The translations under genes were made by a program, and so were the position numbers. Below, in pieces: positions 1-64,000 of a stretch of 64,000 nt of DNA. This DNA is from Opitutaceae bacterium (GTDB lineage Bacteria; Verrucomicrobiota; Verrucomicrobiia; Opitutales; Opitutaceae). A model generated the notes under the pieces. It saw nothing but the letters and a program-made list of their open reading frames with translations. It was not told the origin of the DNA and ran no database searches. The number at the start of each line of letters is the position of its first letter. Position 1 is the stretch's first letter. The stretch covers positions 46,829 through 110,828 of the forward strand of contig DASTWZ010000039.1 in NCBI GenBank assembly GCA_035765635.1. Direction: 5' to 3'.

Positions 1-1
1 C

Positions 2-1558
2 GATGGCGCCGCGCTTGATTCACCGGCGATCAATGCGGCGATCGAGGCCGCTGCGCAGAACGGCGGCGGAACGGTGTTTTTTCCGGCGGGCAATTACCTG
101 AGTTTTTCGCTGCACCTGCGCAGTCACATCACGCTCTATCTCGATTCGGGCGCGACGATTGTCGCGGCGGAGCCATCCGTTGATTTGTCCACCGGTTACG
201 ATGCGCCGGAACCGAATCCGGGCACCGACGAGTACGAGGATTTCGGTCATTCCCATTGGCACAACAGCCTGATTTGGGGCGAAGGGCTTACGGATATTTC
301 GATCGTCGGGCCCGGAAAAATTTATGGCAAGGGACTGAGCCGCGGCAGAGATCGGCGCGATCTGTTGCCCAGTGAGCGCAGTCTGCCCGAGGCGCAACGG
401 CCGGATGTGACGTTGCCCGAGGCCGCGCGAGCCGCCATTGCTGCGCAAAAGCCCGGAGCGTTCGAGTATCCCGGTAAGGACACGCTACCTGCTGGCGTCG
501 GCAACAAGAGCATCGCGCTGAAAAATTGCCGCAACGTGATCTTCCGCGATTTCACCATCGAGCATGGCGGGCACTTCGCGATTTTGGCGACCGGCGTCGA
601 CAACTGGACGCTGGATAATCTGAAGATCGATACGAACCGCGACGGGGTTGACCTGGATTGTTGCCAGAATGTGCGGATGTCCAATTGCACGGTGAATTCG
701 CCGTATGACGACGGCATTTGCCCGAAGAGCTCGTACGCGCTCGGCTACGCGCGCCCGACGGAAAACGTCACGATCACAAATTGCCAGGTGAGCGGTTACG
801 ATGAAGGCACGCTGCTGGACGGCACGCGGCGGCGCGACGTGATACACAAGGACGCCGCGACGGGCCGGATCAAATGCGGGACCGAGTCGAACGGTGGATT
901 TCGTAATATCACGATTTCGAATTGCGTGTTTGAATACTGCCGCGGGCTGGCGCTCGAGTCGGTGGACGGAGCGTTGATGGAAGACATCACGATTTCGAAT
1001 ATCACGATGCGCGACATCGGGAACGCGCCGATCTTCATTCGGCTCGGCGCGCGTCTGCGTGGCCCCGACGGCACGAAAATAGGCACGGCGCGCCGCATCA
1101 AAATCGAGAATCTGGTCGCGCACAATGTGAGCGCCGAAAGTGGCATCCTCATCAGCGGTCTGGCCAATGGCCTCATCGAGGACCTTTCGCTATCGAACAT
1201 CTTTATCGACTACGTCGGCGGCGGAACGAAGGAGCAGGGCGAGCGCGTCGTGCCGGAGTTTGAAAAAGAATATCCCGAGCCGTCGCGGTTTGGCCGGATT
1301 CCCGCTTGGGGCCTGTTCGCGCGTCACGTGAAGAATTTCAAAGTCGACCGAGTGGAATTTCGCGCCGCGAAGGAAGACCTGCGTCCCGTCGCGATTCTCG
1401 ACGATGTCGCAGGTGCATCATTCGATCGCGCCGAATTTCCTGCCGCGAAAGGCGCCGCCCGACTGGTCATGAAAAACGTGGAAGGCCTAGTGATCCGCGC
1501 CAGCGCCGACTTGCCAGAAACAAAGAGCACGGAAAAAATCGCTGAGCAGAAGCTCTAG
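2..1558 (+). CDS. glycoside hydrolase family 28 (polygalacturonase-like, parallel beta-helix); 5' end cut by window edge
   Basis: The frame is open to the window start (DGAALDSPAINAAIEAAAQNGGGTVFFPAGNY...). GH28-type motifs are present: NRDGVDL, YDDGICPKS, GRIKCGTE. Confidence 0.85.
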   Translation, partial: DGAALDSPAINAAIEAAAQNGGGTVFFPAGNYLSFSLHLRSHITLYLDSGATIVAAEPSVDLSTGYDAPEPNPGTDEYEDFGHSHWHNSLIWGEGLTDISIVGPGKIYGKGLSRGRDRRDLLPSERSLPEAQRPDVTLPEAARAAIAAQKPGAFEYPGKDTLPAGVGNKSIALKNCRNVIFRDFTIEHGGHFAILATGVDNWTLDNLKIDTNRDGVDLDCCQNVRMSNCTVNSPYDDGICPKSSYALGYARPTENVTITNCQVSGYDEGTLLDGTRRRDVIHKDAATGRIKCGTESNGGFRNITISNCVFEYCRGLALESVDGALMEDITISNITMRDIGNAPIFIRLGARLRGPDGTKIGTARRIKIENLVAHNVSAESGILISGLANGLIEDLSLSNIFIDYVGGGTKEQGERVVPEFEKEYPEPSRFGRIPAWGLFARHVKNFKVDRVEFRAAKEDLRPVAILDDVAGASFDRAEFPAAKGAARLVMKNVEGLVIRASADLPETKSTEKIAEQKL

Positions 1559-1590
1559 TTCTAGTGCGATTTCGACGATTCGGAATACCT

Positions 1591-1970
1591 TAGCCGCGAA
1601 GAGGCACAGCGCGGCGGAACCGCAACCAAAGATTACGCGCGCGGCGCGCTAAGGAAGAAGTAAGAATGCAGAATGATGAATGTAAGCATGGCCAGCCTCA
1701 GTGGGTAGGGCGAGCGGTCCCTCGCGAGCCGCTTTTACGCGTGGCTCAACCTGGAGGTTAGGCAATACGGTTGCGGCTCGCGAGAGACCGCTCGCCCTAC
1801 CTCGGAGGCCGGCATCCATTCGCACCAAAAAATCCTCGCGGAATCGTGCGATTTTGCAGGAAAGCAGTGCAAAATACGCACAGAGGATTCTAGGTCTTCG
1901 ACGGTGCTCAGACATCCGAACCCAAAAATCCTCTTTGCGTATCTTGAGCCTTTTTGTGGCTAAAATGGAT
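1591..1970. repeat. composite intergenic repeat cluster (TTAGCCGCGAAGAGGC..GCAACC unit, AAGAAGTAAGAATGCAGAATGATGAATG unit, palindromic GTAGGGCGAG..CTCGCCCTAC unit, CGCAAAGAGG-type end)
   Basis: About 90% identical in inverted orientation to 22225-22438. The same units recur at 42808-42846 and 62283-62552. Confidence 0.85.
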
Positions 1971-2032
1971 TGGGAAAAGATTGGAGGGCAAAAAAAGGGC
2001 TCAAAAGGGCCAGGCCTTACCTGGCGGCTTTG

Positions 2033-3073
2033 CTACCGCGCGGCCGCTTTCAGATCGTAGAGAAACAAACCGTGGCCGACTCCGGCGGCTTCGCCGGTTT
2101 GGCCCATTTGAAATGCGATATAGTGGCCATCGTCGCTCACCACCGGGTTTGATGCCTTGTAGCCGGGATAGTCGCTGAAATACGTCAGGCGCGTGTAGTG
2201 TCCGCTGCCATCGAGCGAAAGCTTCCAGAGATCGATCGATCCTGGGCCCTTCCGATTTTGTTCATCGCATTCGACCAAGGTCGCACTGCCGTCAGGAAAA
2301 ATGCCTTCAGGCTCGTCGTAGACGTCGGGCGTATCGGTATATTTCGTGATCTTCTTGGTCGCGAGATCGACGCCGCAAACATCGCATTTGCCTCCGGCCT
2401 TTCCGTACGCGCTGAACGTGAGTTCCTTTTCGTCAGGCGCGCGAAAGTTTTGCGGTTCTATCGTGCACGGGAACGGGAGATCGGCGGAATCGAGCACGAG
2501 CCGTTTCTCACCGAGTTCGGGCACACCGTTTTTATAAATGATGTCCGCTTCGTAGAGCTTTGAGCCGGCGTTACCCTGCGTGGCCGCGGTGGCGTGGCTC
2601 CACTCCGCCCAGGCGATGTGCAGCTTTCGTCGCGAGACCGCGGGGCCTTCGTTGATGCGCGGACCGAGGGGCACGGGCGGCTTTTTGCCGCTCTGGTCCA
2701 TGACGTAGAGAAAACAATCCCAACGCGCCTGGCCCGGATTCTTCGTGTCGAACTCCTGTGGGCCGACGAGGAGGATGTCGCCATTCGAGAGATACAAGGC
2801 CCGGGTGAAACCGTGATGGGGAAAAAACGCGGTCAGATTGCGAATCGTGCGCGTGGCAAGATCCATCTCCATCGCGTCGCCGAACGTTTTTGACAGGAAG
2901 AGAATCTTTTTCCCGTCTGCCGACCAATCGGCGCGTTCGCCGAAGTGCGTGAGTTGAACAATATTTGCCGGCAAATGATCGGCCGGGCTTTCCCCGGCTT
3001 TGGGTGAAGCCGAAGCCAGGCAAGCGCCCATGGCGAACGCAGCGAACCAGCACAAGAAGCGGGGCGTTTTCAT
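2033..3073 (-). CDS. secreted PD40/TolB-like beta-propeller protein
   Basis: N-terminal signal peptide MKTPRFLCWFAAFAMGACLASA. Propeller-like segments recur (SADGKKILF, SNGDILLV, SDDGHYIAF). Codon usage is good. Confidence 0.6.
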   Translation of the reverse strand: MKTPRFLCWFAAFAMGACLASASPKAGESPADHLPANIVQLTHFGERADWSADGKKILFLSKTFGDAMEMDLATRTIRNLTAFFPHHGFTRALYLSNGDILLVGPQEFDTKNPGQARWDCFLYVMDQSGKKPPVPLGPRINEGPAVSRRKLHIAWAEWSHATAATQGNAGSKLYEADIIYKNGVPELGEKRLVLDSADLPFPCTIEPQNFRAPDEKELTFSAYGKAGGKCDVCGVDLATKKITKYTDTPDVYDEPEGIFPDGSATLVECDEQNRKGPGSIDLWKLSLDGSGHYTRLTYFSDYPGYKASNPVVSDDGHYIAFQMGQTGEAAGVGHGLFLYDLKAAAR

Positions 3074-3169
3074 GCCGATATTCTTGACGCACCCACGCGC
3101 CTCCGCGAGCCCCAGAAGCGGTTTTGCCGTTCGAATCTATCCACACATAAGAGAAGGCGAGGCAGCAGC

Positions 3170-3520
3170 GGAGCGCTGGCCTCCGGGCCGGCCACCCTTT
3201 TTATCACGGCGCCAGCCGCGGACTCGTTTCGTCGCGAGAAGCGGCCATCGAGTCCGTCCGCGCCCTGTGGCGCGGACAATAAAAAGGTTGCCGGCGGGAG
3301 GACGCCGGCGCTCCCAGATCGGAATGCCGGCAAGGGATGCCGACATTCCGAGAGGCCGCGCTGCACCGGCATCAAAGGCCTCGCACCGCCCTCGAAAAAA
3401 GAACGCTGCACCGGCTTTAAAGGAACGGGGTATTGGCTTCAAAAAGCCGCGCCCTCTGTGGCGCGGTTTTTTTTTGCCGGAGCGCCGGCGTCCTCGCCGG
3501 CATGGATCGGTTCGCCGCGA
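3170..3520. repeat. intergenic repeat cluster (CGAGTCCGTCCGCGC-N-GCGCGGAC hairpin plus GCCGGCGAGGACGCC(A/G)GCGCTCCCAG unit)
   Basis: 3170-3285 matches the reverse complement of 7053-7168. Related units occur at 10762-10832, 30322-30495 and 44583-44678. Confidence 0.8.
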
Positions 3521-3602
3521 ACCGGCAGACTTTCGCAGCAACTCAAGGCATCCGGTCTCGCCCCTTTTTATGGTCAAACGGCCTTCTCGGACGTCCACAG
3601 GC

Positions 3603-5300
3603 ATGCACCGCTGCGCGCACGAAATCCAAGTGGCTCTTTTTCTTGTCGGAAATGGTGGGGCAGCGGGTGCTATTAAACACGTGACCTCCGACAGCGAACT
3701 TCTTCGGCGATATTCTGAGGCGAAAGATGGCGAGGCTTTCGCCGAACTGGTGACGCGCCATTTTGGCTTGGTCTATGGGACTGCGATGCGGCGGGTCGGC
3801 GGAGATGCTCATGCGGCGAAGGATGTCGCACAATCCGTGTTTACTGATCTTGCGAAAAAGGCCTCTGGAATACCGCGAGCGCGACCGCTGCCTGGCTGGC
3901 TACATACGAGCACGTGTTATGCGGCAGCAAAGTTGGTGCGCACGGAGCAGCGTCGCAGACGCGTTGAGCAACTCGCTTTTGCCGACGCCGCCGGACTCGG
4001 TAGCGGCGAAGAGTCGGCCTCGGACTGGACCGCGATCGAGCCATCGCTGGATTCAGCGCTTCAAACTTTATCCGACGAAGATCGCGGCGCGGTCATCATG
4101 CGATTTTTTCAAGAGCGCTCGTACGCCGAAATCGGCACGGAGTTCTCGCTTAAGGAAGACACGGCCCGCGTGCGGGTGCAGCGCTCTCTCGAGAAACTGC
4201 GCGCTGCGCTGCGTCGTCATGGGATTCAGTCAACGGCTGAGGCGCTCGCCATTGCGCTTGCGGCGAACAACGCCACGGCAGCGGCGCCCAGCGGACTGGC
4301 TGCCGTGATCGCTCAAATCGCGCTACGCAGCGCCGCGATGGCATCTGTGGGAAGCGCGGCTGGCGTCATTACGTTTATGAGCACGTCGAAAGTTCTGGGT
4401 TCGGCTCTCGCTGTGAGTCTTGCGATGTCGGCATTTCTGGCAGTCATGCTTTTCCGTGAACGTGCATCGACGGCCGATGCGGAGGTGCGTCGCGCGGCGC
4501 TCGAGAAAGAGCGCTCGAGTTGGACGGAAGCGCCTAACGAAATCGCGCGGCTTCGTGGAGAACTCGGCGCGCTGAAAAAGGCCGAACAGCAGCGAATCGC
4601 TGCCGTCGAAGCGAAGAAGCGCGAGCAAGAAGCATTGGAAACGGATTTGGACAAATGGCTCGATCGCATCGATCGACTTAAACGCTTCGCATCGGCTCAT
4701 CCGGAATGGGTCATACCGGAAATGCAACTGCTCACGCCGACGAACTGGCTGGATGCCACCAAGGGAGGAAACCTCGAAACCGAAGCTGACTACCGGCAGG
4801 CCCTTTCAACGTTACGCATGAATGCGAAAAACTTGATCGCGCAAAAATTCAACAAAGCCATCGGCCTTTATCTGGCAGCGCATCAGGGCGTCCCGCCGGC
4901 CGACGCCCGTGAGCTGGCGCCATTTTTTAGCGAGCCGATGTCGAACGACATTCTGGACCGCTACACCCTGAGCAGCTCCGACGAGATCAAAAATTGGAAG
5001 ACACTTTCCAAGACGGCGAAAGAACCATTCGCGTTCACGGAAAAAGCGGTTTCCGACCCGCTCTGGGATACGGAAATTCTCTTTGCCGAAAATGGCGTCG
5101 CGATGAAATTGGGCGACTCCGCGCTTCGCCGATCCGACGTCGCCTCCGCCATGCGCACTTATACGGAAAAGAACGGAACGCCGCCAACGGAACTCGCGCA
5201 AATCGCGCCTTACCTGAAATCGACTTCGAATCCGGAAGTCCTCGCTGAAGTATTCGAAGCGATTCGTTCCCATCCTGTCCTGCCGCCGAAACCGGAGTGA
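3603..5300 (+). CDS. ECF-type RNA polymerase sigma-70 factor fused to a transmembrane segment, coiled coil and ~260-aa C-terminal domain (alternative GTG start at 3681)
   Basis: Sigma region 2 and 4 style sequence is present (SELLRRYSEAKDGEAFAELVTRHFGLVYGTAMRRVG...; LSDEDRGAVIMRFFQERSYAEIGTEFSLKEDTARVRVQRSLEKLR). A hydrophobic stretch VLGSALAVSLAMSAFLAVMLF follows. The upstream part of the 3000-5300 ORF runs through repeats. Confidence 0.8.
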   Translation: MHRCAHEIQVALFLVGNGGAAGAIKHVTSDSELLRRYSEAKDGEAFAELVTRHFGLVYGTAMRRVGGDAHAAKDVAQSVFTDLAKKASGIPRARPLPGWLHTSTCYAAAKLVRTEQRRRRVEQLAFADAAGLGSGEESASDWTAIEPSLDSALQTLSDEDRGAVIMRFFQERSYAEIGTEFSLKEDTARVRVQRSLEKLRAALRRHGIQSTAEALAIALAANNATAAAPSGLAAVIAQIALRSAAMASVGSAAGVITFMSTSKVLGSALAVSLAMSAFLAVMLFRERASTADAEVRRAALEKERSSWTEAPNEIARLRGELGALKKAEQQRIAAVEAKKREQEALETDLDKWLDRIDRLKRFASAHPEWVIPEMQLLTPTNWLDATKGGNLETEADYRQALSTLRMNAKNLIAQKFNKAIGLYLAAHQGVPPADARELAPFFSEPMSNDILDRYTLSSSDEIKNWKTLSKTAKEPFAFTEKAVSDPLWDTEILFAENGVAMKLGDSALRRSDVASAMRTYTEKNGTPPTELAQIAPYLKSTSNPEVLAEVFEAIRSHPVLPPKPE

Positions 5301-5393
5301 GCGAGCGATGTCGACCCGTTCATCCGATACCTCGCTCGGTGCTGCCTCAAAGAGCTGCGATGTCTTGTTCGGGCGGTTTTGCTGCCACCGAGT

Positions 5394-6446
5394 TCAAGGC
5401 TTGGAGGTATCCGAAAGAGACCACGCGCCGACGGGCTTGCTGCGGAGTTTGCTCACGGTTTCTAGGGTGGCGCGCTGGCAGCGTTGGGGTGGGAGACCAG
5501 CCAGGATGTTTTCCAGGTCGTCGACGACCATCTGGCCAATCAGCGGCTGAATCTCCGGAATGCTTCCGGCACGGTGAGCTTGGATCAGCGTGTTCGGCGT
5601 GGAGCGGCCAGGCTCGTCGTGCGGCACCGGTTCCTCCGGCCAAACGTCGATGCCGGCGCGGATCTGGCCCGACGCGGCGGCGGCAAGCAACTCGGGGAAA
5701 TTCACAATGGCGGCGCGGCTGGCGAGGATCACGACGCTGCCTTTTTGCATGCTCGCGAAATGACGCTGTCCGATCTGGCCGGTGTTTTCCGTGGTGTTTG
5801 CCGCGAGAAGAAAAACGACACGGGCCCGCGCGAAACATTCGTCGAGCGACGCCGGAATCAGATTCTGCTCGCGCAAGACCGAGGGATGTATCCAGGGATC
5901 AGATACAAGGATTTCGCGCGAAAAGGGCTGGAGCAACGGGAGCAGCGCGCGACCCAGATTTCCGAAGCCGACGATCGCGAGGGGTTTTCCCTGCAACAGA
6001 AAGGAATCGTGGTTGTCGCCCTTGAACTCCTTTCCGACGCGCAGCGCCGCATCCGCTTCGTGGATACGCCGAGCAAGCGAGATGGCCATGCCGAGCACCA
6101 TTTCCGCGACCGGTCGCGCATAGACGGGCGCGGTGGAGAGGACCGGAATGCCGCGACGGTGGCATTCGGCGTAATCGATATTCGGCAGGAAATTGCTTTC
6201 AACATTGAACACCGCTTTGAGATGTGGCGCGCGATCGAGGCGGGATTTCTCCAGCGCGGATTGCCCGATCAGCGCGATGGTCTCCGGAAGATACCGGTCG
6301 AGGTGTTCATCCGAGGCGGCCGATCCATCGTGCCAAACGACGCGGCCGAGACGCTCCAGGCGGTGCTTTGTCGCTTCGTCGAAAATGCGATCGATGCGCC
6401 GAGGAAATGGATCGAGCAGGATGATTTTTTCGGATGAGGAAAGCAT
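5394..6446 (-). CDS. D-isomer-specific 2-hydroxyacid dehydrogenase family, NAD-binding
   Basis: Rossmann motif IVGFGNLGRALLPLL and overall layout typical of the 2-hydroxyacid dehydrogenase family. Confidence 0.8.
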   Translation of the reverse strand: MLSSSEKIILLDPFPRRIDRIFDEATKHRLERLGRVVWHDGSAASDEHLDRYLPETIALIGQSALEKSRLDRAPHLKAVFNVESNFLPNIDYAECHRRGIPVLSTAPVYARPVAEMVLGMAISLARRIHEADAALRVGKEFKGDNHDSFLLQGKPLAIVGFGNLGRALLPLLQPFSREILVSDPWIHPSVLREQNLIPASLDECFARARVVFLLAANTTENTGQIGQRHFASMQKGSVVILASRAAIVNFPELLAAAASGQIRAGIDVWPEEPVPHDEPGRSTPNTLIQAHRAGSIPEIQPLIGQMVVDDLENILAGLPPQRCQRATLETVSKLRSKPVGAWSLSDTSKP

Positions 6447-6510
6447 CGAAAAATCCTTACCGCGATCGATGCGCGGTCTGCAACGGCAACGGCAGCCGTG
6501 CTCTTTTCAA

Positions 6511-6966
6511 TCACTTCGGCTGCACGGCGTATTTTCCCGGGCCGCACAGCACCAGAAGCAGAAATCCGAACGCGTAGGCGAACGCCACTTCGCCCGAGTT
6601 GTGACCGCTCAGCGCCATCTGGTGGTGAAAAATCCAGGCGATCGTCAGCGTGATGAACATGCCGAGCGCGTTAAAGCGGGCAAAGAGTCCGAGGATGATC
6701 ATCATGCAGCCAAACGTCTCGAACCAGGTCACGAGCACGTAACTCAATTCGGAGCTGATTCCGATGTAGTTGGGGAAAGTGTGGAATTCTTTTCGCACGC
6801 CCTCGAAGGCGAAGAGGTTCGGCAGATGAGCCGACTGGTCTTTCCAGCCGGTCAATTTTCCCCAGCCGTGAAAACGGAGGACGAGTCCCGCGAGAACGAC
6901 GCGAAAGAGCAGCAGACCGAGATCCGCGTTCAGCGGAAGGAAGGAGAGGCTAAAGAACTTCTTCAT
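6511..6966 (-). CDS. DoxX family membrane protein
   Basis: 151 aa with 4 predicted TM segments. N-terminus LGLLLFRVVLAGLVLRFHGWGKL is typical of DoxX. Confidence 0.75.
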   Translation of the reverse strand: MKKFFSLSFLPLNADLGLLLFRVVLAGLVLRFHGWGKLTGWKDQSAHLPNLFAFEGVRKEFHTFPNYIGISSELSYVLVTWFETFGCMMIILGLFARFNALGMFITLTIAWIFHHQMALSGHNSGEVAFAYAFGFLLLVLCGPGKYAVQPK

Positions 6967-7052
6967 TCCACCGGCATCTATCGGGCCACGCAGAGCCGCG
7001 AGCGCGAAACGATTCAGACGTGAGAACGCGTGTCGGCGCCGGCGTGATCCTT

Positions 7053-7168
7053 GATCGAGTCCGTCCGCGCTCGAGGCGCAGACGGACTCGACGACCGTTT
7101 CGCGCGACGCAACAAGTCCGCGGCTGCCGCCGCGATAAAAGGATGGCCGCCCGGGAGGCCGGCGCTCC
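7053..7168. repeat. inverted copy of the 3170-3285 repeat
   Basis: Its reverse complement aligns with 3170-3285 (GGCCTCC(C)GGGC(C)GGCCA..CCGCGGACT..CGAGTCCGTC(C/T)GCGCC). Confidence 0.8.
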
Positions 7169-7357
7169 GTTGGCCTCCTTTGCGCTTCGTTGGGCTCGGT
7201 TGCGCTTTGCTCTCTAATTCACCCCTCCGGCAGTTCTTGCCCGGGCGGGGGAATCTGGGGTGTGCGAAAACTGCCTAGCGGCGGCGAGGTGGGCGTAAGT
7301 CCCTAGTCCATCGTATTCTGCACGCTTGGCATTTGCGGTGCTAAGTGCCTGGTCCGC

Positions 7358-7882
7358 ATGCAGTCCAACGCCGTAGTCACCTGCCCAAAAGCCTCGAAGC
7401 TCTGGCAAGAGATCGTAGGGACTACTCGCGAAGCCTGCCTCCTCCGCCAGGAGGGTCGCGAACAGGAAGCCGTTGATCTCCTTCAGCAACAGCTCCCCGT
7501 CACGATTCGCCAATGGTCGAACAGCTGCGGCGAGTCTCCCGAACGCTGCCGCGAAATGCTGCGCGAACTCTTCGCCCGCGAGCAGGAAGCCGCCCGCATC
7601 GCGGCGCTCCAACGTCGCCTTATCGTCGACGAGGTCTGCTCGCGCCTGCAGGTCCAGCGCAACGCCAACGACTCGGTCGAAGGCCGCGTTGTAGTGAAAG
7701 AAGCACTACGTCCGCTCCAACTGCGCCACCGCGTTCCGATCGACGACGTCGTCGGCATGCTCGACGCGCTGCAACAAGCCGAACGAGGCGAACTCGCCGA
7801 AGCCATCCTGCCCGCGCGGCAGAACTTCTCCTCCCTTTCTTTCGTCAGCCAACTTCCGTACCCGGACGCGGCGCGCGAATGA
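7358..7882 (+). CDS. hypothetical protein, Cys-containing and probably helical; upstream partner of the actin-like gene
   Basis: High GC3 codon usage in this frame. It ends 36 nt before the actin-like gene on the same strand. I recognise no family. Confidence 0.55.
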   Translation: MQSNAVVTCPKASKLWQEIVGTTREACLLRQEGREQEAVDLLQQQLPVTIRQWSNSCGESPERCREMLRELFAREQEAARIAALQRRLIVDEVCSRLQVQRNANDSVEGRVVVKEALRPLQLRHRVPIDDVVGMLDALQQAERGELAEAILPARQNFSSLSFVSQLPYPDAARE

Positions 7883-7918
7883 TAAACACACGATCCATCC
7901 ATCCAAACTCCCATCGAT

Positions 7919-9064
7919 ATGAGCTCTTCAAAAAATAGCAGCAGCGCCTCCGCGCTTGTGTCCTCCGACAGCAACAGCCCGATCCCGCAAACCACCGCGA
8001 CGAACACCGTTCTCGTGGGTCTCGATTGGGGCACGAACATGTCGTGCGTCATGGCCGCCGCGCCCAACTCCACCGAGTTGATGGTGCACGAGCAGATTCC
8101 GACCGTCGTCGGCTACGCCAACGAAAACGTCCTCGAAGGGGTGATTCCCGGCGATGCCAAAGTCCTTTTCGGCCGCGAAGCCCAGCGCTACGCGAATCAT
8201 CTCAATGTCGTTCGCCCGCTCCGTGGCGGCGTCATCAAGGAACGCGCCGCCGCTCGCGCTTTCGCTCTGCATCTGCGCGATCGCATGAACCTCGGCGAAG
8301 GCGAAATCCGCGCTGTGGTCGGCATGCCGGCCAGCTCGGACGCGGTGGCTCGCGAAGACGCGCGCGCTGCGCTCAAAGGCGTTTTCCACAAAGTCATTTT
8401 CGTTCCCGAGCCATTCCTGGCCGCTCTCGGCTACCGCGACGAGTCGCGCCTTTCCGATCCCGATTATCAGGATCCGGTGCTCAACTCCCTCTACATCGAT
8501 ATCGGCGCCGGCTCGACCGACGTGTGCCTCGTGCAGGGTCACTATCCGACGGTCAACGACCAGCTCAGCGCCACGTTTGCCGGTGATGCAGTCGACCAAG
8601 TCATTCTCGAGGCGGCCTCGGTTGCGTATCCGGATTGTGGATTCACGCCGACTCGCATTCGCGAGTTCAAGGAAAAGCACGCCTCCGTTTTCAACGAAGG
8701 TTCCGCCAGTCCCGCGATCGTCACCGTCATGGTCGGCGGCAAGCCGCGCAAAGTGGATCTCACGTCGCAAATCGCGGCAGGTTGTGACGCGCTTCTCCAA
8801 AAGGTTTTCGCGATGGTCGTCGAACTGATCGGTCGCGCCAATCCTGACCTGGTTTCCGAACTGCTCCAGAACGTCATCGTGACGGGTGGCGGCAGTCTGA
8901 TGCGCGGCTTCGGCGTCGCGTTGCAATCGAAGTTGATCGAAGAAGGTTTTGAAAACCCGCGCGTCAACGTCCTCGGCCAGAACTACAAGGACTACGTCGC
9001 TCGCGGCGCGCTCAAGACGGCTCGCCTCGCGAAAGACCGTCAGTGGCAGACCTTGATCGACTAA
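7919..9064 (+). CDS. actin-family ATPase, MamK/MreB-like
   Basis: Actin-fold motifs VGLDWGTN, AVVGMPAS, LYIDIGAGSTDVC, VIVTGGGSLMRGF. The full length resembles MamK as I recall it. There is a Ser-rich ~30-aa N-terminal extension. Confidence 0.8.
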   Translation: MSSSKNSSSASALVSSDSNSPIPQTTATNTVLVGLDWGTNMSCVMAAAPNSTELMVHEQIPTVVGYANENVLEGVIPGDAKVLFGREAQRYANHLNVVRPLRGGVIKERAAARAFALHLRDRMNLGEGEIRAVVGMPASSDAVAREDARAALKGVFHKVIFVPEPFLAALGYRDESRLSDPDYQDPVLNSLYIDIGAGSTDVCLVQGHYPTVNDQLSATFAGDAVDQVILEAASVAYPDCGFTPTRIREFKEKHASVFNEGSASPAIVTVMVGGKPRKVDLTSQIAAGCDALLQKVFAMVVELIGRANPDLVSELLQNVIVTGGGSLMRGFGVALQSKLIEEGFENPRVNVLGQNYKDYVARGALKTARLAKDRQWQTLID

Positions 9065-9173
9065 CTTTTTTCCGAGTCGGGCGTGAGCGGCTGATCGGGT
9101 AAACTGATTCGTTCGCCGCCACTCGACTTGTTTAGCCTTTCCGGTCGACGGGAGTCTTCCGGATCGTGTGGCC

Positions 9174-9199
9174 CCGGCCGGGATTTATTTCCCGGCCGG
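9174..9199 (+). terminator. GC-rich hairpin downstream of the actin-like gene (no U-tract)
   Basis: CCGGCCGGGA-TTTATT-TCCCGGCCGG, a perfect 10-bp stem with a 6-nt loop. Confidence 0.3.
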
Positions 9200-9329
9200 C
9201 GTGCCGATGGACGTATCCCCACGGCAACTACACAGCGCGAATGTATAAATCGCGCTGCTGAGGCTGCGCTCGGGAAATGGGAATGAGGCTTGCCGCGGGA
9301 GCGGTAATGGTGGTTGGAGTCTGCACCCC

Positions 9330-10718
9330 ATGAAATCACGTTTTCTCTCCCGTTTTGTTCGCGCCAGCGCGCCGCGCTTCGCGACTTCTGTTTTCGCCGC
9401 GGCAGCCTTGGCCTCGGCAGTGGTCCTTCCGTCGATCGCGTCCGCTGTGACGGAAGTCGCCACGCCGAAATATCAGCCGATGCCGGATGATCCGTATTTC
9501 GCGATCTATCATCCGCGCCTCGCGCCTGAGCCCGGTCCGTTGCTGCTCCGCAAGGGCGACAAACTCGTGATCATCGGAGACTCGATCACCGAGCAAAAAT
9601 TGTACTGCCGCATTCTCGAAACCTATCTCCGCGTCTGCCGGCCCGATCTCGAACTCGACATTCGTCAACTCGGCTGGAGCGGCGAAACGGTCGAAGGCTT
9701 TCGCAAGCGGGTCGAACAGGATTGCCTTCGCTTTCATCCCGATGTCGCGACGCTGTGCTATGGCATGAACGACTCGAAATATCGGCCGTACGACGACGCG
9801 AACGGCACTTGGTTTCGGGAAAATCTCACCGCGTTGGTCGAGCAGTTCAAGGGGGCGAACATGCGCGTGGTGGTCGGCTCTCCTGGCATCGCGGAGAATC
9901 ATGCCGTGTGGGTCAAACCGCGCGCCGGCACGCTCGAGGAGCACAACCTAAATCTTTGCACGCTGCGCGACATCGCGCTGGACGTGGCCACCGCGGAGGA
10001 CACGCGTTTCGCCGACGTATTTTTGCCAATGCTGAAAGCGGGCTTCACCGCGCGCGCCCGCTACGGCGCGAATCCCGACGCGCCTTATGCCCTCGCGGGC
10101 AAGGACGGCATTCACCCGGGCTGGGCCGGGCACTTGGTCATGGCGTATGCATTTTTGCGCGGCCTCGGAGTCGGCGGAGATCAGGGCACCTTCACGGTGG
10201 ACATGAGTGCGAAAAAGGCGGAGGCCACGCCCGGGCACCATGTCGATCGTTTCAACGGCTCCGAATTAGTGATCACCAGCTCGCGTTATCCGTTTTGTGC
10301 GGAGGGTCCGGTGGACCGCGACGATTCGATTCGCTCGGGCATGTCGCTCGTGCCGTTCGCGCAGGAGTTCAATCGGCTGCGCCTCGTGATCCACGGTAGC
10401 CCGACGGCGCATTATTCGATCACGTGGGGCGACGAGTTTCGGCAGTATAGCGCGGCGGAACTCGAGGCCGGCGTGAATCTAGCGGAAGAATTTCCGAAAA
10501 ATCCCTTCAGTGCTGCGTTCGCGAAAGTGGACGAAGCCGTCGCGGCGAAACAGGCCTTCGAAACAAAGCAGGTGAAACAGATTTTCCACGGACCCGAGGG
10601 CAAAGCGAATATCGAAGAGGCCGTCGCGCGCACCGAAGCGGAGCGGGCCAAACTCGTGCAAGCGATCAAGGACGCGTTCGTGCCGGTGACGCACACGATA
10701 AAGATCGCAGTGCATTGA
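9330..10718 (+). CDS. secreted SGNH/GDSL hydrolase family protein
   Basis: Signal peptide, then block I VIIGDSITEQ and a later GIHPG-type block. A C-terminal extra domain is present. Confidence 0.8.
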   Translation: MKSRFLSRFVRASAPRFATSVFAAAALASAVVLPSIASAVTEVATPKYQPMPDDPYFAIYHPRLAPEPGPLLLRKGDKLVIIGDSITEQKLYCRILETYLRVCRPDLELDIRQLGWSGETVEGFRKRVEQDCLRFHPDVATLCYGMNDSKYRPYDDANGTWFRENLTALVEQFKGANMRVVVGSPGIAENHAVWVKPRAGTLEEHNLNLCTLRDIALDVATAEDTRFADVFLPMLKAGFTARARYGANPDAPYALAGKDGIHPGWAGHLVMAYAFLRGLGVGGDQGTFTVDMSAKKAEATPGHHVDRFNGSELVITSSRYPFCAEGPVDRDDSIRSGMSLVPFAQEFNRLRLVIHGSPTAHYSITWGDEFRQYSAAELEAGVNLAEEFPKNPFSAAFAKVDEAVAAKQAFETKQVKQIFHGPEGKANIEEAVARTEAERAKLVQAIKDAFVPVTHTIKIAVH

Positions 10719-10761
10719 TTTGTCGCGGGGGTGGCGCGAAGTGCGGCGAGCCATCTGCCGT

Positions 10762-10832
10762 GATCGAGTGCGTCCGCGCCCTGGGGCGCGGACATTTGGT
10801 AGGTTGGCCGGCGAGGACGCCAGCGCTCCCAG
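10762..10832. repeat. CGAGTGCGTCCGCGC..GCGCGGAC hairpin plus GCCGGCGAGGACGCCAGCGCTCCCAG unit
   Basis: Same composite unit as at 3247-3320 and 44598-44662. Confidence 0.8.
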
Positions 10833-10835
10833 TTC

Positions 10836-10975
10836 GCACGCGTAGTTTCACGTCGTGAGTGGCTTCCCGTCGCACGCGTAGTTTCGTGTCGCGAGTGTAA
10901 GCGCCAGTCCCCACGCGAGATTTCACGTCGCGAACGTCGGCGCCAGTCCACACGCGTGGATCTTCGTGGCAAACG
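10836..10975. repeat. four tandem ~36-39 bp repeats (consensus about CACGCGTAGTTTCACGTCGYGAGTG)
   Basis: Units begin near 10836, 10872, 10911 and 10949. The conserved core is about 25 nt with about 12 nt of variable linker. Confidence 0.7.
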
Positions 10976-10984
10976 AGGGAAGCG

Positions 10985-11030
10985 TTCAGCCTTCAGCCTT
11001 CAGCTTTCAGCCTTCGGCCTTCAGCTTCCG
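10985..11030. repeat. AGCCTTC heptamer array
   Basis: TTCAGCCTTCAGCCTTCAGCTTTCAGCCTTCGGCCTTCAGCTTCC. Same family as 25905-26050, 27079-27190, 41271-41335 and 49998-50372. Confidence 0.85.
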
Positions 11031-11067
11031 CCATTCTGCACTCTTCCTTCTACCTTCTTCCTTTGTC

Positions 11068-11814
11068 TTACCTCAGTCCTCCGCCTACGCGGAGCTGTTC
11101 GCCGGTGACCCAGCGGGAGTCGTCGGAGGCGAGGAAAACGGCGACGTCGGCGATGTCGTCGGGGGCGCCGATGCGGCCGAGCGGCGTTTGCGCTTTGGTC
11201 GCGCCCTCGAAATCGGAGCCGATGAAGCCGGCGCTGCGCGTGCCCTCGGTGTTGACCATGCCGGGATTGAGCGCGTTGACGCGGATTTTCTTCGGGCCGA
11301 GTTCCTTCGCGAGCACGCCGGTGATCGCGTCGACCGCGCCCTTGGTGCCCGTGTACACGGAGCTGTGCGGCGGTGTGAGCGTGCTGACGACCGAACCGAC
11401 GTTGATGATGCTGCCGCCTTCGCCGAGGTGTTTCACGGCGGCGCGCGTGGTGAGGAGCAGACCGAGGACGTTGATATTGAATTGGCGGTGAAACTGATCC
11501 TCGGTGAACGACTCGATCGGGGAGAATTCGTAGACCCCGGAATTGTTGACGAGGACATCGATGCGGCCGAACGACTTGACGGCGCTGCCGATAATCCCTT
11601 CCGCCTCGGATGCCTTGGAAACATCACCCCCGACGGCAATGGCCTTGCCCCCCGAAGCGGTGATTTCCGACACGACTTTGTCGGCGCCTTCCTTGCTGGA
11701 GGCGTAGTTGACCACGACGGAGGCGCCGGCGGCGGCGAGGGATTTGGCGATGGCGGCGCCGATGCCTTTGGACGCACCGGTTACGACTGCGACTTTGCCT
11801 GCGAGTTTGCTCAT
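11068..11814 (-). CDS. SDR family oxidoreductase
   Basis: N-terminal KVAVVTGASKGIGAAIA (TGxxxGxG), an NNSG motif, and YTGTKGAV (YxxxK). Confidence 0.9.
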   Translation of the reverse strand: MSKLAGKVAVVTGASKGIGAAIAKSLAAAGASVVVNYASSKEGADKVVSEITASGGKAIAVGGDVSKASEAEGIIGSAVKSFGRIDVLVNNSGVYEFSPIESFTEDQFHRQFNINVLGLLLTTRAAVKHLGEGGSIINVGSVVSTLTPPHSSVYTGTKGAVDAITGVLAKELGPKKIRVNALNPGMVNTEGTRSAGFIGSDFEGATKAQTPLGRIGAPDDIADVAVFLASDDSRWVTGEQLRVGGGLR

Positions 11815-11954
11815 GATGCTGACCCTATGATTTCGATTTGGAGAACCTGCCGCCCGCCCGCCGGAGATCGGCGGGACAATTGCGAGGCGTTTAGTTCAAT
11901 AGTTCCGAAACTACGAACTATCGACAAACGGTCAAGCGCGGCTACATTAATTTC

Positions 11955-12338
11955 ATGAAACCCCTCTTCCATCCCTCGATCGAAGATGTGACGGTGGAAG
12001 GCATTCTCCACGCGTTATCCGATCCGGTGCGCGCGTCGATTTTCTTGGATATCGCCGGAACGACCAGTTCGCTGACGTGTTCGAATTTCCCCAGCGCGCG
12101 CGAGCAAAACGTGCCGAAGTCGACGCTCTCGCAGCATTTCAAGGTCTTGCGCGACGCCGGGCTGATCCGCGGCGAGCGTCACGGTGTGGAAATGAAAAAC
12201 GTCTCGCGTTGCGCTGAGATCGAAAAACGTTTTCCCGGCCTGATCCCGTCGATCATCCGGGCCAAAACGATTCAAAAACAGGGCAAATCCCACGGCGGTG
12301 CCGGAGCAAAGACGAAATCGGCGTCAACGCGCCGCTAA
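11955..12338 (+). CDS. ArsR-family helix-turn-helix transcriptional regulator
   Basis: ILHALSDPVRASIFLDI ... STLSQHFKVLRDAGLI is typical of ArsR/SmtB wHTH proteins. It is divergent from the SDR gene. Confidence 0.75.
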   Translation: MKPLFHPSIEDVTVEGILHALSDPVRASIFLDIAGTTSSLTCSNFPSAREQNVPKSTLSQHFKVLRDAGLIRGERHGVEMKNVSRCAEIEKRFPGLIPSIIRAKTIQKQGKSHGGAGAKTKSASTRR

Positions 12339-12360
12339 GCTGGAGCCGCTAGAAAAAAAA

Positions 12361-12572
12361 GCTTAGCCGCAACAAAAGCCAAGCCCACCGATCTTTTTCC
12401 CCACGAATCGCACGAAGCACACGAAATCGGAAAATTATTTCCGACGGAAATCACGGAGGGCATTTTTTGGTTTCCGTGCTCTCCGTGTATTCCGTGGGAA
12501 TATGGTTTGGTCGTTTCGCGATTCGTGTGCTTCGTGTGATTCGTGGGAAAAATCGGTTTGGTTGCGGCTATC
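12361..12572. repeat. nested inverted-repeat element (outer arms CCCACGAATCGCACGAAGCACACGAA / TTCGTGTGCTTCGTGTGATTCGTGGG; inner arms ..CGGAAATCACGGAGG / TTCCGTGCTCTCCGTGTATTCCGTGGG)
   Basis: Both arm pairs are visible. Other copies are at 19322-19531 and 54009-54210, with a half copy at 46634-46728. Confidence 0.85.
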
Positions 12573-14126
12573 CTATTCGCGGTCGAAAACTAGAGTTTGC
12601 CAGATCCTTTTCTCTCCGGCGCGCCAGGAATCGGAGACGATCGACATCACCAATCGGTCGCCTTTCTCCGTCAGACTCCAGGTCTCGTGTGATTTCAATT
12701 TCGTTCCGGGAGGACCAAACGAAAGCGCGGTCACCGACTCGAGATCGATCACGGAACCATCCGCGGTGACTTTTCCGATCGTCGTGCGCTCGGATTTGAA
12801 AAGCTCGTTTTTCGCCTCTGTTCCGTCCAGGCGATAGGTCGCATCGAGGACTTCGTCATCGGCGTATTCGCGCGGCACCGTGGAGCGAACGTCGAGGCTT
12901 TCGCCCTTGCGCTTCACCACGAGTTTCACCGGGACGCGCGTCGCGCCGAATTCGCCGAAGGTGCAGAGGCCTTCGTTCAATTTCCAGGCGCCGGAGAAAT
13001 CGCCGAGTGCGGCCTGCGGTTCGAGCGCGCGCAGTCCGATTTCCTTGCGATAGTCCGCCGAGGCTTTCGCGTAAGCGGGATCGTGCAGCGCGAGCATGCG
13101 GTTCGCGGAAAATGCTTCGATGTATCCGCGGCGCGTGGTGCCGCGCACCATGCCGGCCCAAACCGCGTAGTAGGTCCAGAGCGGTTGCGCGTCCATGATG
13201 GCCGGCGCGGGTGGGTTGCCGACTTCGGCCAGCGCGAGAGGTTTGCCCTGCGAAAGTTTGACCAGACTGTCGTAGTACGCCTGAGCGAAGTCATTTCCGT
13301 ACACGTCGAGGCCGAGCATATCCAGATACTGGATACCGGGAAAATATTTCTCGTGCGCCATCTCCGGCTTGTTGGGGCGGTCCACGCTCCAAATCCACAG
13401 CAGGTTTTTCAGGTGATGGTGATTGACGAGGCGGTCGAAGATTTGCCGGTACAGCGCCGCGGTGGTGAACTCTCCCTCGGTCCGGCCGCCCCACCAAAAC
13501 CAGTCGCCATTCATTTCGTGATAGGGGCGCCACAGCACCGGGACGTGGGCGTCCTGTAGTTGTTTTAGAAATACAGCGATCGCGTCGACCTGCGCCTCCC
13601 ATTTCTCGTGCAGCGCCGTGCCGGGCGTGAGCACATCCTTGAACTGCGCGTCGGTCAACTGGCCCTGCACGCTCTTCAACTGATTCGGATCGGCGCCGGG
13701 AAGGGGGCGAAACGTGACCGGCTCATCCGCCGTGGGCGGCACGGCGTGCCAGCAAAGGCTGACGATGGCGCCTTGTTTGTGCTGGCGAATCGCCTCGGCA
13801 ACGACGATGGAGCGCGCCTGGTACGAATCGAAATCACCGGGCTCGGCAAAACCAAAATCCGAAGTCCACACCGCCGGCATTCGCCCCGTATACTCGGCGG
13901 CGAAGTCGGTGTTGCGCGCCGCGACAGAGGGAAAGTTGTGCTGCCCGATCAGGGTGTATTTGCCGGAGATCGATCGAAGAAACTTCAGCAAGGCCACGGC
14001 TTCCGGAGAGGCGTCGGGCGTCACCGGTGCGCTCGATGCGAGGGAAGACGACGACTCGGCGAAAACGCTGGCGGCAAAAAGCAGAAGCGAAAGAACCAGT
14101 CCGGTGAGCTTGCGATGGGCAGTCAT
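12573..14126 (-). CDS. glycoside hydrolase family 26 (beta-mannanase-like) with a C-terminal beta-barrel-like domain
   Basis: Signal peptide and the GH26 hallmark LWRPYHEMNGDWFWWGG. Confidence 0.85.
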   Translation of the reverse strand: MTAHRKLTGLVLSLLLFAASVFAESSSSLASSAPVTPDASPEAVALLKFLRSISGKYTLIGQHNFPSVAARNTDFAAEYTGRMPAVWTSDFGFAEPGDFDSYQARSIVVAEAIRQHKQGAIVSLCWHAVPPTADEPVTFRPLPGADPNQLKSVQGQLTDAQFKDVLTPGTALHEKWEAQVDAIAVFLKQLQDAHVPVLWRPYHEMNGDWFWWGGRTEGEFTTAALYRQIFDRLVNHHHLKNLLWIWSVDRPNKPEMAHEKYFPGIQYLDMLGLDVYGNDFAQAYYDSLVKLSQGKPLALAEVGNPPAPAIMDAQPLWTYYAVWAGMVRGTTRRGYIEAFSANRMLALHDPAYAKASADYRKEIGLRALEPQAALGDFSGAWKLNEGLCTFGEFGATRVPVKLVVKRKGESLDVRSTVPREYADDEVLDATYRLDGTEAKNELFKSERTTIGKVTADGSVIDLESVTALSFGPPGTKLKSHETWSLTEKGDRLVMSIVSDSWRAGEKRIWQTLVFDRE

Positions 14127-14277
14127 GATGAGGGCTGTCTTGAAGTGAGAGGGGCCTGCGTAAAGGTTGCACGGAAGTTCGCCGGGGCCAGGCCGTCAAC
14201 TTTCACTCAATTGATTGACGGAGAGACCGCTCCCGCGATTTGCCCCGACGGCCGCCTGCCGTTTCAATGGGCTCAGA

Positions 14278-16071
14278 ATGGTTACCACTCCGCATCACAT
14301 GTTTTCCGGTTTCTCGAAACCCTCTTCGCGGCTCGCACTCGCGCCGGCGATTTTTCTGTTGGCCGCGACAGCATCGCTGCAACTTCGGGCCGCCGATAGC
14401 GAAGGCGAGGGCGACGCCATCAAAGGCAAAGCGTTTTTTCAGCAAAGCTGCGCGCTCTGTCACTCGGTCGAACTCACGCCGAACCGCGAGGTTATCACCG
14501 GCCAGGGCCCAAATCTTCTCGGTATATTTGGACGGAAAGCCGCCACCGGTGTGAAGTTCACCTACACCAAAGCCCTTCAGCAATCCGGGCTCACCTGGAA
14601 CGCTGCGTCGCTCGATCGTTTTCTGACCAATCCACCGGCGGCCGTGCCCGGCACGAACATGCCGATCCCGGTGCCCAACGTCGACGATCGGAAAAACGTG
14701 ATCGCCTACCTTGCCACGTTGAAGGCTCCGGCGGGAGTGGCGGTCACGGTCGGCGCGGAAGAAACTGAAACGCCGGCGACGCCCGCGCCGACCTCGGAGT
14801 CGGGCGATTGGCAGAACGCCAAGCCAGGCGTGCAGTATCACATCCAGGTCAGCGACCTTCCGAAGAATTTCGCGACGCCATCCGCGGGAAATAGTCCGCG
14901 AGTCGTCGATCGTCCCGAGGGTGCCGAGCCGTCGGCGCCGTCGGGTTTCGCCGTGAAACTCTTCGCCTCGAATCTCGAAGGTGGCCGCATCATTCGCGTC
15001 GCGCCGAATGGAGACATCTTCATCGCCGAAACGCGCGGCAGCCGCCTCCGCGTTATTCGCGCCGCCGATGGCGCCGAGTCGCCCTCCCTAAATCAGATAT
15101 TCCTGGATCACGGCCTCGATCGGCCCTTCGGCTTGGCCTTCTACCCGCTCGGCGACAACCCGCAGTGGCTCTACATCGCGAACAATAATTCGGTAGTACG
15201 CGTGCCGTACCGAAACGGCGATCTGCAGGCTCGCGGGAAGCTCGAAGTGATCGTGCCAAAACTCTCCGACACGACGGGCGGCCACTCCACGCGCGACATC
15301 GCCTTCTCTCTCGATGGCAAACGCCTCTTCATTTCCGTCGGCTCGGGTTCGAATGTCGCCGACGGCATCGGCAAAAAAACGCCTGACGAAATCAAGGAAT
15401 GGGAAGCCGAGCACGGGTTCGGCGCGAGTTGGGGGTCAGAGACGAATCGCGCCGATATTCTCGTGACCGATCCGGAAGGGAAGGCCCCGTTGAAGCGGTT
15501 TGCCACGGGTATTCGCAACGGGGTGGGAATCACGGTCAACCCGACCACCGGCGAACTTTGGACCGCTACGAATGAGCGCGACGGGCTCGGCGACAATCTC
15601 GTGCCCGACTACATCACGCATGTGCAGGAAGGCGGCTACTACGGCTGGCCGTGGTACTATCTCGGCAATCACGAAGATCCGCGCCGCGCCGGTGAACGTC
15701 CCGATCTCGCCGGCAAAGCGATCGTGCCGGACGTGCTGATTCAGGCGCACTCCGCTGCGCTGGAACTGGTTTTCTATCCCACAAAACTGACGGGCCCGGC
15801 GGCGTTTCCCGCCGAGTATCGGGGCGATGCGTTTGTCGCACTGCATGGCTCCTGGAACCGCGGCCTGCGCACCGGTTACAAAGTGATTCGGGCGCATTTC
15901 GACCACGGAAAGGCGAAGGGCACGTACGAAGATTTTCTCACCGGCTTCGTGGTGAACAATCGCAGCGTTTGGGGCCGCCCGGTGGGAGTCGCGGTCGCTC
16001 ATGACGGCGCGCTGCTCGTGACGGACGATGGCAACGGCACGCTCTGGCGCGTCGCGCCGACCGGAAAATAA
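14278..16071 (+). CDS. cytochrome c domain fused to a PQQ-dependent sugar/sorbosone dehydrogenase beta-propeller
   Basis: Heme motif CALCHSV with a downstream Met (NMPIP). The propeller part (GSNVADG, GIRNGVGITVNP, ERDGLGDNLVPDY, GGYYGWPW) matches the soluble glucose/sorbosone dehydrogenase family. The start is chosen at MVTTPHH and alternatives exist. Confidence 0.85.
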   Translation: MVTTPHHMFSGFSKPSSRLALAPAIFLLAATASLQLRAADSEGEGDAIKGKAFFQQSCALCHSVELTPNREVITGQGPNLLGIFGRKAATGVKFTYTKALQQSGLTWNAASLDRFLTNPPAAVPGTNMPIPVPNVDDRKNVIAYLATLKAPAGVAVTVGAEETETPATPAPTSESGDWQNAKPGVQYHIQVSDLPKNFATPSAGNSPRVVDRPEGAEPSAPSGFAVKLFASNLEGGRIIRVAPNGDIFIAETRGSRLRVIRAADGAESPSLNQIFLDHGLDRPFGLAFYPLGDNPQWLYIANNNSVVRVPYRNGDLQARGKLEVIVPKLSDTTGGHSTRDIAFSLDGKRLFISVGSGSNVADGIGKKTPDEIKEWEAEHGFGASWGSETNRADILVTDPEGKAPLKRFATGIRNGVGITVNPTTGELWTATNERDGLGDNLVPDYITHVQEGGYYGWPWYYLGNHEDPRRAGERPDLAGKAIVPDVLIQAHSAALELVFYPTKLTGPAAFPAEYRGDAFVALHGSWNRGLRTGYKVIRAHFDHGKAKGTYEDFLTGFVVNNRSVWGRPVGVAVAHDGALLVTDDGNGTLWRVAPTGK

Positions 16072-16181
16072 TCCGGAATTCTTTCCGAGGGCCCGGTCGA
16101 AAACGCCGGGCCTCGTTCGTTTAGAGGGTGCCGGACAGTTCATGCCCGGCTCGAAAATCGAACCTCAAGAATCGAATTATC

Positions 16182-16925
16182 ATGATAACGCAAGAGACTG
16201 CCCTGCCGCCCGTGGTGTTCCGCGCCGAATGGCTCAAAGCGCGCAAAGCGCTTCTCGAAAAAGAAAAAAATCTGACGCGGGCGCGCGACGCCTTGAACGC
16301 CGAGCGCCGCCGCCTGCCCATGGTCAAAATCGAAAAAAACTACATTTTCGAGGGGCCGGAAGGGAAGGTGCCGTTCATCGATCTCTTTCAGGGGCGCCGT
16401 CAGCTCTACGTTCATCATTTCATGTGGAACGAGGAAACGCAGACCCATTGCCCGGGCTGCACCGCGGCTGCGCACGTGGCTTTCACCGATCGCGTGCTTC
16501 AGCATTTGCACGACAAGGATGTGACCTTCGTCGCGATCTCGCGCGCGCCGCTCGCGAAAATCACGCCGTACAAAGAACAAAACAAGTGGACGTTTCCGTG
16601 GTATTCCGCGGACGGCACCGATTTCAATTACGACTTCCATATCACGCTCGATGAGTCACGCGCGCCGGTGGAATACAATTATCGCAACAAGGCGGAGCTG
16701 CTGAGTCATGGCGACACGGAGGAGTCGCTCCACGGCGATCGCACCGGCGCGAGCGTCTTCCTGCGCAACGGGAACGATATTTTCCACACGTACTCTGCGT
16801 ATGCTCGCGGAATGGATCTCACTTTCACGCCGGTGCATTTCCTCGAAATGACGCCTTATGGTCGGCAGGAAGAGTGGGAGGATTCTCCGGCGGGCTGGCC
16901 GCAACGGCCGACTTACGGCGGTTGA
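16182..16925 (+). CDS. DUF899 thioredoxin-like family protein
   Basis: AEWLKARKALLEKEKNLTRARDALNAERRRLPMVKIEKNYIFEG...LYVHHFMW is typical of DUF899. Confidence 0.8.
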   Translation: MITQETALPPVVFRAEWLKARKALLEKEKNLTRARDALNAERRRLPMVKIEKNYIFEGPEGKVPFIDLFQGRRQLYVHHFMWNEETQTHCPGCTAAAHVAFTDRVLQHLHDKDVTFVAISRAPLAKITPYKEQNKWTFPWYSADGTDFNYDFHITLDESRAPVEYNYRNKAELLSHGDTEESLHGDRTGASVFLRNGNDIFHTYSAYARGMDLTFTPVHFLEMTPYGRQEEWEDSPAGWPQRPTYGG

Positions 16926-16980
16926 GCCGGCGGCCCCGTTGACAGTCGAGTAGCGGACGGGCAGCAGTTGACGCACTCAA

Positions 16981-19350
16981 ATGCGTGCTGCTGCCCCCGG
17001 CGCCAAATCGAGCGAAGCTTTGCCAACTCGCGACTTCATTCCGCTTTGGCTGAAGAAAATCTGCCTCGCGATTTTCTTTCCGCTTGCGCTGCTCGGCGCG
17101 CTCGAAGGCGGCTTGCGCGTCACCGGATTTGGGCACGCGACGACGTTTTTCGTGCGCGACGAAAACGCCGGGATGCTGCGAACGAACCCCCGGTTCACCG
17201 AATTGTTTTTTCCCGCGCAGTTCGGTTTGAAGCCGCTGAATTTTCGTTTGCCGGGGAAAAAGCCGGAGGGCGCGTTTCGCGTTTTTCTCCTCGGTGAGTC
17301 GGCCGCGATGGGCGTGCCCGAGCCGGGCTTCGCGCTCGTGCCGCAGATTCGCGCGCAATTGCAGCACGCGCATCCGGATCGACGCATCGAAGTCTACAAT
17401 CTCGGCGTGACCGCGATCAATTCGCACGCCGTGCGTTTGATAGCGCGAGAGGCGCTTTCGCTTCAGCCCGACCTGCTTGTGATTTACATGGGCAACAACG
17501 AAGTCGTGGGGCCGTACGGGCCGGGCTCATCGGTAACGGACAGCGTGCTGCCGGTGTCGGCCATTCGCGCGAGTCTTTGGATCAAACGCACGCGAGTCGG
17601 ACAACTCTTGCAGCGGCTCGTCGGGCTGGTCGGCTCCGGAGACGGCCGCAGCACCGAGTGGCGGGGCATGGAGATGTTTGCCGGCAAAACGGTGGGCGCG
17701 GACGATCCGCGACTGGCCACGGTCTACAGAAATTTCTCGGCCAATTTGAGCGACATGCTCGATGCGGCGCGCCGGGCGAAGGTCAAAGTCGTGCTCTCGA
17801 CCGTGGCGGTAAACCTGCGTGAGTGTGCGCCCTTCGCCTCCATCCATCGTGCCACGCTCTCGGGCGATGAACGCGCAAAGTTCGACGAGACATACGCCGC
17901 GGGAATATTTTCGGCGGAGACGGAAAACTGGGTCGCGGCTCGGGAGAACTTCGAGCGCGCTCTCGCGATCGATTCGAATTTTGCCGATGCGCATTTTTCG
18001 CTCGCGCGAGTTTTCGAGAAGCTCGGCGACGACAAAAACGCGCGTATCCAGTTTCTGGAGTCACGGGACAAGGACGCGCTGCGTTTTCGGGCGGACGCGC
18101 GGTTGAATGAAATTATCCGCCGCGCCGCGGCAGCTCGCGAAGGTGAAGTCGCCTTGATCGATGCGGCCAAGGAACTCGGCGCGGAGAGTGATTCCGCGTC
18201 ACCGCTTACGGATCACCGATTTTTCTTCGAGCATGTTCATCTGACCTGGGACGGAAATTACGCGCTCGCGGCGTTGCTCGCCCGCGGCGCGGATGCGCTT
18301 GGCTTTCAGCACACGTTGGCGCCACTCGATCAAAATCAGATGGCGGCTCGACTCGGTTACACGACGTTTGGTGCATCGACGCTGCTGCTCCACATGGAGG
18401 AGCTCACCGGACGTCCGCCGTTCACCGCGCAGCAAACATTTGCCGAGGACCGCGCGGCGTTGCTTCAGGCCATCGCTCGCGCCAACGCCGAATTGGCTTC
18501 GCGGCAAGTGCTCGGCGACTGCGCCACGCGCGTCGATCGTGCGCTCGCTGCGGATCGAGAAAACGCGTTTCTCGCATTTCACGCCGCGGCGCTGGCGATG
18601 CGCACGAACGCGTTCGATCGAGCCTTGACGCTCAACGAAGACGTGCGGCGGCTCGAACCGCGTTCGCCGGAAAATCTGGCGCAACGCGCCTTTGCCTCGA
18701 TGGAGCTGCGGCGCGGCGCCGAGGCGGAAGCGCTGCTGCTCGAATCCGCCAAGGAGAGTCCGTATTATTTTCAGACGTACGGCTTGCTCGCTCAACTTTG
18801 GTTGCGCGAAGGAAAGGCCGCGAATGGCGCTGCCTGGTTCAAAGATCTCGCCGCGCGACTGCCCTCGAGCCGCGGTGCGCATGAAATGTACGCGGAACTT
18901 CTCGCCGCGAGCGGAGACACGAAGGCGGCCGAGGCCGAGTGGGAAAATGTTCTGCGGCTCAGCCCCGACAGTGAAACCGCGCTTTTGCCACTGTTGAAAA
19001 ACGCGTTCGCCGCGAACGACGTGGCCAAAGCCAAGCGCCTGATGCTCGAAGCCTATCGCTACAATCCACGGAGCTTCGCGAATGACGCGCGCCTTCAACA
19101 AATCGCCGAAGCGGATGGCGACCTCGCCAAAAACATCGAGTACTTGCAGGCGATGGCCGCGAGCGGACCGGTCCGAACCGAATTGCATTTCGACCTGGCG
19201 GACCTTCTCGCAAAAGCCGGCCGCTCAAAAGAAGCCCTCGTCGAACTTTACCGCGCCCGCCGCGAAGCTCACCTGGAAAACGACGCCCCCGCCGCATCGC
19301 GGGCCGACGAAGCAATTTTGGCCCACGAATCACACGAAAAACACGAATGA
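16981..19350 (+). CDS. membrane-anchored protein with an N-terminal SGNH-like domain and C-terminal TPR repeats
   Basis: TM segment ICLAIFFPLALLGAL, then FRVFLLGESAAMG. Multiple TPR-like A/L/Y-rich repeats follow. The last 8 codons and the stop lie in the nested-IR repeat. Confidence 0.75.
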   Translation: MRAAAPGAKSSEALPTRDFIPLWLKKICLAIFFPLALLGALEGGLRVTGFGHATTFFVRDENAGMLRTNPRFTELFFPAQFGLKPLNFRLPGKKPEGAFRVFLLGESAAMGVPEPGFALVPQIRAQLQHAHPDRRIEVYNLGVTAINSHAVRLIAREALSLQPDLLVIYMGNNEVVGPYGPGSSVTDSVLPVSAIRASLWIKRTRVGQLLQRLVGLVGSGDGRSTEWRGMEMFAGKTVGADDPRLATVYRNFSANLSDMLDAARRAKVKVVLSTVAVNLRECAPFASIHRATLSGDERAKFDETYAAGIFSAETENWVAARENFERALAIDSNFADAHFSLARVFEKLGDDKNARIQFLESRDKDALRFRADARLNEIIRRAAAAREGEVALIDAAKELGAESDSASPLTDHRFFFEHVHLTWDGNYALAALLARGADALGFQHTLAPLDQNQMAARLGYTTFGASTLLLHMEELTGRPPFTAQQTFAEDRAALLQAIARANAELASRQVLGDCATRVDRALAADRENAFLAFHAAALAMRTNAFDRALTLNEDVRRLEPRSPENLAQRAFASMELRRGAEAEALLLESAKESPYYFQTYGLLAQLWLREGKAANGAAWFKDLAARLPSSRGAHEMYAELLAASGDTKAAEAEWENVLRLSPDSETALLPLLKNAFAANDVAKAKRLMLEAYRYNPRSFANDARLQQIAEADGDLAKNIEYLQAMAASGPVRTELHFDLADLLAKAGRSKEALVELYRARREAHLENDAPAASRADEAILAHESHEKHE

Positions 19351-19531
19351 CCGAACAAACCTGTTTTCCCACGGAATACACGGAAAACACGGAAGAAATT
19401 CGACGTATCTGAATATCGATGGAATTCGACCCGTCTGAACGTTGGCGGAAGTGAATATTTTATTCCGTGTTTTCCGTGTATTCCGTGGAAAATCAGGAAA
19501 TTGATTTCGTGTTCTTCGTGTGATTCGTGGG
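19322..19531. repeat. nested inverted-repeat element, full copy
   Basis: Outer arms CCCACGAATCACACGAAAAACACGAA / TTCGTGTTCTTCGTGTGATTCGTGGG. Inner arms CCCACGGAATACACGGAAAACACGGAA / TTCCGTGTTTTCCGTGTATTCCGTGG. Confidence 0.9.
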
Positions 19532-19538
19532 CAAATCC

Positions 19539-20381
19539 TCAAATCCCGAGGGACTTGAGATAGGCCACGCTCTCGGGGATGTTTTTCAGCGGCGTGGGCG
19601 ACTCGTCTTCGATGAAGTACCATTTCACGCCGACTTCCTGAGCTTTCCGCAGCAAGGTTGGCCAATCGACTTGACCAGTGCCGACGGGCACGTCGTCGGT
19701 CTCGGGCGCATGGCCCGTGTAGATGCCGGTCGGAGCACCTTTCCGAATATCTTTCACGTGCATCATCTTGAAACGATCGGGATACTTCGTGAGCAGCTTG
19801 ACCGGATCCTGGCCGCCATGCGTCGCCCAGAAAACATCCATCTCGAAATTGAAAACGTCGGCCTTGGTGCCCTGGGCGATCACGTCGAAGAGTGTCGAGC
19901 CATCCGGCCGCGGTTTGAATTCGTATCCGTGCGGATGATACACGAGCTGAATGCCCGCGGCTTTGAAGGCGGCGCCCCATTTATTGAAATCCTTCACCGC
20001 CTTCTCCGCCTGCGCTTCGGTGAACGTGTCGCCCTCGTGCGGTATCCAACTTATCATGACAAACTCGACGCCGAGTTCCTTCGCCTGCTCGACGCAACCC
20101 GCGAGATCGCTGCTCAGTTTTTCGTAGCCGAATCCTGCGCTGACCATTTTCAGCCCGCGTGAGGCCAGGTCGGCCTTGGCCTGCTCGATGGTCGTGCCTT
20201 TTTGCGGCGCTCCGCCCTCGATGTACTTGAAACCAAAATCCTTTGCCTGATCGAGGGCCGCATTCATTTCTTTCTCCTTCGCGGTGACGCGCAGGCTGTA
20301 CATCTGCAGACCCAGATGATCGATCACTGACGCCGAGGCGGAGAACGCGGTGAGCGAGAGGAGGAGGATTATTTTTTTCAT
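19539..20381 (-). CDS. sugar phosphate isomerase/epimerase (xylose-isomerase-like TIM barrel), secreted
   Basis: Signal peptide MKKIILLLSLTAFSASA and family-typical layout. The upstream TTG at 20408 is an alternative start. Confidence 0.75.
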   Translation of the reverse strand: MKKIILLLSLTAFSASASVIDHLGLQMYSLRVTAKEKEMNAALDQAKDFGFKYIEGGAPQKGTTIEQAKADLASRGLKMVSAGFGYEKLSSDLAGCVEQAKELGVEFVMISWIPHEGDTFTEAQAEKAVKDFNKWGAAFKAAGIQLVYHPHGYEFKPRPDGSTLFDVIAQGTKADVFNFEMDVFWATHGGQDPVKLLTKYPDRFKMMHVKDIRKGAPTGIYTGHAPETDDVPVGTGQVDWPTLLRKAQEVGVKWYFIEDESPTPLKNIPESVAYLKSLGI

Positions 20382-20404
20382 AGGGAAAATGGGGCTGCGA
20401 AATT

Positions 20405-21925
20405 TCAAGGAGCGCGGCTGCCGGTGAGTTGGGGCAGCGTGGTCGGTCCCCAGCGAACATTGTGCTCGGTATCCATCAGCAGTTTATCGCCTTCGATCGT
20501 GAAGCGATAGGTCACGATGTACGGTGTCTCATCGAAGCAAAGCTGCACCGTGAAAATGTTCGGCGCGGTCCATGCGCCGGATGTGCCGACGCCCTGTTCC
20601 TTGCGATCGAAAAGGCGGCTGATCGATTTCTGGAAACCGGTGCGACCGCGCGTCCACGCGCCGACGCCGCAGGTGATGGCGTGCTGGCCATCTTCGTTTT
20701 GAAAAGTGATCACGGGTTTTTCCCCGGAGAAATCGAGCCGGACCGCGGACACGGACTCATCGTTCGCGGGAAATGTGTAGGTTTTCCCCGAGATTTCTTT
20801 TTCCCGCGCCGAGTGTGCCTCGCCGGGAGTCGTCGGCAGAGTGAGATGACTCAGGCGGTTTCGCAGTTTTTCCTGCGCGTCGAAATTCGGCGTTAACGGC
20901 ACGACATGGATCGCGGGCAGGAGCGCTTCCCAAATCGTGTCCATCAAGCCGCCCATGTCCGAAGTGCCGCTCGTCACGGCGACGACGGTGTCGTACTCGG
21001 GCAAGACGAAACACAGCTGGCCCATCGCTCCATCGCCGCGAAAGCCCGTAGTTTTGTTTATCCAAAACTGAAAGCCGTAACCGTGCTCCCAGTTGCTGTT
21101 AGGATCGCTGCCGTTCGAGGTTTGCAGCGACGTGGCCATCGCGACCCAGGAGACGGGGAGCAGCTGTTCGCCATTCCAGAGTCCACGCTGCAAATACATG
21201 AGGCCGAATTTCGCGATATCTTCCGTGCGCAGCGCGAGCCCGCCTTCGCCCAAGGCAATGCCCTCGCTGGTGATGGCCCAGGGATGCTGATCGATGCCGA
21301 GTGGAGTGAAGAGGCGCGGTTGAAGATAATCGTTCAACGTCTGGCCCGTGACTTTTTGAACAATCGCGGACAACACGTACGACGCGCCGGAGTTGTAGAC
21401 GAAGCGCGTGCCCGGTTTGTTTTCCACCTCGAGTGAGAGAAACGCTTTTACCCACGCGCCATCCGCGTGCGCGCGCAAGCGGTCCATCGTGTCGTTTTGG
21501 TGTCCGCTGTTCATGCGCAGCAAATCGCGCACGCGCATCGCTCGGAGATTGGCCGATGGATTGGCCGGCGCGAGGTCCGGGAAAAACGAAATCACGCGGT
21601 CATCGAGACTGAGTTTTCCTTCCTTCACCGCGAAACCGACTGCGGTCGAGGTGAAGCTCTTGGTCAGCGAATAGAGCACGTGCGTGTCTTCCGCCGCGTA
21701 GGGCGACCACCAGCCTTCGGCCACGACTTTGCCGTGGCGCACGATCATCAAGCTGTGCGCCGACTTCACGTCGTGCTCGAGAGCGTCGATCAGCTTGAGA
21801 ATACCAGTCGAGTCGATGCCTTGCTCTTCCGGAACGCCGCGGGGCAAAGACGAAGCGGCCCGGGCGGTTGGGGTAAGAGCGATGCCGGCGACGACGAGAA
21901 ACGTCACAAACTTTCGCGAGATCAT
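20405..21925 (-). CDS. serine hydrolase, class C beta-lactamase/PBP-like family
   Basis: Signal peptide and SxxK motif YSLTKSF. About 500 aa with a C-terminal extra domain. Confidence 0.8.
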   Translation of the reverse strand: MISRKFVTFLVVAGIALTPTARAASSLPRGVPEEQGIDSTGILKLIDALEHDVKSAHSLMIVRHGKVVAEGWWSPYAAEDTHVLYSLTKSFTSTAVGFAVKEGKLSLDDRVISFFPDLAPANPSANLRAMRVRDLLRMNSGHQNDTMDRLRAHADGAWVKAFLSLEVENKPGTRFVYNSGASYVLSAIVQKVTGQTLNDYLQPRLFTPLGIDQHPWAITSEGIALGEGGLALRTEDIAKFGLMYLQRGLWNGEQLLPVSWVAMATSLQTSNGSDPNSNWEHGYGFQFWINKTTGFRGDGAMGQLCFVLPEYDTVVAVTSGTSDMGGLMDTIWEALLPAIHVVPLTPNFDAQEKLRNRLSHLTLPTTPGEAHSAREKEISGKTYTFPANDESVSAVRLDFSGEKPVITFQNEDGQHAITCGVGAWTRGRTGFQKSISRLFDRKEQGVGTSGAWTAPNIFTVQLCFDETPYIVTYRFTIEGDKLLMDTEHNVRWGPTTLPQLTGSRAP

Positions 21926-21984
21926 CGCGCGAACGCTGAGGCCCCGGCGGAGCGGCGTCAGGTCAGGCCCTTTGCGCTCATTTG

Positions 21985-22440
21985 AATGAGCATATAAAAA
22001 TAAATCGCGGCCATAAAACAGCGCAGGCGCAGCGGAACCGCAAAGGCGCAGGCGTTTGGCCAGGGTGATCTTTGCGTTTTTTGCGCTGCTGTCCTGTTGA
22101 ATCGCTCAATTCCGCGAGGATTTTTTTGGTGCGAATGGATGCCGGCTTTCGAGGGTAGGGCGAGACCTCAGGGCGAGCCGCAACGCCGGATCCGCTTTTC
22201 GCTCTAATCACGAGTAGACGGTCTCCGAGGTAGGGCGAGCCGTCCCTGGCGAGCCGCGCTCGACGTGACTCAACCCGGAGGTTAGGCCATACGGTTGCGG
22301 CTCGCCTGGAGGCTTCGCCCTACCCACTGAGGCTGGCCATGCCTTCATTCACCATTCTGCATTCTTACTTCTTCCTTAGCGCGCCGCGTGCGTAATCTTT
22401 GGTTGCGGCTCCGCCGCGCTATGCCTCTTTGCGGCTACAG
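21985..22440. repeat. composite intergenic repeat cluster, inverted relative to 1591-1970
   Basis: Contains TTTCGAGGGTAGGGCGAGACCTCAGGGCGAGCCG (also at 33995-34035 and 41371-41405), the GTAGGGCGAGCCGTCCCTGGCGAGCCGC..GCGGCTCGCCTGGAGGCTTCGCCCTAC palindrome, and the reverse complement of 1591-1710. Confidence 0.85.
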
Positions 22441-22455
22441 GTTTTTTGAACCGCT

Positions 22456-23760
22456 CTACTTGGCGCTGAACGCCGGCTGCGCGGGATCAACCGCGTTCAT
22501 GCCGGTGAAGTCCACGCTGCGGCCGAGCTTGTAGCGCTTCTGAAATTTGCAGAAAAACAGAAACAGTTTGAATCGCCACCAGAGCGGCCAGGGCATCTCG
22601 GCGTGGCCTCCGACGACGGAGTTGACCGCGTCATCGAGTTTGAGCGGCGGACGTTCCGCCATGAAAATCGAAAAGCTGTCGTTGTCGTAGAACGTCGCGA
22701 TCAGTTTCTGAAAAATGCCGGCGTGCTTCTTGATCGCGGCGCCGTAGCTCTGACATTCCGCGGCGGTGAGAGGCCGATTCTTGCGATCCGCGGCGACGAG
22801 CATCTCGACGGCCTTCTTGGCCGAAAACGTCGCCATGTAGACGCCGGAGGAGAAGATCGGGTCGAAAAATCCGCCGGCGTCTCCCGCCATGATGAAGCGG
22901 TCTTTCGCGAGATCGCGGCGGAAATAGCTGTAATCGCTCGTGACGCGGAACGCCGAGGCCTCGACGGCGCCTGACATCATTTCGGTGAGCTTCGAGGACT
23001 CGTTGACCGCGCGTCGGAAAACCTCGGCCGGCTCGGCCTTCGCGGCGCGCAGGGCTTCGACCGTCGTCACCAGACCGACGGACGTGCGCCGTTCGTCGAT
23101 CGGAATCATCCAGAACCAACCATCGGCAAGACGCACGCATGAGGTGTGTCCGGCGGCCGGGCCGGTTGGGCGGATGACGTTTTCGAAATGGTTGTAGATG
23201 GCGACGCGCTTTGGGAAAGGAGAGGGGTCGAGAGCGCGCTTGGTCTCGTGGGTGAAAACATTTTCGCGGCCACTCGCGTCGATGACCCAGCGCGCAGTGA
23301 CGGAGCGTTCGCCCTCGGCATTTTTGAGCGTGAGACGATGGCCTTCGGGGTCGGATTGAACCTGTGTGACCGTCGTCGCCATGTGCACTTCGGCGCCGAG
23401 CTCGCGAGAGTGATCGAGCAGAATCTGGTCGAATTTTGCGCGCTCCACTTGGAAGGCGTATTCGAGGCCCGGAACGATGCCTTCGGCAAAAATGATTTCC
23501 TTCTCGGCGCGTCCGTTCGCGAGGAAGAAGTAGGCGCCATATTTCTTGATGAAACCCGCGCTTTCGAGCTTCGGCCAGACGCCGAGTTCCTTGTAGAGTG
23601 CGTTGCCGTTCGGCAGGAGCGATTCGCCAATATGGAAGCGCGGAAATGTTTCCTTCTCTGCGAGGCAGACCTTGAGGCCGGCTTTGCGGGCGAAGCTGGC
23701 GGCGCTGCTGCCCGCCGGACCTCCGCCAATGACGAATACATCATAATCGAATGACTTCAT
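22456..23760 (-). CDS. FAD-dependent oxidoreductase with flavin-dependent-halogenase-type motifs
   Basis: VFVIGGGPAGSSAA (GxGxxG), FIKKYGAYF (candidate Lys), DGWFWMIPI (WxWxIP), FFDPIFSSGV (FxxPxxSxG). The start is taken at MKSFDYD. Confidence 0.75.
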   Translation of the reverse strand: MKSFDYDVFVIGGGPAGSSAASFARKAGLKVCLAEKETFPRFHIGESLLPNGNALYKELGVWPKLESAGFIKKYGAYFFLANGRAEKEIIFAEGIVPGLEYAFQVERAKFDQILLDHSRELGAEVHMATTVTQVQSDPEGHRLTLKNAEGERSVTARWVIDASGRENVFTHETKRALDPSPFPKRVAIYNHFENVIRPTGPAAGHTSCVRLADGWFWMIPIDERRTSVGLVTTVEALRAAKAEPAEVFRRAVNESSKLTEMMSGAVEASAFRVTSDYSYFRRDLAKDRFIMAGDAGGFFDPIFSSGVYMATFSAKKAVEMLVAADRKNRPLTAAECQSYGAAIKKHAGIFQKLIATFYDNDSFSIFMAERPPLKLDDAVNSVVGGHAEMPWPLWWRFKLFLFFCKFQKRYKLGRSVDFTGMNAVDPAQPAFSAK

Positions 23761-23862
23761 GAGGGGTAAAAAAATGAACGACGGTGGCGCGCTTCGGCGC
23801 TTTTGGGGGGCGCCAAAGCAAACGTCTCCGTCGCTCACGGTCGATTTATTTTTGCCGCTCGG

Positions 23863-24969
23863 TCAGGGCTTGCGGCGCTTCCGGCGATAAATGCCCAGCC
23901 CCAACAGGCCGATCGCACCCATCAGCCCATAGGTGGACGGCTCAGGCACGGCGTCTGGGTCGAGGCGGAAAGCGTGCTGCGAGCCGTCCGGCGCCCAGCC
24001 TGTGCCGACGATCTGGCCGTGATCGTTTATGCCGCTGGCGGCGAAGAGGTTCCAGCCGAGTGCGGGCGAGATCAGCGTGTTGAGATCGGCGAACGTGCCG
24101 TTCGAGAAGAGGAAGGCGCCTGTCGTCATACCGCCCGCATCGTAGGTGCCGACGACATCGTTGAGATTGTTCACGTCGCCGACGCTCGAAATGCCCAGGC
24201 CGATCTTGCCGTAGTCGGCGGTGTCGAGATGCGTGTTCGTCGTCAGGAACAGATTATGGTTCGCGTAATCGTAGCCCGCGATCGTGCCATTGTCGTTGAA
24301 GTCGGACGCGTGAAATACGTTCCAATTCAGCAGATCCGTCCCCGCGTCGGAAATCGCGCCGAGCTGGTGCAGGTAAAAACTCTGGAGCGATGACGACGAG
24401 GTGAGAACTTGGTTCGCGTTGTTGAGCGCGCCATAGCCACCGAGATAGAGCGTCTCGCTGTCGAGCCCGGTGTAGACTCCGCCGGTGTAGGTGTATCCGC
24501 CGGGTGCATACAGACCGGCGCCGCCGAGGGTGATGCCCGCGTTGTTCACGCTGATGGCGTTACCGTAGCCATCGTGGTCGAACGTGCTCCCGAAGGTGGT
24601 CAGCGCGTCGGTGTTGGCGTTGTAAATGAAGCCGCGGGCCGTCGGCGAATCGGCATAGTGAAGCGTGCCCACGAAGAGGCCGTTGTCGTTGAGCGCGGTC
24701 GATTCGCTGCTGGTTGGCGAGCCGACCGACGGAATCGCGTGGAGTGCGCCGTCATAGTAGTAGGCAAACGAGTTGCCGCCGACCGAGGCGTCGACCGTGA
24801 CATCGCCGTGGAGATTGACGGCGGTGGCCGAACTGGCGGACGCGCCATCGGGAACGCCGAGATCGACGAGATGATACGAAGCAGCGTGGGCTGCGGCTGC
24901 GAGTGAGAGGGCGACGGCCGCGGCGACGAGGGCACGCGGACGGAAGACCGGCTTTTGAGTAGTTTTCAT
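23863..24969 (-). CDS. PEP-CTERM sorting-domain protein with HAF-type extracellular repeats
   Basis: Signal peptide. C-terminus VPEPSTYGLMGAIGLLGLGIYRRKRRKP. Repeats of the type GINDHGQIVG...HAFRL. Confidence 0.85.
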   Translation of the reverse strand: MKTTQKPVFRPRALVAAAVALSLAAAAHAASYHLVDLGVPDGASASSATAVNLHGDVTVDASVGGNSFAYYYDGALHAIPSVGSPTSSESTALNDNGLFVGTLHYADSPTARGFIYNANTDALTTFGSTFDHDGYGNAISVNNAGITLGGAGLYAPGGYTYTGGVYTGLDSETLYLGGYGALNNANQVLTSSSSLQSFYLHQLGAISDAGTDLLNWNVFHASDFNDNGTIAGYDYANHNLFLTTNTHLDTADYGKIGLGISSVGDVNNLNDVVGTYDAGGMTTGAFLFSNGTFADLNTLISPALGWNLFAASGINDHGQIVGTGWAPDGSQHAFRLDPDAVPEPSTYGLMGAIGLLGLGIYRRKRRKP

Positions 24970-25225
24970 ATTGATGCGTCGTGGTTTCGTCGAAGCCGGA
25001 CCAAAGCGTGGCGAAATCACCGAGTAATTTTCCCGAGCTGCCGACAAGGCGGCTAACTACTTACTCCGAATTTTGGTCCGCATGTTTCACGCCGAGCGGT
25101 TTTTCCAGATTGTTGCAGTTCGCCGGGCAGAGCCGTGAAGCCGAAATGGATTACTGTACCCCCTCAGCTAGACGAGAATCGCTTCGCGTCTTGATCGATC
25201 GGTGGCTTCGGCCACGGTCGACGCC

Positions 25226-25906
25226 ATGAAAGCCGCCGAGTTTTTCACGCTGCCCGAATCGCTCGCTGCCTTTGCGCAGGCGTTTTCGGCCGAAGCCCTG
25301 CCGTGGGAATGGTTGAAGGCGATCGGGCCGGCGTTGAAGGCGCATGTCTTCCCGACGTCGCCGATCGAACTGCCGCCGGGCATTGATGTGAGCGGGTCGG
25401 TGTTCGTTCACGCTACGGTGAAACTTCCGAGTCACGCCACGATCATTGGGCCGGCCTGGATTGGGCCGGAGACGGAGATTCGTCCGGGCGCGTACATTCG
25501 CGGCAATGTGATTGTGGGTGCGAATTGCGTGCTGGGGAATTCCTGCGAGTTCAAAAACTGCCTGTTGATGGACGGCGTGCAGGTGCCGCATTTCAGTTAC
25601 GTCGGTGATTCCATTTTAGGAAATGGCGCGCACCTCGGGGCGGGCGTGATCTTGTCGAATCTGCGCTTGGATCAGCAGCCGATCTCCGTGCGATTGGCGG
25701 AGAAAACTTACGACACGGGCCTGCGGAAATTCGGTGCGATTCTCGGAGACAAGGCCGAGGTCGGTTGCAACGCCGTGATCCAGCCCGGCTCGCTCCTCGG
25801 CAAACGCTCTCTCGTGATGCCGACGGTGGCCTTCGGCGGCCATCTCCCCGATGCCACCATCGCGCGTATCCGCACGAGCATTACAACCATGCCGCGCCGC
25901 GACTGA
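25226..25906 (+). CDS. left-handed beta-helix (hexapeptide repeat) transferase-like protein
   Basis: Hexapeptide repeats are present (IGPETEIRPGAYIRGNVIVGANCVLGNSCEFKNCLL..., GAGVILSN). An alternative start lies at 25202. Confidence 0.65.
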   Translation: MKAAEFFTLPESLAAFAQAFSAEALPWEWLKAIGPALKAHVFPTSPIELPPGIDVSGSVFVHATVKLPSHATIIGPAWIGPETEIRPGAYIRGNVIVGANCVLGNSCEFKNCLLMDGVQVPHFSYVGDSILGNGAHLGAGVILSNLRLDQQPISVRLAEKTYDTGLRKFGAILGDKAEVGCNAVIQPGSLLGKRSLVMPTVAFGGHLPDATIARIRTSITTMPRRD

Positions 25907-26050
25907 AAGGCGAAGGCTGAAGGGAGAAAGCTGAAGGCTGAAAAAACAAAGTGAGCCTTGCACGGACTGGGAGTTCTTTCGGCGCACGCTCTAAGATCAG
26001 CCTTTCTGCTTCTGTTTCGGTCTTCAGCTTTCAGCCTTCAGCCTTCGCCT
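25905..26050. repeat. inverted pair of GAAGGCT/AGCCTTC heptamer arrays around a ~75-nt spacer
   Basis: Left arm AAGGCGAAGGCTGAAGGGAGAAAGCTGAAGGCTGAA. Right arm TTCAGCTTTCAGCCTTCAGCCTTCGCCTT. Confidence 0.85.
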
Positions 26051-26112
26051 TAAAAAAGGGCTTACCACATGGCTGGTTCTCTTTAAGTTCTGCCGTTTAC
26101 TCCAATTTCATC

Positions 26113-27078
26113 ATGCGAATTCTGACTGGTATCCAGCCCTCGGGCACACTGCACATCGGCAACTATTTTGGCGCCATCAAGCCGGCGGTGGAACTGCAGC
26201 AACGGGGCGAGGCGTTCTATTTCATCGCGGATTATCACTCGATGACGTCGCTGAACGACGCCGCCGAGCGGAGGAAGAACACGTTGGACGTCGCGCTCGA
26301 TTTCCTGGCCTGCGGCCTCGATCCGAAGAAGAGCGTTTTCTGGAGGCAGAGCGATTTGTCCGAAGTGTGCGAACTGATGTGGATCCTCGGGGCCTTGACC
26401 CCGATGGGACTTCTCGAACGTGCGCACAGTTACAAGGACAAGACCGCCAAAGGCATCTCGCCGAATTTCGGACTCTTCGCCTATCCAGTGCTGATGGCCG
26501 CGGACATTTTGTTGTACAACGCGAACCTCGTGCCCGTCGGCAAGGACCAGAAACAGCATCTGGAAATGACGCGGGATATCGCGATCAAGTTCAACCAGAC
26601 GTACGGCGAAACGTTCGTCATTCCCGATCCGGAAATTCGCGAAGAAGTCGCCGTGGTGCCGGGTCTGGACGGGCAAAAGATGAGCAAGAGTTACGGCAAC
26701 ACGATCGACATCTTCGGCGACGAAAAAGCCACGAGGAAGAAAATCATGGGCATCGTGATGGACAGCCGCACGCCTGCCGAGCCGAAGCCCGATGCGGATA
26801 AAAATATCGCGGTGCAACTGCTGCGCCTCGTCGCTCCGGCCGAGGTCGCAAAAGATTACGAGGACCGCCTGCGCGCCGGAGGTCTCGGCTATGGCGATTT
26901 GAAAAAAGCGCTGTTCGAAAACTACTGGAATTATTTCGCCGAAGCCCGCCGCAAGCGCGCCGAGCTCGCCGCGAATCTCGATTACGTGAATCAAGTCCTG
27001 GCCGAAGGCGCCCAACGCGCCCGAGCCGAAGCCACGAAAGTGCTGAAGAGCGCCCGCAAAGCCTGCGGACTAGAATAA
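26113..27078 (+). CDS. trpS: tryptophan--tRNA ligase
   Basis: MRILTGIQPSGTLHIGNYFGAI (HIGH-type motif) and KMSKSYGN (KMSKS). The ORF part upstream of 26113 runs through the heptamer repeat. Confidence 0.95.
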   Translation: MRILTGIQPSGTLHIGNYFGAIKPAVELQQRGEAFYFIADYHSMTSLNDAAERRKNTLDVALDFLACGLDPKKSVFWRQSDLSEVCELMWILGALTPMGLLERAHSYKDKTAKGISPNFGLFAYPVLMAADILLYNANLVPVGKDQKQHLEMTRDIAIKFNQTYGETFVIPDPEIREEVAVVPGLDGQKMSKSYGNTIDIFGDEKATRKKIMGIVMDSRTPAEPKPDADKNIAVQLLRLVAPAEVAKDYEDRLRAGGLGYGDLKKALFENYWNYFAEARRKRAELAANLDYVNQVLAEGAQRARAEATKVLKSARKACGLE

Positions 27079-27190
27079 CGAAGGCTGAAGAAAACCGAAG
27101 GCTGAAGGAAAAATGACGTAACCGCGTTTCGGCGCGTGATATTGGCATCGTTTTCAGCCTTCAGCCTTCCTCCTTCAGCCTTCGCCTTCC
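27079..27190. repeat. inverted pair of GAAGGCT/AGCCTTC heptamer arrays between convergent trpS and the sensor kinase
   Basis: CGAAGGCTGAAGAAAACCGAAGGCTGAAGG ... TTCAGCCTTCAGCCTTCCTCCTTCAGCCTTCGCCTTCC. The right arm encodes the kinase C-terminus. Confidence 0.85.
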
Positions 27191-29290
27191 CGACGTCGCG
27201 TGGGCCAGGCGGTGGATGGTGCGGCAGAGTTCTTCGACGCTGTCGGGTTTGTAGAAAACTTCGCGCACGCCGATGGCTTGGGCTTCCGCGCGCAGCGTGT
27301 CGGAAACATTTCCCGAAGCCAAGATGATGGGCAGGTCCGGGCGGATCGCGATCAGCGACGCGGCGACTTCCAGGCCATTCTTTTTCGGCATGCTCATATC
27401 GGTCACCGCCAGATCGAACTCGCTGGGCGCGGCCTGCACCGCTTCGATCGCGCGATCGGCGTCCGTGAAGCCGCTGACTTTGTAGCCGAGGCGCTCGAGA
27501 AAACGGGTCGAGAGAAAAATCAGCTGCTCCTCGTCGTCCAGCACGAGAATGCGCTGACCATTTCCGCGCGGCAGCGGAGAATGAAAGGGTAGCGCCGTCC
27601 CGCCGGAACTCTTCTTCTCCGCCGCGGCCGGCCCGTTCGCCGCGGGAAAATAAATATAGAAAGTGCTGCCAATGTTCGGCTCGCTCGCCACCGCCAGCGT
27701 GCCCACATGGCTTTTCACGATGCCATGCACGACCGACAAGCCGAGGCCGGTGCCCTGGCCCGCCGGCTTCGTTGTGAAGAAGGGTTCGAAGATGCGCTCG
27801 AGCAACGCGCGATCGATGCCCTTTCCTGTATCCGTAACGCTGATACCGGCGTATTCGCCGGGCGGCAGGTTTGTCTGCGCGGAGGGCGGGTTGCCGCTGC
27901 CGGCCTCGACCCGTTTCACCTGTAAACTGATGTTCCCGGGCCGGCCCTCCATCGCCTGCCAGGCGTTGGTCAAGAGGTTCGTCAGCACCTGATGGATTTG
28001 CGTCGGATCGGCGTAGATTTGCGGCGTGTCGGGAGCGACGGAGACCTTGATCTCTAGGCCCGGAGGAAGGGCGGGCCGAACCAGCGCGGCCGATTCTTCG
28101 GCGATTGGCTTGAGCGAGATGACCTGTTTCTCCGGTTGTTGCTTGCGACTGAACGCGAGAATTTGGCGGATCAAATTTCGCGCGCGAACGGAGGCTTTGA
28201 AGATCTCGCTGAGACTTTGCTGCACCGGGTGGTGAGTGGGAACGTCTTGTCGCGCCAATTCCACATTGCCGATGATCGCGCTGAGGATGTTGTTGAAATC
28301 ATGGGCGACGCCGCCGGCCAGCGTGCCGACAGCCTCCAGTTTTTGCGAATGGCGCAGATCAGCCTCGAGCGCCGCGCGCTGTTCCTCCGCCTCGCGGCGC
28401 TCCGTGATATCGATCATCGAACCCACCAGACCAAGCGCGCGAGAACCCTCGCGCACGAGTTGGCACTGCACGGAAACGAGATGCTCCGTGCCGTCGGCGG
28501 AGATCAACCGGTACTCGACCGGGCAATGCAGATCGTGCCCCGAGAGGTGCCGCAGGCAGGTGCGGCGGACGCGTTCCCGATCGTCGGGATGAACATAGTT
28601 CAGCCACAATTCCCCGAGCAATGTATCCGCAGAGTCGATACGCAACAAACGCAGCAGCGCCGGATTCACGTAAAGGAAGCCGCCCGCCGCATCCGTCAAA
28701 AAGATCCCGATAGGCGAATTCTCCACGATGGCGCGAGAGCGCGCTACCGTTTCGCGCAGCGTTTGCTCCGCTCGCCGCCGCTCTTCGATTTCGGAGCGGA
28801 GCTGAGCATGGACGGATTCCAACTCCGCGATCTTTTGCTCGAGTTTGTGAACGAGCACTTCGTTGTAACTGCGGAGGACGGCGACCTCGGTTTCCGGCGC
28901 GGGAAGGGGCGATGCCGAGGGGTTGTGCGTGCGCGTGACGCTTTCGAGAATGCCGACCCACGCGGCGGTGTCCTGCGGTTTCACGACGAAGCGATCGGCC
29001 CCGAGACCGAGAGCGAATTTGCGGTCTTTCTCCTCGGTGTACGTGCCGCTGTAGAAGATAAACGGCCGGCTGTGCAGCAGCGGATCGGACTTCCATTTCA
29101 GACAAAGCGCGAAGCCGTCCATGATCGGCATCAGGATGTCCGAGATGATCAAGTCGGGAGGATCGGCCCGCGCCAGGTTTAGCGCCTCTTCGCCGTTCGA
29201 TGCACAAGTGACCCGATGACCTGCCGATTGGAGTGTGACCTTCAGGAGGTAGCGATTCTGCGGCTGATCATCGGCCACGAGGATATGCAT
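27161..29290 (-). CDS. hybrid sensor histidine kinase (REC - coiled coil - PAS - HisKA - HATPase - REC)
   Basis: N-terminal receiver ILVADDQPQNRYLL...DLIISDILMPIMDG. H-box GGVAHDFNNIL. ATPase G-boxes DTGKGI and GTGLGLS. C-terminal receiver ILVLDDEEQ...DLAVTDMSMPKKNG. Confidence 0.9.
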   Translation of the reverse strand: MHILVADDQPQNRYLLKVTLQSAGHRVTCASNGEEALNLARADPPDLIISDILMPIMDGFALCLKWKSDPLLHSRPFIFYSGTYTEEKDRKFALGLGADRFVVKPQDTAAWVGILESVTRTHNPSASPLPAPETEVAVLRSYNEVLVHKLEQKIAELESVHAQLRSEIEERRRAEQTLRETVARSRAIVENSPIGIFLTDAAGGFLYVNPALLRLLRIDSADTLLGELWLNYVHPDDRERVRRTCLRHLSGHDLHCPVEYRLISADGTEHLVSVQCQLVREGSRALGLVGSMIDITERREAEEQRAALEADLRHSQKLEAVGTLAGGVAHDFNNILSAIIGNVELARQDVPTHHPVQQSLSEIFKASVRARNLIRQILAFSRKQQPEKQVISLKPIAEESAALVRPALPPGLEIKVSVAPDTPQIYADPTQIHQVLTNLLTNAWQAMEGRPGNISLQVKRVEAGSGNPPSAQTNLPPGEYAGISVTDTGKGIDRALLERIFEPFFTTKPAGQGTGLGLSVVHGIVKSHVGTLAVASEPNIGSTFYIYFPAANGPAAAEKKSSGGTALPFHSPLPRGNGQRILVLDDEEQLIFLSTRFLERLGYKVSGFTDADRAIEAVQAAPSEFDLAVTDMSMPKKNGLEVAASLIAIRPDLPIILASGNVSDTLRAEAQAIGVREVFYKPDSVEELCRTIHRLAHATSGRRRLKEEG

Positions 29291-29488
29291 AGAGGACTGA
29301 GCGCTTTCGCTCGTTGCCGGGCTGACCACGCCACACGCGGAAAGGTTCACGGCGAAGGAGATGCAATAACTTCATGCAGATGGACGGCTCCAAGCCGGCG
29401 TGCGCGTCGCGGAGGAAAGTGTAGCGCGCACCGAGACGAAACAGTGTCGGAGAAGTTTTTCCGTGCCAAAGGCGCTCGTCGTCTTCAA

Positions 29489-30277
29489 ATGCAGCCCATG
29501 GAAGTGATCTTCATGGGCACTGGCACGTCGCAGGGAGTTCCAATGATAGCCTGCGACTGCGCGGTGTGTCGCTCGGCCGATCCTCGCAATCAACGTTCCC
29601 GCGCAAGCGTTCATGTGGTGATGGATGGGTTGCACATCCAGGTCGACGCGGCGCCGGAGTTTCGCCTGCAGTGTATCCGAAATAATATTACATGGATCGA
29701 TCTGTTCCTGCTGACGCACGGTCATGCCGATCACATTGCGGGCATGGACGATCTGCGCCGCTTTTGTGATTTGCTGGGTGGCGCGGCTCTGCCGGTCTGG
29801 TCGACGGAGGAAGGGATCTCGCGCGTTCTCGCGATGTATCCGTACGCGATTCTGGAGCGGCCTTTGGTTCGCGGCTACGCGGCATTCAAGCTCACGCCGA
29901 TGCCAGCGGAGGTTCAGCTCCCGCAAGGGAGGATTCAGTCCACGCTGCTGCCGCACGGTGGAGTGAACACGCTCGGTCTCGTCTTCACCGAGAAAAGCAG
30001 CGGGAAAAAGTTCGCCTACTTTACCGACTGCAAGCGCGTGCCGCGCGAGGCGGTTGCGCTGGCCACTGGAGCGGACCTCGTGGTGCTGGACGGATTGCGT
30101 CCGGAAACGCACCCCTCGCACATGAGTGTTCCGGAGGCTGTGGCGGTCGCTGCCGAGATTGGCGGAGCCCAGACCTTGCTCACGCACATGACGCACACCA
30201 TCGATCACGCCACCACGTCCGCGGAACTCCCGCGCACCGTAGGCCTGGCTTACGACGGTTTGCGGGTGGGGTTGTAG
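29489..30277 (+). CDS. MBL-fold metallo-hydrolase (PhnP-like)
   Basis: FMGTGTSQGVP, a Cys-rich loop CDCAVCRS, and LLTHGHADHIAG (HxHxDH). Confidence 0.85.
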   Translation: MQPMEVIFMGTGTSQGVPMIACDCAVCRSADPRNQRSRASVHVVMDGLHIQVDAAPEFRLQCIRNNITWIDLFLLTHGHADHIAGMDDLRRFCDLLGGAALPVWSTEEGISRVLAMYPYAILERPLVRGYAAFKLTPMPAEVQLPQGRIQSTLLPHGGVNTLGLVFTEKSSGKKFAYFTDCKRVPREAVALATGADLVVLDGLRPETHPSHMSVPEAVAVAAEIGGAQTLLTHMTHTIDHATTSAELPRTVGLAYDGLRVGL

Positions 30278-30321
30278 AAGCCACGCGAGGGCGGGGTACG
30301 AGGAGCGCAGGAGTCCCGCGG

Positions 30322-30495
30322 CGAGCCATCGAGTGCGCCGCTTCGCGGCAGCCCAATCGATGCCGGCAAGATGCCAGCGCTCCCAGAGCCTCCTGCGCCA
30401 TGGAAGGCGCACTCGGCGGACGAGCGCCGGATATTAGCCGAGCATCGGCGTCTCGCCGACGTCGGCCACTGGGAGCGCTGGCGTCCTCGCCGGCA
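30322..30495. repeat. inverted copy of the 44429-44690 repeat family
   Basis: The reverse complement of 44679-44832 aligns here apart from an internal deletion (..CCGCTTCGCGGCAGCCC..TGCCGGCAAGATGCCAGCGCTCCCAGAGCC..). Confidence 0.8.
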
Positions 30496-30559
30496 TTCAG
30501 CGGCATTCGACAGCAACCCAAGCGAGAGGCGCGGCGCGCCTTCTCGCATCGGAGATTTT

Positions 30560-30651
30560 CCGATCCTCAAAAAGTCCTGAGATTTCTCTTGAGTTTAATC
30601 CCTACGTACTTTGTCTGCATTCGAAATTCCTATTAGTTCAGTGGGCAACCT
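30560..30651 (+). promoter_or_regulatory. AT-rich putative promoter/operator region upstream of the yezD-porin-sbp-cysTWA cluster
   Basis: GC content drops locally to about 40% against about 60% background, immediately upstream of the first gene of the cluster. No specific box could be verified. Confidence 0.3.
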
Positions 30652-30843
30652 ATGAAACCGATTACCGAACAAGCTTCCTTGCCAGAGTGGCTGGACATCG
30701 TCCGCCAAAAAGTCGAAGGCCTGAGCTATGGAGTTGTGCAAATCGTTGTGCACGACCGTAAAGTAACCCAGATCGAACGTACGGAAAAGACGCGCCTGGA
30801 CAGCGCCGCCAATGATGGGCTCCGACGACGTGAGAACTACTGA
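30652..30843 (+). CDS. YezD/DUF2292-like small protein
   Basis: 63 aa. The GVVQIVVHDRKVTQIERTEKTRL core is typical of YezD-family proteins that often precede sulfur transport genes. Confidence 0.7.
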   Translation: MKPITEQASLPEWLDIVRQKVEGLSYGVVQIVVHDRKVTQIERTEKTRLDSAANDGLRRRENY

Positions 30844-30892
30844 TTTCCCGCACAATCGCGGTAAAGCACACTAAGTATCCGGACAATAATCC

Positions 30893-32305
30893 ATGCGTAC
30901 TCACTCCACCCTCACTAGAACCGTCTTGGTTTCCGGCCTGCTTTTGGCTGGCGCGACGGGCCTCTACGCAGATTCACAGGAGGACGAAATTCGTCTCTTG
31001 CGCGATCAGATCCAGGCTCTGGACCAGAAGCTCAAAGTCCTCGAGAGGAAGCAGGAGCTTCGCGACGAAGAAGCGACGGCCGCAGCGAAATCCTCCGTGA
31101 AAGTCACCGCCAATGACAAAGGATTCAGCGTGGCCTCGGGCGATTCCGCCAACGTGCTTCGCTTGCGCGGCCTCGTGCAGGGAGATTCGCGGTGGTTTTT
31201 CAACGAGAACGTGAGCAACAACGACGCGTTCGTGCTGCGCCGCGCACGCCTCATTTTCGAGGGCACGTTCAACAAGATTTTCGAGTACCAACTGGTGCCC
31301 GAATTCGGCGGCACGAGCGGCAACGGCACGCTCACCATCCTCGATGCCAATATCAACATCGCCCCGAAAAAGGCTTATCAACTCCGCGTGGGCCGCTTCC
31401 GCGAGCCCGTCGGTCTCGAGCAATTGCAATCCGATTCCTGGGCCTTCTTTGCGGAACGTTCTGTCGTTTCCCAATTCCTGCCGAATCGCGATCTGGGCGT
31501 GATGCTCGCCGGCGACATTCTCGACGGAAAACTGAGCTACGCCATCGGCGCGTTCAACGGCACGTCCGACGCCTCGAACAACGCGAACAATAGCGACACG
31601 AACGACGACAAGGACGTGGCTGCTCGCCTCTTCGCGACGCCGTGGAAGGGCAGCGAGGGCCCTCTCTCCGGCCTCGGTTTTGGCATCGGCGCCACCGCGG
31701 GTCACCAGAACTCGCTCAACGGCGCGTCCGGTTCTCTCACCAGCGGCTATCGCACGGATGGTCAGCAGAGTTGGTTTGCTTATCGCTCCACCGTCGTGCC
31801 GCAGGGCAACACGTCGCGCCTCTCTCCACAGGCTTCTTACTACTACGGTCCCCTTGGTCTCATGGCCGAATATGCGGTTTCCAAAATCGAGGCGACGAAC
31901 GGCACGAATCAGCAATCGATCACCAACAAAGCCTGGCAGATCTCGGGCGGCTACGTGCTGACCGGCGAAAACGCCAGCTACCTGGGCGTGGTTCCGAAGA
32001 CCAACTTCTCCCTCAGCGATGGCACCTGGGGCGCCTTCGAAGTCGTGGCGCGCTACGAAGCGGCGCGGATCGACGACGACGCGTTTGTCGGCGGCGCGAA
32101 CTCGCTCGCGAATGCCAGCACCGCCGCACGCGGCCTCAATGGCTACTCGGTCGGCCTTAACTGGTATCTCAGCAAAACGGTCCGCGCCTCGTTCGATGGC
32201 TTCCACACCGACTTCAAATACGCGCCGGGCGCCGCTCCCGCTTCGAACGCCGTGATCAAGCAGGACGAGAACGCGTTCATCACCCGCCTCCAACTGATCT
32301 TCTAA
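30893..32305 (+). CDS. OprO/OprP-family anion-selective porin
   Basis: Signal peptide, N-terminal coiled coil, then alternating beta-strand pattern ending ...FITRLQLIF. Sits in a sulfate-operon context. Confidence 0.8.
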   Translation: MRTHSTLTRTVLVSGLLLAGATGLYADSQEDEIRLLRDQIQALDQKLKVLERKQELRDEEATAAAKSSVKVTANDKGFSVASGDSANVLRLRGLVQGDSRWFFNENVSNNDAFVLRRARLIFEGTFNKIFEYQLVPEFGGTSGNGTLTILDANINIAPKKAYQLRVGRFREPVGLEQLQSDSWAFFAERSVVSQFLPNRDLGVMLAGDILDGKLSYAIGAFNGTSDASNNANNSDTNDDKDVAARLFATPWKGSEGPLSGLGFGIGATAGHQNSLNGASGSLTSGYRTDGQQSWFAYRSTVVPQGNTSRLSPQASYYYGPLGLMAEYAVSKIEATNGTNQQSITNKAWQISGGYVLTGENASYLGVVPKTNFSLSDGTWGAFEVVARYEAARIDDDAFVGGANSLANASTAARGLNGYSVGLNWYLSKTVRASFDGFHTDFKYAPGAAPASNAVIKQDENAFITRLQLIF

Positions 32306-32320
32306 CCTGAAGGGAAAATC

Positions 32321-33310
32321 ATGAAACGTATCCTGATTCTCATTACGGCTCTCGCCGCCGCCGCGTCAGCCTTCGCGAAAGATGTCGAGCTGCTCAATGT
32401 CTCGTACGATCCGACGCGCGAACTCTACGTCGATTACAACGCGGCCTTCGTGAAACACTGGAAGGAAAAGACGGGCGAAACCGTGGTGATCAAACAGTCC
32501 CACGGCGGCTCCGGCAAACAGGCTCGTTCCGTCATCGACGGTCTCGACGCCGATGTCGTGACGTTGGCCCTCGCGGCCGATGTCGACGCGCTCTCCACCC
32601 ACGGGAAACTGCTTCCCGCCGATTGGCAAAAACGTCTTCCGCAGAATAGCGCTCCGTACACGTCGACCATCGTGTTCCTGGTGCGCAAAGGAAATCCGAA
32701 GGCGGTCAAGGACTGGGATGATCTGGCGAAGCCGGGCATTTCCATCGTCACGCCGAATCCGAAGACTTCCGGCGGCGCGCGTTGGAACTATCTCGCGGCC
32801 TGGGGCTACGCGCTGCGCAAGTACGGCAGCGACGAGAAGGCTCAGGAGTTCCTCGCGAAGATTTTCAAGAATGTGCCAGTACTCGACTCGGGCGCGCGCG
32901 GAGCGACCACGACTTTCGTGCAGCGTGAAATCGGCGACGTGCTGATCAGTTGGGAAAACGAAGCGTTTCTCGCCTTGAAGGAATTCGGCGCCGACAAATT
33001 CGAAATCGTTGTTCCGTCCATCAGCATTCTGGCCGAGCCGACCGTCGCGTGGGTCGACAAGGTCGTGAAGAAGAAACACACCGAAGCGATCGCGAAGGAA
33101 TATTTGGAGTATCTCTACTCGGACGAAGCTCAGGAAATCGCTGGGCGTAACTTCTATCGCCCGCGCACTCCGGCCATCGCCGAGAAATACGCCCAAACCT
33201 TCCCGAAGATCGAACTCTTCACCATCGACGATGTGTTCGGTGGCTGGACGAAAGCGCAGAAGACCCATTTCGCCGACGGCGGAATCTTCGATAAAATCTA
33301 CGCCAAGTAA
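32321..33310 (+). CDS. sbp: sulfate/thiosulfate ABC transporter substrate-binding protein
   Basis: [20 protein letters not shown]...[27 protein letters not shown] is typical of Sbp/CysP. Confidence 0.92.
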
Positions 33311-33408
33311 GCGCATCTGAAGTTGCATCATAGGGGAGGAGCGCTCGCCAAAACGGGCGCTCCTCGGATGCAAACGAACCAAGCCTTCAACTCGCAGCTC
33401 CTTTCCTC

Positions 33409-34278
33409 ATGACCACTGTTTCTTCTCGATTTGAAACCGTAGCTCGCGTGCTGCCGAACAGCGGTCCGGCGCCGGCGGAAGTTTTTGGCGAACGCATCAG
33501 CGAACTCTACGCCCTCTCGCAAAAATCGAATTACGTCTTTGGTTCACCGCTCGGGCCATTTTACGCGGAGGGGCGGGCGTTTCATTTGCCGCGTTTCGTT
33601 TATTTCGGACCTCAGACCCACGACGCATCGCTCCGGCTGGCATTTCTCACGGGCTTCGATCGCGAAGACCTTAGGCCGGGCTTTGCCCTCGCGGATTTCG
33701 TCGAGGAACTGTCCCGCGATCCGTACCTCGGGCAGGGGCTGAATCTTTCGTTTTTTCCTCTGGTCGACGTGCTTGGTTTCAGCCGCGTCACCGGGGAGCG
33801 CGCCTTGGCCAACGCGAATTGGACCCGTTCGCGCTCGCCCGAAATCGAGTTGTTGGAAAAAGACGCGCGAGTCCGCGGCTACCACGGCTTCGTGCGTATC
33901 GAAACTTCCAATACAGATGACGAGATTTCCTTGCGTCTGCTTTTTGGCCGCCAAGAGGCGCATAAAACGCAAAAAGGAATTAAGAGTGACGGAGTGGTTT
34001 CCGAGGGTAGGGCGAGACCTCAGGGCGAGCCGTCCGACCTCCTGACCTCCGAGGATTTCGCGCCGCATGCGGTGCGTTGGGAAACGACTCAGCCCGGCGA
34101 ACGCATTGGCGACGGGCCATTGACCAGCATGGATAATTTACCCGTCATGCCATTCGAGCTGCGCATTCGTCTGCCAAAGAGCTGGGCAGAGGAAACGCAT
34201 CGCACTGCGATCAGTTCGATCCTCAAACGCTTCATCCTGCGCCAGCGCGCCGTGCAGGCGTTTGCCCAACATCTTTGA
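33409..34278 (+). CDS. M14/succinylglutamate-desuccinylase-like paralog with a degenerate active site (putative pseudo-peptidase)
   Basis: Colinear with the next gene, but GIHGDEPAG is replaced by GFDREDLRPG, NPTGY by VDVLGF, and LHSDD by IETSN. It contains an in-frame repeat insertion. Confidence 0.6.
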   Translation: MTTVSSRFETVARVLPNSGPAPAEVFGERISELYALSQKSNYVFGSPLGPFYAEGRAFHLPRFVYFGPQTHDASLRLAFLTGFDREDLRPGFALADFVEELSRDPYLGQGLNLSFFPLVDVLGFSRVTGERALANANWTRSRSPEIELLEKDARVRGYHGFVRIETSNTDDEISLRLLFGRQEAHKTQKGIKSDGVVSEGRARPQGEPSDLLTSEDFAPHAVRWETTQPGERIGDGPLTSMDNLPVMPFELRIRLPKSWAEETHRTAISSILKRFILRQRAVQAFAQHL

Positions 34279-34339
34279 GGGTGAACGGCATCCGCCGTGC
34301 TTTTGACCAAGTCTTCGAACAGAAATAAATTTTCCCGCC

Positions 34340-35137
34340 ATGGTGCAGATTATTCCTCAGTCTTCGCGCAATCTGCGCGCTTTGTTCGGCCCGCTCTTCG
34401 AGTTGGCGGAGCAATGCCCTGAAGTCATCGGCTCCATGGCGGGAACCTTTTCGTATCAACAAAACCGATACGGCATCTCCCGCTTCGTTTTCGTCGGGCC
34501 GGAAACCGAGGTCCGGCCCATCCGGCTTGGGCTTTTCGCCGGGATCCACGGCGACGAGCCGGCAGGCTGCGAAGCGCTGGTGCGATTGCTCGTCGATCTC
34601 ACCGAAAATCCCGAACGCGCGACCGGCTACGACTTGATCGTGTATCCCGTCTGCAATCCCACCGGCTACGAAGACCGCACGCGCCACAATCGCGCCGGCT
34701 CGGACTTGAATCGCGAGTTCTGGAAAAGTTCGACGCATCCGGAAGTCCGCATTTTGGAAAACGAACTGCGCACGCATAAATTCGACGGTCTGATCACGCT
34801 GCATTCCGACGATACGTCCGAAGGCATTTACGGCTACGCGCATGGTCGGTTGCTCAACGAAGAGTTGCTGCGGCCGGCGCTCCGCGCCTGCGAGGGAATT
34901 TTGCCGCGCGATCCGAGGGCGAACATCGACGGCTTCGTCGCGACCGAAAGCATGCTGTGCGATTGTTTTCCCGGCGTGCTCTCCGCGCCGCCCGAGCAGG
35001 AGCCGAAACCTTTTGATCTGATTTTCGAAACACCCGCGCTCGCCCCTTACGATCATCAAGTTGACGCGACGGTTGTCGCGCTGAAGTCAGTGCTTTCTGA
35101 ATATAGACGCTTCATCGCGTTCGGTCAGAACCTGTAA
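34340..35137 (+). CDS. M14-family zinc carboxypeptidase / AstE-AspA-like deacylase
   Basis: GIHGDEPAG (HxxE), VCNPTGY, RHNRAGSDLNREF, LHSDD, FETPA. Confidence 0.75.
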   Translation: MVQIIPQSSRNLRALFGPLFELAEQCPEVIGSMAGTFSYQQNRYGISRFVFVGPETEVRPIRLGLFAGIHGDEPAGCEALVRLLVDLTENPERATGYDLIVYPVCNPTGYEDRTRHNRAGSDLNREFWKSSTHPEVRILENELRTHKFDGLITLHSDDTSEGIYGYAHGRLLNEELLRPALRACEGILPRDPRANIDGFVATESMLCDCFPGVLSAPPEQEPKPFDLIFETPALAPYDHQVDATVVALKSVLSEYRRFIAFGQNL

Positions 35138-35147
35138 TTTTCAACGG

Positions 35148-35975
35148 ATGTCTATCGCGCGTTCACAGCGGTCGGTCTTGCCGGGCTTTGGCCTCTCGCT
35201 CGGCTTCACCCTTTTTTATCTTTGCCTCATCGTGCTCGTGCCGCTCGCGGCCACGTTCGCGAAGACGTTTGGAATGACCTGGCACGATTTCGTCACGGCC
35301 GTCGCGTCACCTCGCGTGCTCGCTTCGTATCGCATCAGCTTTCTCGCCTCACTGGCCGCCGCGGCGGTCAACATGATCTTCGGGCTCATCGTCGCCTGGG
35401 TGCTCGTCCGTTATCGTTTTCCGGGCAAGCGCATCGTCGACGCGCTCGTCGATTTGCCTTTCGCGCTGCCCACCGCGGTCGCGGGCATCGCGCTCACGCA
35501 GATCTACGCGAAGAGCGGATGGGTGGGCCAGTATCTCGAACCGCTCGGAATCAAGGCCGCGTATTCCGAAATCGGCGTTTTCATCGCGCTCACGTTCATC
35601 GGCCTGCCATTTGTCGTTCGCACCTTGCAGCCGGTGCTGGAGGAACTCGAACCCGAGATCGAAGAAGCCTCGGCCACGCTCGGCGCTTCGCGCTGGCAAA
35701 CCATCACGCGCGTCATCCTGCCGGAACTTTTTCCCGCGCTGCTCACCGGCTTTGCCTTGTCCTTCGCCCGCGCCCTGGGCGAATACGGCTCCGTCGTTTT
35801 CATTTCCGGAAACATGCCGATGCGCACGGAAATCGTTCCGTTGCTCATCATCACCAAGCTCGAGCAATACGACTATCGCGGCGCCACTGCGATCGCCGTC
35901 GTGATGCTGGTGGCCTCCTTCATTTTGCTGCTCTGCATCAATCTGCTGCAGAAGTGGAGTCGCAAGCACGTGTAG
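35148..35975 (+). CDS. cysT: sulfate ABC transporter permease CysT
   Basis: Typical CysT N-terminus [23 protein letters not shown] and an EAA-loop region. Confidence 0.92.
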
Positions 35976-36048
35976 CAGATCCCCGCGCCCGACCCGCATC
36001 CGCACCTGTCATTCTTCATTCATCACTCATCCTTCTTCCTTTGTCTTA

Positions 36049-36933
36049 ATGTCTGCCGTCGCCTCCTCTCTTCACGCTCGCCGCTCTGTCGTGGAGCATG
36101 CCGCTCCTCGGGCGACGCATGATCCGCATTGGGCCCGGTGGTTGCTGCTGGGCCTGGCGTTCGCGTTTCTCGCGTTGTTTCTGTTCCTGCCGCTGATCGC
36201 GGTATTCACGGAAGCACTACGCAAGGGACTCGCGGTTTATTTTGCGGCGTTCAAGGACCCGGATGCGATTTCGGCCATCAAGCTCACGCTGACCGCCGCG
36301 GGAATTTCCGTGCCGCTCAATTTGGTGTTTGGTGTCGCGGCGTCCTGGGCGATCACGAAATTTTCGTTTCCCGGCAAGAGTCTGCTCATGACGCTGATCG
36401 ATTTGCCGTTCGCCGTTTCACCGGTGATCTCGGGCTTGATCTACGTGCTCGTGTTCGGCGCGCAGGGCTGGTTCGGACCGTGGCTCAACGATCACGATAT
36501 AAAAATCATCTTCGCCGTTCCAGGCATCGTCCTGGCCACGACGTTTGTCACGTTTCCATTCGTCGCGCGCGAATTGATCCCGCTCATGCAGGCGCAGGGA
36601 ACCGACGAGGAATACGCCGCGATCAGCCTCGGCGCGAACGGCTGGCAAACGTTCTGGCGCGTCACCGTGCCGAATATCCGCTGGGGACTTTTCTACGGCG
36701 TCATTCTCTGCAACGCCCGCGCGATGGGCGAATTCGGCGCCGTCTCCGTCGTGAGCGGACACATCCGCGGCGAAACAAACACGATGCCGCTGCACATCGA
36801 AATTTTATACAACGAATACAACTTCGTGGCGGCCTTCGCCGTCGCGTCCCTCCTCGCGCTGCTCGCCATCGTCACGCTCGTCCTGAAGAGCATCATCGAG
36901 TGGAAGCACCAGGAGTCCCGAGCGGCGGAGTAG
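36049..36933 (+). CDS. cysW: sulfate ABC transporter permease CysW
   Basis: CysW-like sequence with [28 protein letters not shown]. Confidence 0.92.
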
Positions 36934-36979
36934 TCCGCCGCCTCTTCAATGGCTACCCTTACAAAAGGATGTTCAACTC

Positions 36980-38035
36980 ATGAGTGTCTCGGCCCAAAAC
37001 ATCTCCAAGACGTTCGCGCGCTACACCGCGCTCGATCATGTCTCGCTCGACGTGCCGAGTGGAAAACTGATCGCGCTGCTCGGCCCTTCCGGCTCCGGCA
37101 AGACCACGCTGCTCCGCATCATCGCTGGACTCGAACACGCCGACAGCGGCAGCGGACAAATCGCGTTCGACGATCAGGACGTGACGAACAAACCGGCCGG
37201 CGAGCGCGGCGTCGGCTTTGTGTTTCAGCACTACGCCCTTTTTCGCCACATGACCGTCGCCGAAAACATCGCGTTCGGGCTGCGCGTCCGCCCGAGCAAG
37301 ACTCGTCCGTCCAACGCAAAAATCCGCGAGCGGGTGGGGGAGCTGCTGAAATTGGTCCAGCTCGATGGCCTGCACAGCCGTTATCCGAATCAGCTTTCTG
37401 GCGGACAACGCCAGCGCGTCGCTCTCGCCCGCGCCCTCGCGGTGGAGCCGAGGGTTCTTCTGCTCGACGAACCGTTCGGCGCGCTCGATGCGAAGGTGCG
37501 CAAGGAATTGCGCCGCTGGCTGCGCCAGTTTCACGAAGAGGTTCACCTCACCACGCTCTTCGTCACGCACGATCAGGAAGAAGCTCTCGAGATCGCCGAC
37601 GAGGTCGTGATCATGAATCAGGCGCGTATTGAACAAGTGGGTACACCGCAGGATGTCTACGACCGGCCCGCGAGTCCCTTTGTCTACAAATTTCTGGGCA
37701 ACGTGAACGTCCTTCGCGACGTCGACACTTGGTCGAACACCGGCCCGATCCACGACAACGGCCGGCTCGCTTCGGATGGCTTGCTCTACGTTCGCCCGCA
37801 CGAACTCGCCGTGGTTGAAGATCGCCGCGGCGCGACCGGCGTTCCGGCCGTCTTGCGTTTCCTGCATGGCGCGGGCTCGCAGGTTCAGGCCACCTTCGAA
37901 CTCATCTCGACCCACGAGCACGTGGACGTGGAACTTTCGCGCAGCGAGTTCGCCGCGCTTAACCTGAAAATCAATTCACGCGTGCTGCTCCGCCTGCGCG
38001 ACACGCAGGTTTTCCAGCAGGACTACGCCATCTGA
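36980..38035 (+). CDS. cysA: sulfate ABC transporter ATP-binding protein CysA
   Basis: Walker [10 protein letters not shown], signature [15 protein letters not shown], Walker B LLLDEPF, and a C-terminal TOBE-like domain. Confidence 0.93.
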
Positions 38036-38164
38036 ATCAGCGAGTTGCGCTGAGCCGTTCGCTCGAAAAAAGCGCTTGAGCACAAAACCCCGACTACACT
38101 TATCTGGAAACTCAGGAAAGTTCCGATGGTCACTTTCTAAACCTCAAAGCTAAACAACATCCAT

Positions 38165-39154
38165 ATGGGCAAGATCTATAACGATATCACCGAAACGATC
38201 GGAAACACGCCTCTCGTGCGTTTGAATCGCACGGCCGCGGCGCACGGCGCGCAGGCCGACATTCTGCTGAAGCTCGAATTTTTTAACCCTCTCTCGAGCG
38301 TGAAGGATCGCATCGGTAACGCGATGATCGACGACGCGCTGAAGAGCGGAAAGATCAACAAGGACACCGTTCTGATCGAGCCGACGTCGGGCAACACGGG
38401 TATCGCGCTCGCCTTCGTGGCCGCGGCCAAAGGTCTCAAGCTCATCCTCACGATGCCGGAGACGATGTCGCTCGAACGCCGCAAGCTGCTCAAGATTCTC
38501 GGCGCGCGTCTCGTCCTCACCGAAGGACCGAAGGGCATGAAGGGCGCGATCGCGAAAGCGGAAGAGCTGCAATCGAAAATCCCGAACAGCATTATTCTCC
38601 AGCAATTCGCCAATCCCGCGAATCCCGCAGTGCACCGTCGCACAACGGCCGAAGAAATCTGGCGCGATACGGATGGCAAGGTCGACATCGTCGTCTCGGG
38701 CATCGGCACCGGCGGCACGATCACCGGTATTGGCGAGGTGTTGAAGCCGCGCAAACCGAGCCTGCACGTCGTGGCGCTCGAGCCCGATTCGTCGCCCGTG
38801 CTCTCGGGCGGTCAGCCTGGTCCGCACAAGTTGCAGGGCCTCGGCGCCGGTTTCATCCCGCCCATCCTCAACACGAAGGCCTACGACGAAGTGATTCGCG
38901 TCAAGGAAGCCGACTCGGCTCCGATCTCGAAACAGGTCAATCAGCTCGACGGCATTCCGATCGGCATCTCCGCCGGCGCCGCGGTCTGGGCCGCGATCGA
39001 GTTGTCCAAGCGTCCGGAAAACAAGGGCAAGACGATTGTCGCGATCATCCCGTCCTCCAGCGAACGCTATCTCTCCACCTGGCTCTTTGCCGACGTCAGC
39101 CCGGAAAGCGATTCGATCGACGACCTGCTCGGCGCTGCCGCAGCCGCCAAGTAA
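38165..39154 (+). CDS. cysK: cysteine synthase A (O-acetylserine sulfhydrylase)
   Basis: [18 protein letters not shown] (PLP lysine), [20 protein letters not shown]. Confidence 0.93.
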
Positions 39155-39168
39155 ACAATTCAAAAAAC

Positions 39169-39369
39169 CGTAGCCGCAAAGAGGCGCAAAAAAACGCAAA
39201 GAGGATTTTGGGTTCGTCCACGTCGCTCGCAACATCTGGTCCACAACCCGGTTGGGGTATCGGTTTGTAACTCCAAACCAAAATACCAGACCGCTTTCAG
39301 GTGTCGGATGGCTGAGTCGGCCCGAACAAGTAATCATCCTCTTTGCGACTCTTGAGCCTCTTTGCGGCC
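39169..39369. repeat. ~200-bp MITE-like element with ~45-bp terminal inverted repeats (GTAGCCGCAAAGAGGCGCAAAAAAACGCAAAGAGGATTTTGGGT)
   Basis: Left end as given. Right end ATCCTCTTTGCGACTCTTGAGCCTCTTTGCGGCC. Conserved central CGGTTGGGGTATCGGTTTGTAACTCCAAACC. A second copy is at 52628-52825. Confidence 0.8.
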
Positions 39370-39544
39370 AATAAAATCACCGTGGCCAAGCCCCGCGCTT
39401 TGGCTGCGGCTCCGGCGCGCTGACCACAGCGGCGCTTTTCAGGTCAGGGGTTAGTTTTCGCCCACCCGCACCATCGGGAGGCTTTTATTCTCTGCTCAGT
39501 GAACCCAACCGTACGAACGGAGGCTTCATGAAAAATGGTTATTC

Positions 39545-41281
39545 ATGGAATCCGGTCGGTTCACTCACACCGTATTAGAAACTGACGTCCTCGTCATCGG
39601 CGGCGGCACCGCAGGCTGCGTCGCCGCGATCAAAGCGAAGGAGGCTCTGCCCAACGGCTCGGTGCTGTTGCTGGAAAAAGCCAACGTCAAACGCAGCGGC
39701 GCCATCGCGCTCGGCATGGACGGGGTGAACAACGCCGTGATCCCGGGCCACGCCACGCCCGAGCAGTACGTGAAGGAAATCACGATGGCCAATGACGGCA
39801 TCGTGAACCAGGAAGCCGTCCTGGCCTACGCGCGGCAGAGCTTCGGCATGATCCAGGAGCTCGAAAGCTGGGGCGTGAAATTTCAGAAAACGCCCGGTGG
39901 GGACTACGACATGAAGAAGGTCCACCACAAGGGCAGCTACGTCCTGCCAATGCCGGAGGGTTACGACATCAAGAAAATCCTAACGCGCGTCATACGCCGC
40001 GTTGGCGTGCGCACGGAAAACCGCTTCATGGCGACGCGGGTCCTGCTCGACGAGGGCAGGGCGGCGGGGGCGCTGGGCTTCAATGTCCGCACCGGCGAGT
40101 TCGTCATCATCCGCGCCAAGGCCGTGATCCTTTCGTGTGGCTCAGCCGGGAGGTTAGGTTTGCCCGCCTCGGGCTATCTGATGGGCACTTACGAGAATCC
40201 GGCGAACGCCGGCGACGGTTTCGCCATGGCGTTTCACGCCGGCGCCGAGATGAGCAATCTCGAATGCTTCCAGGTCAATCCGCTGCTCAAGGACTACAAC
40301 GGGCCGGCCTGCGCTTATGTCAGCGGGCCCTACGGCGGCTACACTGTGAACGCGAAGGGCAATCGTTTCATGCTCTCGGATTACTGGAGCGGCCAGATGA
40401 TGCTCGAATTCTACCGCGAGCTGAACGGACCGAACGGACCCGTTTACCTGAAGATGAATCACCTCGCGCCCGAAACGGTGACGGAGATCGAACAGATCCT
40501 CCACACTACGGAGCGTCCGAGTCGCGGACGCTTCCATGCCGGCCGGGGAATTCATTATGGAGAACAACCGATCGAAATGGCGGTGTCCGAGATCGGCTTG
40601 TGCTCCGGCCATAGCGCCTCGGGGGTGCGGGTGAGTCACCGCGCCGAAACGACCGTGCCGGGACTCTACGCCGCGGGCGACATGGCCTCCGTGCCGCACG
40701 GCTACATGCTCGGCGCATTCACCTATGGAAAGATCGCCGCGGGCAGCGCGACCGAATATATCCGTTCCGTGGATACGCCGACGATCGATGAGGGGCAGGT
40801 CGAGCGGGAACGCCTTCGCGTGCACGGTCCGCTCTCGAGACCCGACGGCATTCCGCCGCATCAATTCGAGTACAAGTTGCGTCGCCAGGTGAACGACTAC
40901 CTCCAGCCGCCGAAGACGGCTTTCAGGCTGGAGCGTGGCCTCGCCTACTTCGATCGCGCCAGCGAGGAACTCGAACAACTCGGCGCGCGCGAACCGCACG
41001 ACCTGATGCGAGCCATGGAATGCCACTTCATCCGCGATTGCGCCGAGATGGCCGCGCGCTCCTCGCTCTTCCGCACAGAGAGCCGATGGGGTCTCTATCA
41101 CTACCGTCTCGATTTCTCCGAGATGAACAACGCCGAGTGGTTCGCTCACTCGATCCTCCGCCGCAATCCCGGCGGCAAAGTCGAAACCTACAAACGTCCC
41201 ATCGAGCCCTACGTCGTCCCGCTCACCGAAGAGGAGCTGCGCGGCTACCACCAACTGCGAATCGCGAAAAGCGAAGGCTGA
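39545..41281 (+). CDS. AprA-like FAD flavoprotein (adenylylsulfate reductase alpha / fumarate reductase flavoprotein superfamily)
   Basis: DVLVIGGGTAGCVAA, EKANVKRSGAIALGMDGVNN (compare AprA RSGAVAQGLSAIN as recalled), and C-terminal ESRWGLYHYRLDF. Confidence 0.75.
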   Translation: MESGRFTHTVLETDVLVIGGGTAGCVAAIKAKEALPNGSVLLLEKANVKRSGAIALGMDGVNNAVIPGHATPEQYVKEITMANDGIVNQEAVLAYARQSFGMIQELESWGVKFQKTPGGDYDMKKVHHKGSYVLPMPEGYDIKKILTRVIRRVGVRTENRFMATRVLLDEGRAAGALGFNVRTGEFVIIRAKAVILSCGSAGRLGLPASGYLMGTYENPANAGDGFAMAFHAGAEMSNLECFQVNPLLKDYNGPACAYVSGPYGGYTVNAKGNRFMLSDYWSGQMMLEFYRELNGPNGPVYLKMNHLAPETVTEIEQILHTTERPSRGRFHAGRGIHYGEQPIEMAVSEIGLCSGHSASGVRVSHRAETTVPGLYAAGDMASVPHGYMLGAFTYGKIAAGSATEYIRSVDTPTIDEGQVERERLRVHGPLSRPDGIPPHQFEYKLRRQVNDYLQPPKTAFRLERGLAYFDRASEELEQLGAREPHDLMRAMECHFIRDCAEMAARSSLFRTESRWGLYHYRLDFSEMNNAEWFAHSILRRNPGGKVETYKRPIEPYVVPLTEEELRGYHQLRIAKSEG

Positions 41282-41420
41282 AAAGGAGAAGGCTGAAAAG
41301 GAGAAGGCTGAAGGAATGAAGGCTGAAGGCTGAAAGCAGCATGAAGAATGACAATTCCCGCATGACCAACTTTCCGAGGGTAGGGCGAGACCTCAGGGCG
41401 AGCCGCAACGCCGAGTCCGC
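41271..41420. repeat. GAAGGCT heptamer array followed by a TTTCCGAGGGTAGGGCGAGACCTCAGGGCGAGCCG unit
   Basis: GCGAAGGCTGAAAAGGAGAAGGCTGAAAAGGAGAAGGCTGAAGGAATGAAGGCTGAAGGCTGAA. It sits between the aprA-like and ferredoxin genes. Confidence 0.85.
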
Positions 41421-41518
41421 ATCTGACTCCGTCCACCAACCTATCTCTCCGAATGAGCCGCGCGCTCAAAGCCTCTCAACTCAAAATAAAACAAACTTCG
41501 TCTCACTCATTTCCTCAC

Positions 41519-41833
41519 ATGTCCGCCACTCTCCCACAAAAAGTCGCCGGCAAATTAAAATTTAGCTCGGAAACCGAGGCCGCCGCAGCCGCGCGCGTCA
41601 CGCCGAATCGGCAAACCGTAAAAGCCTTCGACGTCCCCGTCGTCGTCGATGAAGCCAAATGCATCACCGGCTGCCACGTCTGCGTGGAGTCCTGCCCGGT
41701 CGACTGTCTCGCGATCAATCCCGCGACGACCAAATCCCACATGAAGTTCGACGACTGCTGGTACTGCCTCGCCTGCGAGGTGGACTGCCCGACGAACGCT
41801 ATAACCGTGAAAATGCCCTTCCTGATCCGCTGA
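41519..41833 (+). CDS. AprB-like 2x[4Fe-4S] ferredoxin (short form; alternative start 41453)
   Basis: Two Cys clusters, CITGCHVCVESCP and CWYCLACEVDCPTNAITV. The second resembles the AprB CWECYSCVKMCPQGAIDV as recalled. Confidence 0.7.
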   Translation: MSATLPQKVAGKLKFSSETEAAAAARVTPNRQTVKAFDVPVVVDEAKCITGCHVCVESCPVDCLAINPATTKSHMKFDDCWYCLACEVDCPTNAITVKMPFLIR

Positions 41834-41836
41834 ACT

Positions 41837-42790
41837 ATGTCTGTCGAAACCGAACAATTTACCGCCCTGGCCGAGAGCCTGCGCAGCCCGGACGTCAATC
41901 AACGCCGCCTGGCTCTGGCCGAACTCGAGGAAAATCTTCGTGTAGTGCCGGCGGAACTACTCATCCCTTCGCTGCGCGATGAAGATGCGGCGGTGCGGCG
42001 CCTGGCCGCTCAACTGCTCGAAGAGATCGGCGACGTCGCGGCCATTCCCGCGTTGATCCATGTCACCGCCGATTCCGCGGCCGATGTCGCTTCCGTCGCC
42101 GCAAGCGCGCTCCGGGAGTTTCGCACGCCGCACGCGGTGCCGCTGCTGATCAGTGGAATCGATCACCCTAAGCCGGAGGCCCGTGTCGCCGCTCTCATCG
42201 CCTTGCGTGAGCACAAAGCCGATGGCGCCATGGCGACCTTGATTCGGGCGGTGAGTGACTCAGTTCCGGAGGTTAGGCGCGAAGCGATCATCACGTTGAC
42301 CCATCTTCGTCATGCCGGGTCGCTGCCGGTCCTGCGCGAGTCGTTGAACGATGTTTCCGCACCCGTGCGACGAATCGCGATCGGCGCGGTCGCTGTCTTC
42401 AACGACGCCGCGTCAATCCCAGACCTCGCGCGCTCCCTCGGAGACGACGATTGGCAGGTGCGTCGGGAGGCGGCGATTGCCCTGGGGAAGTTCTCTTCTA
42501 ACGAGGCAATTGAGTCACTTATCAGAGCGTTGAACGACGCCTATTGGCAGGTGGCCAAGGAAGCCTTGGCCAGCCTGGGCAAACTTCACGCGCCCGTCGC
42601 GGTCAGGCTCGCCCCCTTCGCAAAACACGAAATCGCCGACGTGCGCCTCGCCGCGGCCAGCGCTCTGGGCGAAACCGGAGAACGCAGCGCCCGCGATCCA
42701 TTGACCGAACTGCTGAACGACCCCGACACCGGCGTCCAGAAAGCCGCGCGCCGAGCGCTCGAGCAACTCGCCGCCAAGACTGCGAGCTAA
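41837..42790 (+). CDS. HEAT/PBS-lyase-like repeat protein
   Basis: About eight tandem ~31-aa repeats of the type D.D..VRR.AA.ALG..G...A...L. It starts 3 nt after the ferredoxin stop codon. Confidence 0.8.
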   Translation: MSVETEQFTALAESLRSPDVNQRRLALAELEENLRVVPAELLIPSLRDEDAAVRRLAAQLLEEIGDVAAIPALIHVTADSAADVASVAASALREFRTPHAVPLLISGIDHPKPEARVAALIALREHKADGAMATLIRAVSDSVPEVRREAIITLTHLRHAGSLPVLRESLNDVSAPVRRIAIGAVAVFNDAASIPDLARSLGDDDWQVRREAAIALGKFSSNEAIESLIRALNDAYWQVAKEALASLGKLHAPVAVRLAPFAKHEIADVRLAAASALGETGERSARDPLTELLNDPDTGVQKAARRALEQLAAKTAS

Positions 42791-43008
42791 ATGACGACTG
42801 TGATTTTCTTAGCCGCGAAGAGACGCAGCGCGGCGGAGTCGCAACCGCGTTTCCAAACGCGGTCGCGAGGTATTTGGAGCGCAGGCGTCTCGCCTGCATT
42901 GGGCGACCATGCAGGCGGGACGCCCGCGCTCCACGAACCGGCGCAGCCGCATTCGAAAATGCGGCTGCAGCAACACCGCGCGCTGGAGCTGCTGGCACTT
43001 TCAATCTC

Positions 43009-44418
43009 ATGATTCCCTCGACCAAAATTCCAAAAACACTCGCTTGGCTCGGCGTCTTTCAATTCGTGTTTCAGGCTTCGGCTGAAACCATCCGCGTGGC
43101 CATTGGCACGCAGGACACGACGATCAACTGCGCGGCGGGCGGACCCGTTGTTCGCGAGTTGAAGCTGCTGGAAAAGTACCTCCCGCACGACGGGAAGTAT
43201 CGAGATGTTGAATACAATATCATTTGGGAAAACCAACCCACCGGCGCTCAGCTCAACAGCAAGTACCTCGCGAACCAGCTCGATATCGTCCAGATGGCGG
43301 ACTTCCCGTCGATCGTCGGCGCCACCGCGTTCGAGGCGGCGAACAACGGCGTGCATTCGATCTACATCGCGTCGCTCTCCGGCGGAATCAGCGGGGCGGG
43401 CAATGCGATTCTCGTGCCGAACAACTCTCGCGTTCAGTCGCTCTCGGAGTTGAAGGGCAAACGGATTTCCGTGCCGTTCGCGTCGACGGCGCACGCGATG
43501 CTGATTCGCGCGATTCAGGATCTCGGTTGGGATCCGAACTCGGACGTGACCATCATCTCGCAGACGCCCGAGGTCGGCGGGAGTGCGTTGAAAGCAGGGC
43601 AGATCGACGCTCACGCGAACTTCGTGCCCTTTGGCGAACTTTTCCCTTTTCGAGGAATCGCTCGCAAGATCTATGACGGCAGCTTGACGGGAGTGACCAC
43701 CACGCACGGCGTGCAAGTGCGTTCGGATTATGTGGCGAAATATCCCGAGATCGTCGTGGCCTACCTGAGGGCGATGCTCGAGGCGAGCAAGCTGCTGGAG
43801 GAAAAACCGGAGGAACTTTCCGAGAAGCTGGAAAAATGGACGGGCGTCGAAGCCGAAGTGTACTACGCGTTTCATGGCCCGCAGGGGATTCAGACGCGCG
43901 ATTACAGTTTGAAGCCCGAGTTCGTCACAGCGATCCGCCGCGCGCAGGAGGCGTTGAAAGTGCTCAAGAAAGTCCCCCGCGAGGTGAGCATCGATCTGTA
44001 TGTGAAAGACGAATACATCCGCGAGGCCGCGAAGCAGTCCGGCCTGGATTACGAGGCGCAGTTGAAGAACTATGCTCCGCTGCCATTTCGGGGGAACGCG
44101 CTCGACACTTCGGCGCCGGTGACGGACGCGAAACGTGCCGGTCAGATCTGGGTGAAGGGCGAGGAGAAGGTCCGGCTTTACAGCACGGCGGAAGCGGCGC
44201 TGCGCGAGGTGAAGAAGTTGAAGGCCGACCGCAAGACGCTCCGGGTGATCTTCGTGCACGATCGCGTCAGCGGCCTGAAGCTTTTCGCCGATCGCGCGTG
44301 GTACGTCGTGAACCGCGGCGAGGCATCCGCCTTTTTGTTGAAAGCCGATGCAGACAAGTGGGCGAAAGACCATGACGGCGCCGCCGAGAGCTACGAAGAT
44401 GTTTTGGCGAAAATCTAA
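43009..44418 (+). CDS. NMT1/SsuA-type ABC transporter substrate-binding protein with a ~115-aa C-terminal extra domain
   Basis: Signal peptide MIPSTKIPKTLAWLGVFQFVFQASA. SsuA/NrtA-like core (LKGKRISVPFASTAHAML..). The ORF part upstream of 43009 overlaps the HEAT gene and repeats. Confidence 0.8.
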   Translation: MIPSTKIPKTLAWLGVFQFVFQASAETIRVAIGTQDTTINCAAGGPVVRELKLLEKYLPHDGKYRDVEYNIIWENQPTGAQLNSKYLANQLDIVQMADFPSIVGATAFEAANNGVHSIYIASLSGGISGAGNAILVPNNSRVQSLSELKGKRISVPFASTAHAMLIRAIQDLGWDPNSDVTIISQTPEVGGSALKAGQIDAHANFVPFGELFPFRGIARKIYDGSLTGVTTTHGVQVRSDYVAKYPEIVVAYLRAMLEASKLLEEKPEELSEKLEKWTGVEAEVYYAFHGPQGIQTRDYSLKPEFVTAIRRAQEALKVLKKVPREVSIDLYVKDEYIREAAKQSGLDYEAQLKNYAPLPFRGNALDTSAPVTDAKRAGQIWVKGEEKVRLYSTAEAALREVKKLKADRKTLRVIFVHDRVSGLKLFADRAWYVVNRGEASAFLLKADADKWAKDHDGAAESYEDVLAKI

Positions 44419-44428
44419 AGACGGTCGC

Positions 44429-44832
44429 GACGCCGACGCTCGGCCGATACCGAACGTTCGGCCAATCCCCAAACGCTCTACCGCCGTAGTGCGCCTTTCC
44501 AAGGCGCAGGAGGCTCTGGGAGCGCTGGCATCTTGCCGGCCCCAATTGGGCTGCCGCGAAGCGGCGGACTCGATGGCGACGACGCATTTTCACCGACCGA
44601 GTCCGTCCGCGCTTGTGGCGCGGACTGTAGAAAGATGCCGGCGAGGACGCCAGCGCTCCCAGTGGCCGACATCGGCGAGACGCCGACGCTCGGCTAATAC
44701 CGAACGTTCGGCCAACCCCCAAATGCTTTACCGCCGTAGTGCGCCTTTCCAAGGCGCAGAAGGCTCTGGGAGCGCTGGCATCTTGCCGGCACCTATCGGG
44801 CTGCCGCGAAGCGGCGGACTCGATGGCGACGA
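44429..44832. repeat. two ~154-nt direct repeats (44429-44582 and 44679-44832, about 93% identical) separated by a CGAGTCCGTCCGCGC..GCTCCCAG unit
   Basis: Both copies read GACGCCGACGCTCGGC.(A/T)ATACCGAACGTTCGGCCAA.CCCCAAA.GCT.TACCGCCGTAGTGCGCCTTTCCAAGGCGCAG.AGGCTCTGGGAGCGCTGGCATCTTGCCGGC...GGGCTGCCGCGAAGCGGCGGACTCGATGGCGACGA. Confidence 0.9.
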
Positions 44833-44861
44833 TCGGCCATATTACAACCACCTTCACAGCC

Positions 44862-45716
44862 ATGAGCACCGCAATCACCACCCTTGACGACCAACCCGCT
44901 GTATCGAATCCGGCACTACAGACTTCGCGTTGGCGAAAAGTCGCGGCGCGCTGGTTCGTTCGCCTTCTCTCGATCGCGCTCTGCTTCGTTTTGTGGGAGG
45001 CGGCATCCCGCGGCAAATGGACCGTCCTCGGCGCTCGTTTCGAAAACGTGCCCGCACCGTCGCAAGTTTTCGACGCCGCGAAAGAGCTGGCTCGTTCCCC
45101 GAAATTGACCGGCCATTTGAAGGCAAGCCTGATGCGCATTTTTGCAGGCTTCTCGCTGGCGGCGGTTCTCGCCGTGGCCAGCGGAATGCTGATCGGGAGA
45201 TTTCGCTGGGCCGAAGATGGATTGATGCCGCCCTTCGAAATCCTGCGGCCAATTCCCGCAGTCGCCTGGATCCCTCTCGCGATTCTCCTCTGGCCGACGC
45301 CGGAAAGCAGCATGATCTTCATCACCTTCATCGGAGCGTTTTTCCCGATTTTGCTGAACACCGTGCACGGCGTGGAGGGCATCGACCGTCGTCTCGTTCA
45401 AGCGTCGCTTGTTCTCGGCACGGGGCGCGTGGCGTTGTTTCGCGAGGTGATTTTGCCGGGCTCGCTTCCCGCGATCGTGACGGGACTGACGATCGGCATG
45501 GGCACCGCCTGGTTCTCGCTCATCACCGCCGAGATGGTCTCGGGACAGTACGGCATCGGCTATTTCACGTGGGAGGCGTACACGCTGCAGAACTATCCCG
45601 ACATCGTTCTCGGCATGATCTTGATCGGCGTGCTCGGCATGCTGAGCAGCGGACTCATCCGCATCGTCGGGCTGCGGTTCATGCCTTGGTTCAAATTCGG
45701 AGGAAATTCCACATGA
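44862..45716 (+). CDS. ABC transporter permease, SsuC/TauC family
   Basis: Six TM segments with an EAA-like loop. The start is chosen after the repeat, because the 44739 ORF start lies inside repeat copy 2. Confidence 0.85.
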   Translation: MSTAITTLDDQPAVSNPALQTSRWRKVAARWFVRLLSIALCFVLWEAASRGKWTVLGARFENVPAPSQVFDAAKELARSPKLTGHLKASLMRIFAGFSLAAVLAVASGMLIGRFRWAEDGLMPPFEILRPIPAVAWIPLAILLWPTPESSMIFITFIGAFFPILLNTVHGVEGIDRRLVQASLVLGTGRVALFREVILPGSLPAIVTGLTIGMGTAWFSLITAEMVSGQYGIGYFTWEAYTLQNYPDIVLGMILIGVLGMLSSGLIRIVGLRFMPWFKFGGNST

Positions 45717-46576
45717 GTGATTTGTTTAAACCAGATGAAGCCGCGGGAATTCGCCTGAAACAGGCGAGCCTGTCCTTCGGCGAAGGCGCGAATCGGCTGG
45801 AGGCGCTGCATCAGCTCGAGCTGACGATCCCTGCCGGAGAATTTGTCAGTGTCCTCGGTCCCTCGGGCTGCGGAAAATCGACCTTGATCGGCGCGATTGC
45901 GGGCTTGGCGAAGTTGAGCGCTGGCGAACTTTTGGTGAACGGTTCAGCAGTGCGCGCGCCAGGGGCAGAGCGAGGCGTGGTGTTTCAGCACCACACGCTG
46001 TTTCCCTGGAAAACCGTTTTTCAGAACGTCGAATTCGGCCTGAGAAATCGCGGCGTGAAAAAGCCAGAGCGAACCGCGTCCGTTCGCGAGATGCTCGCGC
46101 ATGTCGGCCTCGAGGAATTCACGCACCATTATCCAGCGCAGCTTTCCGGCGGCATGCAGCAGCGCGTGAATCTCGCGCGCGCCTTGGTGAATCGCCCGAA
46201 AGTGCTGCTGATGGATGAGCCCTTCGCGGCGCTCGACGCCCAAACGCGCCTCAACATGCAGGAACTCCTGCTGGCATTGTGGAGCGAGCGACGCATGACC
46301 GTTTTGTTTGTCACGCACGATGTCGATGAAGCGCTTTTCCTGGCGGATCGCGTCGTGGTGCTGAGCCGGCGTCCGGCGGAGATCCGCTCGGAAGTCGTGG
46401 TCGAGTTGCCTCGTCCGCGCACGACGTCGGTGTTGACGGAACCGCGCTTCAGTTCGCTGAAGCGTCACTGCCTCGAACTCCTGCGCAACGAGAGCCGGCG
46501 TTCGATCCGGCCGCCTCCAGGCGATGCCCAAGCCTCCCCCGAAGAACTCGTCGAAGCGGTGACGGAGCAAGCGTAG
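45713..46576 (+). CDS. ABC transporter ATP-binding protein, SsuB/TauB family
   Basis: Walker A GPSGCGKST, signature LSGGMQQRVNLARAL, Walker B LLMDEPF. ATGA start/stop overlap with the permease. Confidence 0.9.
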   Translation: MSDLFKPDEAAGIRLKQASLSFGEGANRLEALHQLELTIPAGEFVSVLGPSGCGKSTLIGAIAGLAKLSAGELLVNGSAVRAPGAERGVVFQHHTLFPWKTVFQNVEFGLRNRGVKKPERTASVREMLAHVGLEEFTHHYPAQLSGGMQQRVNLARALVNRPKVLLMDEPFAALDAQTRLNMQELLLALWSERRMTVLFVTHDVDEALFLADRVVVLSRRPAEIRSEVVVELPRPRTTSVLTEPRFSSLKRHCLELLRNESRRSIRPPPGDAQASPEELVEAVTEQA

Positions 46577-46633
46577 GGCGCCAAACGGAGCGCCGACCTG
46601 GCGGCAACGGAGCCGACGTCGTGCTACGTTAGG

Positions 46634-46728
46634 CGGAATGCACGGCAGGGGTTTTTGTTTCTGTGTCTGCCGTGTATTCCGTGGGAAATAGTCCTCTGCC
46701 TTCGTGTTCTTCGTGTGATTCGTGGGCA
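46634..46728. repeat. partial nested-IR element (inner hairpin plus right outer arm only)
   Basis: CGGAATGCACGGCAGG..CTGCCGTGTATTCCGTGGG, then CTTCGTGTTCTTCGTGTGATTCGTGGGC. Confidence 0.75.
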
Positions 46729-46816
46729 AAAACCGCGCCCAAATCTGCGGGCTTGCCAGAGACTTTTTTTCCTGTGTTCCTGACAAACCACTCTCTTTTA
46801 GTAGGTTTATCAGTCG

Positions 46817-47398
46817 ATGAAGCTCTCCAAACGCGGCGAATATGGTCTACGTGCCCTGATCGATATCGGTCTGGCCCACGAGCTTGGCCGTGAGCTGTTG
46901 CAGCTGAATGAGTTGGCGACAAACGAGAAGATCCCGGTCAAATTTCTAGAGCAGATCCTGATCGACCTGAAGCAGGGTGGTTTTCTCGATAGTGTGCGTG
47001 GCAAGTACGGCGGCTACCGGCTCGGAAAGCCCGCCAAAGAGGTCGTGATTGGGCAGATCGTCAGATACCTCGATGGACCGCTGGCTCCGATCTGTTGCGT
47101 GAGCCAAACCGCATACGAGCGCTGTACCTGTCCGGACGAAGCTCACTGCGGCTTGCGCATGCTCATGCTCGATGTGCGCAACGCCATCGCGAACATTTTG
47201 GACCGCTACAGTCTCGCCGATGTAGTGGAAGTGACACTACGCAAGATGCGCCGCGACAACGTGAACTTGCCATTCAGCGTGAATCCGCGCGAGCGGATCG
47301 CCGCCGCGGCGAAAGCGGCGAAGGGGAAAAAAGCGATCGCGTTGACCACGCCCGGCGAAAACGGTCTTGGAGAATTTCTTTATCGCGAGGGAATATGA
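46817..47398 (+). CDS. Rrf2-family transcriptional regulator (CymR/IscR-like) with a Cys cluster and C-terminal extension
   Basis: MKLSKRGEYGLRALIDIG wHTH region, Cys-rich segment PICCVSQTAYERCTCPDEAHCG, and an ATGA overlap with the next gene. Confidence 0.85.
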   Translation: MKLSKRGEYGLRALIDIGLAHELGRELLQLNELATNEKIPVKFLEQILIDLKQGGFLDSVRGKYGGYRLGKPAKEVVIGQIVRYLDGPLAPICCVSQTAYERCTCPDEAHCGLRMLMLDVRNAIANILDRYSLADVVEVTLRKMRRDNVNLPFSVNPRERIAAAAKAAKGKKAIALTTPGENGLGEFLYREGI

Positions 47399-48366
47399 GA
47401 GCCGCGTTCCGTCTTGGTTTCAGCCTCGCTGGGCTCGCTCTCGCCTTCGCGCATCTCGGAGCGGCGAAGACCACGCTGCGCGTCGGCTACTTTCCCAACA
47501 TCACGCACGCGCAGCCGATCATCGCCAAGGAACTCGCTGCGGAAGGAAAGGACTGGTTCGAGGAGCGGCTCGGCCCGGATGTGGAGCTGCAATGGTTCGT
47601 CTACAACGCCGGCCCGAGCGCGACCGAGGCGATTTTTGCGCGGTCGATCGACCTGACCTACATCGGCCCCAGCCCGGCGCTGAACGCCTACATTCGTTCG
47701 CGCGGCGACGAGATCCGCATCGTATCTGGCTCGGCGCGCGGCGGCGCTGCGCTGTTGGTGCGACCTGGCTCCGGCATCGAAAAACCCGCGGATTTTCGCG
47801 CGAAGAAGCTGGCCACCCCTCAGCTGGGCAACACTCAGGACGTGGCCGCGCGCGCCTGGTTGAAACAACAGGGCTTCAAAATCACGCAGCTGGGCGGCGA
47901 CGTTTATGTTTTGCCGACAGCGAATCCCGATCAGCTCGCGCTCTTTCAGCGCGGAAGTCTCGACGCGGTCTGGACGGTCGAGCCATGGGTTTCGCGCATC
48001 GAGCGGGAGGCCGGCGGGAAAATTTTTCTCGAGCAGCGTGATGTCGTAACGACCATCCTCGTCGCGCGCACGGAGTTTCAGGAAGAGCAGGGACCGCTCG
48101 TTCAGCGCTTCGTGAAGGCGCATCGCGAGTTGACCGCGTGGATTCAGGCCCATCCGGACGAAGCGCAGCAGCTCCTGCAAAAAGGCCTAACCGCTGAAGT
48201 GAGACGCGAGATCAAACTCGAACTCGTCGCATCGGCCTGGAAACGACTGACCTTTACCTCCGACATCAACCTACAATCCATCGAAGGCCTCGTGGCGGAC
48301 GCACGCAGCGTCGGCTTCATCCGCGGGCACGTCGATCTCTCCCGACTCCTCAGTCTTCCCCAGTGA
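47395..48366 (+). CDS. aliphatic-sulfonate-type ABC transporter substrate-binding protein (SsuA-like)
   Basis: Signal peptide, then LRVGYFPNITHAQPIIAKE and LATPQLGNTQDVAARAWL. Confidence 0.85.
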   Translation: MRAAFRLGFSLAGLALAFAHLGAAKTTLRVGYFPNITHAQPIIAKELAAEGKDWFEERLGPDVELQWFVYNAGPSATEAIFARSIDLTYIGPSPALNAYIRSRGDEIRIVSGSARGGAALLVRPGSGIEKPADFRAKKLATPQLGNTQDVAARAWLKQQGFKITQLGGDVYVLPTANPDQLALFQRGSLDAVWTVEPWVSRIEREAGGKIFLEQRDVVTTILVARTEFQEEQGPLVQRFVKAHRELTAWIQAHPDEAQQLLQKGLTAEVRREIKLELVASAWKRLTFTSDINLQSIEGLVADARSVGFIRGHVDLSRLLSLPQ

Positions 48367-49172
48367 CCGTACAAACGGAATTGGTTAATGAAACGCCGTC
48401 GAAGCTCTCGGTCGGCGCGATCTCTAAACGTTTCCGCACGAAGCACCGCGAAGTGCTCGCGCTGGATCGCGTGTCGCTCGACATCGCGGAAGGCGAGTTC
48501 GTCTGCCTCGTCGGACCCAGCGGCTGCGGCAAGAGCACCCTGTTGAATATCATCGCGGGGCTCGATGTGGCCGACGAGGGCACGCTGCTTTGCGATGGGC
48601 GCGCCGTGAATGGACCGGGTCGCGACCGGATGGTGATGTTTCAAGAGCACGCCTTGTTTCCTTGGTTGAGCGTGACGGAAAACGTGATGTTCGGCCTGCG
48701 TTTGAAACCTGGGCTGAAAAACCACGAGCGGAAGGAAGTGGCGAAGTTTTACCTCAAGCTCGTGGGTCTGGAAAAATTCGCGGAGGCCAATGTGCATGAG
48801 CTTTCGGGTGGCATGAAGCAACGCGTCGCCCTGGCGCGCGCGCTCGCGCCGAATCCGCGGGTGCTGTTGATGGATGAGCCGTTCGCCGCGCTTGATGCGC
48901 TCACCCGCGAGCAGCTCTACGGCGACATTCAGCGCATCTGGCGGGACAGAAAAAAGACGATCATCTTCGTCACGCACAATGTCCGCGAAGCGGTCTGCCT
49001 CGGCGATCGCGTGGTGCTTTTCTCGCCGAACCCGGGGCGCATCTGCGAACAGTTCCGGATCGATCTGCCGCGTCCGCGCGACATCAACAGCGTGACGCTC
49101 GCGCAGTATTCGACCCAGATCACCAAAGCGCTCAAAGGCCACATGAACAAGGACGGCGAGGTGGGCGAATGA
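48363..49172 (+). CDS. ABC transporter ATP-binding protein, SsuB-like
   Basis: [37 protein letters not shown] overlap with the upstream gene. Confidence 0.9.
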   Translation: MTVQTELVNETPSKLSVGAISKRFRTKHREVLALDRVSLDIAEGEFVCLVGPSGCGKSTLLNIIAGLDVADEGTLLCDGRAVNGPGRDRMVMFQEHALFPWLSVTENVMFGLRLKPGLKNHERKEVAKFYLKLVGLEKFAEANVHELSGGMKQRVALARALAPNPRVLLMDEPFAALDALTREQLYGDIQRIWRDRKKTIIFVTHNVREAVCLGDRVVLFSPNPGRICEQFRIDLPRPRDINSVTLAQYSTQITKALKGHMNKDGEVGE

Positions 49173-49227
49173 TTCCGAACGCGATGATTTCGGTGTATTC
49201 GCTTTTTGGAGACGGGAGGACCTTGCG

Positions 49228-49995
49228 ATGAAACGTTTTCTTTCCGCGGTAGTCTTTTTCGCGGCGATGATCGGGGTCTGGGAAGGGCTGGTCCGCGCGA
49301 AGATCTGGTCGCCGGTGCTCGTGCCGCCGCCCGAGATGGTCGGCGAGTATCTTTGGGCCTCGATTGTGGACGGCACGTTGTTGGCGGCCTCGCTCGTCAC
49401 GCTGAAGCGCCTGTTGCTTGGCTACGTTTTCGGCATCGTGTTGGGTTTACCGCTCGGGCTTTTGACGGCGCGCTTCAAAGTCTGTCAGGACACGCTGGGG
49501 CTGCTGGCGCTCGGTCTGCAAACATTGCCGAGCGTGTGCTGGGTGCCGCTGGCGCTGCTGTGGTTTGGCCAGACGGAGCTCGCGATGTTTTTCGTCGTGG
49601 TAATGGGAACGCTGTGGTCGGTGATCATCGCGACCGACAACGGCGTGCGGAGCATTCCCCCGATTTACGCGCGAGCTGCGCGGACGATGGGATCGCGCGG
49701 TCTCCACACTTGGATTCGCGTGATGTTGCCCGCGGCGCTGCCGTTCGTCGTTTCGGGCATGAAGCAAGGCTGGGCGTTTGCCTGGCGCTCGCTGATGGCC
49801 GCTGAGATTTACGTGACGATCCTGTCGGGGTTCGGTCTCGGCCACTTGCTGCATTACGGCCGCGAGCTGAACGCGATGGAGCAGGTGATCGGCGTGATGT
49901 TGGTGATCGTCGGGATCGGCCTCGCCGCCGATAAACTGATGTTCTCGCCGTGGGAGCGCTTCCTCCATCGCCGCTGGGGAACGCAGGGAAGGTGA
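49228..49995 (+). CDS. ABC transporter permease, SsuC-like
   Basis: Six TM segments and an EAA-like loop ARTMGSRGLHTWIRVMLPAALP. Confidence 0.88.
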   Translation: MKRFLSAVVFFAAMIGVWEGLVRAKIWSPVLVPPPEMVGEYLWASIVDGTLLAASLVTLKRLLLGYVFGIVLGLPLGLLTARFKVCQDTLGLLALGLQTLPSVCWVPLALLWFGQTELAMFFVVVMGTLWSVIIATDNGVRSIPPIYARAARTMGSRGLHTWIRVMLPAALPFVVSGMKQGWAFAWRSLMAAEIYVTILSGFGLGHLLHYGRELNAMEQVIGVMLVIVGIGLAADKLMFSPWERFLHRRWGTQGR

Positions 49996-49997
49996 GG

Positions 49998-50372
49998 AAA
50001 GGCGAAGGCTGAAGGGGCGAAGGCTGAAGGCTGAAACGAGCGCCTTCGCCCGAGGGCGTCTAATGGAGCGCCGGCCCTCCGGCCGGCTGACCGATCTAGC
50101 GTCCCGCGAAGCGGGACTGATCTATTAGAAAGCCAGCCCGAGGCTGGCGCTCCGTTGCGAGCCGCCGATTGCCGAGCGCGTTTCGAATGCGGCCGGCGAG
50201 GCTGTGTTGCTGGACTATGCGACCGGTTATCACGTATCAACCTCTTCGGGTTCAGCCTTCTGCCGTCAGCATTCAGTCCTCAGCCTTCCCCCTCCAGCCC
50301 TCGGCCTTCAACCCTCAGCCTTCTGGCCTTCAAGCCTCAGCCTTCAGCCTTCTCCCTTCAGCCTTCTTCTTC
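49998..50372. repeat. large inverted pair of GAAGGCT/AGCCTTC heptamer arrays around a ~210-nt core
   Basis: Left arm GGCGAAGGCTGAAGGGGCGAAGGCTGAAGGCTGAA. The right arm at 50251-50372 has more than 12 degenerate AGCCTTC units. Confidence 0.85.
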
Positions 50373-50419
50373 TCCCCGTGCGCGCGTCAAATCTACCTCT
50401 GGTTGTTTGGGCCCCGTTG

Positions 50420-52594
50420 ATGGTGGCTTCGACGCTCGCGTATCGCGTCAGAAAATTGGGGCGAGAAAACATTCCGGAGTCCGGCGGCGCTCTGCTGTCG
50501 GTCAATTATCTGTCGCGGATCGATCCGCATATTCTCCAGCGCGCGTGTCCGCGTCCGATTCGTTTTGTCGCGACGGAATCCCATCTGGATTGGCTGCCGC
50601 TGCGACTCGCGGCGCGCTGGGCCAAATCGATTATTCTCCCGGCCACTCAGCCGATTGAAACCGCGCCACAAATCTTCGACGCGTTGCGCAAGGGCGAACT
50701 CGTCTGCATTTTTCCCGAGGCTGCCATTTCTCGCACGGGCCAGCTGCTGCCCTTCAAAATTCGCGTCGATCAAATCGCGCGCACCGCGAATGTCCCCGTT
50801 ATTCCTGTCGCGATCGATGGAATGTGGGGCTCGATTTTTTCGTATTCGGGAAACCGATACATCTTCAAATCGCCGCGCCTGATGCCGCTGGAGGTCTGCG
50901 TGTCGTTTGGCCGCGCACTCTCGGCGGACCAAAGCGAGCCGATCAAACTTCGTTCCGCCATGCTCGGCGAGGGCGAGCGCGCGTTTCGCGAAAGGCCGTT
51001 CCTCCGCCGCCACCTCGGACGCGAAGCGGTGCGCGAATTGGCCAAACGTCCGCGCCGCCTCGCAATCGTCGACCGCACCGCTGAGCGACGCGAAGTCTCG
51101 GCGGGAAAACTGCTCGCCGCCGCAGCGGCGCTTTCTCGACGCATTCGGGCGAACATTCCGGAGCCGCGCGTCGGCATCGTGCTGCCGCCTGGCGCGGGCG
51201 GTGTGATCGCGAATCTGGCCGTGGTCTGCGCAGGCAAGATTCCGGTGAATCTGAATTTCACCGCGGGACGGAGCTCGCTGGAGACCAGCCTTCGAGTCGG
51301 CGAAATTTCGACGGTGATCTCGGCCGCCGCGATGAAGGAAAAACTTCCGGGCTTCCCGTGGCCGGAGCGCACGCTGGATCTCAAGGAGGAACTCGTGCGT
51401 GTAGGGAAAAAGCGGATACTCGGCTGGCTTGTCGCAATTTTCATCCTGCCGAACCAGTGGATTCCCGGTATGCTCGGCCTGCCGAAACACGGCGACAACG
51501 AGGAGGCGGCGCTGCTCTTCACCAGCGGCAGTTCCGGCGAACCAAAAGGTGTCGTCTACTCACACCGAAATATCCTGGCGAACTGCTCGCAGATCTCCTC
51601 GACCACCGTGTTGCCGGAAGCCGGCCACCTGCTTGGGTGCCTGCCGTTGTTTCACAGCTTCGGTTTCACCATCACGATTTGGTACGCGATCTTCCGGCGC
51701 CTGCGGCTGGTCACCGTGCCGAGTCCCCTCGATACAAAGAAGATTGTCGATGCCGTGCGCGAAGAGAAGGCCACGGTGATTATTGGCGCGCCGACATTTC
51801 TGCGGCCGATTTTGAAACGTGCCGAACCCGGAGATCTGCGCTCGCTGGAACTGGTCGTGTCCGGCGCCGAGAAGCTCCCGCCAGATCTCCACGAGGCCTT
51901 CCGGGAGCGCTTTCAAATCGGCATGATGCAGGGTTACGGACTGACGGAAACCTCGCCGGTCATCAGCGTGAATCAGCAAAACGGGCTGCTCCGGGAGGGC
52001 GAAGATGTGCAACTCGGCAATCGACTTGGGTCTGTCGGACGCATGCTGCCCGGCATGGCCGCGCGTATTGTCGACCCGGATACGATGGAGGAACTGCCTC
52101 TTTCGAAAACCGGCATTCTGTTGATCAAGGGATCGAATGTTTTTCCCGGCTATTTGCGCGATCCGGAAAAAACCAGCGGCGCATTTCGCGATGGATGGTT
52201 CATCACCGGCGACTTGGCGCGAATCGATGAAGACGGCTTTCTCTTCATCGAGGGACGGCTCACGCGCTTTTCGAAACTCGGCGGAGAAATGGTTCCGCAC
52301 GGCACGATCGAACAAGTGATCGCGGAAAAACTCGGCTGGGATCAAACCGAAGGACCGGCGCTCGTCGTGGTCGGCGTGCCCGATCCCGTGAAAGGCGAAG
52401 CCCTCGTGCTGATCGCCGCGCGCGATGTGACGCCGGAACAAGTGCGCGACGCGATGAGTTCCGCCGGCTTGCCGAACTTATGGATCCCGCGCCTCATCCA
52501 TCGCGTTGAAAAAATTCCCCTCCTCGGCAGTGGCAAACTGGATCTCAAAGCCGCGCGAGAGCTGGGCCAGGAAGCGGCCACAAAAAAGGCGTAG
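50420..52594 (+). CDS. Aas-like fusion: PlsC-type acyltransferase domain plus acyl-ACP/acyl-CoA synthetase (AMP-binding) domain; alternative GTG start at 50378
   Basis: Acyltransferase blocks VNYLSRID (Tyr at the HX4D position) and FPEAAISRTG. AMP-binding LLFTSGSSGEPKGVVYSHRN, GYGLTETSP, TGDLARIDEDGFLFIEGR. Confidence 0.85.
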   Translation: MVASTLAYRVRKLGRENIPESGGALLSVNYLSRIDPHILQRACPRPIRFVATESHLDWLPLRLAARWAKSIILPATQPIETAPQIFDALRKGELVCIFPEAAISRTGQLLPFKIRVDQIARTANVPVIPVAIDGMWGSIFSYSGNRYIFKSPRLMPLEVCVSFGRALSADQSEPIKLRSAMLGEGERAFRERPFLRRHLGREAVRELAKRPRRLAIVDRTAERREVSAGKLLAAAAALSRRIRANIPEPRVGIVLPPGAGGVIANLAVVCAGKIPVNLNFTAGRSSLETSLRVGEISTVISAAAMKEKLPGFPWPERTLDLKEELVRVGKKRILGWLVAIFILPNQWIPGMLGLPKHGDNEEAALLFTSGSSGEPKGVVYSHRNILANCSQISSTTVLPEAGHLLGCLPLFHSFGFTITIWYAIFRRLRLVTVPSPLDTKKIVDAVREEKATVIIGAPTFLRPILKRAEPGDLRSLELVVSGAEKLPPDLHEAFRERFQIGMMQGYGLTETSPVISVNQQNGLLREGEDVQLGNRLGSVGRMLPGMAARIVDPDTMEELPLSKTGILLIKGSNVFPGYLRDPEKTSGAFRDGWFITGDLARIDEDGFLFIEGRLTRFSKLGGEMVPHGTIEQVIAEKLGWDQTEGPALVVVGVPDPVKGEALVLIAARDVTPEQVRDAMSSAGLPNLWIPRLIHRVEKIPLLGSGKLDLKAARELGQEAATKKA

Positions 52595-52627
52595 TCGAAA
52601 ACCCACTACGCCGCTCGAACCAAAAAC

Positions 52628-52825
52628 CGTAGCCGCAAGAAGGCGCAAAAAAACGCAAAAAGGATTTTGGGTCGGCGATATCGCTGGAAATTTCCGGTTT
52701 AAAATGCGGTTGGGGTATTGGTTTGTAACTCCAAACCGAAGACCCGACCGCGGCCGAGTGACTAATGTCTGAGCCGCGCCGGAATAAAAAATCCTCTTCG
52801 CGAATTTTGTGCCTCTTTGTGGCTA
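52628..52825. repeat. second copy of the ~200-bp MITE-like element
   Basis: CGTAGCCGCAAGAAGGCGCAAAAAAACGCAAAAAGGATTTTGGGT ... GCGGTTGGGGTATTGGTTTGTAACTCCAAACC ... ATCCTCTTCGCGAATTTTGTGCCTCTTTGTGGC. Confidence 0.8.
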
Positions 52826-52837
52826 AATCTGTGTTTC

Positions 52838-53935
52838 TTACCGGATCACGCGGGCGCCGCCGCCACCGATCTGGCGTTCGACTTCCTTGCGCGTCGCCAT
52901 CGAGGTGTCGCCCGGAGTGGTCGAGGCGAGAGCGCCGTGAGCGGCGCCGTAGTCCACGGCCTTTTGGGCGTCGTTGAAGGTCATGAAGCCGAATTGGAGA
53001 CCGCTCGCGAAACTGTCGCCGCCACCGACGCGATCGAGAATTTCCAGCTCGGGAAATTTGCGGCTCTCGAAGAATTTGCCGTCGTGATAGCAAATCGCGC
53101 TCCAGTCGTTTTTCGTCGCGGTGATGACGCGGCGCAGCGTCGTGGCCGCGACTTTGAAGTTCGGATATTCCTTCACCGCGGTCTCGATCATCGCTTTGAA
53201 CGCGTCCGTCTCGATCGCGGAGATGTTATGGTCGACACCCTTGACCTCGAAGCCGAGAGAAGCGGTGAAGTCTTCCTCGTTGCCGATCATCACGTCGACG
53301 TACTTGGCGATTTCGCGATTCACTTCGCGGGCCTTCTTTTGTCCGCCGATGCTCTTCCAGAGCGAAGGACGATAGTTCAAGTCGTAGCTGACAATCGTGC
53401 CGTGCTTCTTCGCGGCCTTGACGGCTTCGATCGTGAGCGCGGCGGTGGTTTCAGATAAAGCGGCGAAAATTCCGCCCGTGTGCAACCAGCGCACGCCGAT
53501 CTTGCCGAAAATGTTTTCCCAATCGAAATCGCCCGGCTTGAGCTGGCTCGCGGCGGTGTTGCCACGGTCCGGCACGCCGACGGCGCCGCGGATGCCGAAG
53601 CCGCGCTCGGTGAAATTCAGACCGTTGCGCACGGTGCGGCCGATGCCGTCGTCTTCGCGCCATTTGATGAAATCTGTCGCGACGCCGCCCTGCATGATGA
53701 AGTCCTCGACCAGATGGCCGACTTCATTGTCGACAAAGGCCGTGCACACCGCGGTGCGCAGGCCGAAACACTTGCGGAGACCGCGCGACGTGTTGTATTC
53801 GCCGCCGCCTTCCCAGACCTTGAATTCGCGAGCGGTGCGCACGCGGCCTTCACCTGGGTCGAGGCGAAGCATGACCTCTCCAAGAGAGATCTGATCGAAT
53901 TGGCATTGTTCAGCAGGGCGGAGATTCAGGCTCAT
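52838..53935 (-). CDS. PfkB-family sugar kinase (2-dehydro-3-deoxygluconokinase-like); alternative start 53959
   Basis: GGGEYN, the family layout, and C-terminal DRVGGGDSFASG (the PfkB signature). Confidence 0.85.
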   Translation of the reverse strand: MSLNLRPAEQCQFDQISLGEVMLRLDPGEGRVRTAREFKVWEGGGEYNTSRGLRKCFGLRTAVCTAFVDNEVGHLVEDFIMQGGVATDFIKWREDDGIGRTVRNGLNFTERGFGIRGAVGVPDRGNTAASQLKPGDFDWENIFGKIGVRWLHTGGIFAALSETTAALTIEAVKAAKKHGTIVSYDLNYRPSLWKSIGGQKKAREVNREIAKYVDVMIGNEEDFTASLGFEVKGVDHNISAIETDAFKAMIETAVKEYPNFKVAATTLRRVITATKNDWSAICYHDGKFFESRKFPELEILDRVGGGDSFASGLQFGFMTFNDAQKAVDYGAAHGALASTTPGDTSMATRKEVERQIGGGGARVIR

Positions 53936-54008
53936 GTTTGGGTAGTGAGAGACGCCCATTCCATCGAAGTTTCAGCCCGCCCGTCAAACCTTGCGTCCAA
54001 CCTGAGTT

Positions 54009-54210
54009 GCCCACGAATCACGGCTGAGTTGCCCACGAATCACACGAATTACACGAACCCGATCCATCGACCCATTTCCCACGGAAGGCACGGAAAACAC
54101 GGAAGATTCCAACAATGGATTCGAATTCCTGAATTCTTTCCGTGCTTTCCGTGAATTCCGTGGGAGAAGTTCGAGGTTTGATGTTCGTGTAATTCGTGTG
54201 ATTCGTGGGC
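54009..54210. repeat. nested inverted-repeat element, full copy
   Basis: GCCCACGAATCACACGAATTACACGAA .. CCCACGGAAGGCACGGAAAACACGGAA .. TTCCGTGCTTTCCGTGAATTCCGTGGG .. TTCGTGTAATTCGTGTGATTCGTGGGC. Confidence 0.9.
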
Positions 54211-54218
54211 CAAAAAAA

Positions 54219-55586
54219 TCACACCGGCTTGATCAAAACCTTCGGGTTGCGACCACTTTCCTCGTAAAGTTTCAGGCGGGCTTCCGGGAGGATATCTTTC
54301 GAGGCTTCTTCGAAGCCCATAACCGAGGTGAAGAACGAATAGCTCTGGGTCGAAAGCGCCACGACTGTCGTGGCGCCGCGCTCTTTCGCGATCATGCACG
54401 CATAGTCGACCATCTTCCGCCCGATACCGCGATTGTGGTAGAACGGCAGAACGTAGAGGGAACCGATTTCCGCCATGTGCGGTTTGTCGGGATAAAAATA
54501 AAGCGACACGCAGGCGATGAGGTTCTCGTCGATTTCGAAGACGAAAAACTGATCGATGTTTTTCTCGATCGCTTGCTGCGTGCGATAAATCAGTTCTTCG
54601 CGCCGAACCGCGCCGCGCGTGAGATTGTAGATCGGGCGCAGATCACGCCGCGTCGCTTTGCGGATCTGCTGATAGTCGTTGCCATACACCAGCGAGCCGA
54701 CGCCTTCGTTGGAAAAGATTTCGTTGAGCAGTCCGTCGAAGATGCGGCCGTCGACGATGTGCACGCGCGGCGTGCCGGTCTCGATCGCTTTGACCGCGTG
54801 AATGGCTTTGCTGCGCGAAACGTCCGCGACTTCCTCGGGACGCTCCTTCAAGAGCGAGCGCAGCGCCTCGACGGAGATTTCGCGTTTGATCTCGCCGTTG
54901 ATTTCGAGGCCGGCGTGCGGCGTGAGATAAATAATTTTCGTCGCGTGCAACGCCTCGGCGAGTTCCGCCGCGAGCAAATCGGAGTTGATGCGCAACGACC
55001 GGCCATCCGGCCCGAAGCCGATCGGCGAAAGAATCGGCACGATGCTTTTGTTGATCAGCGTGAAAATGAATTCCGTGTCCACGCGATCGACCTTGCCCGT
55101 GAATTGGTGATCGACCCCGCGCAGAATTCCCAGCGGCAGCGCGCGGATGGAATTCGTGATGGCGCACTTCAAGGCGTTCTGCGTGAGCCCTTCGAGGATG
55201 ACCTGCGAGACGCGCGAGGAAGCACGCACGGCGAGATCGAGCGTGGCGGCGTCGGTCACTCCCGTGCCGATGGTGTCCGTGATCGGAATATTCCGCGCGA
55301 CGGAGAGCTCGACGATTTGCTGCCCGATGCCGTGGACCAAAACGAGTTTGATGCCGAGGCTGCGGAGCACCGCGATGTCGACGAGCAAGTTGCCAAAATT
55401 TTCGTCGGCCACGATGGAGCCATCGAGCGCGAGAACGAAAATCTGATCCTGGAAGCGCGGAACGTACTTCAGAATGCCGCGCAAATCCGTCGGCTTGATC
55501 GTGGTCGTCGTCGCCGTCGGTGCGGCGGTAGGAGGCTGATTGGCGGAGCCGTTGCTCATCGAGATGGTGGTGGGTTTCTCGGCCAA
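54219..55586 (-). CDS. argA: amino-acid N-acetyltransferase (N-acetylglutamate synthase; AAK domain plus GNAT domain)
   Basis: Amino-acid kinase fold (FVLALDGS..., LVLVHGIG) followed by a GNAT block YVLPFYHNRGIGRKMV. Confidence 0.88.
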   Translation of the reverse strand: MAEKPTTISMSNGSANQPPTAAPTATTTTIKPTDLRGILKYVPRFQDQIFVLALDGSIVADENFGNLLVDIAVLRSLGIKLVLVHGIGQQIVELSVARNIPITDTIGTGVTDAATLDLAVRASSRVSQVILEGLTQNALKCAITNSIRALPLGILRGVDHQFTGKVDRVDTEFIFTLINKSIVPILSPIGFGPDGRSLRINSDLLAAELAEALHATKIIYLTPHAGLEINGEIKREISVEALRSLLKERPEEVADVSRSKAIHAVKAIETGTPRVHIVDGRIFDGLLNEIFSNEGVGSLVYGNDYQQIRKATRRDLRPIYNLTRGAVRREELIYRTQQAIEKNIDQFFVFEIDENLIACVSLYFYPDKPHMAEIGSLYVLPFYHNRGIGRKMVDYACMIAKERGATTVVALSTQSYSFFTSVMGFEEASKDILPEARLKLYEESGRNPKVLIKPV

Positions 55587-55599
55587 TGCTTCTGCGCCG

Positions 55600-56226
55600 T
55601 CAATGCACTTGGAGATTCCATTGCTTCGATTTGGTTTGCCCGACCAAGGTGACGACGTAGTCGCCTTTGGCCAGCGCGCCGGCGCGAAGCGTGACCTCGA
55701 TCATCGACTGCGGCGTGCGCGAGAGCAGGTCGCCCTCGATTTGGTCGAAGTCGTTCACGATCGCGATGGTCTTGTCCTTCACGTACACGTACGTGTTTGC
55801 GTGAAGCCGGTGGTTGTCCGGCAGCGTGCAGGTGAACTGAAGCGTGTAAGGGAAAAGGGAATTCGCCTCCGTCGTAGCGCGGACATTGGTGTACGACTGC
55901 GGGAGGCGAGGGGCGTCGATCAGCAGTTCGGCCAGGTCAGGCGAGATTCCGCCGGGGACGTTTTTCGGAGAGGCGAGGGCGCCATTGGGATTGAACGCGG
56001 TCGCCTGTGTCTCGGCCAGGCGTTCGACCTCGGCGGGGATGCGCGCGTACCCGGCTTCCTTCAGGCGATGGACGACGACGCGGTTTTTGTTGTCCTCGTA
56101 GGGCTGGTAAACGTGTCCGGTTTTCCGGAAATGCAGCGTGAGAAACGTGTACAGTCCGAGGCAAACAAGGATCGCAAGTGCGACATACTTCATCGGCCAC
56201 GGCTTGGGCGAGGGACGGCGGGACAT
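55600..56226 (-). CDS. hypothetical membrane-anchored protein (alternative start 56193)
   Basis: A single N-terminal TM segment YVALAILVCLGLYTFLTL. It lies immediately upstream of argA on the same strand. I recognise no family. Confidence 0.55.
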   Translation of the reverse strand: MSRRPSPKPWPMKYVALAILVCLGLYTFLTLHFRKTGHVYQPYEDNKNRVVVHRLKEAGYARIPAEVERLAETQATAFNPNGALASPKNVPGGISPDLAELLIDAPRLPQSYTNVRATTEANSLFPYTLQFTCTLPDNHRLHANTYVYVKDKTIAIVNDFDQIEGDLLSRTPQSMIEVTLRAGALAKGDYVVTLVGQTKSKQWNLQVH

Positions 56227-56362
56227 CGTGTAAACCTAAAGCTGTTACCACGGATGCCGCGGAAGACACGGCAGAATTTTTTCGGCGCTGCGAACGAGAG
56301 CGCTCCAACAACTTCGCGTTTGCCCCAGCCGAGGGGCGCTGCTTCGGTGGCCGCTTCCCTCC

Positions 56363-58129
56363 ATGAAGTATTGGTCGCAGTTTTTCATTCCCACGTTGAA
56401 AGAAAGTCCCTCGGACGCGGAGATCGCTTCGCACAAGCTGCTCGTCCGAGCGGGCTTGGTCCGCAAGCTGACGGGCGGCCTTTACACCTTCATGCCGCTG
56501 GGGCTGCGCGTCCTGCGCAAGATCAGCCAGATCTGCCGCGAGGAAATGGACACCGCGGGCGCCATCGAACTCCACATGCCGCACCTGCACCCGGCCGAAC
56601 TCTGGCAGGAGGGTCCCCGCTGGTCCGCCGCGCGCGAGATCATGTACCGCGCCGACCACGCCGGTGACGGCAAACGTCCTTCCCGCGAACCCGAGTTCGT
56701 GCTCGGGCCGACGCACGAGGAAGTCATCACGCCGTTGGTGAAAACGGAGATCACGAGCTACCGCGATCTGCCGAAAAATTTTTATCAGATCGCGACGAAG
56801 TTTCGTAACGAAATCCGCCCGCGCTACGGGCTGATGCGCGCCAGGGAATTCGTCATGAAGGATGCGTATTCCTTCGACGCGACCGACGAAGCCGCGACGC
56901 AGAGTTATCTGCGCATGAAGGATGCGTACTCGAAATTCTTCGCCCGCGTCGGCCTCAAGGCCATCGCCGTTGAAGCCGACACCGGCGTGATGGGTGGAAG
57001 CTTTTCGCACGAGTTCATGGTGCCAGCCGAAGTGGGTGACGATGACGTGATCTACAACGAAACCAGCGGCTACTCCGCCAACCGTGAGAAAGCCACGAGC
57101 GGAATCATCCCGAAGGATCTTGCCGACGCCGCGCCCGCCGGAGCGGTCGAGGAGTTTGCCACTCCGGGCGTCGTGACCATCGCCGCACTGGAAGCCACTC
57201 CGTATTCAGTTCCTGGAGACAAGCAGTTCAAGACGCTGGTTTTCATCGGCGACGGGAAACCGTTTCTCGTGATTCTCCGCGGCTCGGATGAACTCGAGGA
57301 AGCGAAACTCGGCTCGCTCGGCTTCACGCTTTTCCGCGCCGCGACCGCGGAGGAAATTGAACCCGTCATGGGCGCCAAGCCCGGCAGCCTCGGCGCGGTC
57401 AAAGGCACGATCAAGAATCCGGGCGCGCTCGCCGGCGTGTTCGCCGACCACGCGATTCGCCTCATCGGCAACGGCACGACCGGGGCGAACAAGGACGGCT
57501 TCCACTTACGCAACGTCAACGTGACGCGCGATCTGGCGGTCACGAAGTTCGGCGATTTTCGCCGCGTGCGCCCGGGCGAGCCCGATCCCATTTCGGGTCA
57601 ACCGCTGAAGGTCGCCCGGGCGATCGAAGTCGGCCACGTTTTCAAACTCGGCACGAAATACTCGGATCGTTTCGGCGCGGTTTACACGGATGATCAAAAG
57701 CAGAGTCACCCGATGGTGATGGGCTGCTACGGCATCGGCATCAGCCGCACGCTGCAGGCCATCATCGAGCAGAGTCACGATAACGACGGCATCCTTTGGC
57801 CGTGGAACGTCGCCCCTTTTCAAGTGCTCGTCTGTCTCCTCGATCCGCAAGTCGCCGAAGCGGCGGAACTCGCGAAGAAAGTCGCTGCTGCCGCGGAGAA
57901 AGCGGGAGCGGACGTGCTGGTCGATGACCGCATCGAGCGGCCCGGTGTGAAATTCAAGGATGCCGATTTGATCGGCATTCCGCTGCGAATTACGATTGGC
58001 GGAAAAGGTATGAAGGAAGGCATCATCGAACTGAAAGCCCGCGCCCAAAAAGACGTGACCAAGATTCCGATCGCCGAAGCCGAGCAGAAAATCGCAGACG
58101 CTGTCGCGGCCGCGGCGAAGGTTGGTTGA
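56363..58129 (+). CDS. proS: proline--tRNA ligase (bacterial type with INS editing domain)
   Basis: MKYWSQFFIPTLKESPSDAEIASHKLLVRAGL, RPRYGLMRAREFVMKDAYSF, and a class II core. Confidence 0.95.
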   Translation: MKYWSQFFIPTLKESPSDAEIASHKLLVRAGLVRKLTGGLYTFMPLGLRVLRKISQICREEMDTAGAIELHMPHLHPAELWQEGPRWSAAREIMYRADHAGDGKRPSREPEFVLGPTHEEVITPLVKTEITSYRDLPKNFYQIATKFRNEIRPRYGLMRAREFVMKDAYSFDATDEAATQSYLRMKDAYSKFFARVGLKAIAVEADTGVMGGSFSHEFMVPAEVGDDDVIYNETSGYSANREKATSGIIPKDLADAAPAGAVEEFATPGVVTIAALEATPYSVPGDKQFKTLVFIGDGKPFLVILRGSDELEEAKLGSLGFTLFRAATAEEIEPVMGAKPGSLGAVKGTIKNPGALAGVFADHAIRLIGNGTTGANKDGFHLRNVNVTRDLAVTKFGDFRRVRPGEPDPISGQPLKVARAIEVGHVFKLGTKYSDRFGAVYTDDQKQSHPMVMGCYGIGISRTLQAIIEQSHDNDGILWPWNVAPFQVLVCLLDPQVAEAAELAKKVAAAAEKAGADVLVDDRIERPGVKFKDADLIGIPLRITIGGKGMKEGIIELKARAQKDVTKIPIAEAEQKIADAVAAAAKVG

Positions 58130-58132
58130 TTC

Positions 58133-58426
58133 ATGGCTACGCCGTCTCCTTTCCCGACCACCACGCCCGAAACGAAGACGGTGCTGACGCCGCGCTGGCG
58201 CGTCGTTTTTTTGAACGACGCGATCAGCCGCATGACCTACGTCGTGCTGGTGCTGCGAAAAGTTTTTGGTTTCAACGAAACTCAGGCCACGGCGCACATG
58301 CGGGAGGCCCACGAGCGCGGCCGCACGATTTTATGGGTTGGGCCGCGGGAAAGAGCCGAAGCTTACGTATTCACTTTGCGCCAGTGGCATCTCAATTCCA
58401 TCTTGGAGCCGGATGAAACGGGTTGA
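58133..58426 (+). CDS. clpS: ATP-dependent Clp protease adaptor ClpS
   Basis: WRVVFLNDAISRMTYVVLVLRKVFGFNETQATAHMREAHERGR is typical of ClpS. Confidence 0.9.
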   Translation: MATPSPFPTTTPETKTVLTPRWRVVFLNDAISRMTYVVLVLRKVFGFNETQATAHMREAHERGRTILWVGPRERAEAYVFTLRQWHLNSILEPDETG

Positions 58427-58874
58427 AGTCAAACTCGACCTCACGAACGTCGCGCCGCTGCTGGACGTGCTGAAGAGCGCGTCGGACGCGCTTTCGACGC
58501 GTCTCGCTCTGCCGCTCGAGGTGTCGGCGCTCGATGCCGATTCGCTCGAGCAATGGAACGCCGACTTGATCGAGTCGCAGAACGAGGACATCGCGGCGCT
58601 GCTGAAGCTCTTCAATCGCGATTTCTTCAGCGAAGAAGTCGTGGCTTTCGACGAGGACAATGCCGACGCGGTGATCCGCGCCTGCTCGGCGCTGAAGTTG
58701 TATTTGTTTCGCGAATACCTGAGCGATTTGTCCGAGGAGGATTTCGAGACCAACGAAGTGATCTTCGATGTCCTGACCGAAAATCAGCAGAAGCCGTATC
58801 TGACATTCATGTTCCTCGATACCCTGCAAAAGGTCATCATGCGGCACCTGAATGACCTGGTGGTGGATGACTAG
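58413..58874 (+). CDS. hypothetical acidic protein linked to clpS
   Basis: 153 aa and D/E-rich. It overlaps the clpS 3' end by 14 nt. It may be DUF2017-like, which I cannot verify. Confidence 0.55.
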   Translation: MKRVEVKLDLTNVAPLLDVLKSASDALSTRLALPLEVSALDADSLEQWNADLIESQNEDIAALLKLFNRDFFSEEVVAFDEDNADAVIRACSALKLYLFREYLSDLSEEDFETNEVIFDVLTENQQKPYLTFMFLDTLQKVIMRHLNDLVVDD

Positions 58875-59382
58875 ATTGCCGGCCTCCTCGTGTCAGCGCT
58901 GCGGCGTTCGCATTTCGACAGCCGCGGCCGGATCGGTTTCGCAGCCCTCGTTTTGCTCCTGTGGTTGCGCGGCTCTGGCTCGGATTCCGGTGGATGCGAA
59001 TGGGAATTTTCCGATCAATGCCCATTTGCTTCGGTTGATCTTGGTCGGCGCGCTTTATTTCAACCAGCTCCTCGTCTGGGCTGTATCGAGTGTGTTGATA
59101 CATCAGGAGCGTCTGGTGACCGCGAAGCGGTTGTCCAAGGTCGATTTGATACTGGCGGTGGCCGTGTGGGTCTCGATTTTGGTCGTCCAAAAATGCGAGC
59201 ACGTTTTTCGCCGGAAGGATCTCGCGCTCGCTCTGCTCAGCGCAGTGATCATGGCCACGGTGGTTTTGCGTGACCTTTCGCCGCTGCCCACGCTGGCGGC
59301 GGTGAACGCCGCGCTGCTGATCTGGAATTTTCGCAGCGTGTTTCGTCGAGCGGCGGAAAATGGCTCGGTCGAAAAAGTGTAA
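58867..59382 (+). CDS. membrane protein with an N-terminal Cys-rich metal-binding/zinc-ribbon motif (P-type ATPase metal-binding-domain-like)
   Basis: CQRCG-x17-FCSCGC, followed by about 4 TM segments. The start overlaps the stop of the preceding gene. Confidence 0.55.
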   Translation: MTRLPASSCQRCGVRISTAAAGSVSQPSFCSCGCAALARIPVDANGNFPINAHLLRLILVGALYFNQLLVWAVSSVLIHQERLVTAKRLSKVDLILAVAVWVSILVVQKCEHVFRRKDLALALLSAVIMATVVLRDLSPLPTLAAVNAALLIWNFRSVFRRAAENGSVEKV

Positions 59383-59673
59383 GTTTTTCGAATCCTTCCA
59401 GAGGTCTCGAAATAAACTCGCCTTCGCGTTTGACGGTACCCCTTCAGCTCCTACCGTTGCCGGCTGATCCTCTGTAGTGTTCGAGGTGCTTTAAATAACC
59501 GCTCTTTGCCTTTGATATATTCCGGGAGCTGAAACCCGCCGTGGAAGCTGCTAGGCCGTAAATCGGAAAGCAAACGCTGCGGAGGAGGCGCCCACCTTAA
59601 CTCAAAAAGGACTAGAGCCTTTTGGCATACGGCACAGGCGGAGGATCAAATTTTTTTCCCATCCCCATTCCCC

Positions 59674-60018
59674 ATGACACCGATGTTTTATCACGTGGTT
59701 CACGTCTTCGCGCTCGTCGCGTTGGTCGGCTATTCGTTTTACGCGTTCGCCGCCCCCGTGCCCGAGACGAAGCGGCGCATCATGACGGTCACGGGGATTG
59801 CCTCCCTGCTGCAGCTCGTCGCCGGCTTTGGCCTGATCCACACCATGGGGTACTCGATGTCGCAGGGTTGGATTTGGGTGAAGATCGTGTGCTGGCTGGG
59901 CCTGGGCTGCTTACCCGCGCTCGCCTATCGCAAACGCGAGAAGGCCGGCACGTTCATCGTGATCGGTCTGATCCTCGTGCTGATCGCGCTGGTGATGGTT
60001 TACTACAAGCCGTTTTGA
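59674..60018 (+). CDS. small integral membrane protein (4 TM)
   Basis: 114 aa with four hydrophobic segments. It may be SirB2-like, which is unverified. Confidence 0.55.
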   Translation: MTPMFYHVVHVFALVALVGYSFYAFAAPVPETKRRIMTVTGIASLLQLVAGFGLIHTMGYSMSQGWIWVKIVCWLGLGCLPALAYRKREKAGTFIVIGLILVLIALVMVYYKPF

Positions 60019-60056
60019 CGGCTGGCGCACCGGCGCTCGCTGAGTAGTTTGGCGGA

Positions 60057-62282
60057 ATGATTTTTTCGCCGACGGACACCGCGCCCGCGACTCTGAAGAC
60101 CGAGCCGTTTTGCGGCGTGTGGGTGGCGCCGACCGGGGGAGTGCACGTCGCCGTGGCGACGGCGGATGGCCGGCGGGAGGAACGCATCGAACATTTCAGG
60201 CCCTTTGCCTGGATCGAAAAATCAGTCGCGCCCGAGGTGCTCGCGGGCTTCGAGGTGCAGGAACTGCCGGGGGACGCGCCTTTCTCGCGTTTGGCTCATG
60301 CGGAGAGGTTAGAGGATTTTCAACGACTGCTCTCGGTCGCGCGCGAGACGAGCGGCATCGATTTGATTCGCCCCTTCGAAAACCAGTTTCTTCTGCAACG
60401 GCGCGCACGGCTTTTCGGGGAACTGCCGTTCAATGCCCTTCGTCGCTGTCAACTCGACATCGAGACCGCGGCGGAGCCGGGCCATTTCAGCGATCCGCGG
60501 AAGAAGGACGATCGTGTATTGGCGATCGGACTACAATTCGGCGATCGGCAGAGACTTCTCGTCCTCGCGGAGCAGACGGATGTGGCGGAGCGGGCGTTGT
60601 TGAAAGAATTTGCCGGCGTGTTGCGCGAGGAAGACCCGGATATCATCGAGGGTCACAATCTATTCAAATTCGATTTGGAGTATCTCCGGATGCGTTGCCG
60701 TCGTTTCAAGCTGGCCTGCGATTGGGGGCGCTTCGGGCAAGTCGCTTCGTTTCGCAACAGTCGTCTGAAGGTCGCCGAGCGTTGGGTGGATTTCCCGCGC
60801 TGCGACATTCCCGGCAGGGCTGTCGTGGATACCTATTTGCTTGTCCAACTCTACGACATCACGACGCGCGAGCTGACCTCGTTCGGGCTGAAGGATGTCG
60901 CGGTTTATTTCGGGATTACCGAGGAGGACGCGGCGGAGAGTGGAGGGCGGACCTATCTTGACGCATCGCGCATCTCCGAAATTTTCGCGACGGACAGGGC
61001 GAAATTTCTGGCTTATCTCGCGGGCGATTTGCGCGAGACGAAAGGCCTGGCCGAAGTGTTGTTGCCGACCTACGTCGAGCAGGCGCGTACGTTTCCCATT
61101 TTGCTGCAGGATGCGACGCTGCGTGGCACGACCAGCAAGATAGACCTGCTTTTTCTCGAGGAATATTATCATCAGCGCCAGGCCTGTCCGGTGCCGCCCG
61201 AGGTGAAACCCTTCGAGGGCGGTTACACGCGGAGCTTTCAGGAGGGCGTGTATCGGCACGTCCTGCATTTCGACGTCGCCTCGCTGTATCCGAGCCTCCT
61301 GCTGCAGATCGCGCGCAATCCGAAGAACGATCCGCTCGGTGTATTCATCCCGTTGTTACGCCAGCTGCGGGAATATCGTCTGCGTTACAAGCTGCTCGCG
61401 CGGACTGCGGAAACGGAAGAGCTGCGTTCGGAATATCAGGCGCGGCAGTCGAACTTCAAAATCCTGATCAATTCCTTCTACGGATATCTCGGTTTCTCCG
61501 GCGCGCGTTTTGGTGATGGCGAACTCGCGGCTGAGGTGACGCGGCGCGGCCGCGAACTGTTGCAGGTGTTGATCGATGAGTTTGCGAAGCACGATTGCAC
61601 GATTCTCGAGGCGGACACAGACGGAATTTATCTCTCGTCGCACGAGTTTTTCGATCGGCCCGAGGAGCTGTTGGCCAAGACGGCATCGGTGATTCCGAAC
61701 GGCATCGAGCTGGAATTCGACGGACGGTACCAGGCGATGTTTTGCTACAAGGCGAAGAACTACGTGCTCTACGACGGGCACAAGATGATCATCCGCGGTT
61801 CGGCGCTTCGCTCGCGGGGCATCGAACCCTATTTGAAGAAACTGAGCGATCACCTGATGCATTTTCTCGTGGGTGCGAGCGCCGATTCGCCGGTCAAGGA
61901 GATCGAGAAGTTGCGCGAGGAGATCCGCTTTGGGCGGCTGCCGGTGCAGCAATTGGCGAAGACCGAGGTGATCAGTCAGAATCCGGACGCGTACGAGAAA
62001 TGGGTCGCGGAGGGTGGAAAGCCACGGCGCGCCTCGGCTGAAGCAGCTTTGCAGCAAGTGCCGCGGCCGCGGATGGGCGACCGGGTGACGTATTATGTGT
62101 CCGCGGCGATGAACAAGACGGCCGACTGGCAGCGTGCGAAGCCGATCGGTGCATTCGACGCGGTGAAAGCGCCATACGATCGCGAATATTATCTAAACAA
62201 ATTGGACGAGTGGGTTGAGCGCTACGGCCCTTTCCTCGGCATCAAACCCAAGGTGGAACAGACGGAGTTTTTGTTAGAGTAG
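60057..62282 (+). CDS. polB: family B DNA polymerase (Pol II-like) with an intact 3'-5' exonuclease domain
   Basis: ExoI LDIET, ExoII GHNLFKFDLEYL, ExoIII YLAGD. Polymerase motifs DVASLYPSLL, KILINSFYGYLG, EADTDGIYL, KAKNYVLY. Confidence 0.88.
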   Translation: MIFSPTDTAPATLKTEPFCGVWVAPTGGVHVAVATADGRREERIEHFRPFAWIEKSVAPEVLAGFEVQELPGDAPFSRLAHAERLEDFQRLLSVARETSGIDLIRPFENQFLLQRRARLFGELPFNALRRCQLDIETAAEPGHFSDPRKKDDRVLAIGLQFGDRQRLLVLAEQTDVAERALLKEFAGVLREEDPDIIEGHNLFKFDLEYLRMRCRRFKLACDWGRFGQVASFRNSRLKVAERWVDFPRCDIPGRAVVDTYLLVQLYDITTRELTSFGLKDVAVYFGITEEDAAESGGRTYLDASRISEIFATDRAKFLAYLAGDLRETKGLAEVLLPTYVEQARTFPILLQDATLRGTTSKIDLLFLEEYYHQRQACPVPPEVKPFEGGYTRSFQEGVYRHVLHFDVASLYPSLLLQIARNPKNDPLGVFIPLLRQLREYRLRYKLLARTAETEELRSEYQARQSNFKILINSFYGYLGFSGARFGDGELAAEVTRRGRELLQVLIDEFAKHDCTILEADTDGIYLSSHEFFDRPEELLAKTASVIPNGIELEFDGRYQAMFCYKAKNYVLYDGHKMIIRGSALRSRGIEPYLKKLSDHLMHFLVGASADSPVKEIEKLREEIRFGRLPVQQLAKTEVISQNPDAYEKWVAEGGKPRRASAEAALQQVPRPRMGDRVTYYVSAAMNKTADWQRAKPIGAFDAVKAPYDREYYLNKLDEWVERYGPFLGIKPKVEQTEFLLE

Positions 62283-62552
62283 GGGCCTGCGCTTCGCTAA
62301 TGATGAATGAAGAAGTAAGAATGCTGAATGAGGCCGAAATCCAAATTGGTGGAACGGCCTCCGGGGGTAGGGCGAAGCCTCCAGGCGAGCCGCAATCGTT
62401 GGATTCGCGTCTGGCTCTAACCATAAATGGACGGCCTCTGAGGTAGGGCGAGCCGTCCCTGGCGAGCCGCGTTTGGCGTGGCTCATCCTGGAGGTTAGGC
62501 CTTGCGTTTGCGGCTCGCCTGGAGGCTTCGCCCTACCTCAGAGACTGGCCAT
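62283..62552. repeat. composite repeat cluster (AAGAAGTAAGAATGCTGAATGAGG unit plus two GTAGGGCGA..CGAGCCGC palindromic units)
   Basis: Same units as 1650-1800 and 22225-22375. Confidence 0.85.
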
Positions 62553-62560
62553 GCAAATAT

Positions 62561-63469
62561 TCACTTCAGCGCTTGGGCGTCTTTCAATGCGGCGTCGTAC
62601 GCGCGGGGGGCACCGGCGGCGCTTGCGGCCATGAGGCGCAGGCGCACGGCCAGTTCCGATTTTTTCCACGCCTCGGGCAGCTTTTCTAACGCTAGAAATG
62701 AGTCACCAACCCGCGCGGGTTTTTGGGTCAAGGCGTCGATCGCCTCCGCCAGGAGGGCGACGGGGTCGGCGGGCAATTCCGCGTCGGTGGCATCGGGCTT
62801 CACGAGAAAGCGACTGATCGCCCTCGCGTTGGGATCGTTCGTCGCGCGCACGATTGCCGCCATCAGACGATCGGCGACGAGTTCAGGCGGAAGCGTCGAT
62901 TCGAGTTTCGAAAACGCGACGGGCGACTGCACGCTCCGTGCGACGCGGGCTGGCGCGTTGAAATCCACTGGATCACCGATCGCGACATCGTAGGTGAGAT
63001 CCTTCGGCCCTTCCCAGGTGAGTGGCGGTTTCAAGAAACGCGTGGCCCCGACCGGTGACGTGATCACCGTCGATGTCGTCTGCGGCGGGGCAGGTTGACC
63101 GAGGAGCTCGCGCAGTGACCGCGTCAGAGTGGGGAAGTCCGTCGTCGTCGCGACGGGCACCGTGATTCGTTTCGGCCCAACCACGTTTTCCGTGCGCCCA
63201 TCTGGAAACACGAGGCGCAAGGTCTTCCCTGTCGGCAGGGCAAACGTCTTTCCCGGAGCGATTGCCTCCGTCGTCGTAACCCGGCGCGTTCGTAAGCCGA
63301 CGCGGACAAACGTCTCTCCGTGGTCGGCGATGAGATACACACCGCGTGGCGTCGCGGCATCCGGTACGCGTCGCCACCAGAAAAGCATCACGACCCCGAC
63401 AATCACTCCGACGAAAAACACGAATGCCAAACGCCGGGCCGGCCGCGTTTTCCAGGGAGGAATCATCAT
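62561..63469 (-). CDS. hypothetical membrane-anchored protein
   Basis: N-terminal TM segment LAFVFFVGVIVGVVMLFWW. Codon usage is good. I recognise no family. Confidence 0.55.
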   Translation of the reverse strand: MMIPPWKTRPARRLAFVFFVGVIVGVVMLFWWRRVPDAATPRGVYLIADHGETFVRVGLRTRRVTTTEAIAPGKTFALPTGKTLRLVFPDGRTENVVGPKRITVPVATTTDFPTLTRSLRELLGQPAPPQTTSTVITSPVGATRFLKPPLTWEGPKDLTYDVAIGDPVDFNAPARVARSVQSPVAFSKLESTLPPELVADRLMAAIVRATNDPNARAISRFLVKPDATDAELPADPVALLAEAIDALTQKPARVGDSFLALEKLPEAWKKSELAVRLRLMAASAAGAPRAYDAALKDAQALK

Positions 63470-63544
63470 GCGAAAAGGGAACGAACGAGAGAAATCGCGG
63501 GCGGCAAGTCCTTCGCTATCGCTTTTTGAAACGCGTTTTTCAGC

Positions 63545-64000
63545 ATGCGGCCAATGGAAGAAACCGAAGGCCTTTTGAGCGCGGTTGCACGCGTCACATC
63601 CGAGCTGACCGAGCGTCCGTCATGGGACGAATATTTCATGGCGACCGCTCTGCTCATTTCCACGCGTTCGCCTTGCGAGCGACTTCACGTCGGCGCGGTG
63701 GTGGTGAGCAGCGGCGACCGCAAAAACCGCATCGTCGCCGCCGGCTACAACGGCTTTCTCCCGGGCACACCGCACGTTTCGCGGGTGCGCGACGGCCACG
63801 AGCAGGCCACGGTTCACGCCGAGCAAAACGCCATCGCCGATGCCGCGCGCCGCGGCAGTTCGGTCGAGGGCTGCGTCATGTATGTGACCCATTACCCATG
63901 CATCAACTGCGCGAAAATCCTGGCCAGTGCCGGAATCTCGGAAGTGCGCTACCATGCTGATTACAACAACGACCTCATGGTGGCTCCGCTGCTGGCCGAT
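63545..64000 (+). CDS. dCMP deaminase (ComEB-like); 3' end beyond window
   Basis: WDEYFMATALLISTRSPC, VHAEQNAI (HAE zinc motif), YPCINCAKIL (PCxxC). The frame is open to the window end. Confidence 0.88.
   Translation, partial: MRPMEETEGLLSAVARVTSELTERPSWDEYFMATALLISTRSPCERLHVGAVVVSSGDRKNRIVAAGYNGFLPGTPHVSRVRDGHEQATVHAEQNAIADAARRGSSVEGCVMYVTHYPCINCAKILASAGISEVRYHADYNNDLMVAPLLAD

What the first reader, a model, noticed from the sequence alone, without database searches (positions are those of the whole stretch)
7358..9064. Orphan MamK-like actin-family ATPase with an uncharacterised upstream partner gene
The 381-aa product of 7919-9064 carries the actin-fold nucleotide-binding motifs VGLDWGTN, AVVGMPAS, LYIDIGAGSTDVC and VIVTGGGSLMRGF. 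Along its length it looks closer to magnetosome MamK than to MreB or ParM as I recall those families (PTVVGYANE, VRPLRGGVI, FVPEPFLAALGY, C-terminal ARGALKTARL..QWQTL). It also has a ~30-aa Ser-rich N-terminal extension. No mam, mreCD, parR/parC-like or plasmid genes are nearby. A 174-aa Cys-containing, probably helical protein of no family I recognise ends 36 nt upstream on the same strand. A perfect 10-bp GC hairpin follows the pair at 9174-9199. The flanking genes are unrelated: a DoxX operon on the other strand and a secreted SGNH hydrolase. This looks like a self-contained two-gene cytomotive-filament module of unknown cargo or function in an apparently non-magnetotactic genome.
Basis: partly seen in the sequence, partly recalled or inferred. 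Interest (0 to 1): 0.72.

Follow-up and report, generated by a model that had tools for sequence, protein, structure and literature searches.

The report
BeeR actin operon with conserved partner
This is a two-gene operon for BeeR, a bacterial actin whose O. terrae relative forms three-stranded tubes, and a small undescribed helical protein that sits just upstream of BeeR in almost every genome sampled, giving a first lead to BeeR's unknown function.

Summary
Both ORFs, every quoted motif, the 36-nt gap, the 10-bp hairpin and the unrelated flanking genes are present as described.

The actin is not an orphan. It belongs to the BeeR family (Bergeron et al., PNAS 2025; PDB 8R2N), the sister group of MamK, found in Verrucomicrobiota. 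BeeR's function is unknown. The window protein lies in a sister subclade, 47.6% identical to the characterised O. terrae protein. Most polar contacts between filament strands are replaced in this subclade.

A homolog of the 174-aa protein lies immediately upstream on the same strand in:
- 33 of 35 loci of the window's clade (the two exceptions are one paralog lineage);
- 70 of 70 O. terrae-type loci;
- 5 of 5 divergent lineages.

No other neighbouring gene is conserved. The partner has no known family or fold match. It has a helical N-domain, a spacer of about 20 to 400 aa, and a conserved C-terminal helix. Homologs that lack this helix are not next to BeeR (3 of 3).

In the window's clade the operon has a conserved sigma-54-type promoter with an upstream dyad, and a hairpin follows BeeR. 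I found no paper that mentions the partner or this promoter. How the partner acts is inferred, not shown.

The parts
7229..7241 (+). Dyad GGCAGTTCTTGCC (GGCA-N5-TGCC), about 86-98 nt upstream of the -24 element. It is a candidate binding site for a sigma-54 enhancer-binding protein.
   Evidence: When the loci are anchored on the promoter, a similar dyad (GGCA-T/A-rich-TGCC or GGAAA..TTTCC) appears at about the same distance in nearly all clade A loci. It is also present upstream of the two partner-less paralogs L014 and L017. I assessed this by eye, without a statistical test. Its function is inferred.
7327..7342 (+). Sigma-54 (RpoN)-type -24/-12 promoter TGGCATTTGCGGTGCT (GG-N10-GC). The predicted transcription start is near 7353, which leaves a leader of about 5 nt.
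   Evidence: This is the only match to TGGCAYNNNNNKTGCW in the 64-kb window; 0.19 are expected by chance. TGGC-N7-NTGC lies 27-39 nt (66 nt in one locus) before the partner start codon in 29 of 30 clade A loci, against a background of 0.028 per 150 nt. Actomonas aquatica has the textbook TGGCACG-N4-TTGCA. The motif is absent from O. terrae-type loci. The transcription start is inferred, not measured.
7358..7882 (+). Partner gene: a 174-aa cytoplasmic helical protein of an undescribed family that is associated with BeeR.
   Evidence: Homologs lie immediately upstream of BeeR on the same strand in 33 of 35, 70 of 70 and 5 of 5 loci. dN/dS is 0.06-0.35. There is no hit in Pfam, NCBIfam, PADLOC, PHROGs or PDB sequences, and no significant Foldseek hit. 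An exhaustive profile search found 213 cluster representatives at E<=1e-3.
7385..7672 (+). Partner N-domain, residues 10-105. It is predicted as three helices (10-31, 35-57, 61-105) and carries the conserved positions W16, E25, C27, R30, E32-G33-R34, P47, W53-S54, L68 and F72.
   Evidence: The AlphaFold model has pLDDT 96-97 over residues 11-90. Conservation comes from alignments A3 and A4. hhalign gives 97% probability (E 2e-11) against the O. terrae-type partner profile.
7718..7807 (+). Partner C-terminal conserved motif, residues 121-150 (QLRHRVPIDDVVGMLDALQQAERGELAEAI). It is acidic, and I propose it as the part that contacts BeeR.
   Evidence: The segment is predicted helical from residue 131 (H131-157), with pLDDT about 80. 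The motif [RK]-V-P-x-x-D-[VI]-x-x-M-[LI]-D-A-L is retained in clades A and B and in the long-spacer variants. It is absent from the subgroup with only the N-domain, which is not next to BeeR. The segment's net charge is -3.1.
7919..9064 (+). BeeR-family actin-like ATPase, 381 aa. Residues 1-30 (nt 7919-8008) are a disordered Ser/Thr-rich extension. Residues 31-381 are the actin fold.
   Evidence: NCBIfam BeeR scores 493.9 bits over model positions 1-349 of 349. PDB 8R2N matches at E 2e-109 with 47.6% identity. The predicted fold matches 8r2n_A with TM 0.85/0.91. A neighbour-joining tree places it with BeeR and away from MamK.
9174..9199 (.). Perfect 10-bp GC stem with a 6-nt loop, 110 nt after the BeeR stop codon. 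It probably marks the end of the operon, but it has no T tract.
   Evidence: The stem and sequence are shown. A strong GC hairpin (dG -26 to -34 kcal/mol) follows the BeeR stop in nearly all clade A loci, often with a T-rich tail. The sequences are not homologous, so what is conserved is position and structure.

Best explanation
The region is a self-contained two-gene operon of a Verrucomicrobiota (Opitutaceae-like) chromosome. In order it contains a sigma-54-type promoter with an upstream dyad, a partner gene (174 aa), a BeeR-family actin gene (381 aa) and a hairpin. BeeR is the MamK-related actin whose O. terrae member polymerises with ATP into a rigid three-stranded tube. The window protein belongs to a sister subclade. 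The partner is an obligate genomic companion of BeeR across the whole family. It has three parts: a conserved helical N-domain, a spacer of very variable length, and a conserved acidic C-terminal helix. My inferred mechanism is that the C-terminal helix contacts BeeR, most plausibly in the hydrophobic groove between subdomains IA and IIA. ParR uses that groove on ParM, and arcadin-2 uses it on crenactin. The N-domain would then oligomerise or bind a cellular target. On this view the partner either tethers or positions the BeeR filament, or controls its assembly. In the window's clade, expression would be conditional, needing RpoN and an activator encoded elsewhere. What is shown: family membership, gene linkage, purifying selection, the domain architecture, the conserved promoter motif, and the link between the C-terminal motif and adjacency to BeeR. 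What is inferred: physical binding, the binding site, the effect on filaments, and actual use of sigma-54.
For: Identity of the actin. Published properties of BeeR. Linkage: the partner lies directly upstream on the same strand in 33 of 35 clade A loci, in 70 of 70 O. terrae-type loci with enough upstream sequence, and in 5 of 5 divergent lineages whose actins score 510-566 bits on the BeeR model. No other gene is conserved across the clades. In three genomes the pair is bounded by unrelated genes on the opposite strand. The two subfamilies of the partner are homologous, with hhalign probability 97%. The spacer ranges from about 20 to about 400 aa while both end modules are kept. Homologs with only the N-domain and no C-terminal motif have no BeeR downstream in 3 of 3 cases. 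The two BeeR genes without an upstream partner form one paralog lineage, and one of them shares a MAG with a complete pair. Promoter. Hairpin. Precedent for a C-terminal helix binding the actin groove: PMC5173319.
Against: There is no direct evidence that the two proteins interact. A fused or multimer structure prediction could not be run. About 110 sequence pairs are too few for coevolution analysis. The partner's fold search returned only generic helical bundles with E above 0.8. Gene order is the reverse of parM-parR, alfA-alfB and alp7A-alp7R. The sigma-54 motif is missing from the O. terrae-type clade. No rpoN or enhancer-binding protein gene lies in the window or the locus flanks. The predicted leader is only 0-12 nt, which is unusual. 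The link between the C-terminal motif and BeeR adjacency rests on 3 negative cases from one subgroup.
Confidence: 0.6

Rival explanations
1. The partner sequesters BeeR monomers or acts as an assembly chaperone, like arcadin-2 or thymosin, rather than as a tether. It would bind BeeR monomers and keep them unpolymerised until a signal arrives. The N-domain would then be regulatory and would not bind cargo.
For: O. terrae BeeR polymerises within minutes and did not depolymerise over about 12 h in vitro, so cells may need a factor that restrains or dismantles it. Arcadin-2 has the same layout, with a conserved C-terminal helix, and is encoded next to its actin. Having the partner gene first in the operon would supply the inhibitor before the polymer.
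Against: A spacer that varies from about 20 to about 400 aa, with coiled-coil-like inserts, fits a distance-setting tether better than a simple sequestering protein. The N-domain is the most conserved and best-predicted part, which suggests it has a binding partner of its own.
Confidence: 0.2
2. The pair is a ParMRC-like DNA-segregation module. The partner would be a DNA-binding adaptor that recognises the conserved upstream dyad as a centromere and operator, and BeeR would push or position DNA.
For: In ParMRC the centromere parC lies in the promoter region upstream of the operon, and ParR binds the filament through its C-terminus (established knowledge; ParM:ParR groove binding is cited). A conserved dyad lies upstream of the operon. 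The window has a weak 2-copy 20-nt tandem repeat at 7162-7201. BeeR has a faint PHROG 'partition protein' hit at E 5e-4.
Against: The loci are chromosomal and seem to occur about once per genome in a whole bacterial family. They include Mb-scale chromosomes. They are not on plasmids or phages, and the PHROG hit covers only 55 residues of the shared actin fold. No iteron array is conserved. The dyad sits where an activator site is expected for a sigma-54 promoter, and clade B has no comparable promoter. The partner matches no RHH or HTH family. The gene order is reversed.
Confidence: 0.08
3. The partner is only a transcriptional or post-transcriptional regulator of the operon, for example an anti-activator of the sigma-54 activator, and never contacts BeeR.
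For: The operon is small and has a specialised promoter. The partner is a small helical protein. There are faint, non-significant hits to a SigE-family sigma factor (E 0.078) and to the ExsD anti-activator hairpin (2 of 67 members, E 0.037).
Against: The partner stays linked to BeeR in clade B and in divergent lineages that lack the sigma-54 motif, so its role cannot depend on that promoter. The long coiled-coil spacers are hard to explain for a regulator. All the family hits are below significance.
Confidence: 0.07
4. The adjacency is operon hitch-hiking with no functional coupling.
For: The only support is that no interaction has been shown.
Against: Adjacency and orientation are conserved in about 108 of 110 sampled loci, while BeeR diverges to 44-53% identity and the surrounding genes turn over completely. 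Homologs that lose the C-terminal motif also lose the adjacency.
Confidence: 0.03

Closest known systems
BeeR (Opitutus terrae B1ZZL4, PDB 8R2N; Bergeron et al., PNAS 2025, PMC11929497)
   Same: The window protein has the same family model as its best full-length hit, at 494 bits. It is 47.6% identical over 359 aligned residues. The predicted fold gives TM 0.85/0.91. It has the hallmark disordered N-terminal extension, intact nucleotide-binding motifs and a Verrucomicrobiota host. The conserved upstream partner is present in O. terrae-type loci too.
   Different: The window protein is in a sister subclade and falls just under NCBI's equivalog cut-off of 530. Five to six polar cross-strand contact residues are systematically replaced: R242 to A/V, N246 to D/E, T307 to E/D, E149 to L/A, R157 to A/N/T, and N379 to R/N. 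The three-stranded tube is therefore not assured for this clade. Clade A has its own sigma-54-type promoter, whereas many clade B loci follow rplU-rpmA. The published work does not mention any partner or gene context.
MamK with MamJ (magnetosome chain cytoskeleton)
   Same: MamK is the nearest classical actin family, at 27-31% identity, with MamK filament TM 0.77/0.90. From my own knowledge, mamJ lies directly upstream of mamK in Magnetospirillum and encodes an acidic, repeat-containing adaptor that ties the cargo to the filament. That is the same gene order and logic proposed here.
   Different: The NCBIfam MamK score is 177 against a cut-off of 400. There are no mam genes nearby. The partner shows no detectable similarity to any described family. 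The hosts are not magnetotactic.
ParM-ParR-parC and the related AlfA/AlfB and Alp7A/Alp7R systems (type II plasmid partition)
   Same: Both are two-gene units made of an actin-like ATPase and a small adaptor. The adaptor has an N-terminal module, a flexible region and a C-terminal element that binds the actin's hydrophobic groove (ParM:ParR, cited). A regulatory DNA element lies upstream of the operon.
   Different: This locus is chromosomal and inherited vertically across a bacterial family. The gene order is reversed. There is no iteron array and no RHH domain was detected. BeeR is not close to ParM.
Crenactin with arcadin-2 (Pyrobaculum arcade cluster; PMC5173319)
   Same: A small protein encoded next to the actin homolog has a conserved C-terminal alpha-helix that is necessary and sufficient for binding the actin's hydrophobic groove. 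The partner here has an analogous conserved C-terminal helix after a flexible linker.
   Different: That system is archaeal and there is no sequence similarity. Arcadin-2 depolymerises filaments, whereas any effect of the BeeR partner is unknown. The arcade cluster has further genes, whereas here only the pair is conserved.

Membership tests
BeeR family actin-like protein | Match to the curated family model NCBIfam NF053558 at or above its cut-off of 530 bits | tested here: inconclusive
   The score is 493.9 bits (E 2e-148), covering model positions 1-349 of 349. It is the best hit by far but falls below the cut-off. Members of the same clade fall on both sides of it: L021 549, L029 531, Actomonas P0120 552, others 487-502.
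BeeR family actin-like protein | Closer in sequence and tree position to characterised BeeR than to MamK, MreB or ParM | tested here: met
   8R2N matches at E 2e-109 (47.6% identity), MamK at E 9e-30 (about 27%) and MreB at E 3e-14. The neighbour-joining tree groups the window clade with the O. terrae clade, with MamK as outgroup.
BeeR family actin-like protein | Actin fold with intact nucleotide-binding and hydrolysis motifs | tested here: met
   The motifs GLDWGTN, DIGAGSTD and GGGS are present and invariant across the clade. The AlphaFold model has pLDDT 83. Its best Foldseek hit is 8r2n_A at E 1e-43, TM 0.85/0.91.
BeeR family actin-like protein | Unstructured, poorly conserved N-terminal extension of 30-50 aa (the published hallmark) | tested here: met
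   The window protein has a 30-aa Ser/Thr-rich extension before the core. pLDDT is below 50 for residues 1-27. Clade mates have extensions of about 20-30 aa where the start codon is clear, more where it is uncertain, with unrelated sequence.
BeeR family actin-like protein | Conservation of the cross-strand contact residues that build the three-stranded tube | tested here: not met
   R242, N246, T307, E149, R157 and N379 are conserved in the O. terrae-type clade but replaced throughout the window's clade. In the window protein they are V235, D239, E302, A142, A150 and R374. Only E153, R255 and the hydrophobic contacts are kept.
BeeR family actin-like protein | ATP-dependent assembly into a three-stranded, parallel, hollow filament | not testable with these tools
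   This needs purified protein and EM. It has been shown only for O. terrae BeeR.
MamK family | Family model NF040964 at or above 400 bits, and a magnetosome (mam) gene context | tested here: not met
   The score is 177.4 bits. The neighbours are DoxX, a 2-hydroxyacid dehydrogenase and a GDSL hydrolase.
MreB | MreB family models at their cut-offs, and adjacent mreC/mreD | tested here: not met
   The scores are 59 bits against a cut-off of 293, and 50 bits against 366. No mreCD genes are adjacent. Public annotations naming relatives 'rod shape-determining protein MreB' are over-general.
Type II (ParMRC-like) partition system | Plasmid or phage location, a small DNA-binding adaptor gene downstream of the actin gene, and a centromere of repeated iterons | tested here: not met
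   The loci are chromosomal, including Mb-scale chromosomes. The small gene is upstream and has no DNA-binding family hit. Only a 2-copy 20-nt repeat was found upstream.
Sigma-54-dependent promoter | A -24 GG and -12 GC separated by exactly 10 nt within a TGGCAC-N5-TTGCW-like sequence, correctly placed and conserved in orthologous loci | tested here: met
   The window has TGGCATTTGCGGTGCT at 7327-7342. It is the only match in 64 kb, where 0.19 are expected. The motif is at the same position in 29 of 30 clade A loci, with a background of 0.028 per 150 nt. In each of 15 clade A loci the strict pattern matches exactly once, at that position in every one for which I mapped the site.
Sigma-54-dependent promoter | rpoN and a cognate enhancer-binding protein in the genome, and a transcription start about 12 nt after the GC | not testable with these tools
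   No GAFTGA or Walker motif of an enhancer-binding protein and no RpoN box was found in the 64-kb window or the locus flanks. The rest of the genome was not available, and there are no transcript data.

The most novel reading that the evidence does not exclude
The 174-aa protein may be the missing functional partner of BeeR. On this reading it founds a new family of adaptors or regulators for bacterial actins. Its conserved C-terminal helix would dock into BeeR's hydrophobic groove. Its N-domain, held at a lineage-specific distance by a spacer of 20-400 aa, would bind a still-unknown cellular structure. In the window's clade the whole cytoskeletal module would be switched on through sigma-54, and BeeR there may form a filament with different lateral contacts from the published three-stranded tube.
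Probability: 0.35. Interest if true: 0.75.

Novelty: new variant of a known kind. Interest (0 to 1): 0.58.

Why it matters
BeeR was published with a striking structure and no known function. The paper and the preprint say nothing about its gene context. Three results here give concrete experimental handles.

- BeeR is almost never encoded alone. A fast-evolving helical protein precedes it across every sampled lineage. This partner can be used directly for pull-downs, co-polymerisation assays, deletions and localisation.
- In one large clade the operon carries a conserved sigma-54 promoter and an upstream dyad. This suggests the filament is made only under a specific signal. It also means the activator can be sought by DNA affinity.
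- The window's clade differs systematically at the contacts between strands. This tests whether the three-stranded tube is a property of the whole family.

Cultured strains that carry the pair exist, including Actomonas aquatica and Opitutaceae isolates MBA3-11 and D2-102. O. terrae-type loci carry it too. Public annotation that calls these proteins MreB is misleading.

Tried and rejected
- Known RNA families: an Rfam scan of 6500-9600 gave only a chance-level sRNA hit inside the BeeR coding sequence.
- Sigma-70 promoters and canonical terminators: the scan found no promoter, and the terminator-like hits were at chance level.
- Known families for the partner: Pfam, NCBIfam, PADLOC and PHROGs gave nothing significant. 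A profile search of PDB sequences had a best E of 0.37.
- Fold of the partner: Foldseek against the PDB returned only generic helical hairpins and bundles (ESCRT-III/IST1, FliT, MIT) at E above 0.8 and TM below 0.31. I did not treat these as evidence.
- Structure of the pair: I tried to predict it as one chain from window:7358-9061. Outside sequences are not accepted, so no interface prediction was possible.
- Rosetta-stone fusions: I suspected that the 534-565-aa partner homologs were partner-BeeR fusions. They are not. They have the same N-domain with a long coiled-coil spacer, and some also keep the C-terminal motif. P0264 is a read-through ORF joining the partner's C-terminus to BeeR, with a frameshifted end. 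It is probably an assembly or gene-calling artefact.
- Additional conserved genes: the first clustering was swamped by shadow ORFs in this GC-rich DNA. After filtering on third-codon-position GC, only BeeR and the partner span both clades.
- Activator and sigma factor: I searched for an enhancer-binding protein and for rpoN near the locus and found neither.
- Centromere-like repeats: the upstream region has only a 2-copy repeat.
- Literature: searches on BeeR returned only the PNAS paper and its preprint. Only open-access papers and bioRxiv were searchable.
Full report
**1. Observation**

The two ORFs are at the stated coordinates: 7358-7882 (+, 174 aa) and 7919-9064 (+, 381 aa). They are in the same reading frame and are separated by 36 nt that begin with a second stop codon. 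All quoted motifs are present. The first 30 residues of the larger protein are Ser/Thr-rich.

The hairpin at 9174-9199 is a perfect 10-bp stem with a 6-nt loop and no following T tract. Pfam confirms DoxX and a 2-hydroxyacid dehydrogenase on the opposite strand upstream, and a GDSL/SGNH hydrolase downstream.

**2. What the actin is**

NCBIfam's best model is NF053558, 'BeeR family actin-like protein'. It scores 493.9 bits (E 2e-148) and aligns end to end. MamK follows at 177 bits and MreB at 59 bits.

The best solved structure is 8R2N, at E 2e-109 and 47.6% identity over 359 residues. MamK follows at E 9e-30 and MreB at E 3e-14 or weaker. An AlphaFold model (pLDDT 83, residues 1-27 disordered) matches 8r2n_A best, with TM 0.85/0.91. 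The MamK filament comes next at 0.77/0.90.

8R2N is BeeR from Opitutus terrae (Bergeron et al., PNAS 2025, PMC11929497). The paper describes a family with these properties:
- it is related to MamK at 25-30% identity;
- it is conserved in Verrucomicrobiota;
- it carries a disordered N-terminal extension of 30-50 aa;
- it polymerises with ATP into a rigid, three-stranded, parallel tube;
- its function is stated to be unknown.

**3. Position within the family**

A genome scan returned 35 BeeR loci, all from Opitutaceae, Opitutales or 'Verrucomicrobia' genomes and MAGs. They are 61-72% identical to the window protein. A metagenome scan with the O. terrae sequence returned 80 loci that are 74-88% identical to it.

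The two sets are 46-50% identical to each other. They form two sister clades, A (window type) and B (O. terrae type), with MamK outside. Clade A members fall on both sides of NCBI's 530-bit cut-off. Actomonas aquatica scores 552, two isolates score 549 and 531, and the window and most MAGs score 487-502. The shortfall therefore reflects a tight threshold, not a different family.

The polar residues that the paper identifies as cross-strand contacts behave differently in the two clades. They are conserved in clade B: R242 in 44 of 44, N246 in 43 of 44, N379 in 44 of 44, T307 in 37 of 44. They are replaced throughout clade A: A/V, D/E, R/N and E/D respectively, plus E149 to L/A and R157 to A/N/T. 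E153, R255 and the hydrophobic contacts are kept. Whether clade A builds the same tube cannot be decided here.

**4. The upstream gene is a conserved companion**

The 174-aa protein has no Pfam or NCBIfam match. A word-indexed search found only nine close homologs. Four of them come from contigs of the same length as the contigs of the closest BeeR homologs.

An HMM built from these nine hit an ORF immediately upstream of BeeR, on the same strand, in 33 of the 35 clade A loci (E 1e-26 to 1e-53). The two loci without it, L014 and L017, are sister sequences in the tree. L017 comes from the same MAG as L008, which has the complete pair. They therefore look like a duplicated BeeR copy that lacks its own partner.

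In clade B the clade A profile alone detected the upstream ORF in 39 loci. After one iteration it detected exactly one ORF per locus in 76 loci. That covers all 70 loci with at least 650 nt of upstream sequence, and the ORF is always on the same strand and directly before BeeR. The two partner subfamilies align profile to profile with 97% probability (E 2e-11) over 139 columns.

An exhaustive profile search of 1.84 billion representatives found 213 proteins at E<=1e-3. I looked up the context of five divergent ones that carry the C-terminal motif (P0247, P0214, P0222, P0277, P0309). In each case the next gene is an actin. Four of the actins score 510-566 bits on the BeeR model and 216-229 on MamK, and the fifth is a truncated BeeR-like ORF.

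Close pairs of the partner gene give dN/dS of 0.06-0.35.

Nothing else is conserved across the clades. In the window, in Actomonas aquatica and in the window's closest relative, the pair sits between unrelated genes on the opposite strand.

Neither the BeeR paper nor its preprint contains the words operon, genomic, neighbour, upstream or synteny. Three literature searches found no other work on BeeR.

**5. Anatomy of the partner**

AlphaFold, run with 67 sequences, predicts three confident helices at 10-31, 35-57 and 61-105 (pLDDT 96-97 over residues 11-90). A disordered linker follows, then a helix at 131-157 (pLDDT about 80) and a disordered tail.

Conserved positions cluster in two places:
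- the N-domain: W16, E25, C27, R30, E32-G-R34, P47, W53-S54, L68, F72;
- the C-terminal motif [RK]-V-P-x-x-D-[VI]-x-x-M-[LI]-D-A-L-x-E-A-E.

Some homologs are 300-565 aa long. They keep both end modules and differ by a long, charged, coiled-coil-like insert between them.

A separate subgroup (P0294, P0279, P0300, P0262) has the N-domain and a long coiled coil but no C-terminal motif. In the three cases with usable context, no BeeR gene follows. The C-terminal motif therefore tracks adjacency to BeeR, and the N-domain is a separable module.

No fold or family match gives a function.

**6. Regulation**

Aligning the upstream regions showed TGGCAY-N5-(T/G)TGCT 27-39 nt before the partner's start codon in 29 of 30 clade A loci. 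The thirtieth has CGGCAT...TTGC. The motif is also in the window at 7327-7342. That is the only match in 64 kb, where 0.19 are expected by chance.

The background rate of the loose pattern is 0.028 per 150 nt. In each of 15 clade A loci the strict pattern matches exactly once, at that position in every one for which I mapped the site. Actomonas has TGGCACG-N4-TTGCA. This is the -24/-12 signature of sigma-54 promoters, according to the established consensus.

About 85-110 nt further upstream, nearly every locus has a dyad such as GGCATTTCCTGCC. In the window it is GGCAGTTCTTGCC at 7229-7241. An AT-rich tract often lies between the dyad and the promoter. That layout is typical of an activator site. 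I assessed the dyad by eye, without a statistical test. The partner-less paralogs keep both elements.

Clade B lacks the motif: 4 of 69 loci match, which is chance level. Many clade B loci follow rplU-rpmA on the same strand instead.

No activator gene or rpoN lies in the window or the locus flanks.

A strong GC hairpin follows the BeeR stop codon in nearly all clade A loci. The sequences are unrelated and often carry a T tail. This supports a transcription unit of promoter, partner, BeeR and terminator.

**7. Mechanism**

Shown here: a vertically inherited, self-contained two-gene unit; a partner with two conserved modules separated by a variable spacer; and a conserved sigma-54-type promoter in clade A.

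Inferred: the C-terminal helix contacts BeeR. The best precedents are the C-terminus of ParR in the hydrophobic groove of ParM, and the conserved C-terminal helix of arcadin-2 in the groove of crenactin (PMC5173319). mamJ upstream of mamK is a further parallel, from my own knowledge.

The variable spacer favours a tether or positioning role. The fast and apparently irreversible polymerisation of O. terrae BeeR in vitro keeps a sequestering or assembly-control role open. A ParMRC-like DNA-segregation role, a purely regulatory role and chance linkage are less likely, for the reasons given under the rival explanations.

**8. Verdict**

The actin is a new member of a known family, in a subclade that differs at the lateral contacts. 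I did not find the obligate partner, its architecture or the sigma-54 control described in any searchable paper. Together they make BeeR's unknown function directly testable. I rate this of moderate to good interest, and as a new variant of a known kind.

Noticed in passing
L014:5887-7137 and L017:1826-3073 (BeeR paralogs): Two clade A BeeR genes have no partner upstream. They are sister sequences, and their ORFs allow about 64 residues before the actin core, compared with about 20-30 in most clade mates. They keep the sigma-54 motif and the dyad. L017 is in the same MAG as the complete pair in L008. This looks like a duplicated BeeR that relies on the single partner gene.
   Followed up: partly
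L038-L068 and other clade B loci, directly upstream of the partner (for example L041:635-1039, L063:674-1108): In 33 of 61 O. terrae-type loci with enough upstream sequence, a small protein (about 110-190 aa) lies between rpmA and the partner on the same strand. It has an N-terminal coiled coil (RLxELxRQRxLxxEHLAWLxREIA) and a C-terminal transmembrane helix. It could be a membrane anchor specific to that lineage. It is absent from clade A and from the window.
   Followed up: partly
L082, L087-L090, L097, L098, L100, L111 (about 340-430 nt ORF just upstream of the partner): Another set of clade B loci has a small conserved ORF before the partner instead (motif ...[31 protein letters not shown]). 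I did not identify it against any library.
   Followed up: no
L125:1667-3271 (P0294), L128:1118-2116 (P0300), P0279, P0262: One subgroup of proteins shares only the partner's N-domain, followed by a long coiled coil. It lacks the C-terminal motif, and no BeeR gene is next to it. The N-domain is therefore an independent module with a life outside the BeeR system.
   Followed up: partly
P0264 (367 aa): This predicted protein runs in frame from the partner's C-terminal motif through the intergenic region into BeeR, and ends in a frameshifted tail. It is probably an assembly or gene-calling artefact. A true fusion in that organism was not excluded.
   Followed up: no
window 7055-7091: An inverted repeat with 16-nt arms, 94% complementary, and a 5-nt loop lies between the start of the divergently transcribed DoxX gene (6511-6966, minus strand) and the BeeR operon. 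Its role is unknown.
   Followed up: no
window 7162-7201: Two tandem copies of a 20-nt unit (GCGCTCCGTTGGCCTCCTTT and GCGCTTCGTTGGGCTCGGTT, 80% identical) lie upstream of the dyad. I did not see them in other loci. Chance is a likely explanation.
   Followed up: partly
window 7327-7358 and the equivalent positions in clade A loci: If the sigma-54 assignment is right, the mRNA leader is only about 0-12 nt (about 5 nt in the window). The partner would then be translated from a nearly leaderless transcript with no Shine-Dalgarno sequence.
   Followed up: no
Public annotations of relatives: JGI and NCBI name most clade A BeeR proteins 'rod shape-determining protein MreB', although they score only about 50-60 bits on MreB models that have cut-offs of 293-366. 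Most of the checked sequences (7 of 10 relatives, plus the window) fall just under the NCBIfam BeeR cut-off of 530, so automatic annotation may miss them.
   Followed up: partly
window 3000-5300 (+): The long ORF listed here contains sequence resembling an ECF-type sigma factor (…RFFQERSYAEIG…), followed by a transmembrane segment and a coiled-coil region. I noted this from the translation only.
   Followed up: no

Follow-up and report, generated by a model that had tools for sequence, protein, structure and literature searches.

The 64 kb of DNA analysed here (the window) contain a plus-strand unit of six genes, in which the genes for a flavoprotein, a small ferredoxin and a HEAT-repeat protein are directly followed at the 3′ side by three ABC genes that are predicted to constitute a dedicated importer and belong to the same unit. 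The features are as follows, the first and the last being context outside the module.

32321..39154, plus strand: sbp, two unknown ORFs, cysT, cysW, cysA and cysK (sulfate uptake and cysteine synthase; context)
39545..41281, plus strand: flavoprotein, predicted catalytic FAD subunit, 578 aa (PF00890 and PF02910; NCBIfam NF006131/PRK08275)
41519..41833, plus strand: ferredoxin with 2x[4Fe-4S], predicted electron-transfer subunit, 104 aa (Pfam Fer4/Fer4_7)
41837..42790, plus strand: HEAT/PBS-lyase-type repeat protein, 317 aa (Pfam HEAT_2, HEAT_PBS)
43009..44418, plus strand: periplasmic binding protein (SBP) of the module's ABC importer, 469 aa, Sec signal peptide, SsuA/TauA-like fold
44823..45716, plus strand: ABC permease, NitT/TauT family (start could be 44739, 44823 or 44865)
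45713..46576, plus strand: ABC ATPase, its ATG overlapping the permease stop codon (ATGA)
46817..49995, plus strand: Rrf2/CymR-like regulator and second SsuA-family ABC system (SBP, ATPase, permease; context)

An earlier, sequence-only reading had described the first three genes of the unit within a sulfur cluster, and all three are present on the plus strand as described, together with the neighbours that it named (cysK, sulfate and sulfonate-type ABC transporters and an Rrf2 regulator); its triad is correct, and what it missed is that the unit also includes the SsuA-like ABC transporter on the 3′ side. The 5′ side of the flavoprotein gene is occupied by genes for a porin, sbp, cysT, cysW, cysA and cysK (TIGR01139 match, 440 bits), and two SsuA-family ABC systems and the Rrf2/CymR-like regulator lie on the 3′ side of the HEAT gene. 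A 395-aa minus-strand ORF at 38150-39337 is spurious, the true gene at that place being the plus-strand cysK. The sbp-cysTWA-cysK arrangement of the window recurs in a Nibricoccus MAG, and another relative retains the six-gene module and lacks the cysTWA/cysK arrangement.

The ferredoxin ORF is open from 41453, and the ATG at 41519 yields the 104-aa product described earlier. Eight cysteines are located in CITGCHVCVESCP and CWYCLACEVDCP, in agreement with the two Cys clusters previously recognized and with the Fer4/Fer4_7 matches. The protein ends 13 residues past the second CP motif, so that an AprB-type C-terminal domain or tail is missing, as had been suspected; its score against the aprB model TIGR02060 is 23.5, with a cut-off of 135.65. 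Related ferredoxins comprise 77-103 aa, and at almost every related locus the ferredoxin gene follows that of the flavoprotein. The HEAT protein (HEAT_2, E=6e-44; HEAT_PBS, E=8e-22) begins with an ATG 3 nt beyond the ferredoxin TGA, precisely as first reported, and gaps of 1-3 nt are also found in relatives. In the 898-aa fusion model NF010374/PRK13800 it covers positions 619-872, and natural flavoprotein::HEAT fusions occur in Actinobacteria (Streptomyces and Tsukamurella); one such fusion protein, P0122, is 925 aa in length. Among the conserved positions of the HEAT protein only canonical repeat residues were found, and no metal-binding motif. The SBP consists of the SsuA/TauA-like fold and a C-terminal extension of ~130 aa, and its best PDB matches are SsuA (3E4R, 2X26, and 3UIF) and TauA (6SSY); against the SsuA-family model it scored 108, below the cut-off of 163.5.

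Conservation of the unit was surveyed by tblastn and ORF clustering at 82 related loci from at least six phyla, with Verrucomicrobiota, Polyangia, Phycisphaerales, Beta- and Gammaproteobacteria, and Cyanobacteria among the groups represented. The flavoprotein, ferredoxin, HEAT and importer genes travel together, the HEAT gene being found beside the flavoprotein gene in 79 of the 82 loci, the SBP and ATPase genes in 71 each, and the permease gene in 66. With this conservation and the actinobacterial fusions, the proposal that the HEAT protein is a genuine partner has held, and it is probably the third, structural subunit or scaffold of the enzyme. The module is carried on plasmids in rhizobia, Acidithiobacillus, and Tsukamurella, and several hundred species representatives carry it, Acinetobacter baumannii and the Burkholderia cepacia complex among them; the six-gene unit is very widespread, horizontally mobile, and self-contained. 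The sulfur context noted in the window recurs in other genomes: another sulfur-assimilation gene is located within 10 kb of the module in 27 of the 82 loci, these neighbours including sbp/cysTW, cysK, genes for TauD-like and luciferase-like monooxygenase proteins, and a trio called encapsulin-like, SufS-like and CysE-like from the look of the sequences alone. Literature searches returned neither experiments nor expression data on any member of the family.

The flavoprotein, which contains DVLVIGGGTAGCVAA and EKANVKRSGAIALGMDGVNN, scored 973.5 bits against NF006131 (PRK08275; cut-off 587), with residues 8-576 aligned to positions 6-575 of the 577 in the model; this family is uncharacterised and carries the database name "fumarate reductase/SDH flavoprotein subunit". 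PF00890 and PF02910 are its only Pfam domains, an NAD(P)H domain being absent. The best PDB match is 8A8O_A, the alpha subunit of a PAPS reductase (E=4e-67), which aligns end to end (residues 12-569 with 7-567), followed by 1JNR/2FJA (E=1e-51) and Frd/Sdh (~1e-21). The AlphaFold model is poor (mean pLDDT 59.7), and 8A8O is the top fold-search match of that low-confidence model. In a neighbour-joining (NJ) tree, the core family forms a clade with 100% bootstrap support, and the broader PRK08275-like clade and the Apr/PAPSR clade come out as sisters (66.5% bootstrap). The flavoprotein is a diverged sister lineage of the alpha subunits of APS/PAPS reductases. Its reported likeness to AprA is accordingly correct in that these subunits are the nearest characterised relatives; it fails against both aprA models (TIGR02061, 188 with a cut-off of 641.75; NF005331, 283 with a cut-off of 557) and at the APS-binding residues. 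Across phyla, family members are 60-70% identical, and 223 of the 578 flavoprotein positions are at least 97% conserved.

The FAD-proximal pair N62 and H356, corresponding to Apr N74 and H398, is retained and is conserved in the family and the Apr clade. In AprA, this Asn/His pair stabilises the flavin-N5 sulfite adduct; its retention in the window protein does not prove that such chemistry takes place. The AprA substrate site, by contrast, is not kept: the substrate arginines R265 and R317 are replaced by L247 and M285 family-wide, W234 by Y216, and Y95 by E78, and Apr E141, Q145, and V273/G274 are aligned with K, V, and A/C, respectively. This replacement pattern is common to all core family members, and three pocket cysteines (C241, C256, and C353) show no variation among 86 sequences. 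Because the nucleotide-binding residues are replaced and three invariant cysteines have been gained, the flavoprotein is predicted not to use APS or PAPS.

The complement of sulfur genes was also examined. Within the 64 kb, a tblastn search that used the Cys proteins of E. coli as queries, together with Pfam scans of the other large ORFs, revealed no sat, qmo, dsr, cysH, cysDNC, or cysIJ, in accordance with the earlier statement that sat, qmoABC, and dsr genes are missing from the window. No cysC or cysDN was found within 10 kb in 84 family loci and the window, and no sat near these loci or in the window, the search for sat having used only CysDN/CysC-type queries for the loci and, for the window, the Pfam scans of its large ORFs as well. 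A QmoABC or AprM partner was found neither in the window nor in the family loci. Furthermore, a verrucomicrobial relative (L005, 78% identity) carries a canonical cysI-cysH pair 8-10 kb from the module.

Since the enzyme does not possess the APS-binding residues, its probable role is to liberate sulfur from a different compound that is taken up by the cell. We therefore favour, at roughly even odds (about 0.5), a self-contained enzyme for organosulfur scavenging that is served by an importer of its own over an APS/PAPS reductase, which corresponds to one option of the earlier reading, namely a different sulfur substrate with the HEAT protein as a novel partner. The flavoprotein, ferredoxin, and HEAT protein would form one cytoplasmic redox enzyme and, with the three ABC genes, a sulfur-scavenging module, in which the SsuA/TauA-like SBP and the permease/ATPase would import an organosulfur anion (a sulfonate or sulfate ester). 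The flavoprotein may act on the imported compound to give sulfite, which would pass to sulfite reductase and CysK, and electrons would move between cellular ferredoxin/flavodoxin pools and FAD via the two [4Fe-4S] clusters of the small subunit. The HEAT protein might serve as a structural clamp and stand in for the missing AprB C-terminal domain and tail. A more specific and tentative version is that the complex represents a new desulfonating/desulfating enzyme with Apr-type flavin-N5 chemistry, possibly involving the pocket cysteines, and O2-free release of sulfite.

Among the alternatives, an entirely non-sulfur function, in which the NitT/TauT importer and the flavoenzyme handle another anion (a nitro, carboxylate, or nitrogen compound) beside coincidental sulfur neighbours, is considered unlikely, although several observations speak for it. 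In 55 of the 82 loci, no further sulfur gene could be recognised within 10 kb of the module, and the local regulator in Proteobacteria and Actinobacteria is of the GntR/UTRA type instead of a CysB/LysR-type sulfur regulator, both of which count against a sulfur role; in addition, permease and ATPase score nearly as high against nitrate-type models, and some records label the SBP a nitrate-type binding protein. However, several unrelated sulfur systems are found repeatedly beside the module, in different phyla. Among proteins of solved structure, SsuA and TauA are the closest to the SBP, the nearest enzymes are sulfur enzymes, and in the window the module is flanked by cysK on one side and by a second SsuA system and a CymR-like regulator on the other.

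AsfA and AsfB are read in the literature as an electron supply to an oxygenase, and a corresponding role here, with the flavoprotein and ferredoxin only feeding a separate SsuD-like, TauD-like, or other oxygenase that desulfonates, appears quite unlikely. The gene architecture is that of asfABC, and luciferase-like monooxygenase and TauD-like genes each lie near the module in 8 of the 82 loci, one luciferase-like gene being located 3′ of the module in the Nibricoccus locus. Nevertheless, the module has no conserved oxygenase member, and true AsfA belongs to a separate clade; flavoproteins of the superfamily bind their substrate at the flavin and lack an NAD(P)H domain, and the extreme constraint of the pocket, with its invariant cysteines, fits a catalytic site better than a relay.

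An assimilatory APS/PAPS reductase similar to that of M. thermolithotrophicus, replacing or supplementing CysH as the sequence-only reading had also suggested, is very unlikely, despite the end-to-end match to the PAPS reductase alpha subunit, the adjoining sulfate uptake genes and cysK, and the possibility that two of three PAPS-specific loop residues are kept (K-G-S, in a loop whose alignment is unreliable). Against it stand the scores for both aprA models, the Leu and Met found in every family member at the positions of R265 and R317, which MtPAPSR-type proteins keep, the lack of sat/cysC/cysDN around the 84 loci in the CysDN/CysC-type searches, and the cysI and cysH genes of L005; a dedicated organic-anion-type importer would be unnecessary for such a role, and the family occurs in Pseudomonas, Burkholderia, and Acinetobacter, all of which presumably possess CysH. 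The reverse reaction, in which sulfite from sulfonates is oxidised to APS for detoxification or energy, was the remaining earlier option and is extremely improbable: the kinship with Apr and the adjoining sulfonate transporters fit it, but the same models and residues undercut it, neither a sat gene for the onward conversion of APS nor an AprM/Qmo partner was found in the searches described above, and a sulfur-scavenging context argues against discarding sulfite.

If the more specific version, with O2-free release of sulfite, is correct, the module would provide a third route to sulfonate/sulfate-ester sulfur, besides flavin/2-oxoglutarate oxygenases and lyase/glycyl-radical enzymes. If the enzyme liberates sulfur from an organosulfur compound, it would supply a missing piece in the use by aerobes of organic sulfur, the dominant form of sulfur in soils. 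The presence of an Apr-like enzyme in organisms without dissimilatory sulfur metabolism would then be accounted for, and a HEAT-repeat subunit of bacteria would be assigned a role that can be tested. The family is uniformly mis-named fumarate reductase and is found in major soil, plant-associated, and clinical bacteria.

With Frd/Sdh flavoproteins, the window protein shares the FAD-binding and C-terminal helical domains (PF00890 and PF02910), although the identity is 22%, the PDB E-values fall short of those for PAPS reductase by ~45 orders of magnitude, and neither a three-cluster subunit of the FrdB/SdhB type nor a membrane anchor is present. The covalent-FAD His, H232, E245, R287, and R390 of E. 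coli FrdA align with G, N, P, S, and S, which are conserved in the window family; H356 may be equivalent to FrdA H355, given a 6-residue alignment slip. The unconserved FAD-His and catalytic residues, the weak PDB match, and the missing partners speak against a fumarate reductase/SDH identity. AprAB of A. fulgidus (1JNR/2FJA) is of the same superfamily and has the same domain order, the Asn74/His398 pair, and two [4Fe-4S] clusters as electron entry; by contrast, the window proteins show 32% identity, have lost the APS-binding residues, lack the AprB beta-sheet domain and tail as well as the Sat/Qmo/AprM context, and fail both TIGR02061 and TIGR02060.

PDB 8A8O is the assimilatory PAPS reductase of Methanothermococcus thermolithotrophicus (MtPAPSR), of the PRK06854 type, and the 'AprAB-like' complex of Neukirchen & Sousa 2021. 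It resembles the window enzyme in combining a flavoprotein of ~570 aa with a 2x[4Fe-4S] subunit of ~100 aa without the dissimilatory AprB tail, in an assimilatory sulfur context. However, the identity is ~30%, the window flavoprotein lies below the PRK06854 cut-off, and the MtPAPSR family keeps Apr R265, R317, W234, and Y95. Its loop K120-R121-S122 corresponds to K-G-S in a pairwise HMMER alignment, but the loop is gapped and a different alignment is given by MAFFT. Some members of the MtPAPSR family have NitT/TauT transporters in their vicinity, and the family adjoins sat/cysC genes (PMC8477390), an adjacency not found for the window family. The MtPAPSR family has no HEAT partner.

The arylsulfonate desulfonation 'tool-kit' AsfABC of Pseudomonas putida S-313, of which asfA serves as a soil marker gene, differs in its proteins. 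AsfA, as defined by its marker primers, is 24-28% identical to the window flavoprotein and forms a separate clade (100% bootstrap) that branches apart from the clade holding Apr/PAPSR and PRK08275. The sites of the published asfA marker primers are mismatched in window-family genes, and no match to the window HEAT protein turned up by tblastn in the 80 asf loci defined by these primers. The asf cluster is reported to carry a LysR regulator (PMC4267179), whereas GntR/UTRA or Rrf2 regulators accompany the window family. Both systems nevertheless encode, in the same order, an FRD-superfamily flavoprotein (PF00890 and PF02910), a 2x[4Fe-4S] ferredoxin, and an SsuA-like SBP; AsfABC is used for the acquisition of sulfonate sulfur, its operon logic matches that of the window module, and the module may in turn illuminate the biochemistry of the analogous AsfAB system.

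All three genes that the sequence-only reading had proposed, for a flavoprotein, a ferredoxin and a HEAT-repeat protein, are present precisely at the positions it gave and with the lengths it gave, and every neighbor of the trio is likewise carried on the plus strand. The genes are arranged as follows.

Upstream of the trio, plus strand: anion porin, sbp, two unknown ORFs, cysT, cysW, cysA and cysK
39545-41281, plus strand: flavoprotein, 578 aa (Pfam FAD_binding_2 and Succ_DH_flav_C)
From ATG 41519, in a frame open from 41453, plus strand: ferredoxin, 104 aa (Pfam Fer4 dicluster)
41837-42790, plus strand: HEAT protein, 317 aa (Pfam HEAT_2/HEAT_PBS)
43009-44418, plus strand: SsuA-like substrate-binding protein (SBP) with a Sec signal peptide, true start ATG 43009
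Downstream of the trio, plus strand: the SBP, then a permease, then an ATPase
Beyond the module ATPase, plus strand: Rrf2/CymR-like regulator and a second SsuA-family ABC system

The ATG of the HEAT gene lies 3 nt 3′ of the ferredoxin stop codon. In close relatives, 18-50 nt separate the flavoprotein and ferredoxin genes; in the window the gap is 237 nt, partly because of a tandem repeat at 41266-41334 that spans the flavoprotein stop codon (15-nt unit GAAGGCTGAAAAGGA, 2.7 copies, with GAAGGCT repeats). The spacer between the HEAT and SBP genes (42791-43008, 218 nt) is GC-rich and has an apparent inverted repeat, gcagccgcattcgaaaatgcggctgc; its one Rfam match is sub-threshold and without meaning, and Rfam, promoter and terminator scans of the window cluster returned nothing meaningful. 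Two genes at 33409-35137 lie between sbp and cysT, within the sulfate-transport operon; they encode a 289-aa protein that matches nothing in Pfam or NCBIfam and a 265-aa AstE/AspA/M14-like putative zinc hydrolase, and their position is kept in a Nibricoccus metagenome-assembled genome (MAG). A 395-aa minus-strand ORF (38150-39337) that runs opposite cysK matches no known family and is almost certainly a high-GC artefact; such antisense ORFs are numerous across the window and related loci. Near the window end, a 741-aa family-B DNA polymerase gene (60057-62282) adjoins a prolyl-tRNA-synthetase-like gene. The reported absence of sat, qmo and dsr holds for the full 64 kb, in which no cysH, cysDNC or cysIJ was found either.

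Relatives of the flavoprotein were located at no fewer than 591 loci in species-representative genomes, of which 80 were fetched, from Verrucomicrobiota, Sorangium and other Polyangia, Phycisphaerales, Nostoc, Leptolyngbya, Pseudanabaena, Burkholderia, Paraburkholderia, Cupriavidus, Ralstonia, Variovorax, Pseudomonas, Acinetobacter and Methylomonas. The family also occurs in plasmid records of rhizobia, Methylobacterium, Acidithiobacillus caldus (pTcM1), Tsukamurella and Nonomuraea. Module membership was counted in 82 loci by tblastn and all-against-all ORF clustering, which found the HEAT protein in 79, the SBP and the ATPase in 71 each, the permease in 66, a GntR regulator in 62 and a DUF971 protein in 41; at Burkholderia-type loci lacking the transporter, the greedy ORF maps were confounded by antisense ORFs. 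The order in Verrucomicrobiota and Polyangia is flavoprotein, ferredoxin, HEAT, SBP, permease and ATPase, and that in Beta- and Gammaproteobacteria is GntR/UTRA, flavoprotein, ferredoxin, SBP, permease, ATPase, HEAT and DUF971. The module is borne out in annotated examples from A. baumannii, Mesorhizobium, A. caldus and Tsukamurella, the whole window arrangement is reproduced in the Nibricoccus MAG, and on one verrucomicrobial contig all six genes are present in the absence of cysTWA and cysK. The six genes thus form a conserved, mobile unit. Furthermore, flavoprotein and HEAT are a single 893-aa protein in Tsukamurella, and this natural fusion, together with the 79 of 82 loci, shows HEAT, proposed earlier as a novel partner, to be a genuine conserved one and supports the three proteins as an enzyme core. 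Two loci carry additional genes. In the Nibricoccus MAG (L003, 13061-14200), a Sulfotransfer_3-family sulfotransferase gene lies directly 3′ of HEAT, where the window has the SBP; PAPS is the usual substrate of sulfotransferases. On A. caldus pTcM1 (L085, 10102-14035), genes for an FdxA ferredoxin and for a 1153-aa protein that includes a pyridine-nucleotide-disulfide oxidoreductase domain come after the trio; together, the two proteins could provide an electron-input chain linked to NAD(P)H.

The closest homologues of the flavoprotein (75-92% identity) are found in Verrucomicrobiota such as Nibricoccus and Chthoniobacterales. The protein is a full-score member of NF006131/PRK08275 (973.5 bits versus a cut-off of 587) and fails the curated aprA models by a wide margin (188 versus 641.75; 283 versus 557). 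In the 898-aa model NF010374/PRK13800, the N-terminal two-thirds match the flavoprotein and the C-terminal third matches the window HEAT protein. The family is already catalogued but mis-named. Among 1.84 billion representatives it is tight, comprising a single cluster at 70% and another at 60% (a 925-aa Streptomyces fusion) before identity drops to 42% or less. Relatives at ~42% identity are paired with a 66-aa ferredoxin and lack HEAT and the SsuA transporter, so both associations are specific to the core family. Cluster names of the distant relatives are uninformative, and the plasmid collection contains nothing close to a candidate ‘LTGMEF’ relative (P0181). Of the proteins with solved structures, the one that matches best is the α subunit of the PAPS reductase from M. 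thermolithotrophicus (MtPAPSR; 8A8O, E = 4e-67, over an end-to-end alignment), an enzyme of dissimilatory type that was recruited for assimilation (Jespersen and Wagner, 2023; PMC10322725), followed by A. fulgidus AprA (E = 1e-51); fumarate reductases and succinate dehydrogenases are far weaker (~1e-21). A low-confidence AlphaFold2 model from a shallow alignment (pLDDT 59.7, pTM 0.67) also placed PAPS/APS reductases at the top of a fold search, at TM-scores of ~0.55 that give no discrimination from Frd/Sdh. In a neighbor-joining tree with 200 bootstraps, the core family, a broader PRK08275-like clade and the Apr/PAPSR clade were each monophyletic (100%); the PRK08275-like clade was sister to the Apr/PAPSR clade with moderate support (66.5%), and E. 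coli FrdA and NadB fell outside.

The A. fulgidus AprA and MtPAPSR sequences were rebuilt from printed alignments, and the AprA substrate residues were mapped onto the window protein. Apr N74 and H398 are kept as N62 and H356, and R265, R317, W234, Y95 and G274 are substituted by L247, M285, Y216, E78 and C256, respectively. Every core member has this pattern, and MtPAPSR-type sequences retain the Apr residues. At 223 of 578 positions, conservation reaches 97% or more across the 86 family sequences compared, and C241, C256 and C353, not found in the Apr clade, are invariant. In the alignment, the fumarate-reductase covalent-FAD His and catalytic H232, E245, R287 and R390 are also missing; therefore, the family is not a fumarate reductase, and its binding residues set it apart from APS/PAPS reductases as well. 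Apr-family ancestry and loss of the APS-binding residues are clear, and the family is an Apr-derived enzyme with an apparently rebuilt pocket.

In the HEAT protein, conservation is limited to two Trp and the canonical repeat positions D-x4-VR-x2-A-x3-L, with no metal-binding or catalytic motif among them, suggesting a structural subunit. The ferredoxin ends 13 residues past its last cluster motif, and HEAT may replace the C-terminal domain and tail of AprB. The module SBP is most similar to SsuA and TauA among solved proteins. It is ~140 aa longer than these, a long form (~440-480 aa) typical of the family, and its C-terminal extension of ~130 aa has no Pfam match. A further sulfur-assimilation gene lies within 10 kb at 27 of the 82 loci, namely sbp/cysTW, cysK, a TauD-like gene, a luciferase-like monooxygenase, or an encapsulin-like/SufS-like/CysE-like trio. 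The latter, comprising an encapsulin-like protein, an N-terminally extended SufS-like cysteine desulfurase and a CysE-like acetyltransferase (names from sequence appearance only), occurs a few kb from the module at ten loci (L009, L024, L026, L030, L032, L057, L061, L063, L067 and L080).

The preferred reading, to which a probability of roughly 0.5 is assigned, is an organosulfur-scavenging enzyme: the module transporter would import an organosulfur anion, sulfite would be released at the flavin, electrons would pass through the ferredoxin subunit, and HEAT would act as a clamp. A function outside sulfur metabolism is doubtful, and supply of electrons to an oxygenase, as in the arylsulfonate desulfonation (asf) system, is unlikely. 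APS/PAPS reduction is improbable, considering that the Apr substrate residues are replaced throughout the core family and that tblastn with E. coli CysC, CysD, CysN, CysH, CysI and CysJ detected no sulfate-activation genes near family loci. The same searches found canonical cysI and cysH only in one relative (L005, a Verrucomicrobiae MAG, 78% identity). The family therefore occurs alongside CysH, which undercuts the suggested replacement of CysH. Apr running in reverse, from sulfite to APS, is very improbable. Overall, the observation behind the sequence-only reading was confirmed and its interpretation supported in part; of its three functional options, the evidence favors a different sulfur substrate with HEAT as partner. 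The searchable literature yielded no functional study of the family, PRK08275/PRK13800 or the gene set, and two sulfur-omics papers do not mention the family.

Among known systems, asfRABC of P. putida S-313 comprises a reductase/ferredoxin pair and a binding protein and is required for arylsulfonate desulfonation (PMC4267179; PMC2864759). AsfABC and the module share a layout of FRD-superfamily flavoprotein (PF00890 and PF02910), ferredoxin and SsuA-like SBP, whereas AsfA is only 24-28% identical to the window flavoprotein and forms its own clade. When the published asfA primers were tried on 83 loci, the forward one matched the homologous site with 2-3 mismatches (LSGIEC versus LSGMEF) and the reverse one gave no match; used on metagenomes, the reverse primer retrieved genuine asfAB(C) loci. 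Three 50-kb segments of the unannotated C. metallidurans CH34 megaplasmid, chosen as possible sites of its AsfA (Rmet_4334), held only a 25%-identical FAD protein, and nothing on the megaplasmid matched the window protein at E ≤ 1e-40. No HEAT gene was detected in 80 primer-defined AsfABC loci by tblastn with the window HEAT protein. Primer mismatch, low identity and the separate clade rule out asfA orthology, and the module is analogous to AsfABC. The family is of real interest owing to its conservation, its breadth and its HEAT subunit, and it is rated as a variant within the Apr/Asf group of sulfur enzymes with flavin and iron-sulfur clusters.
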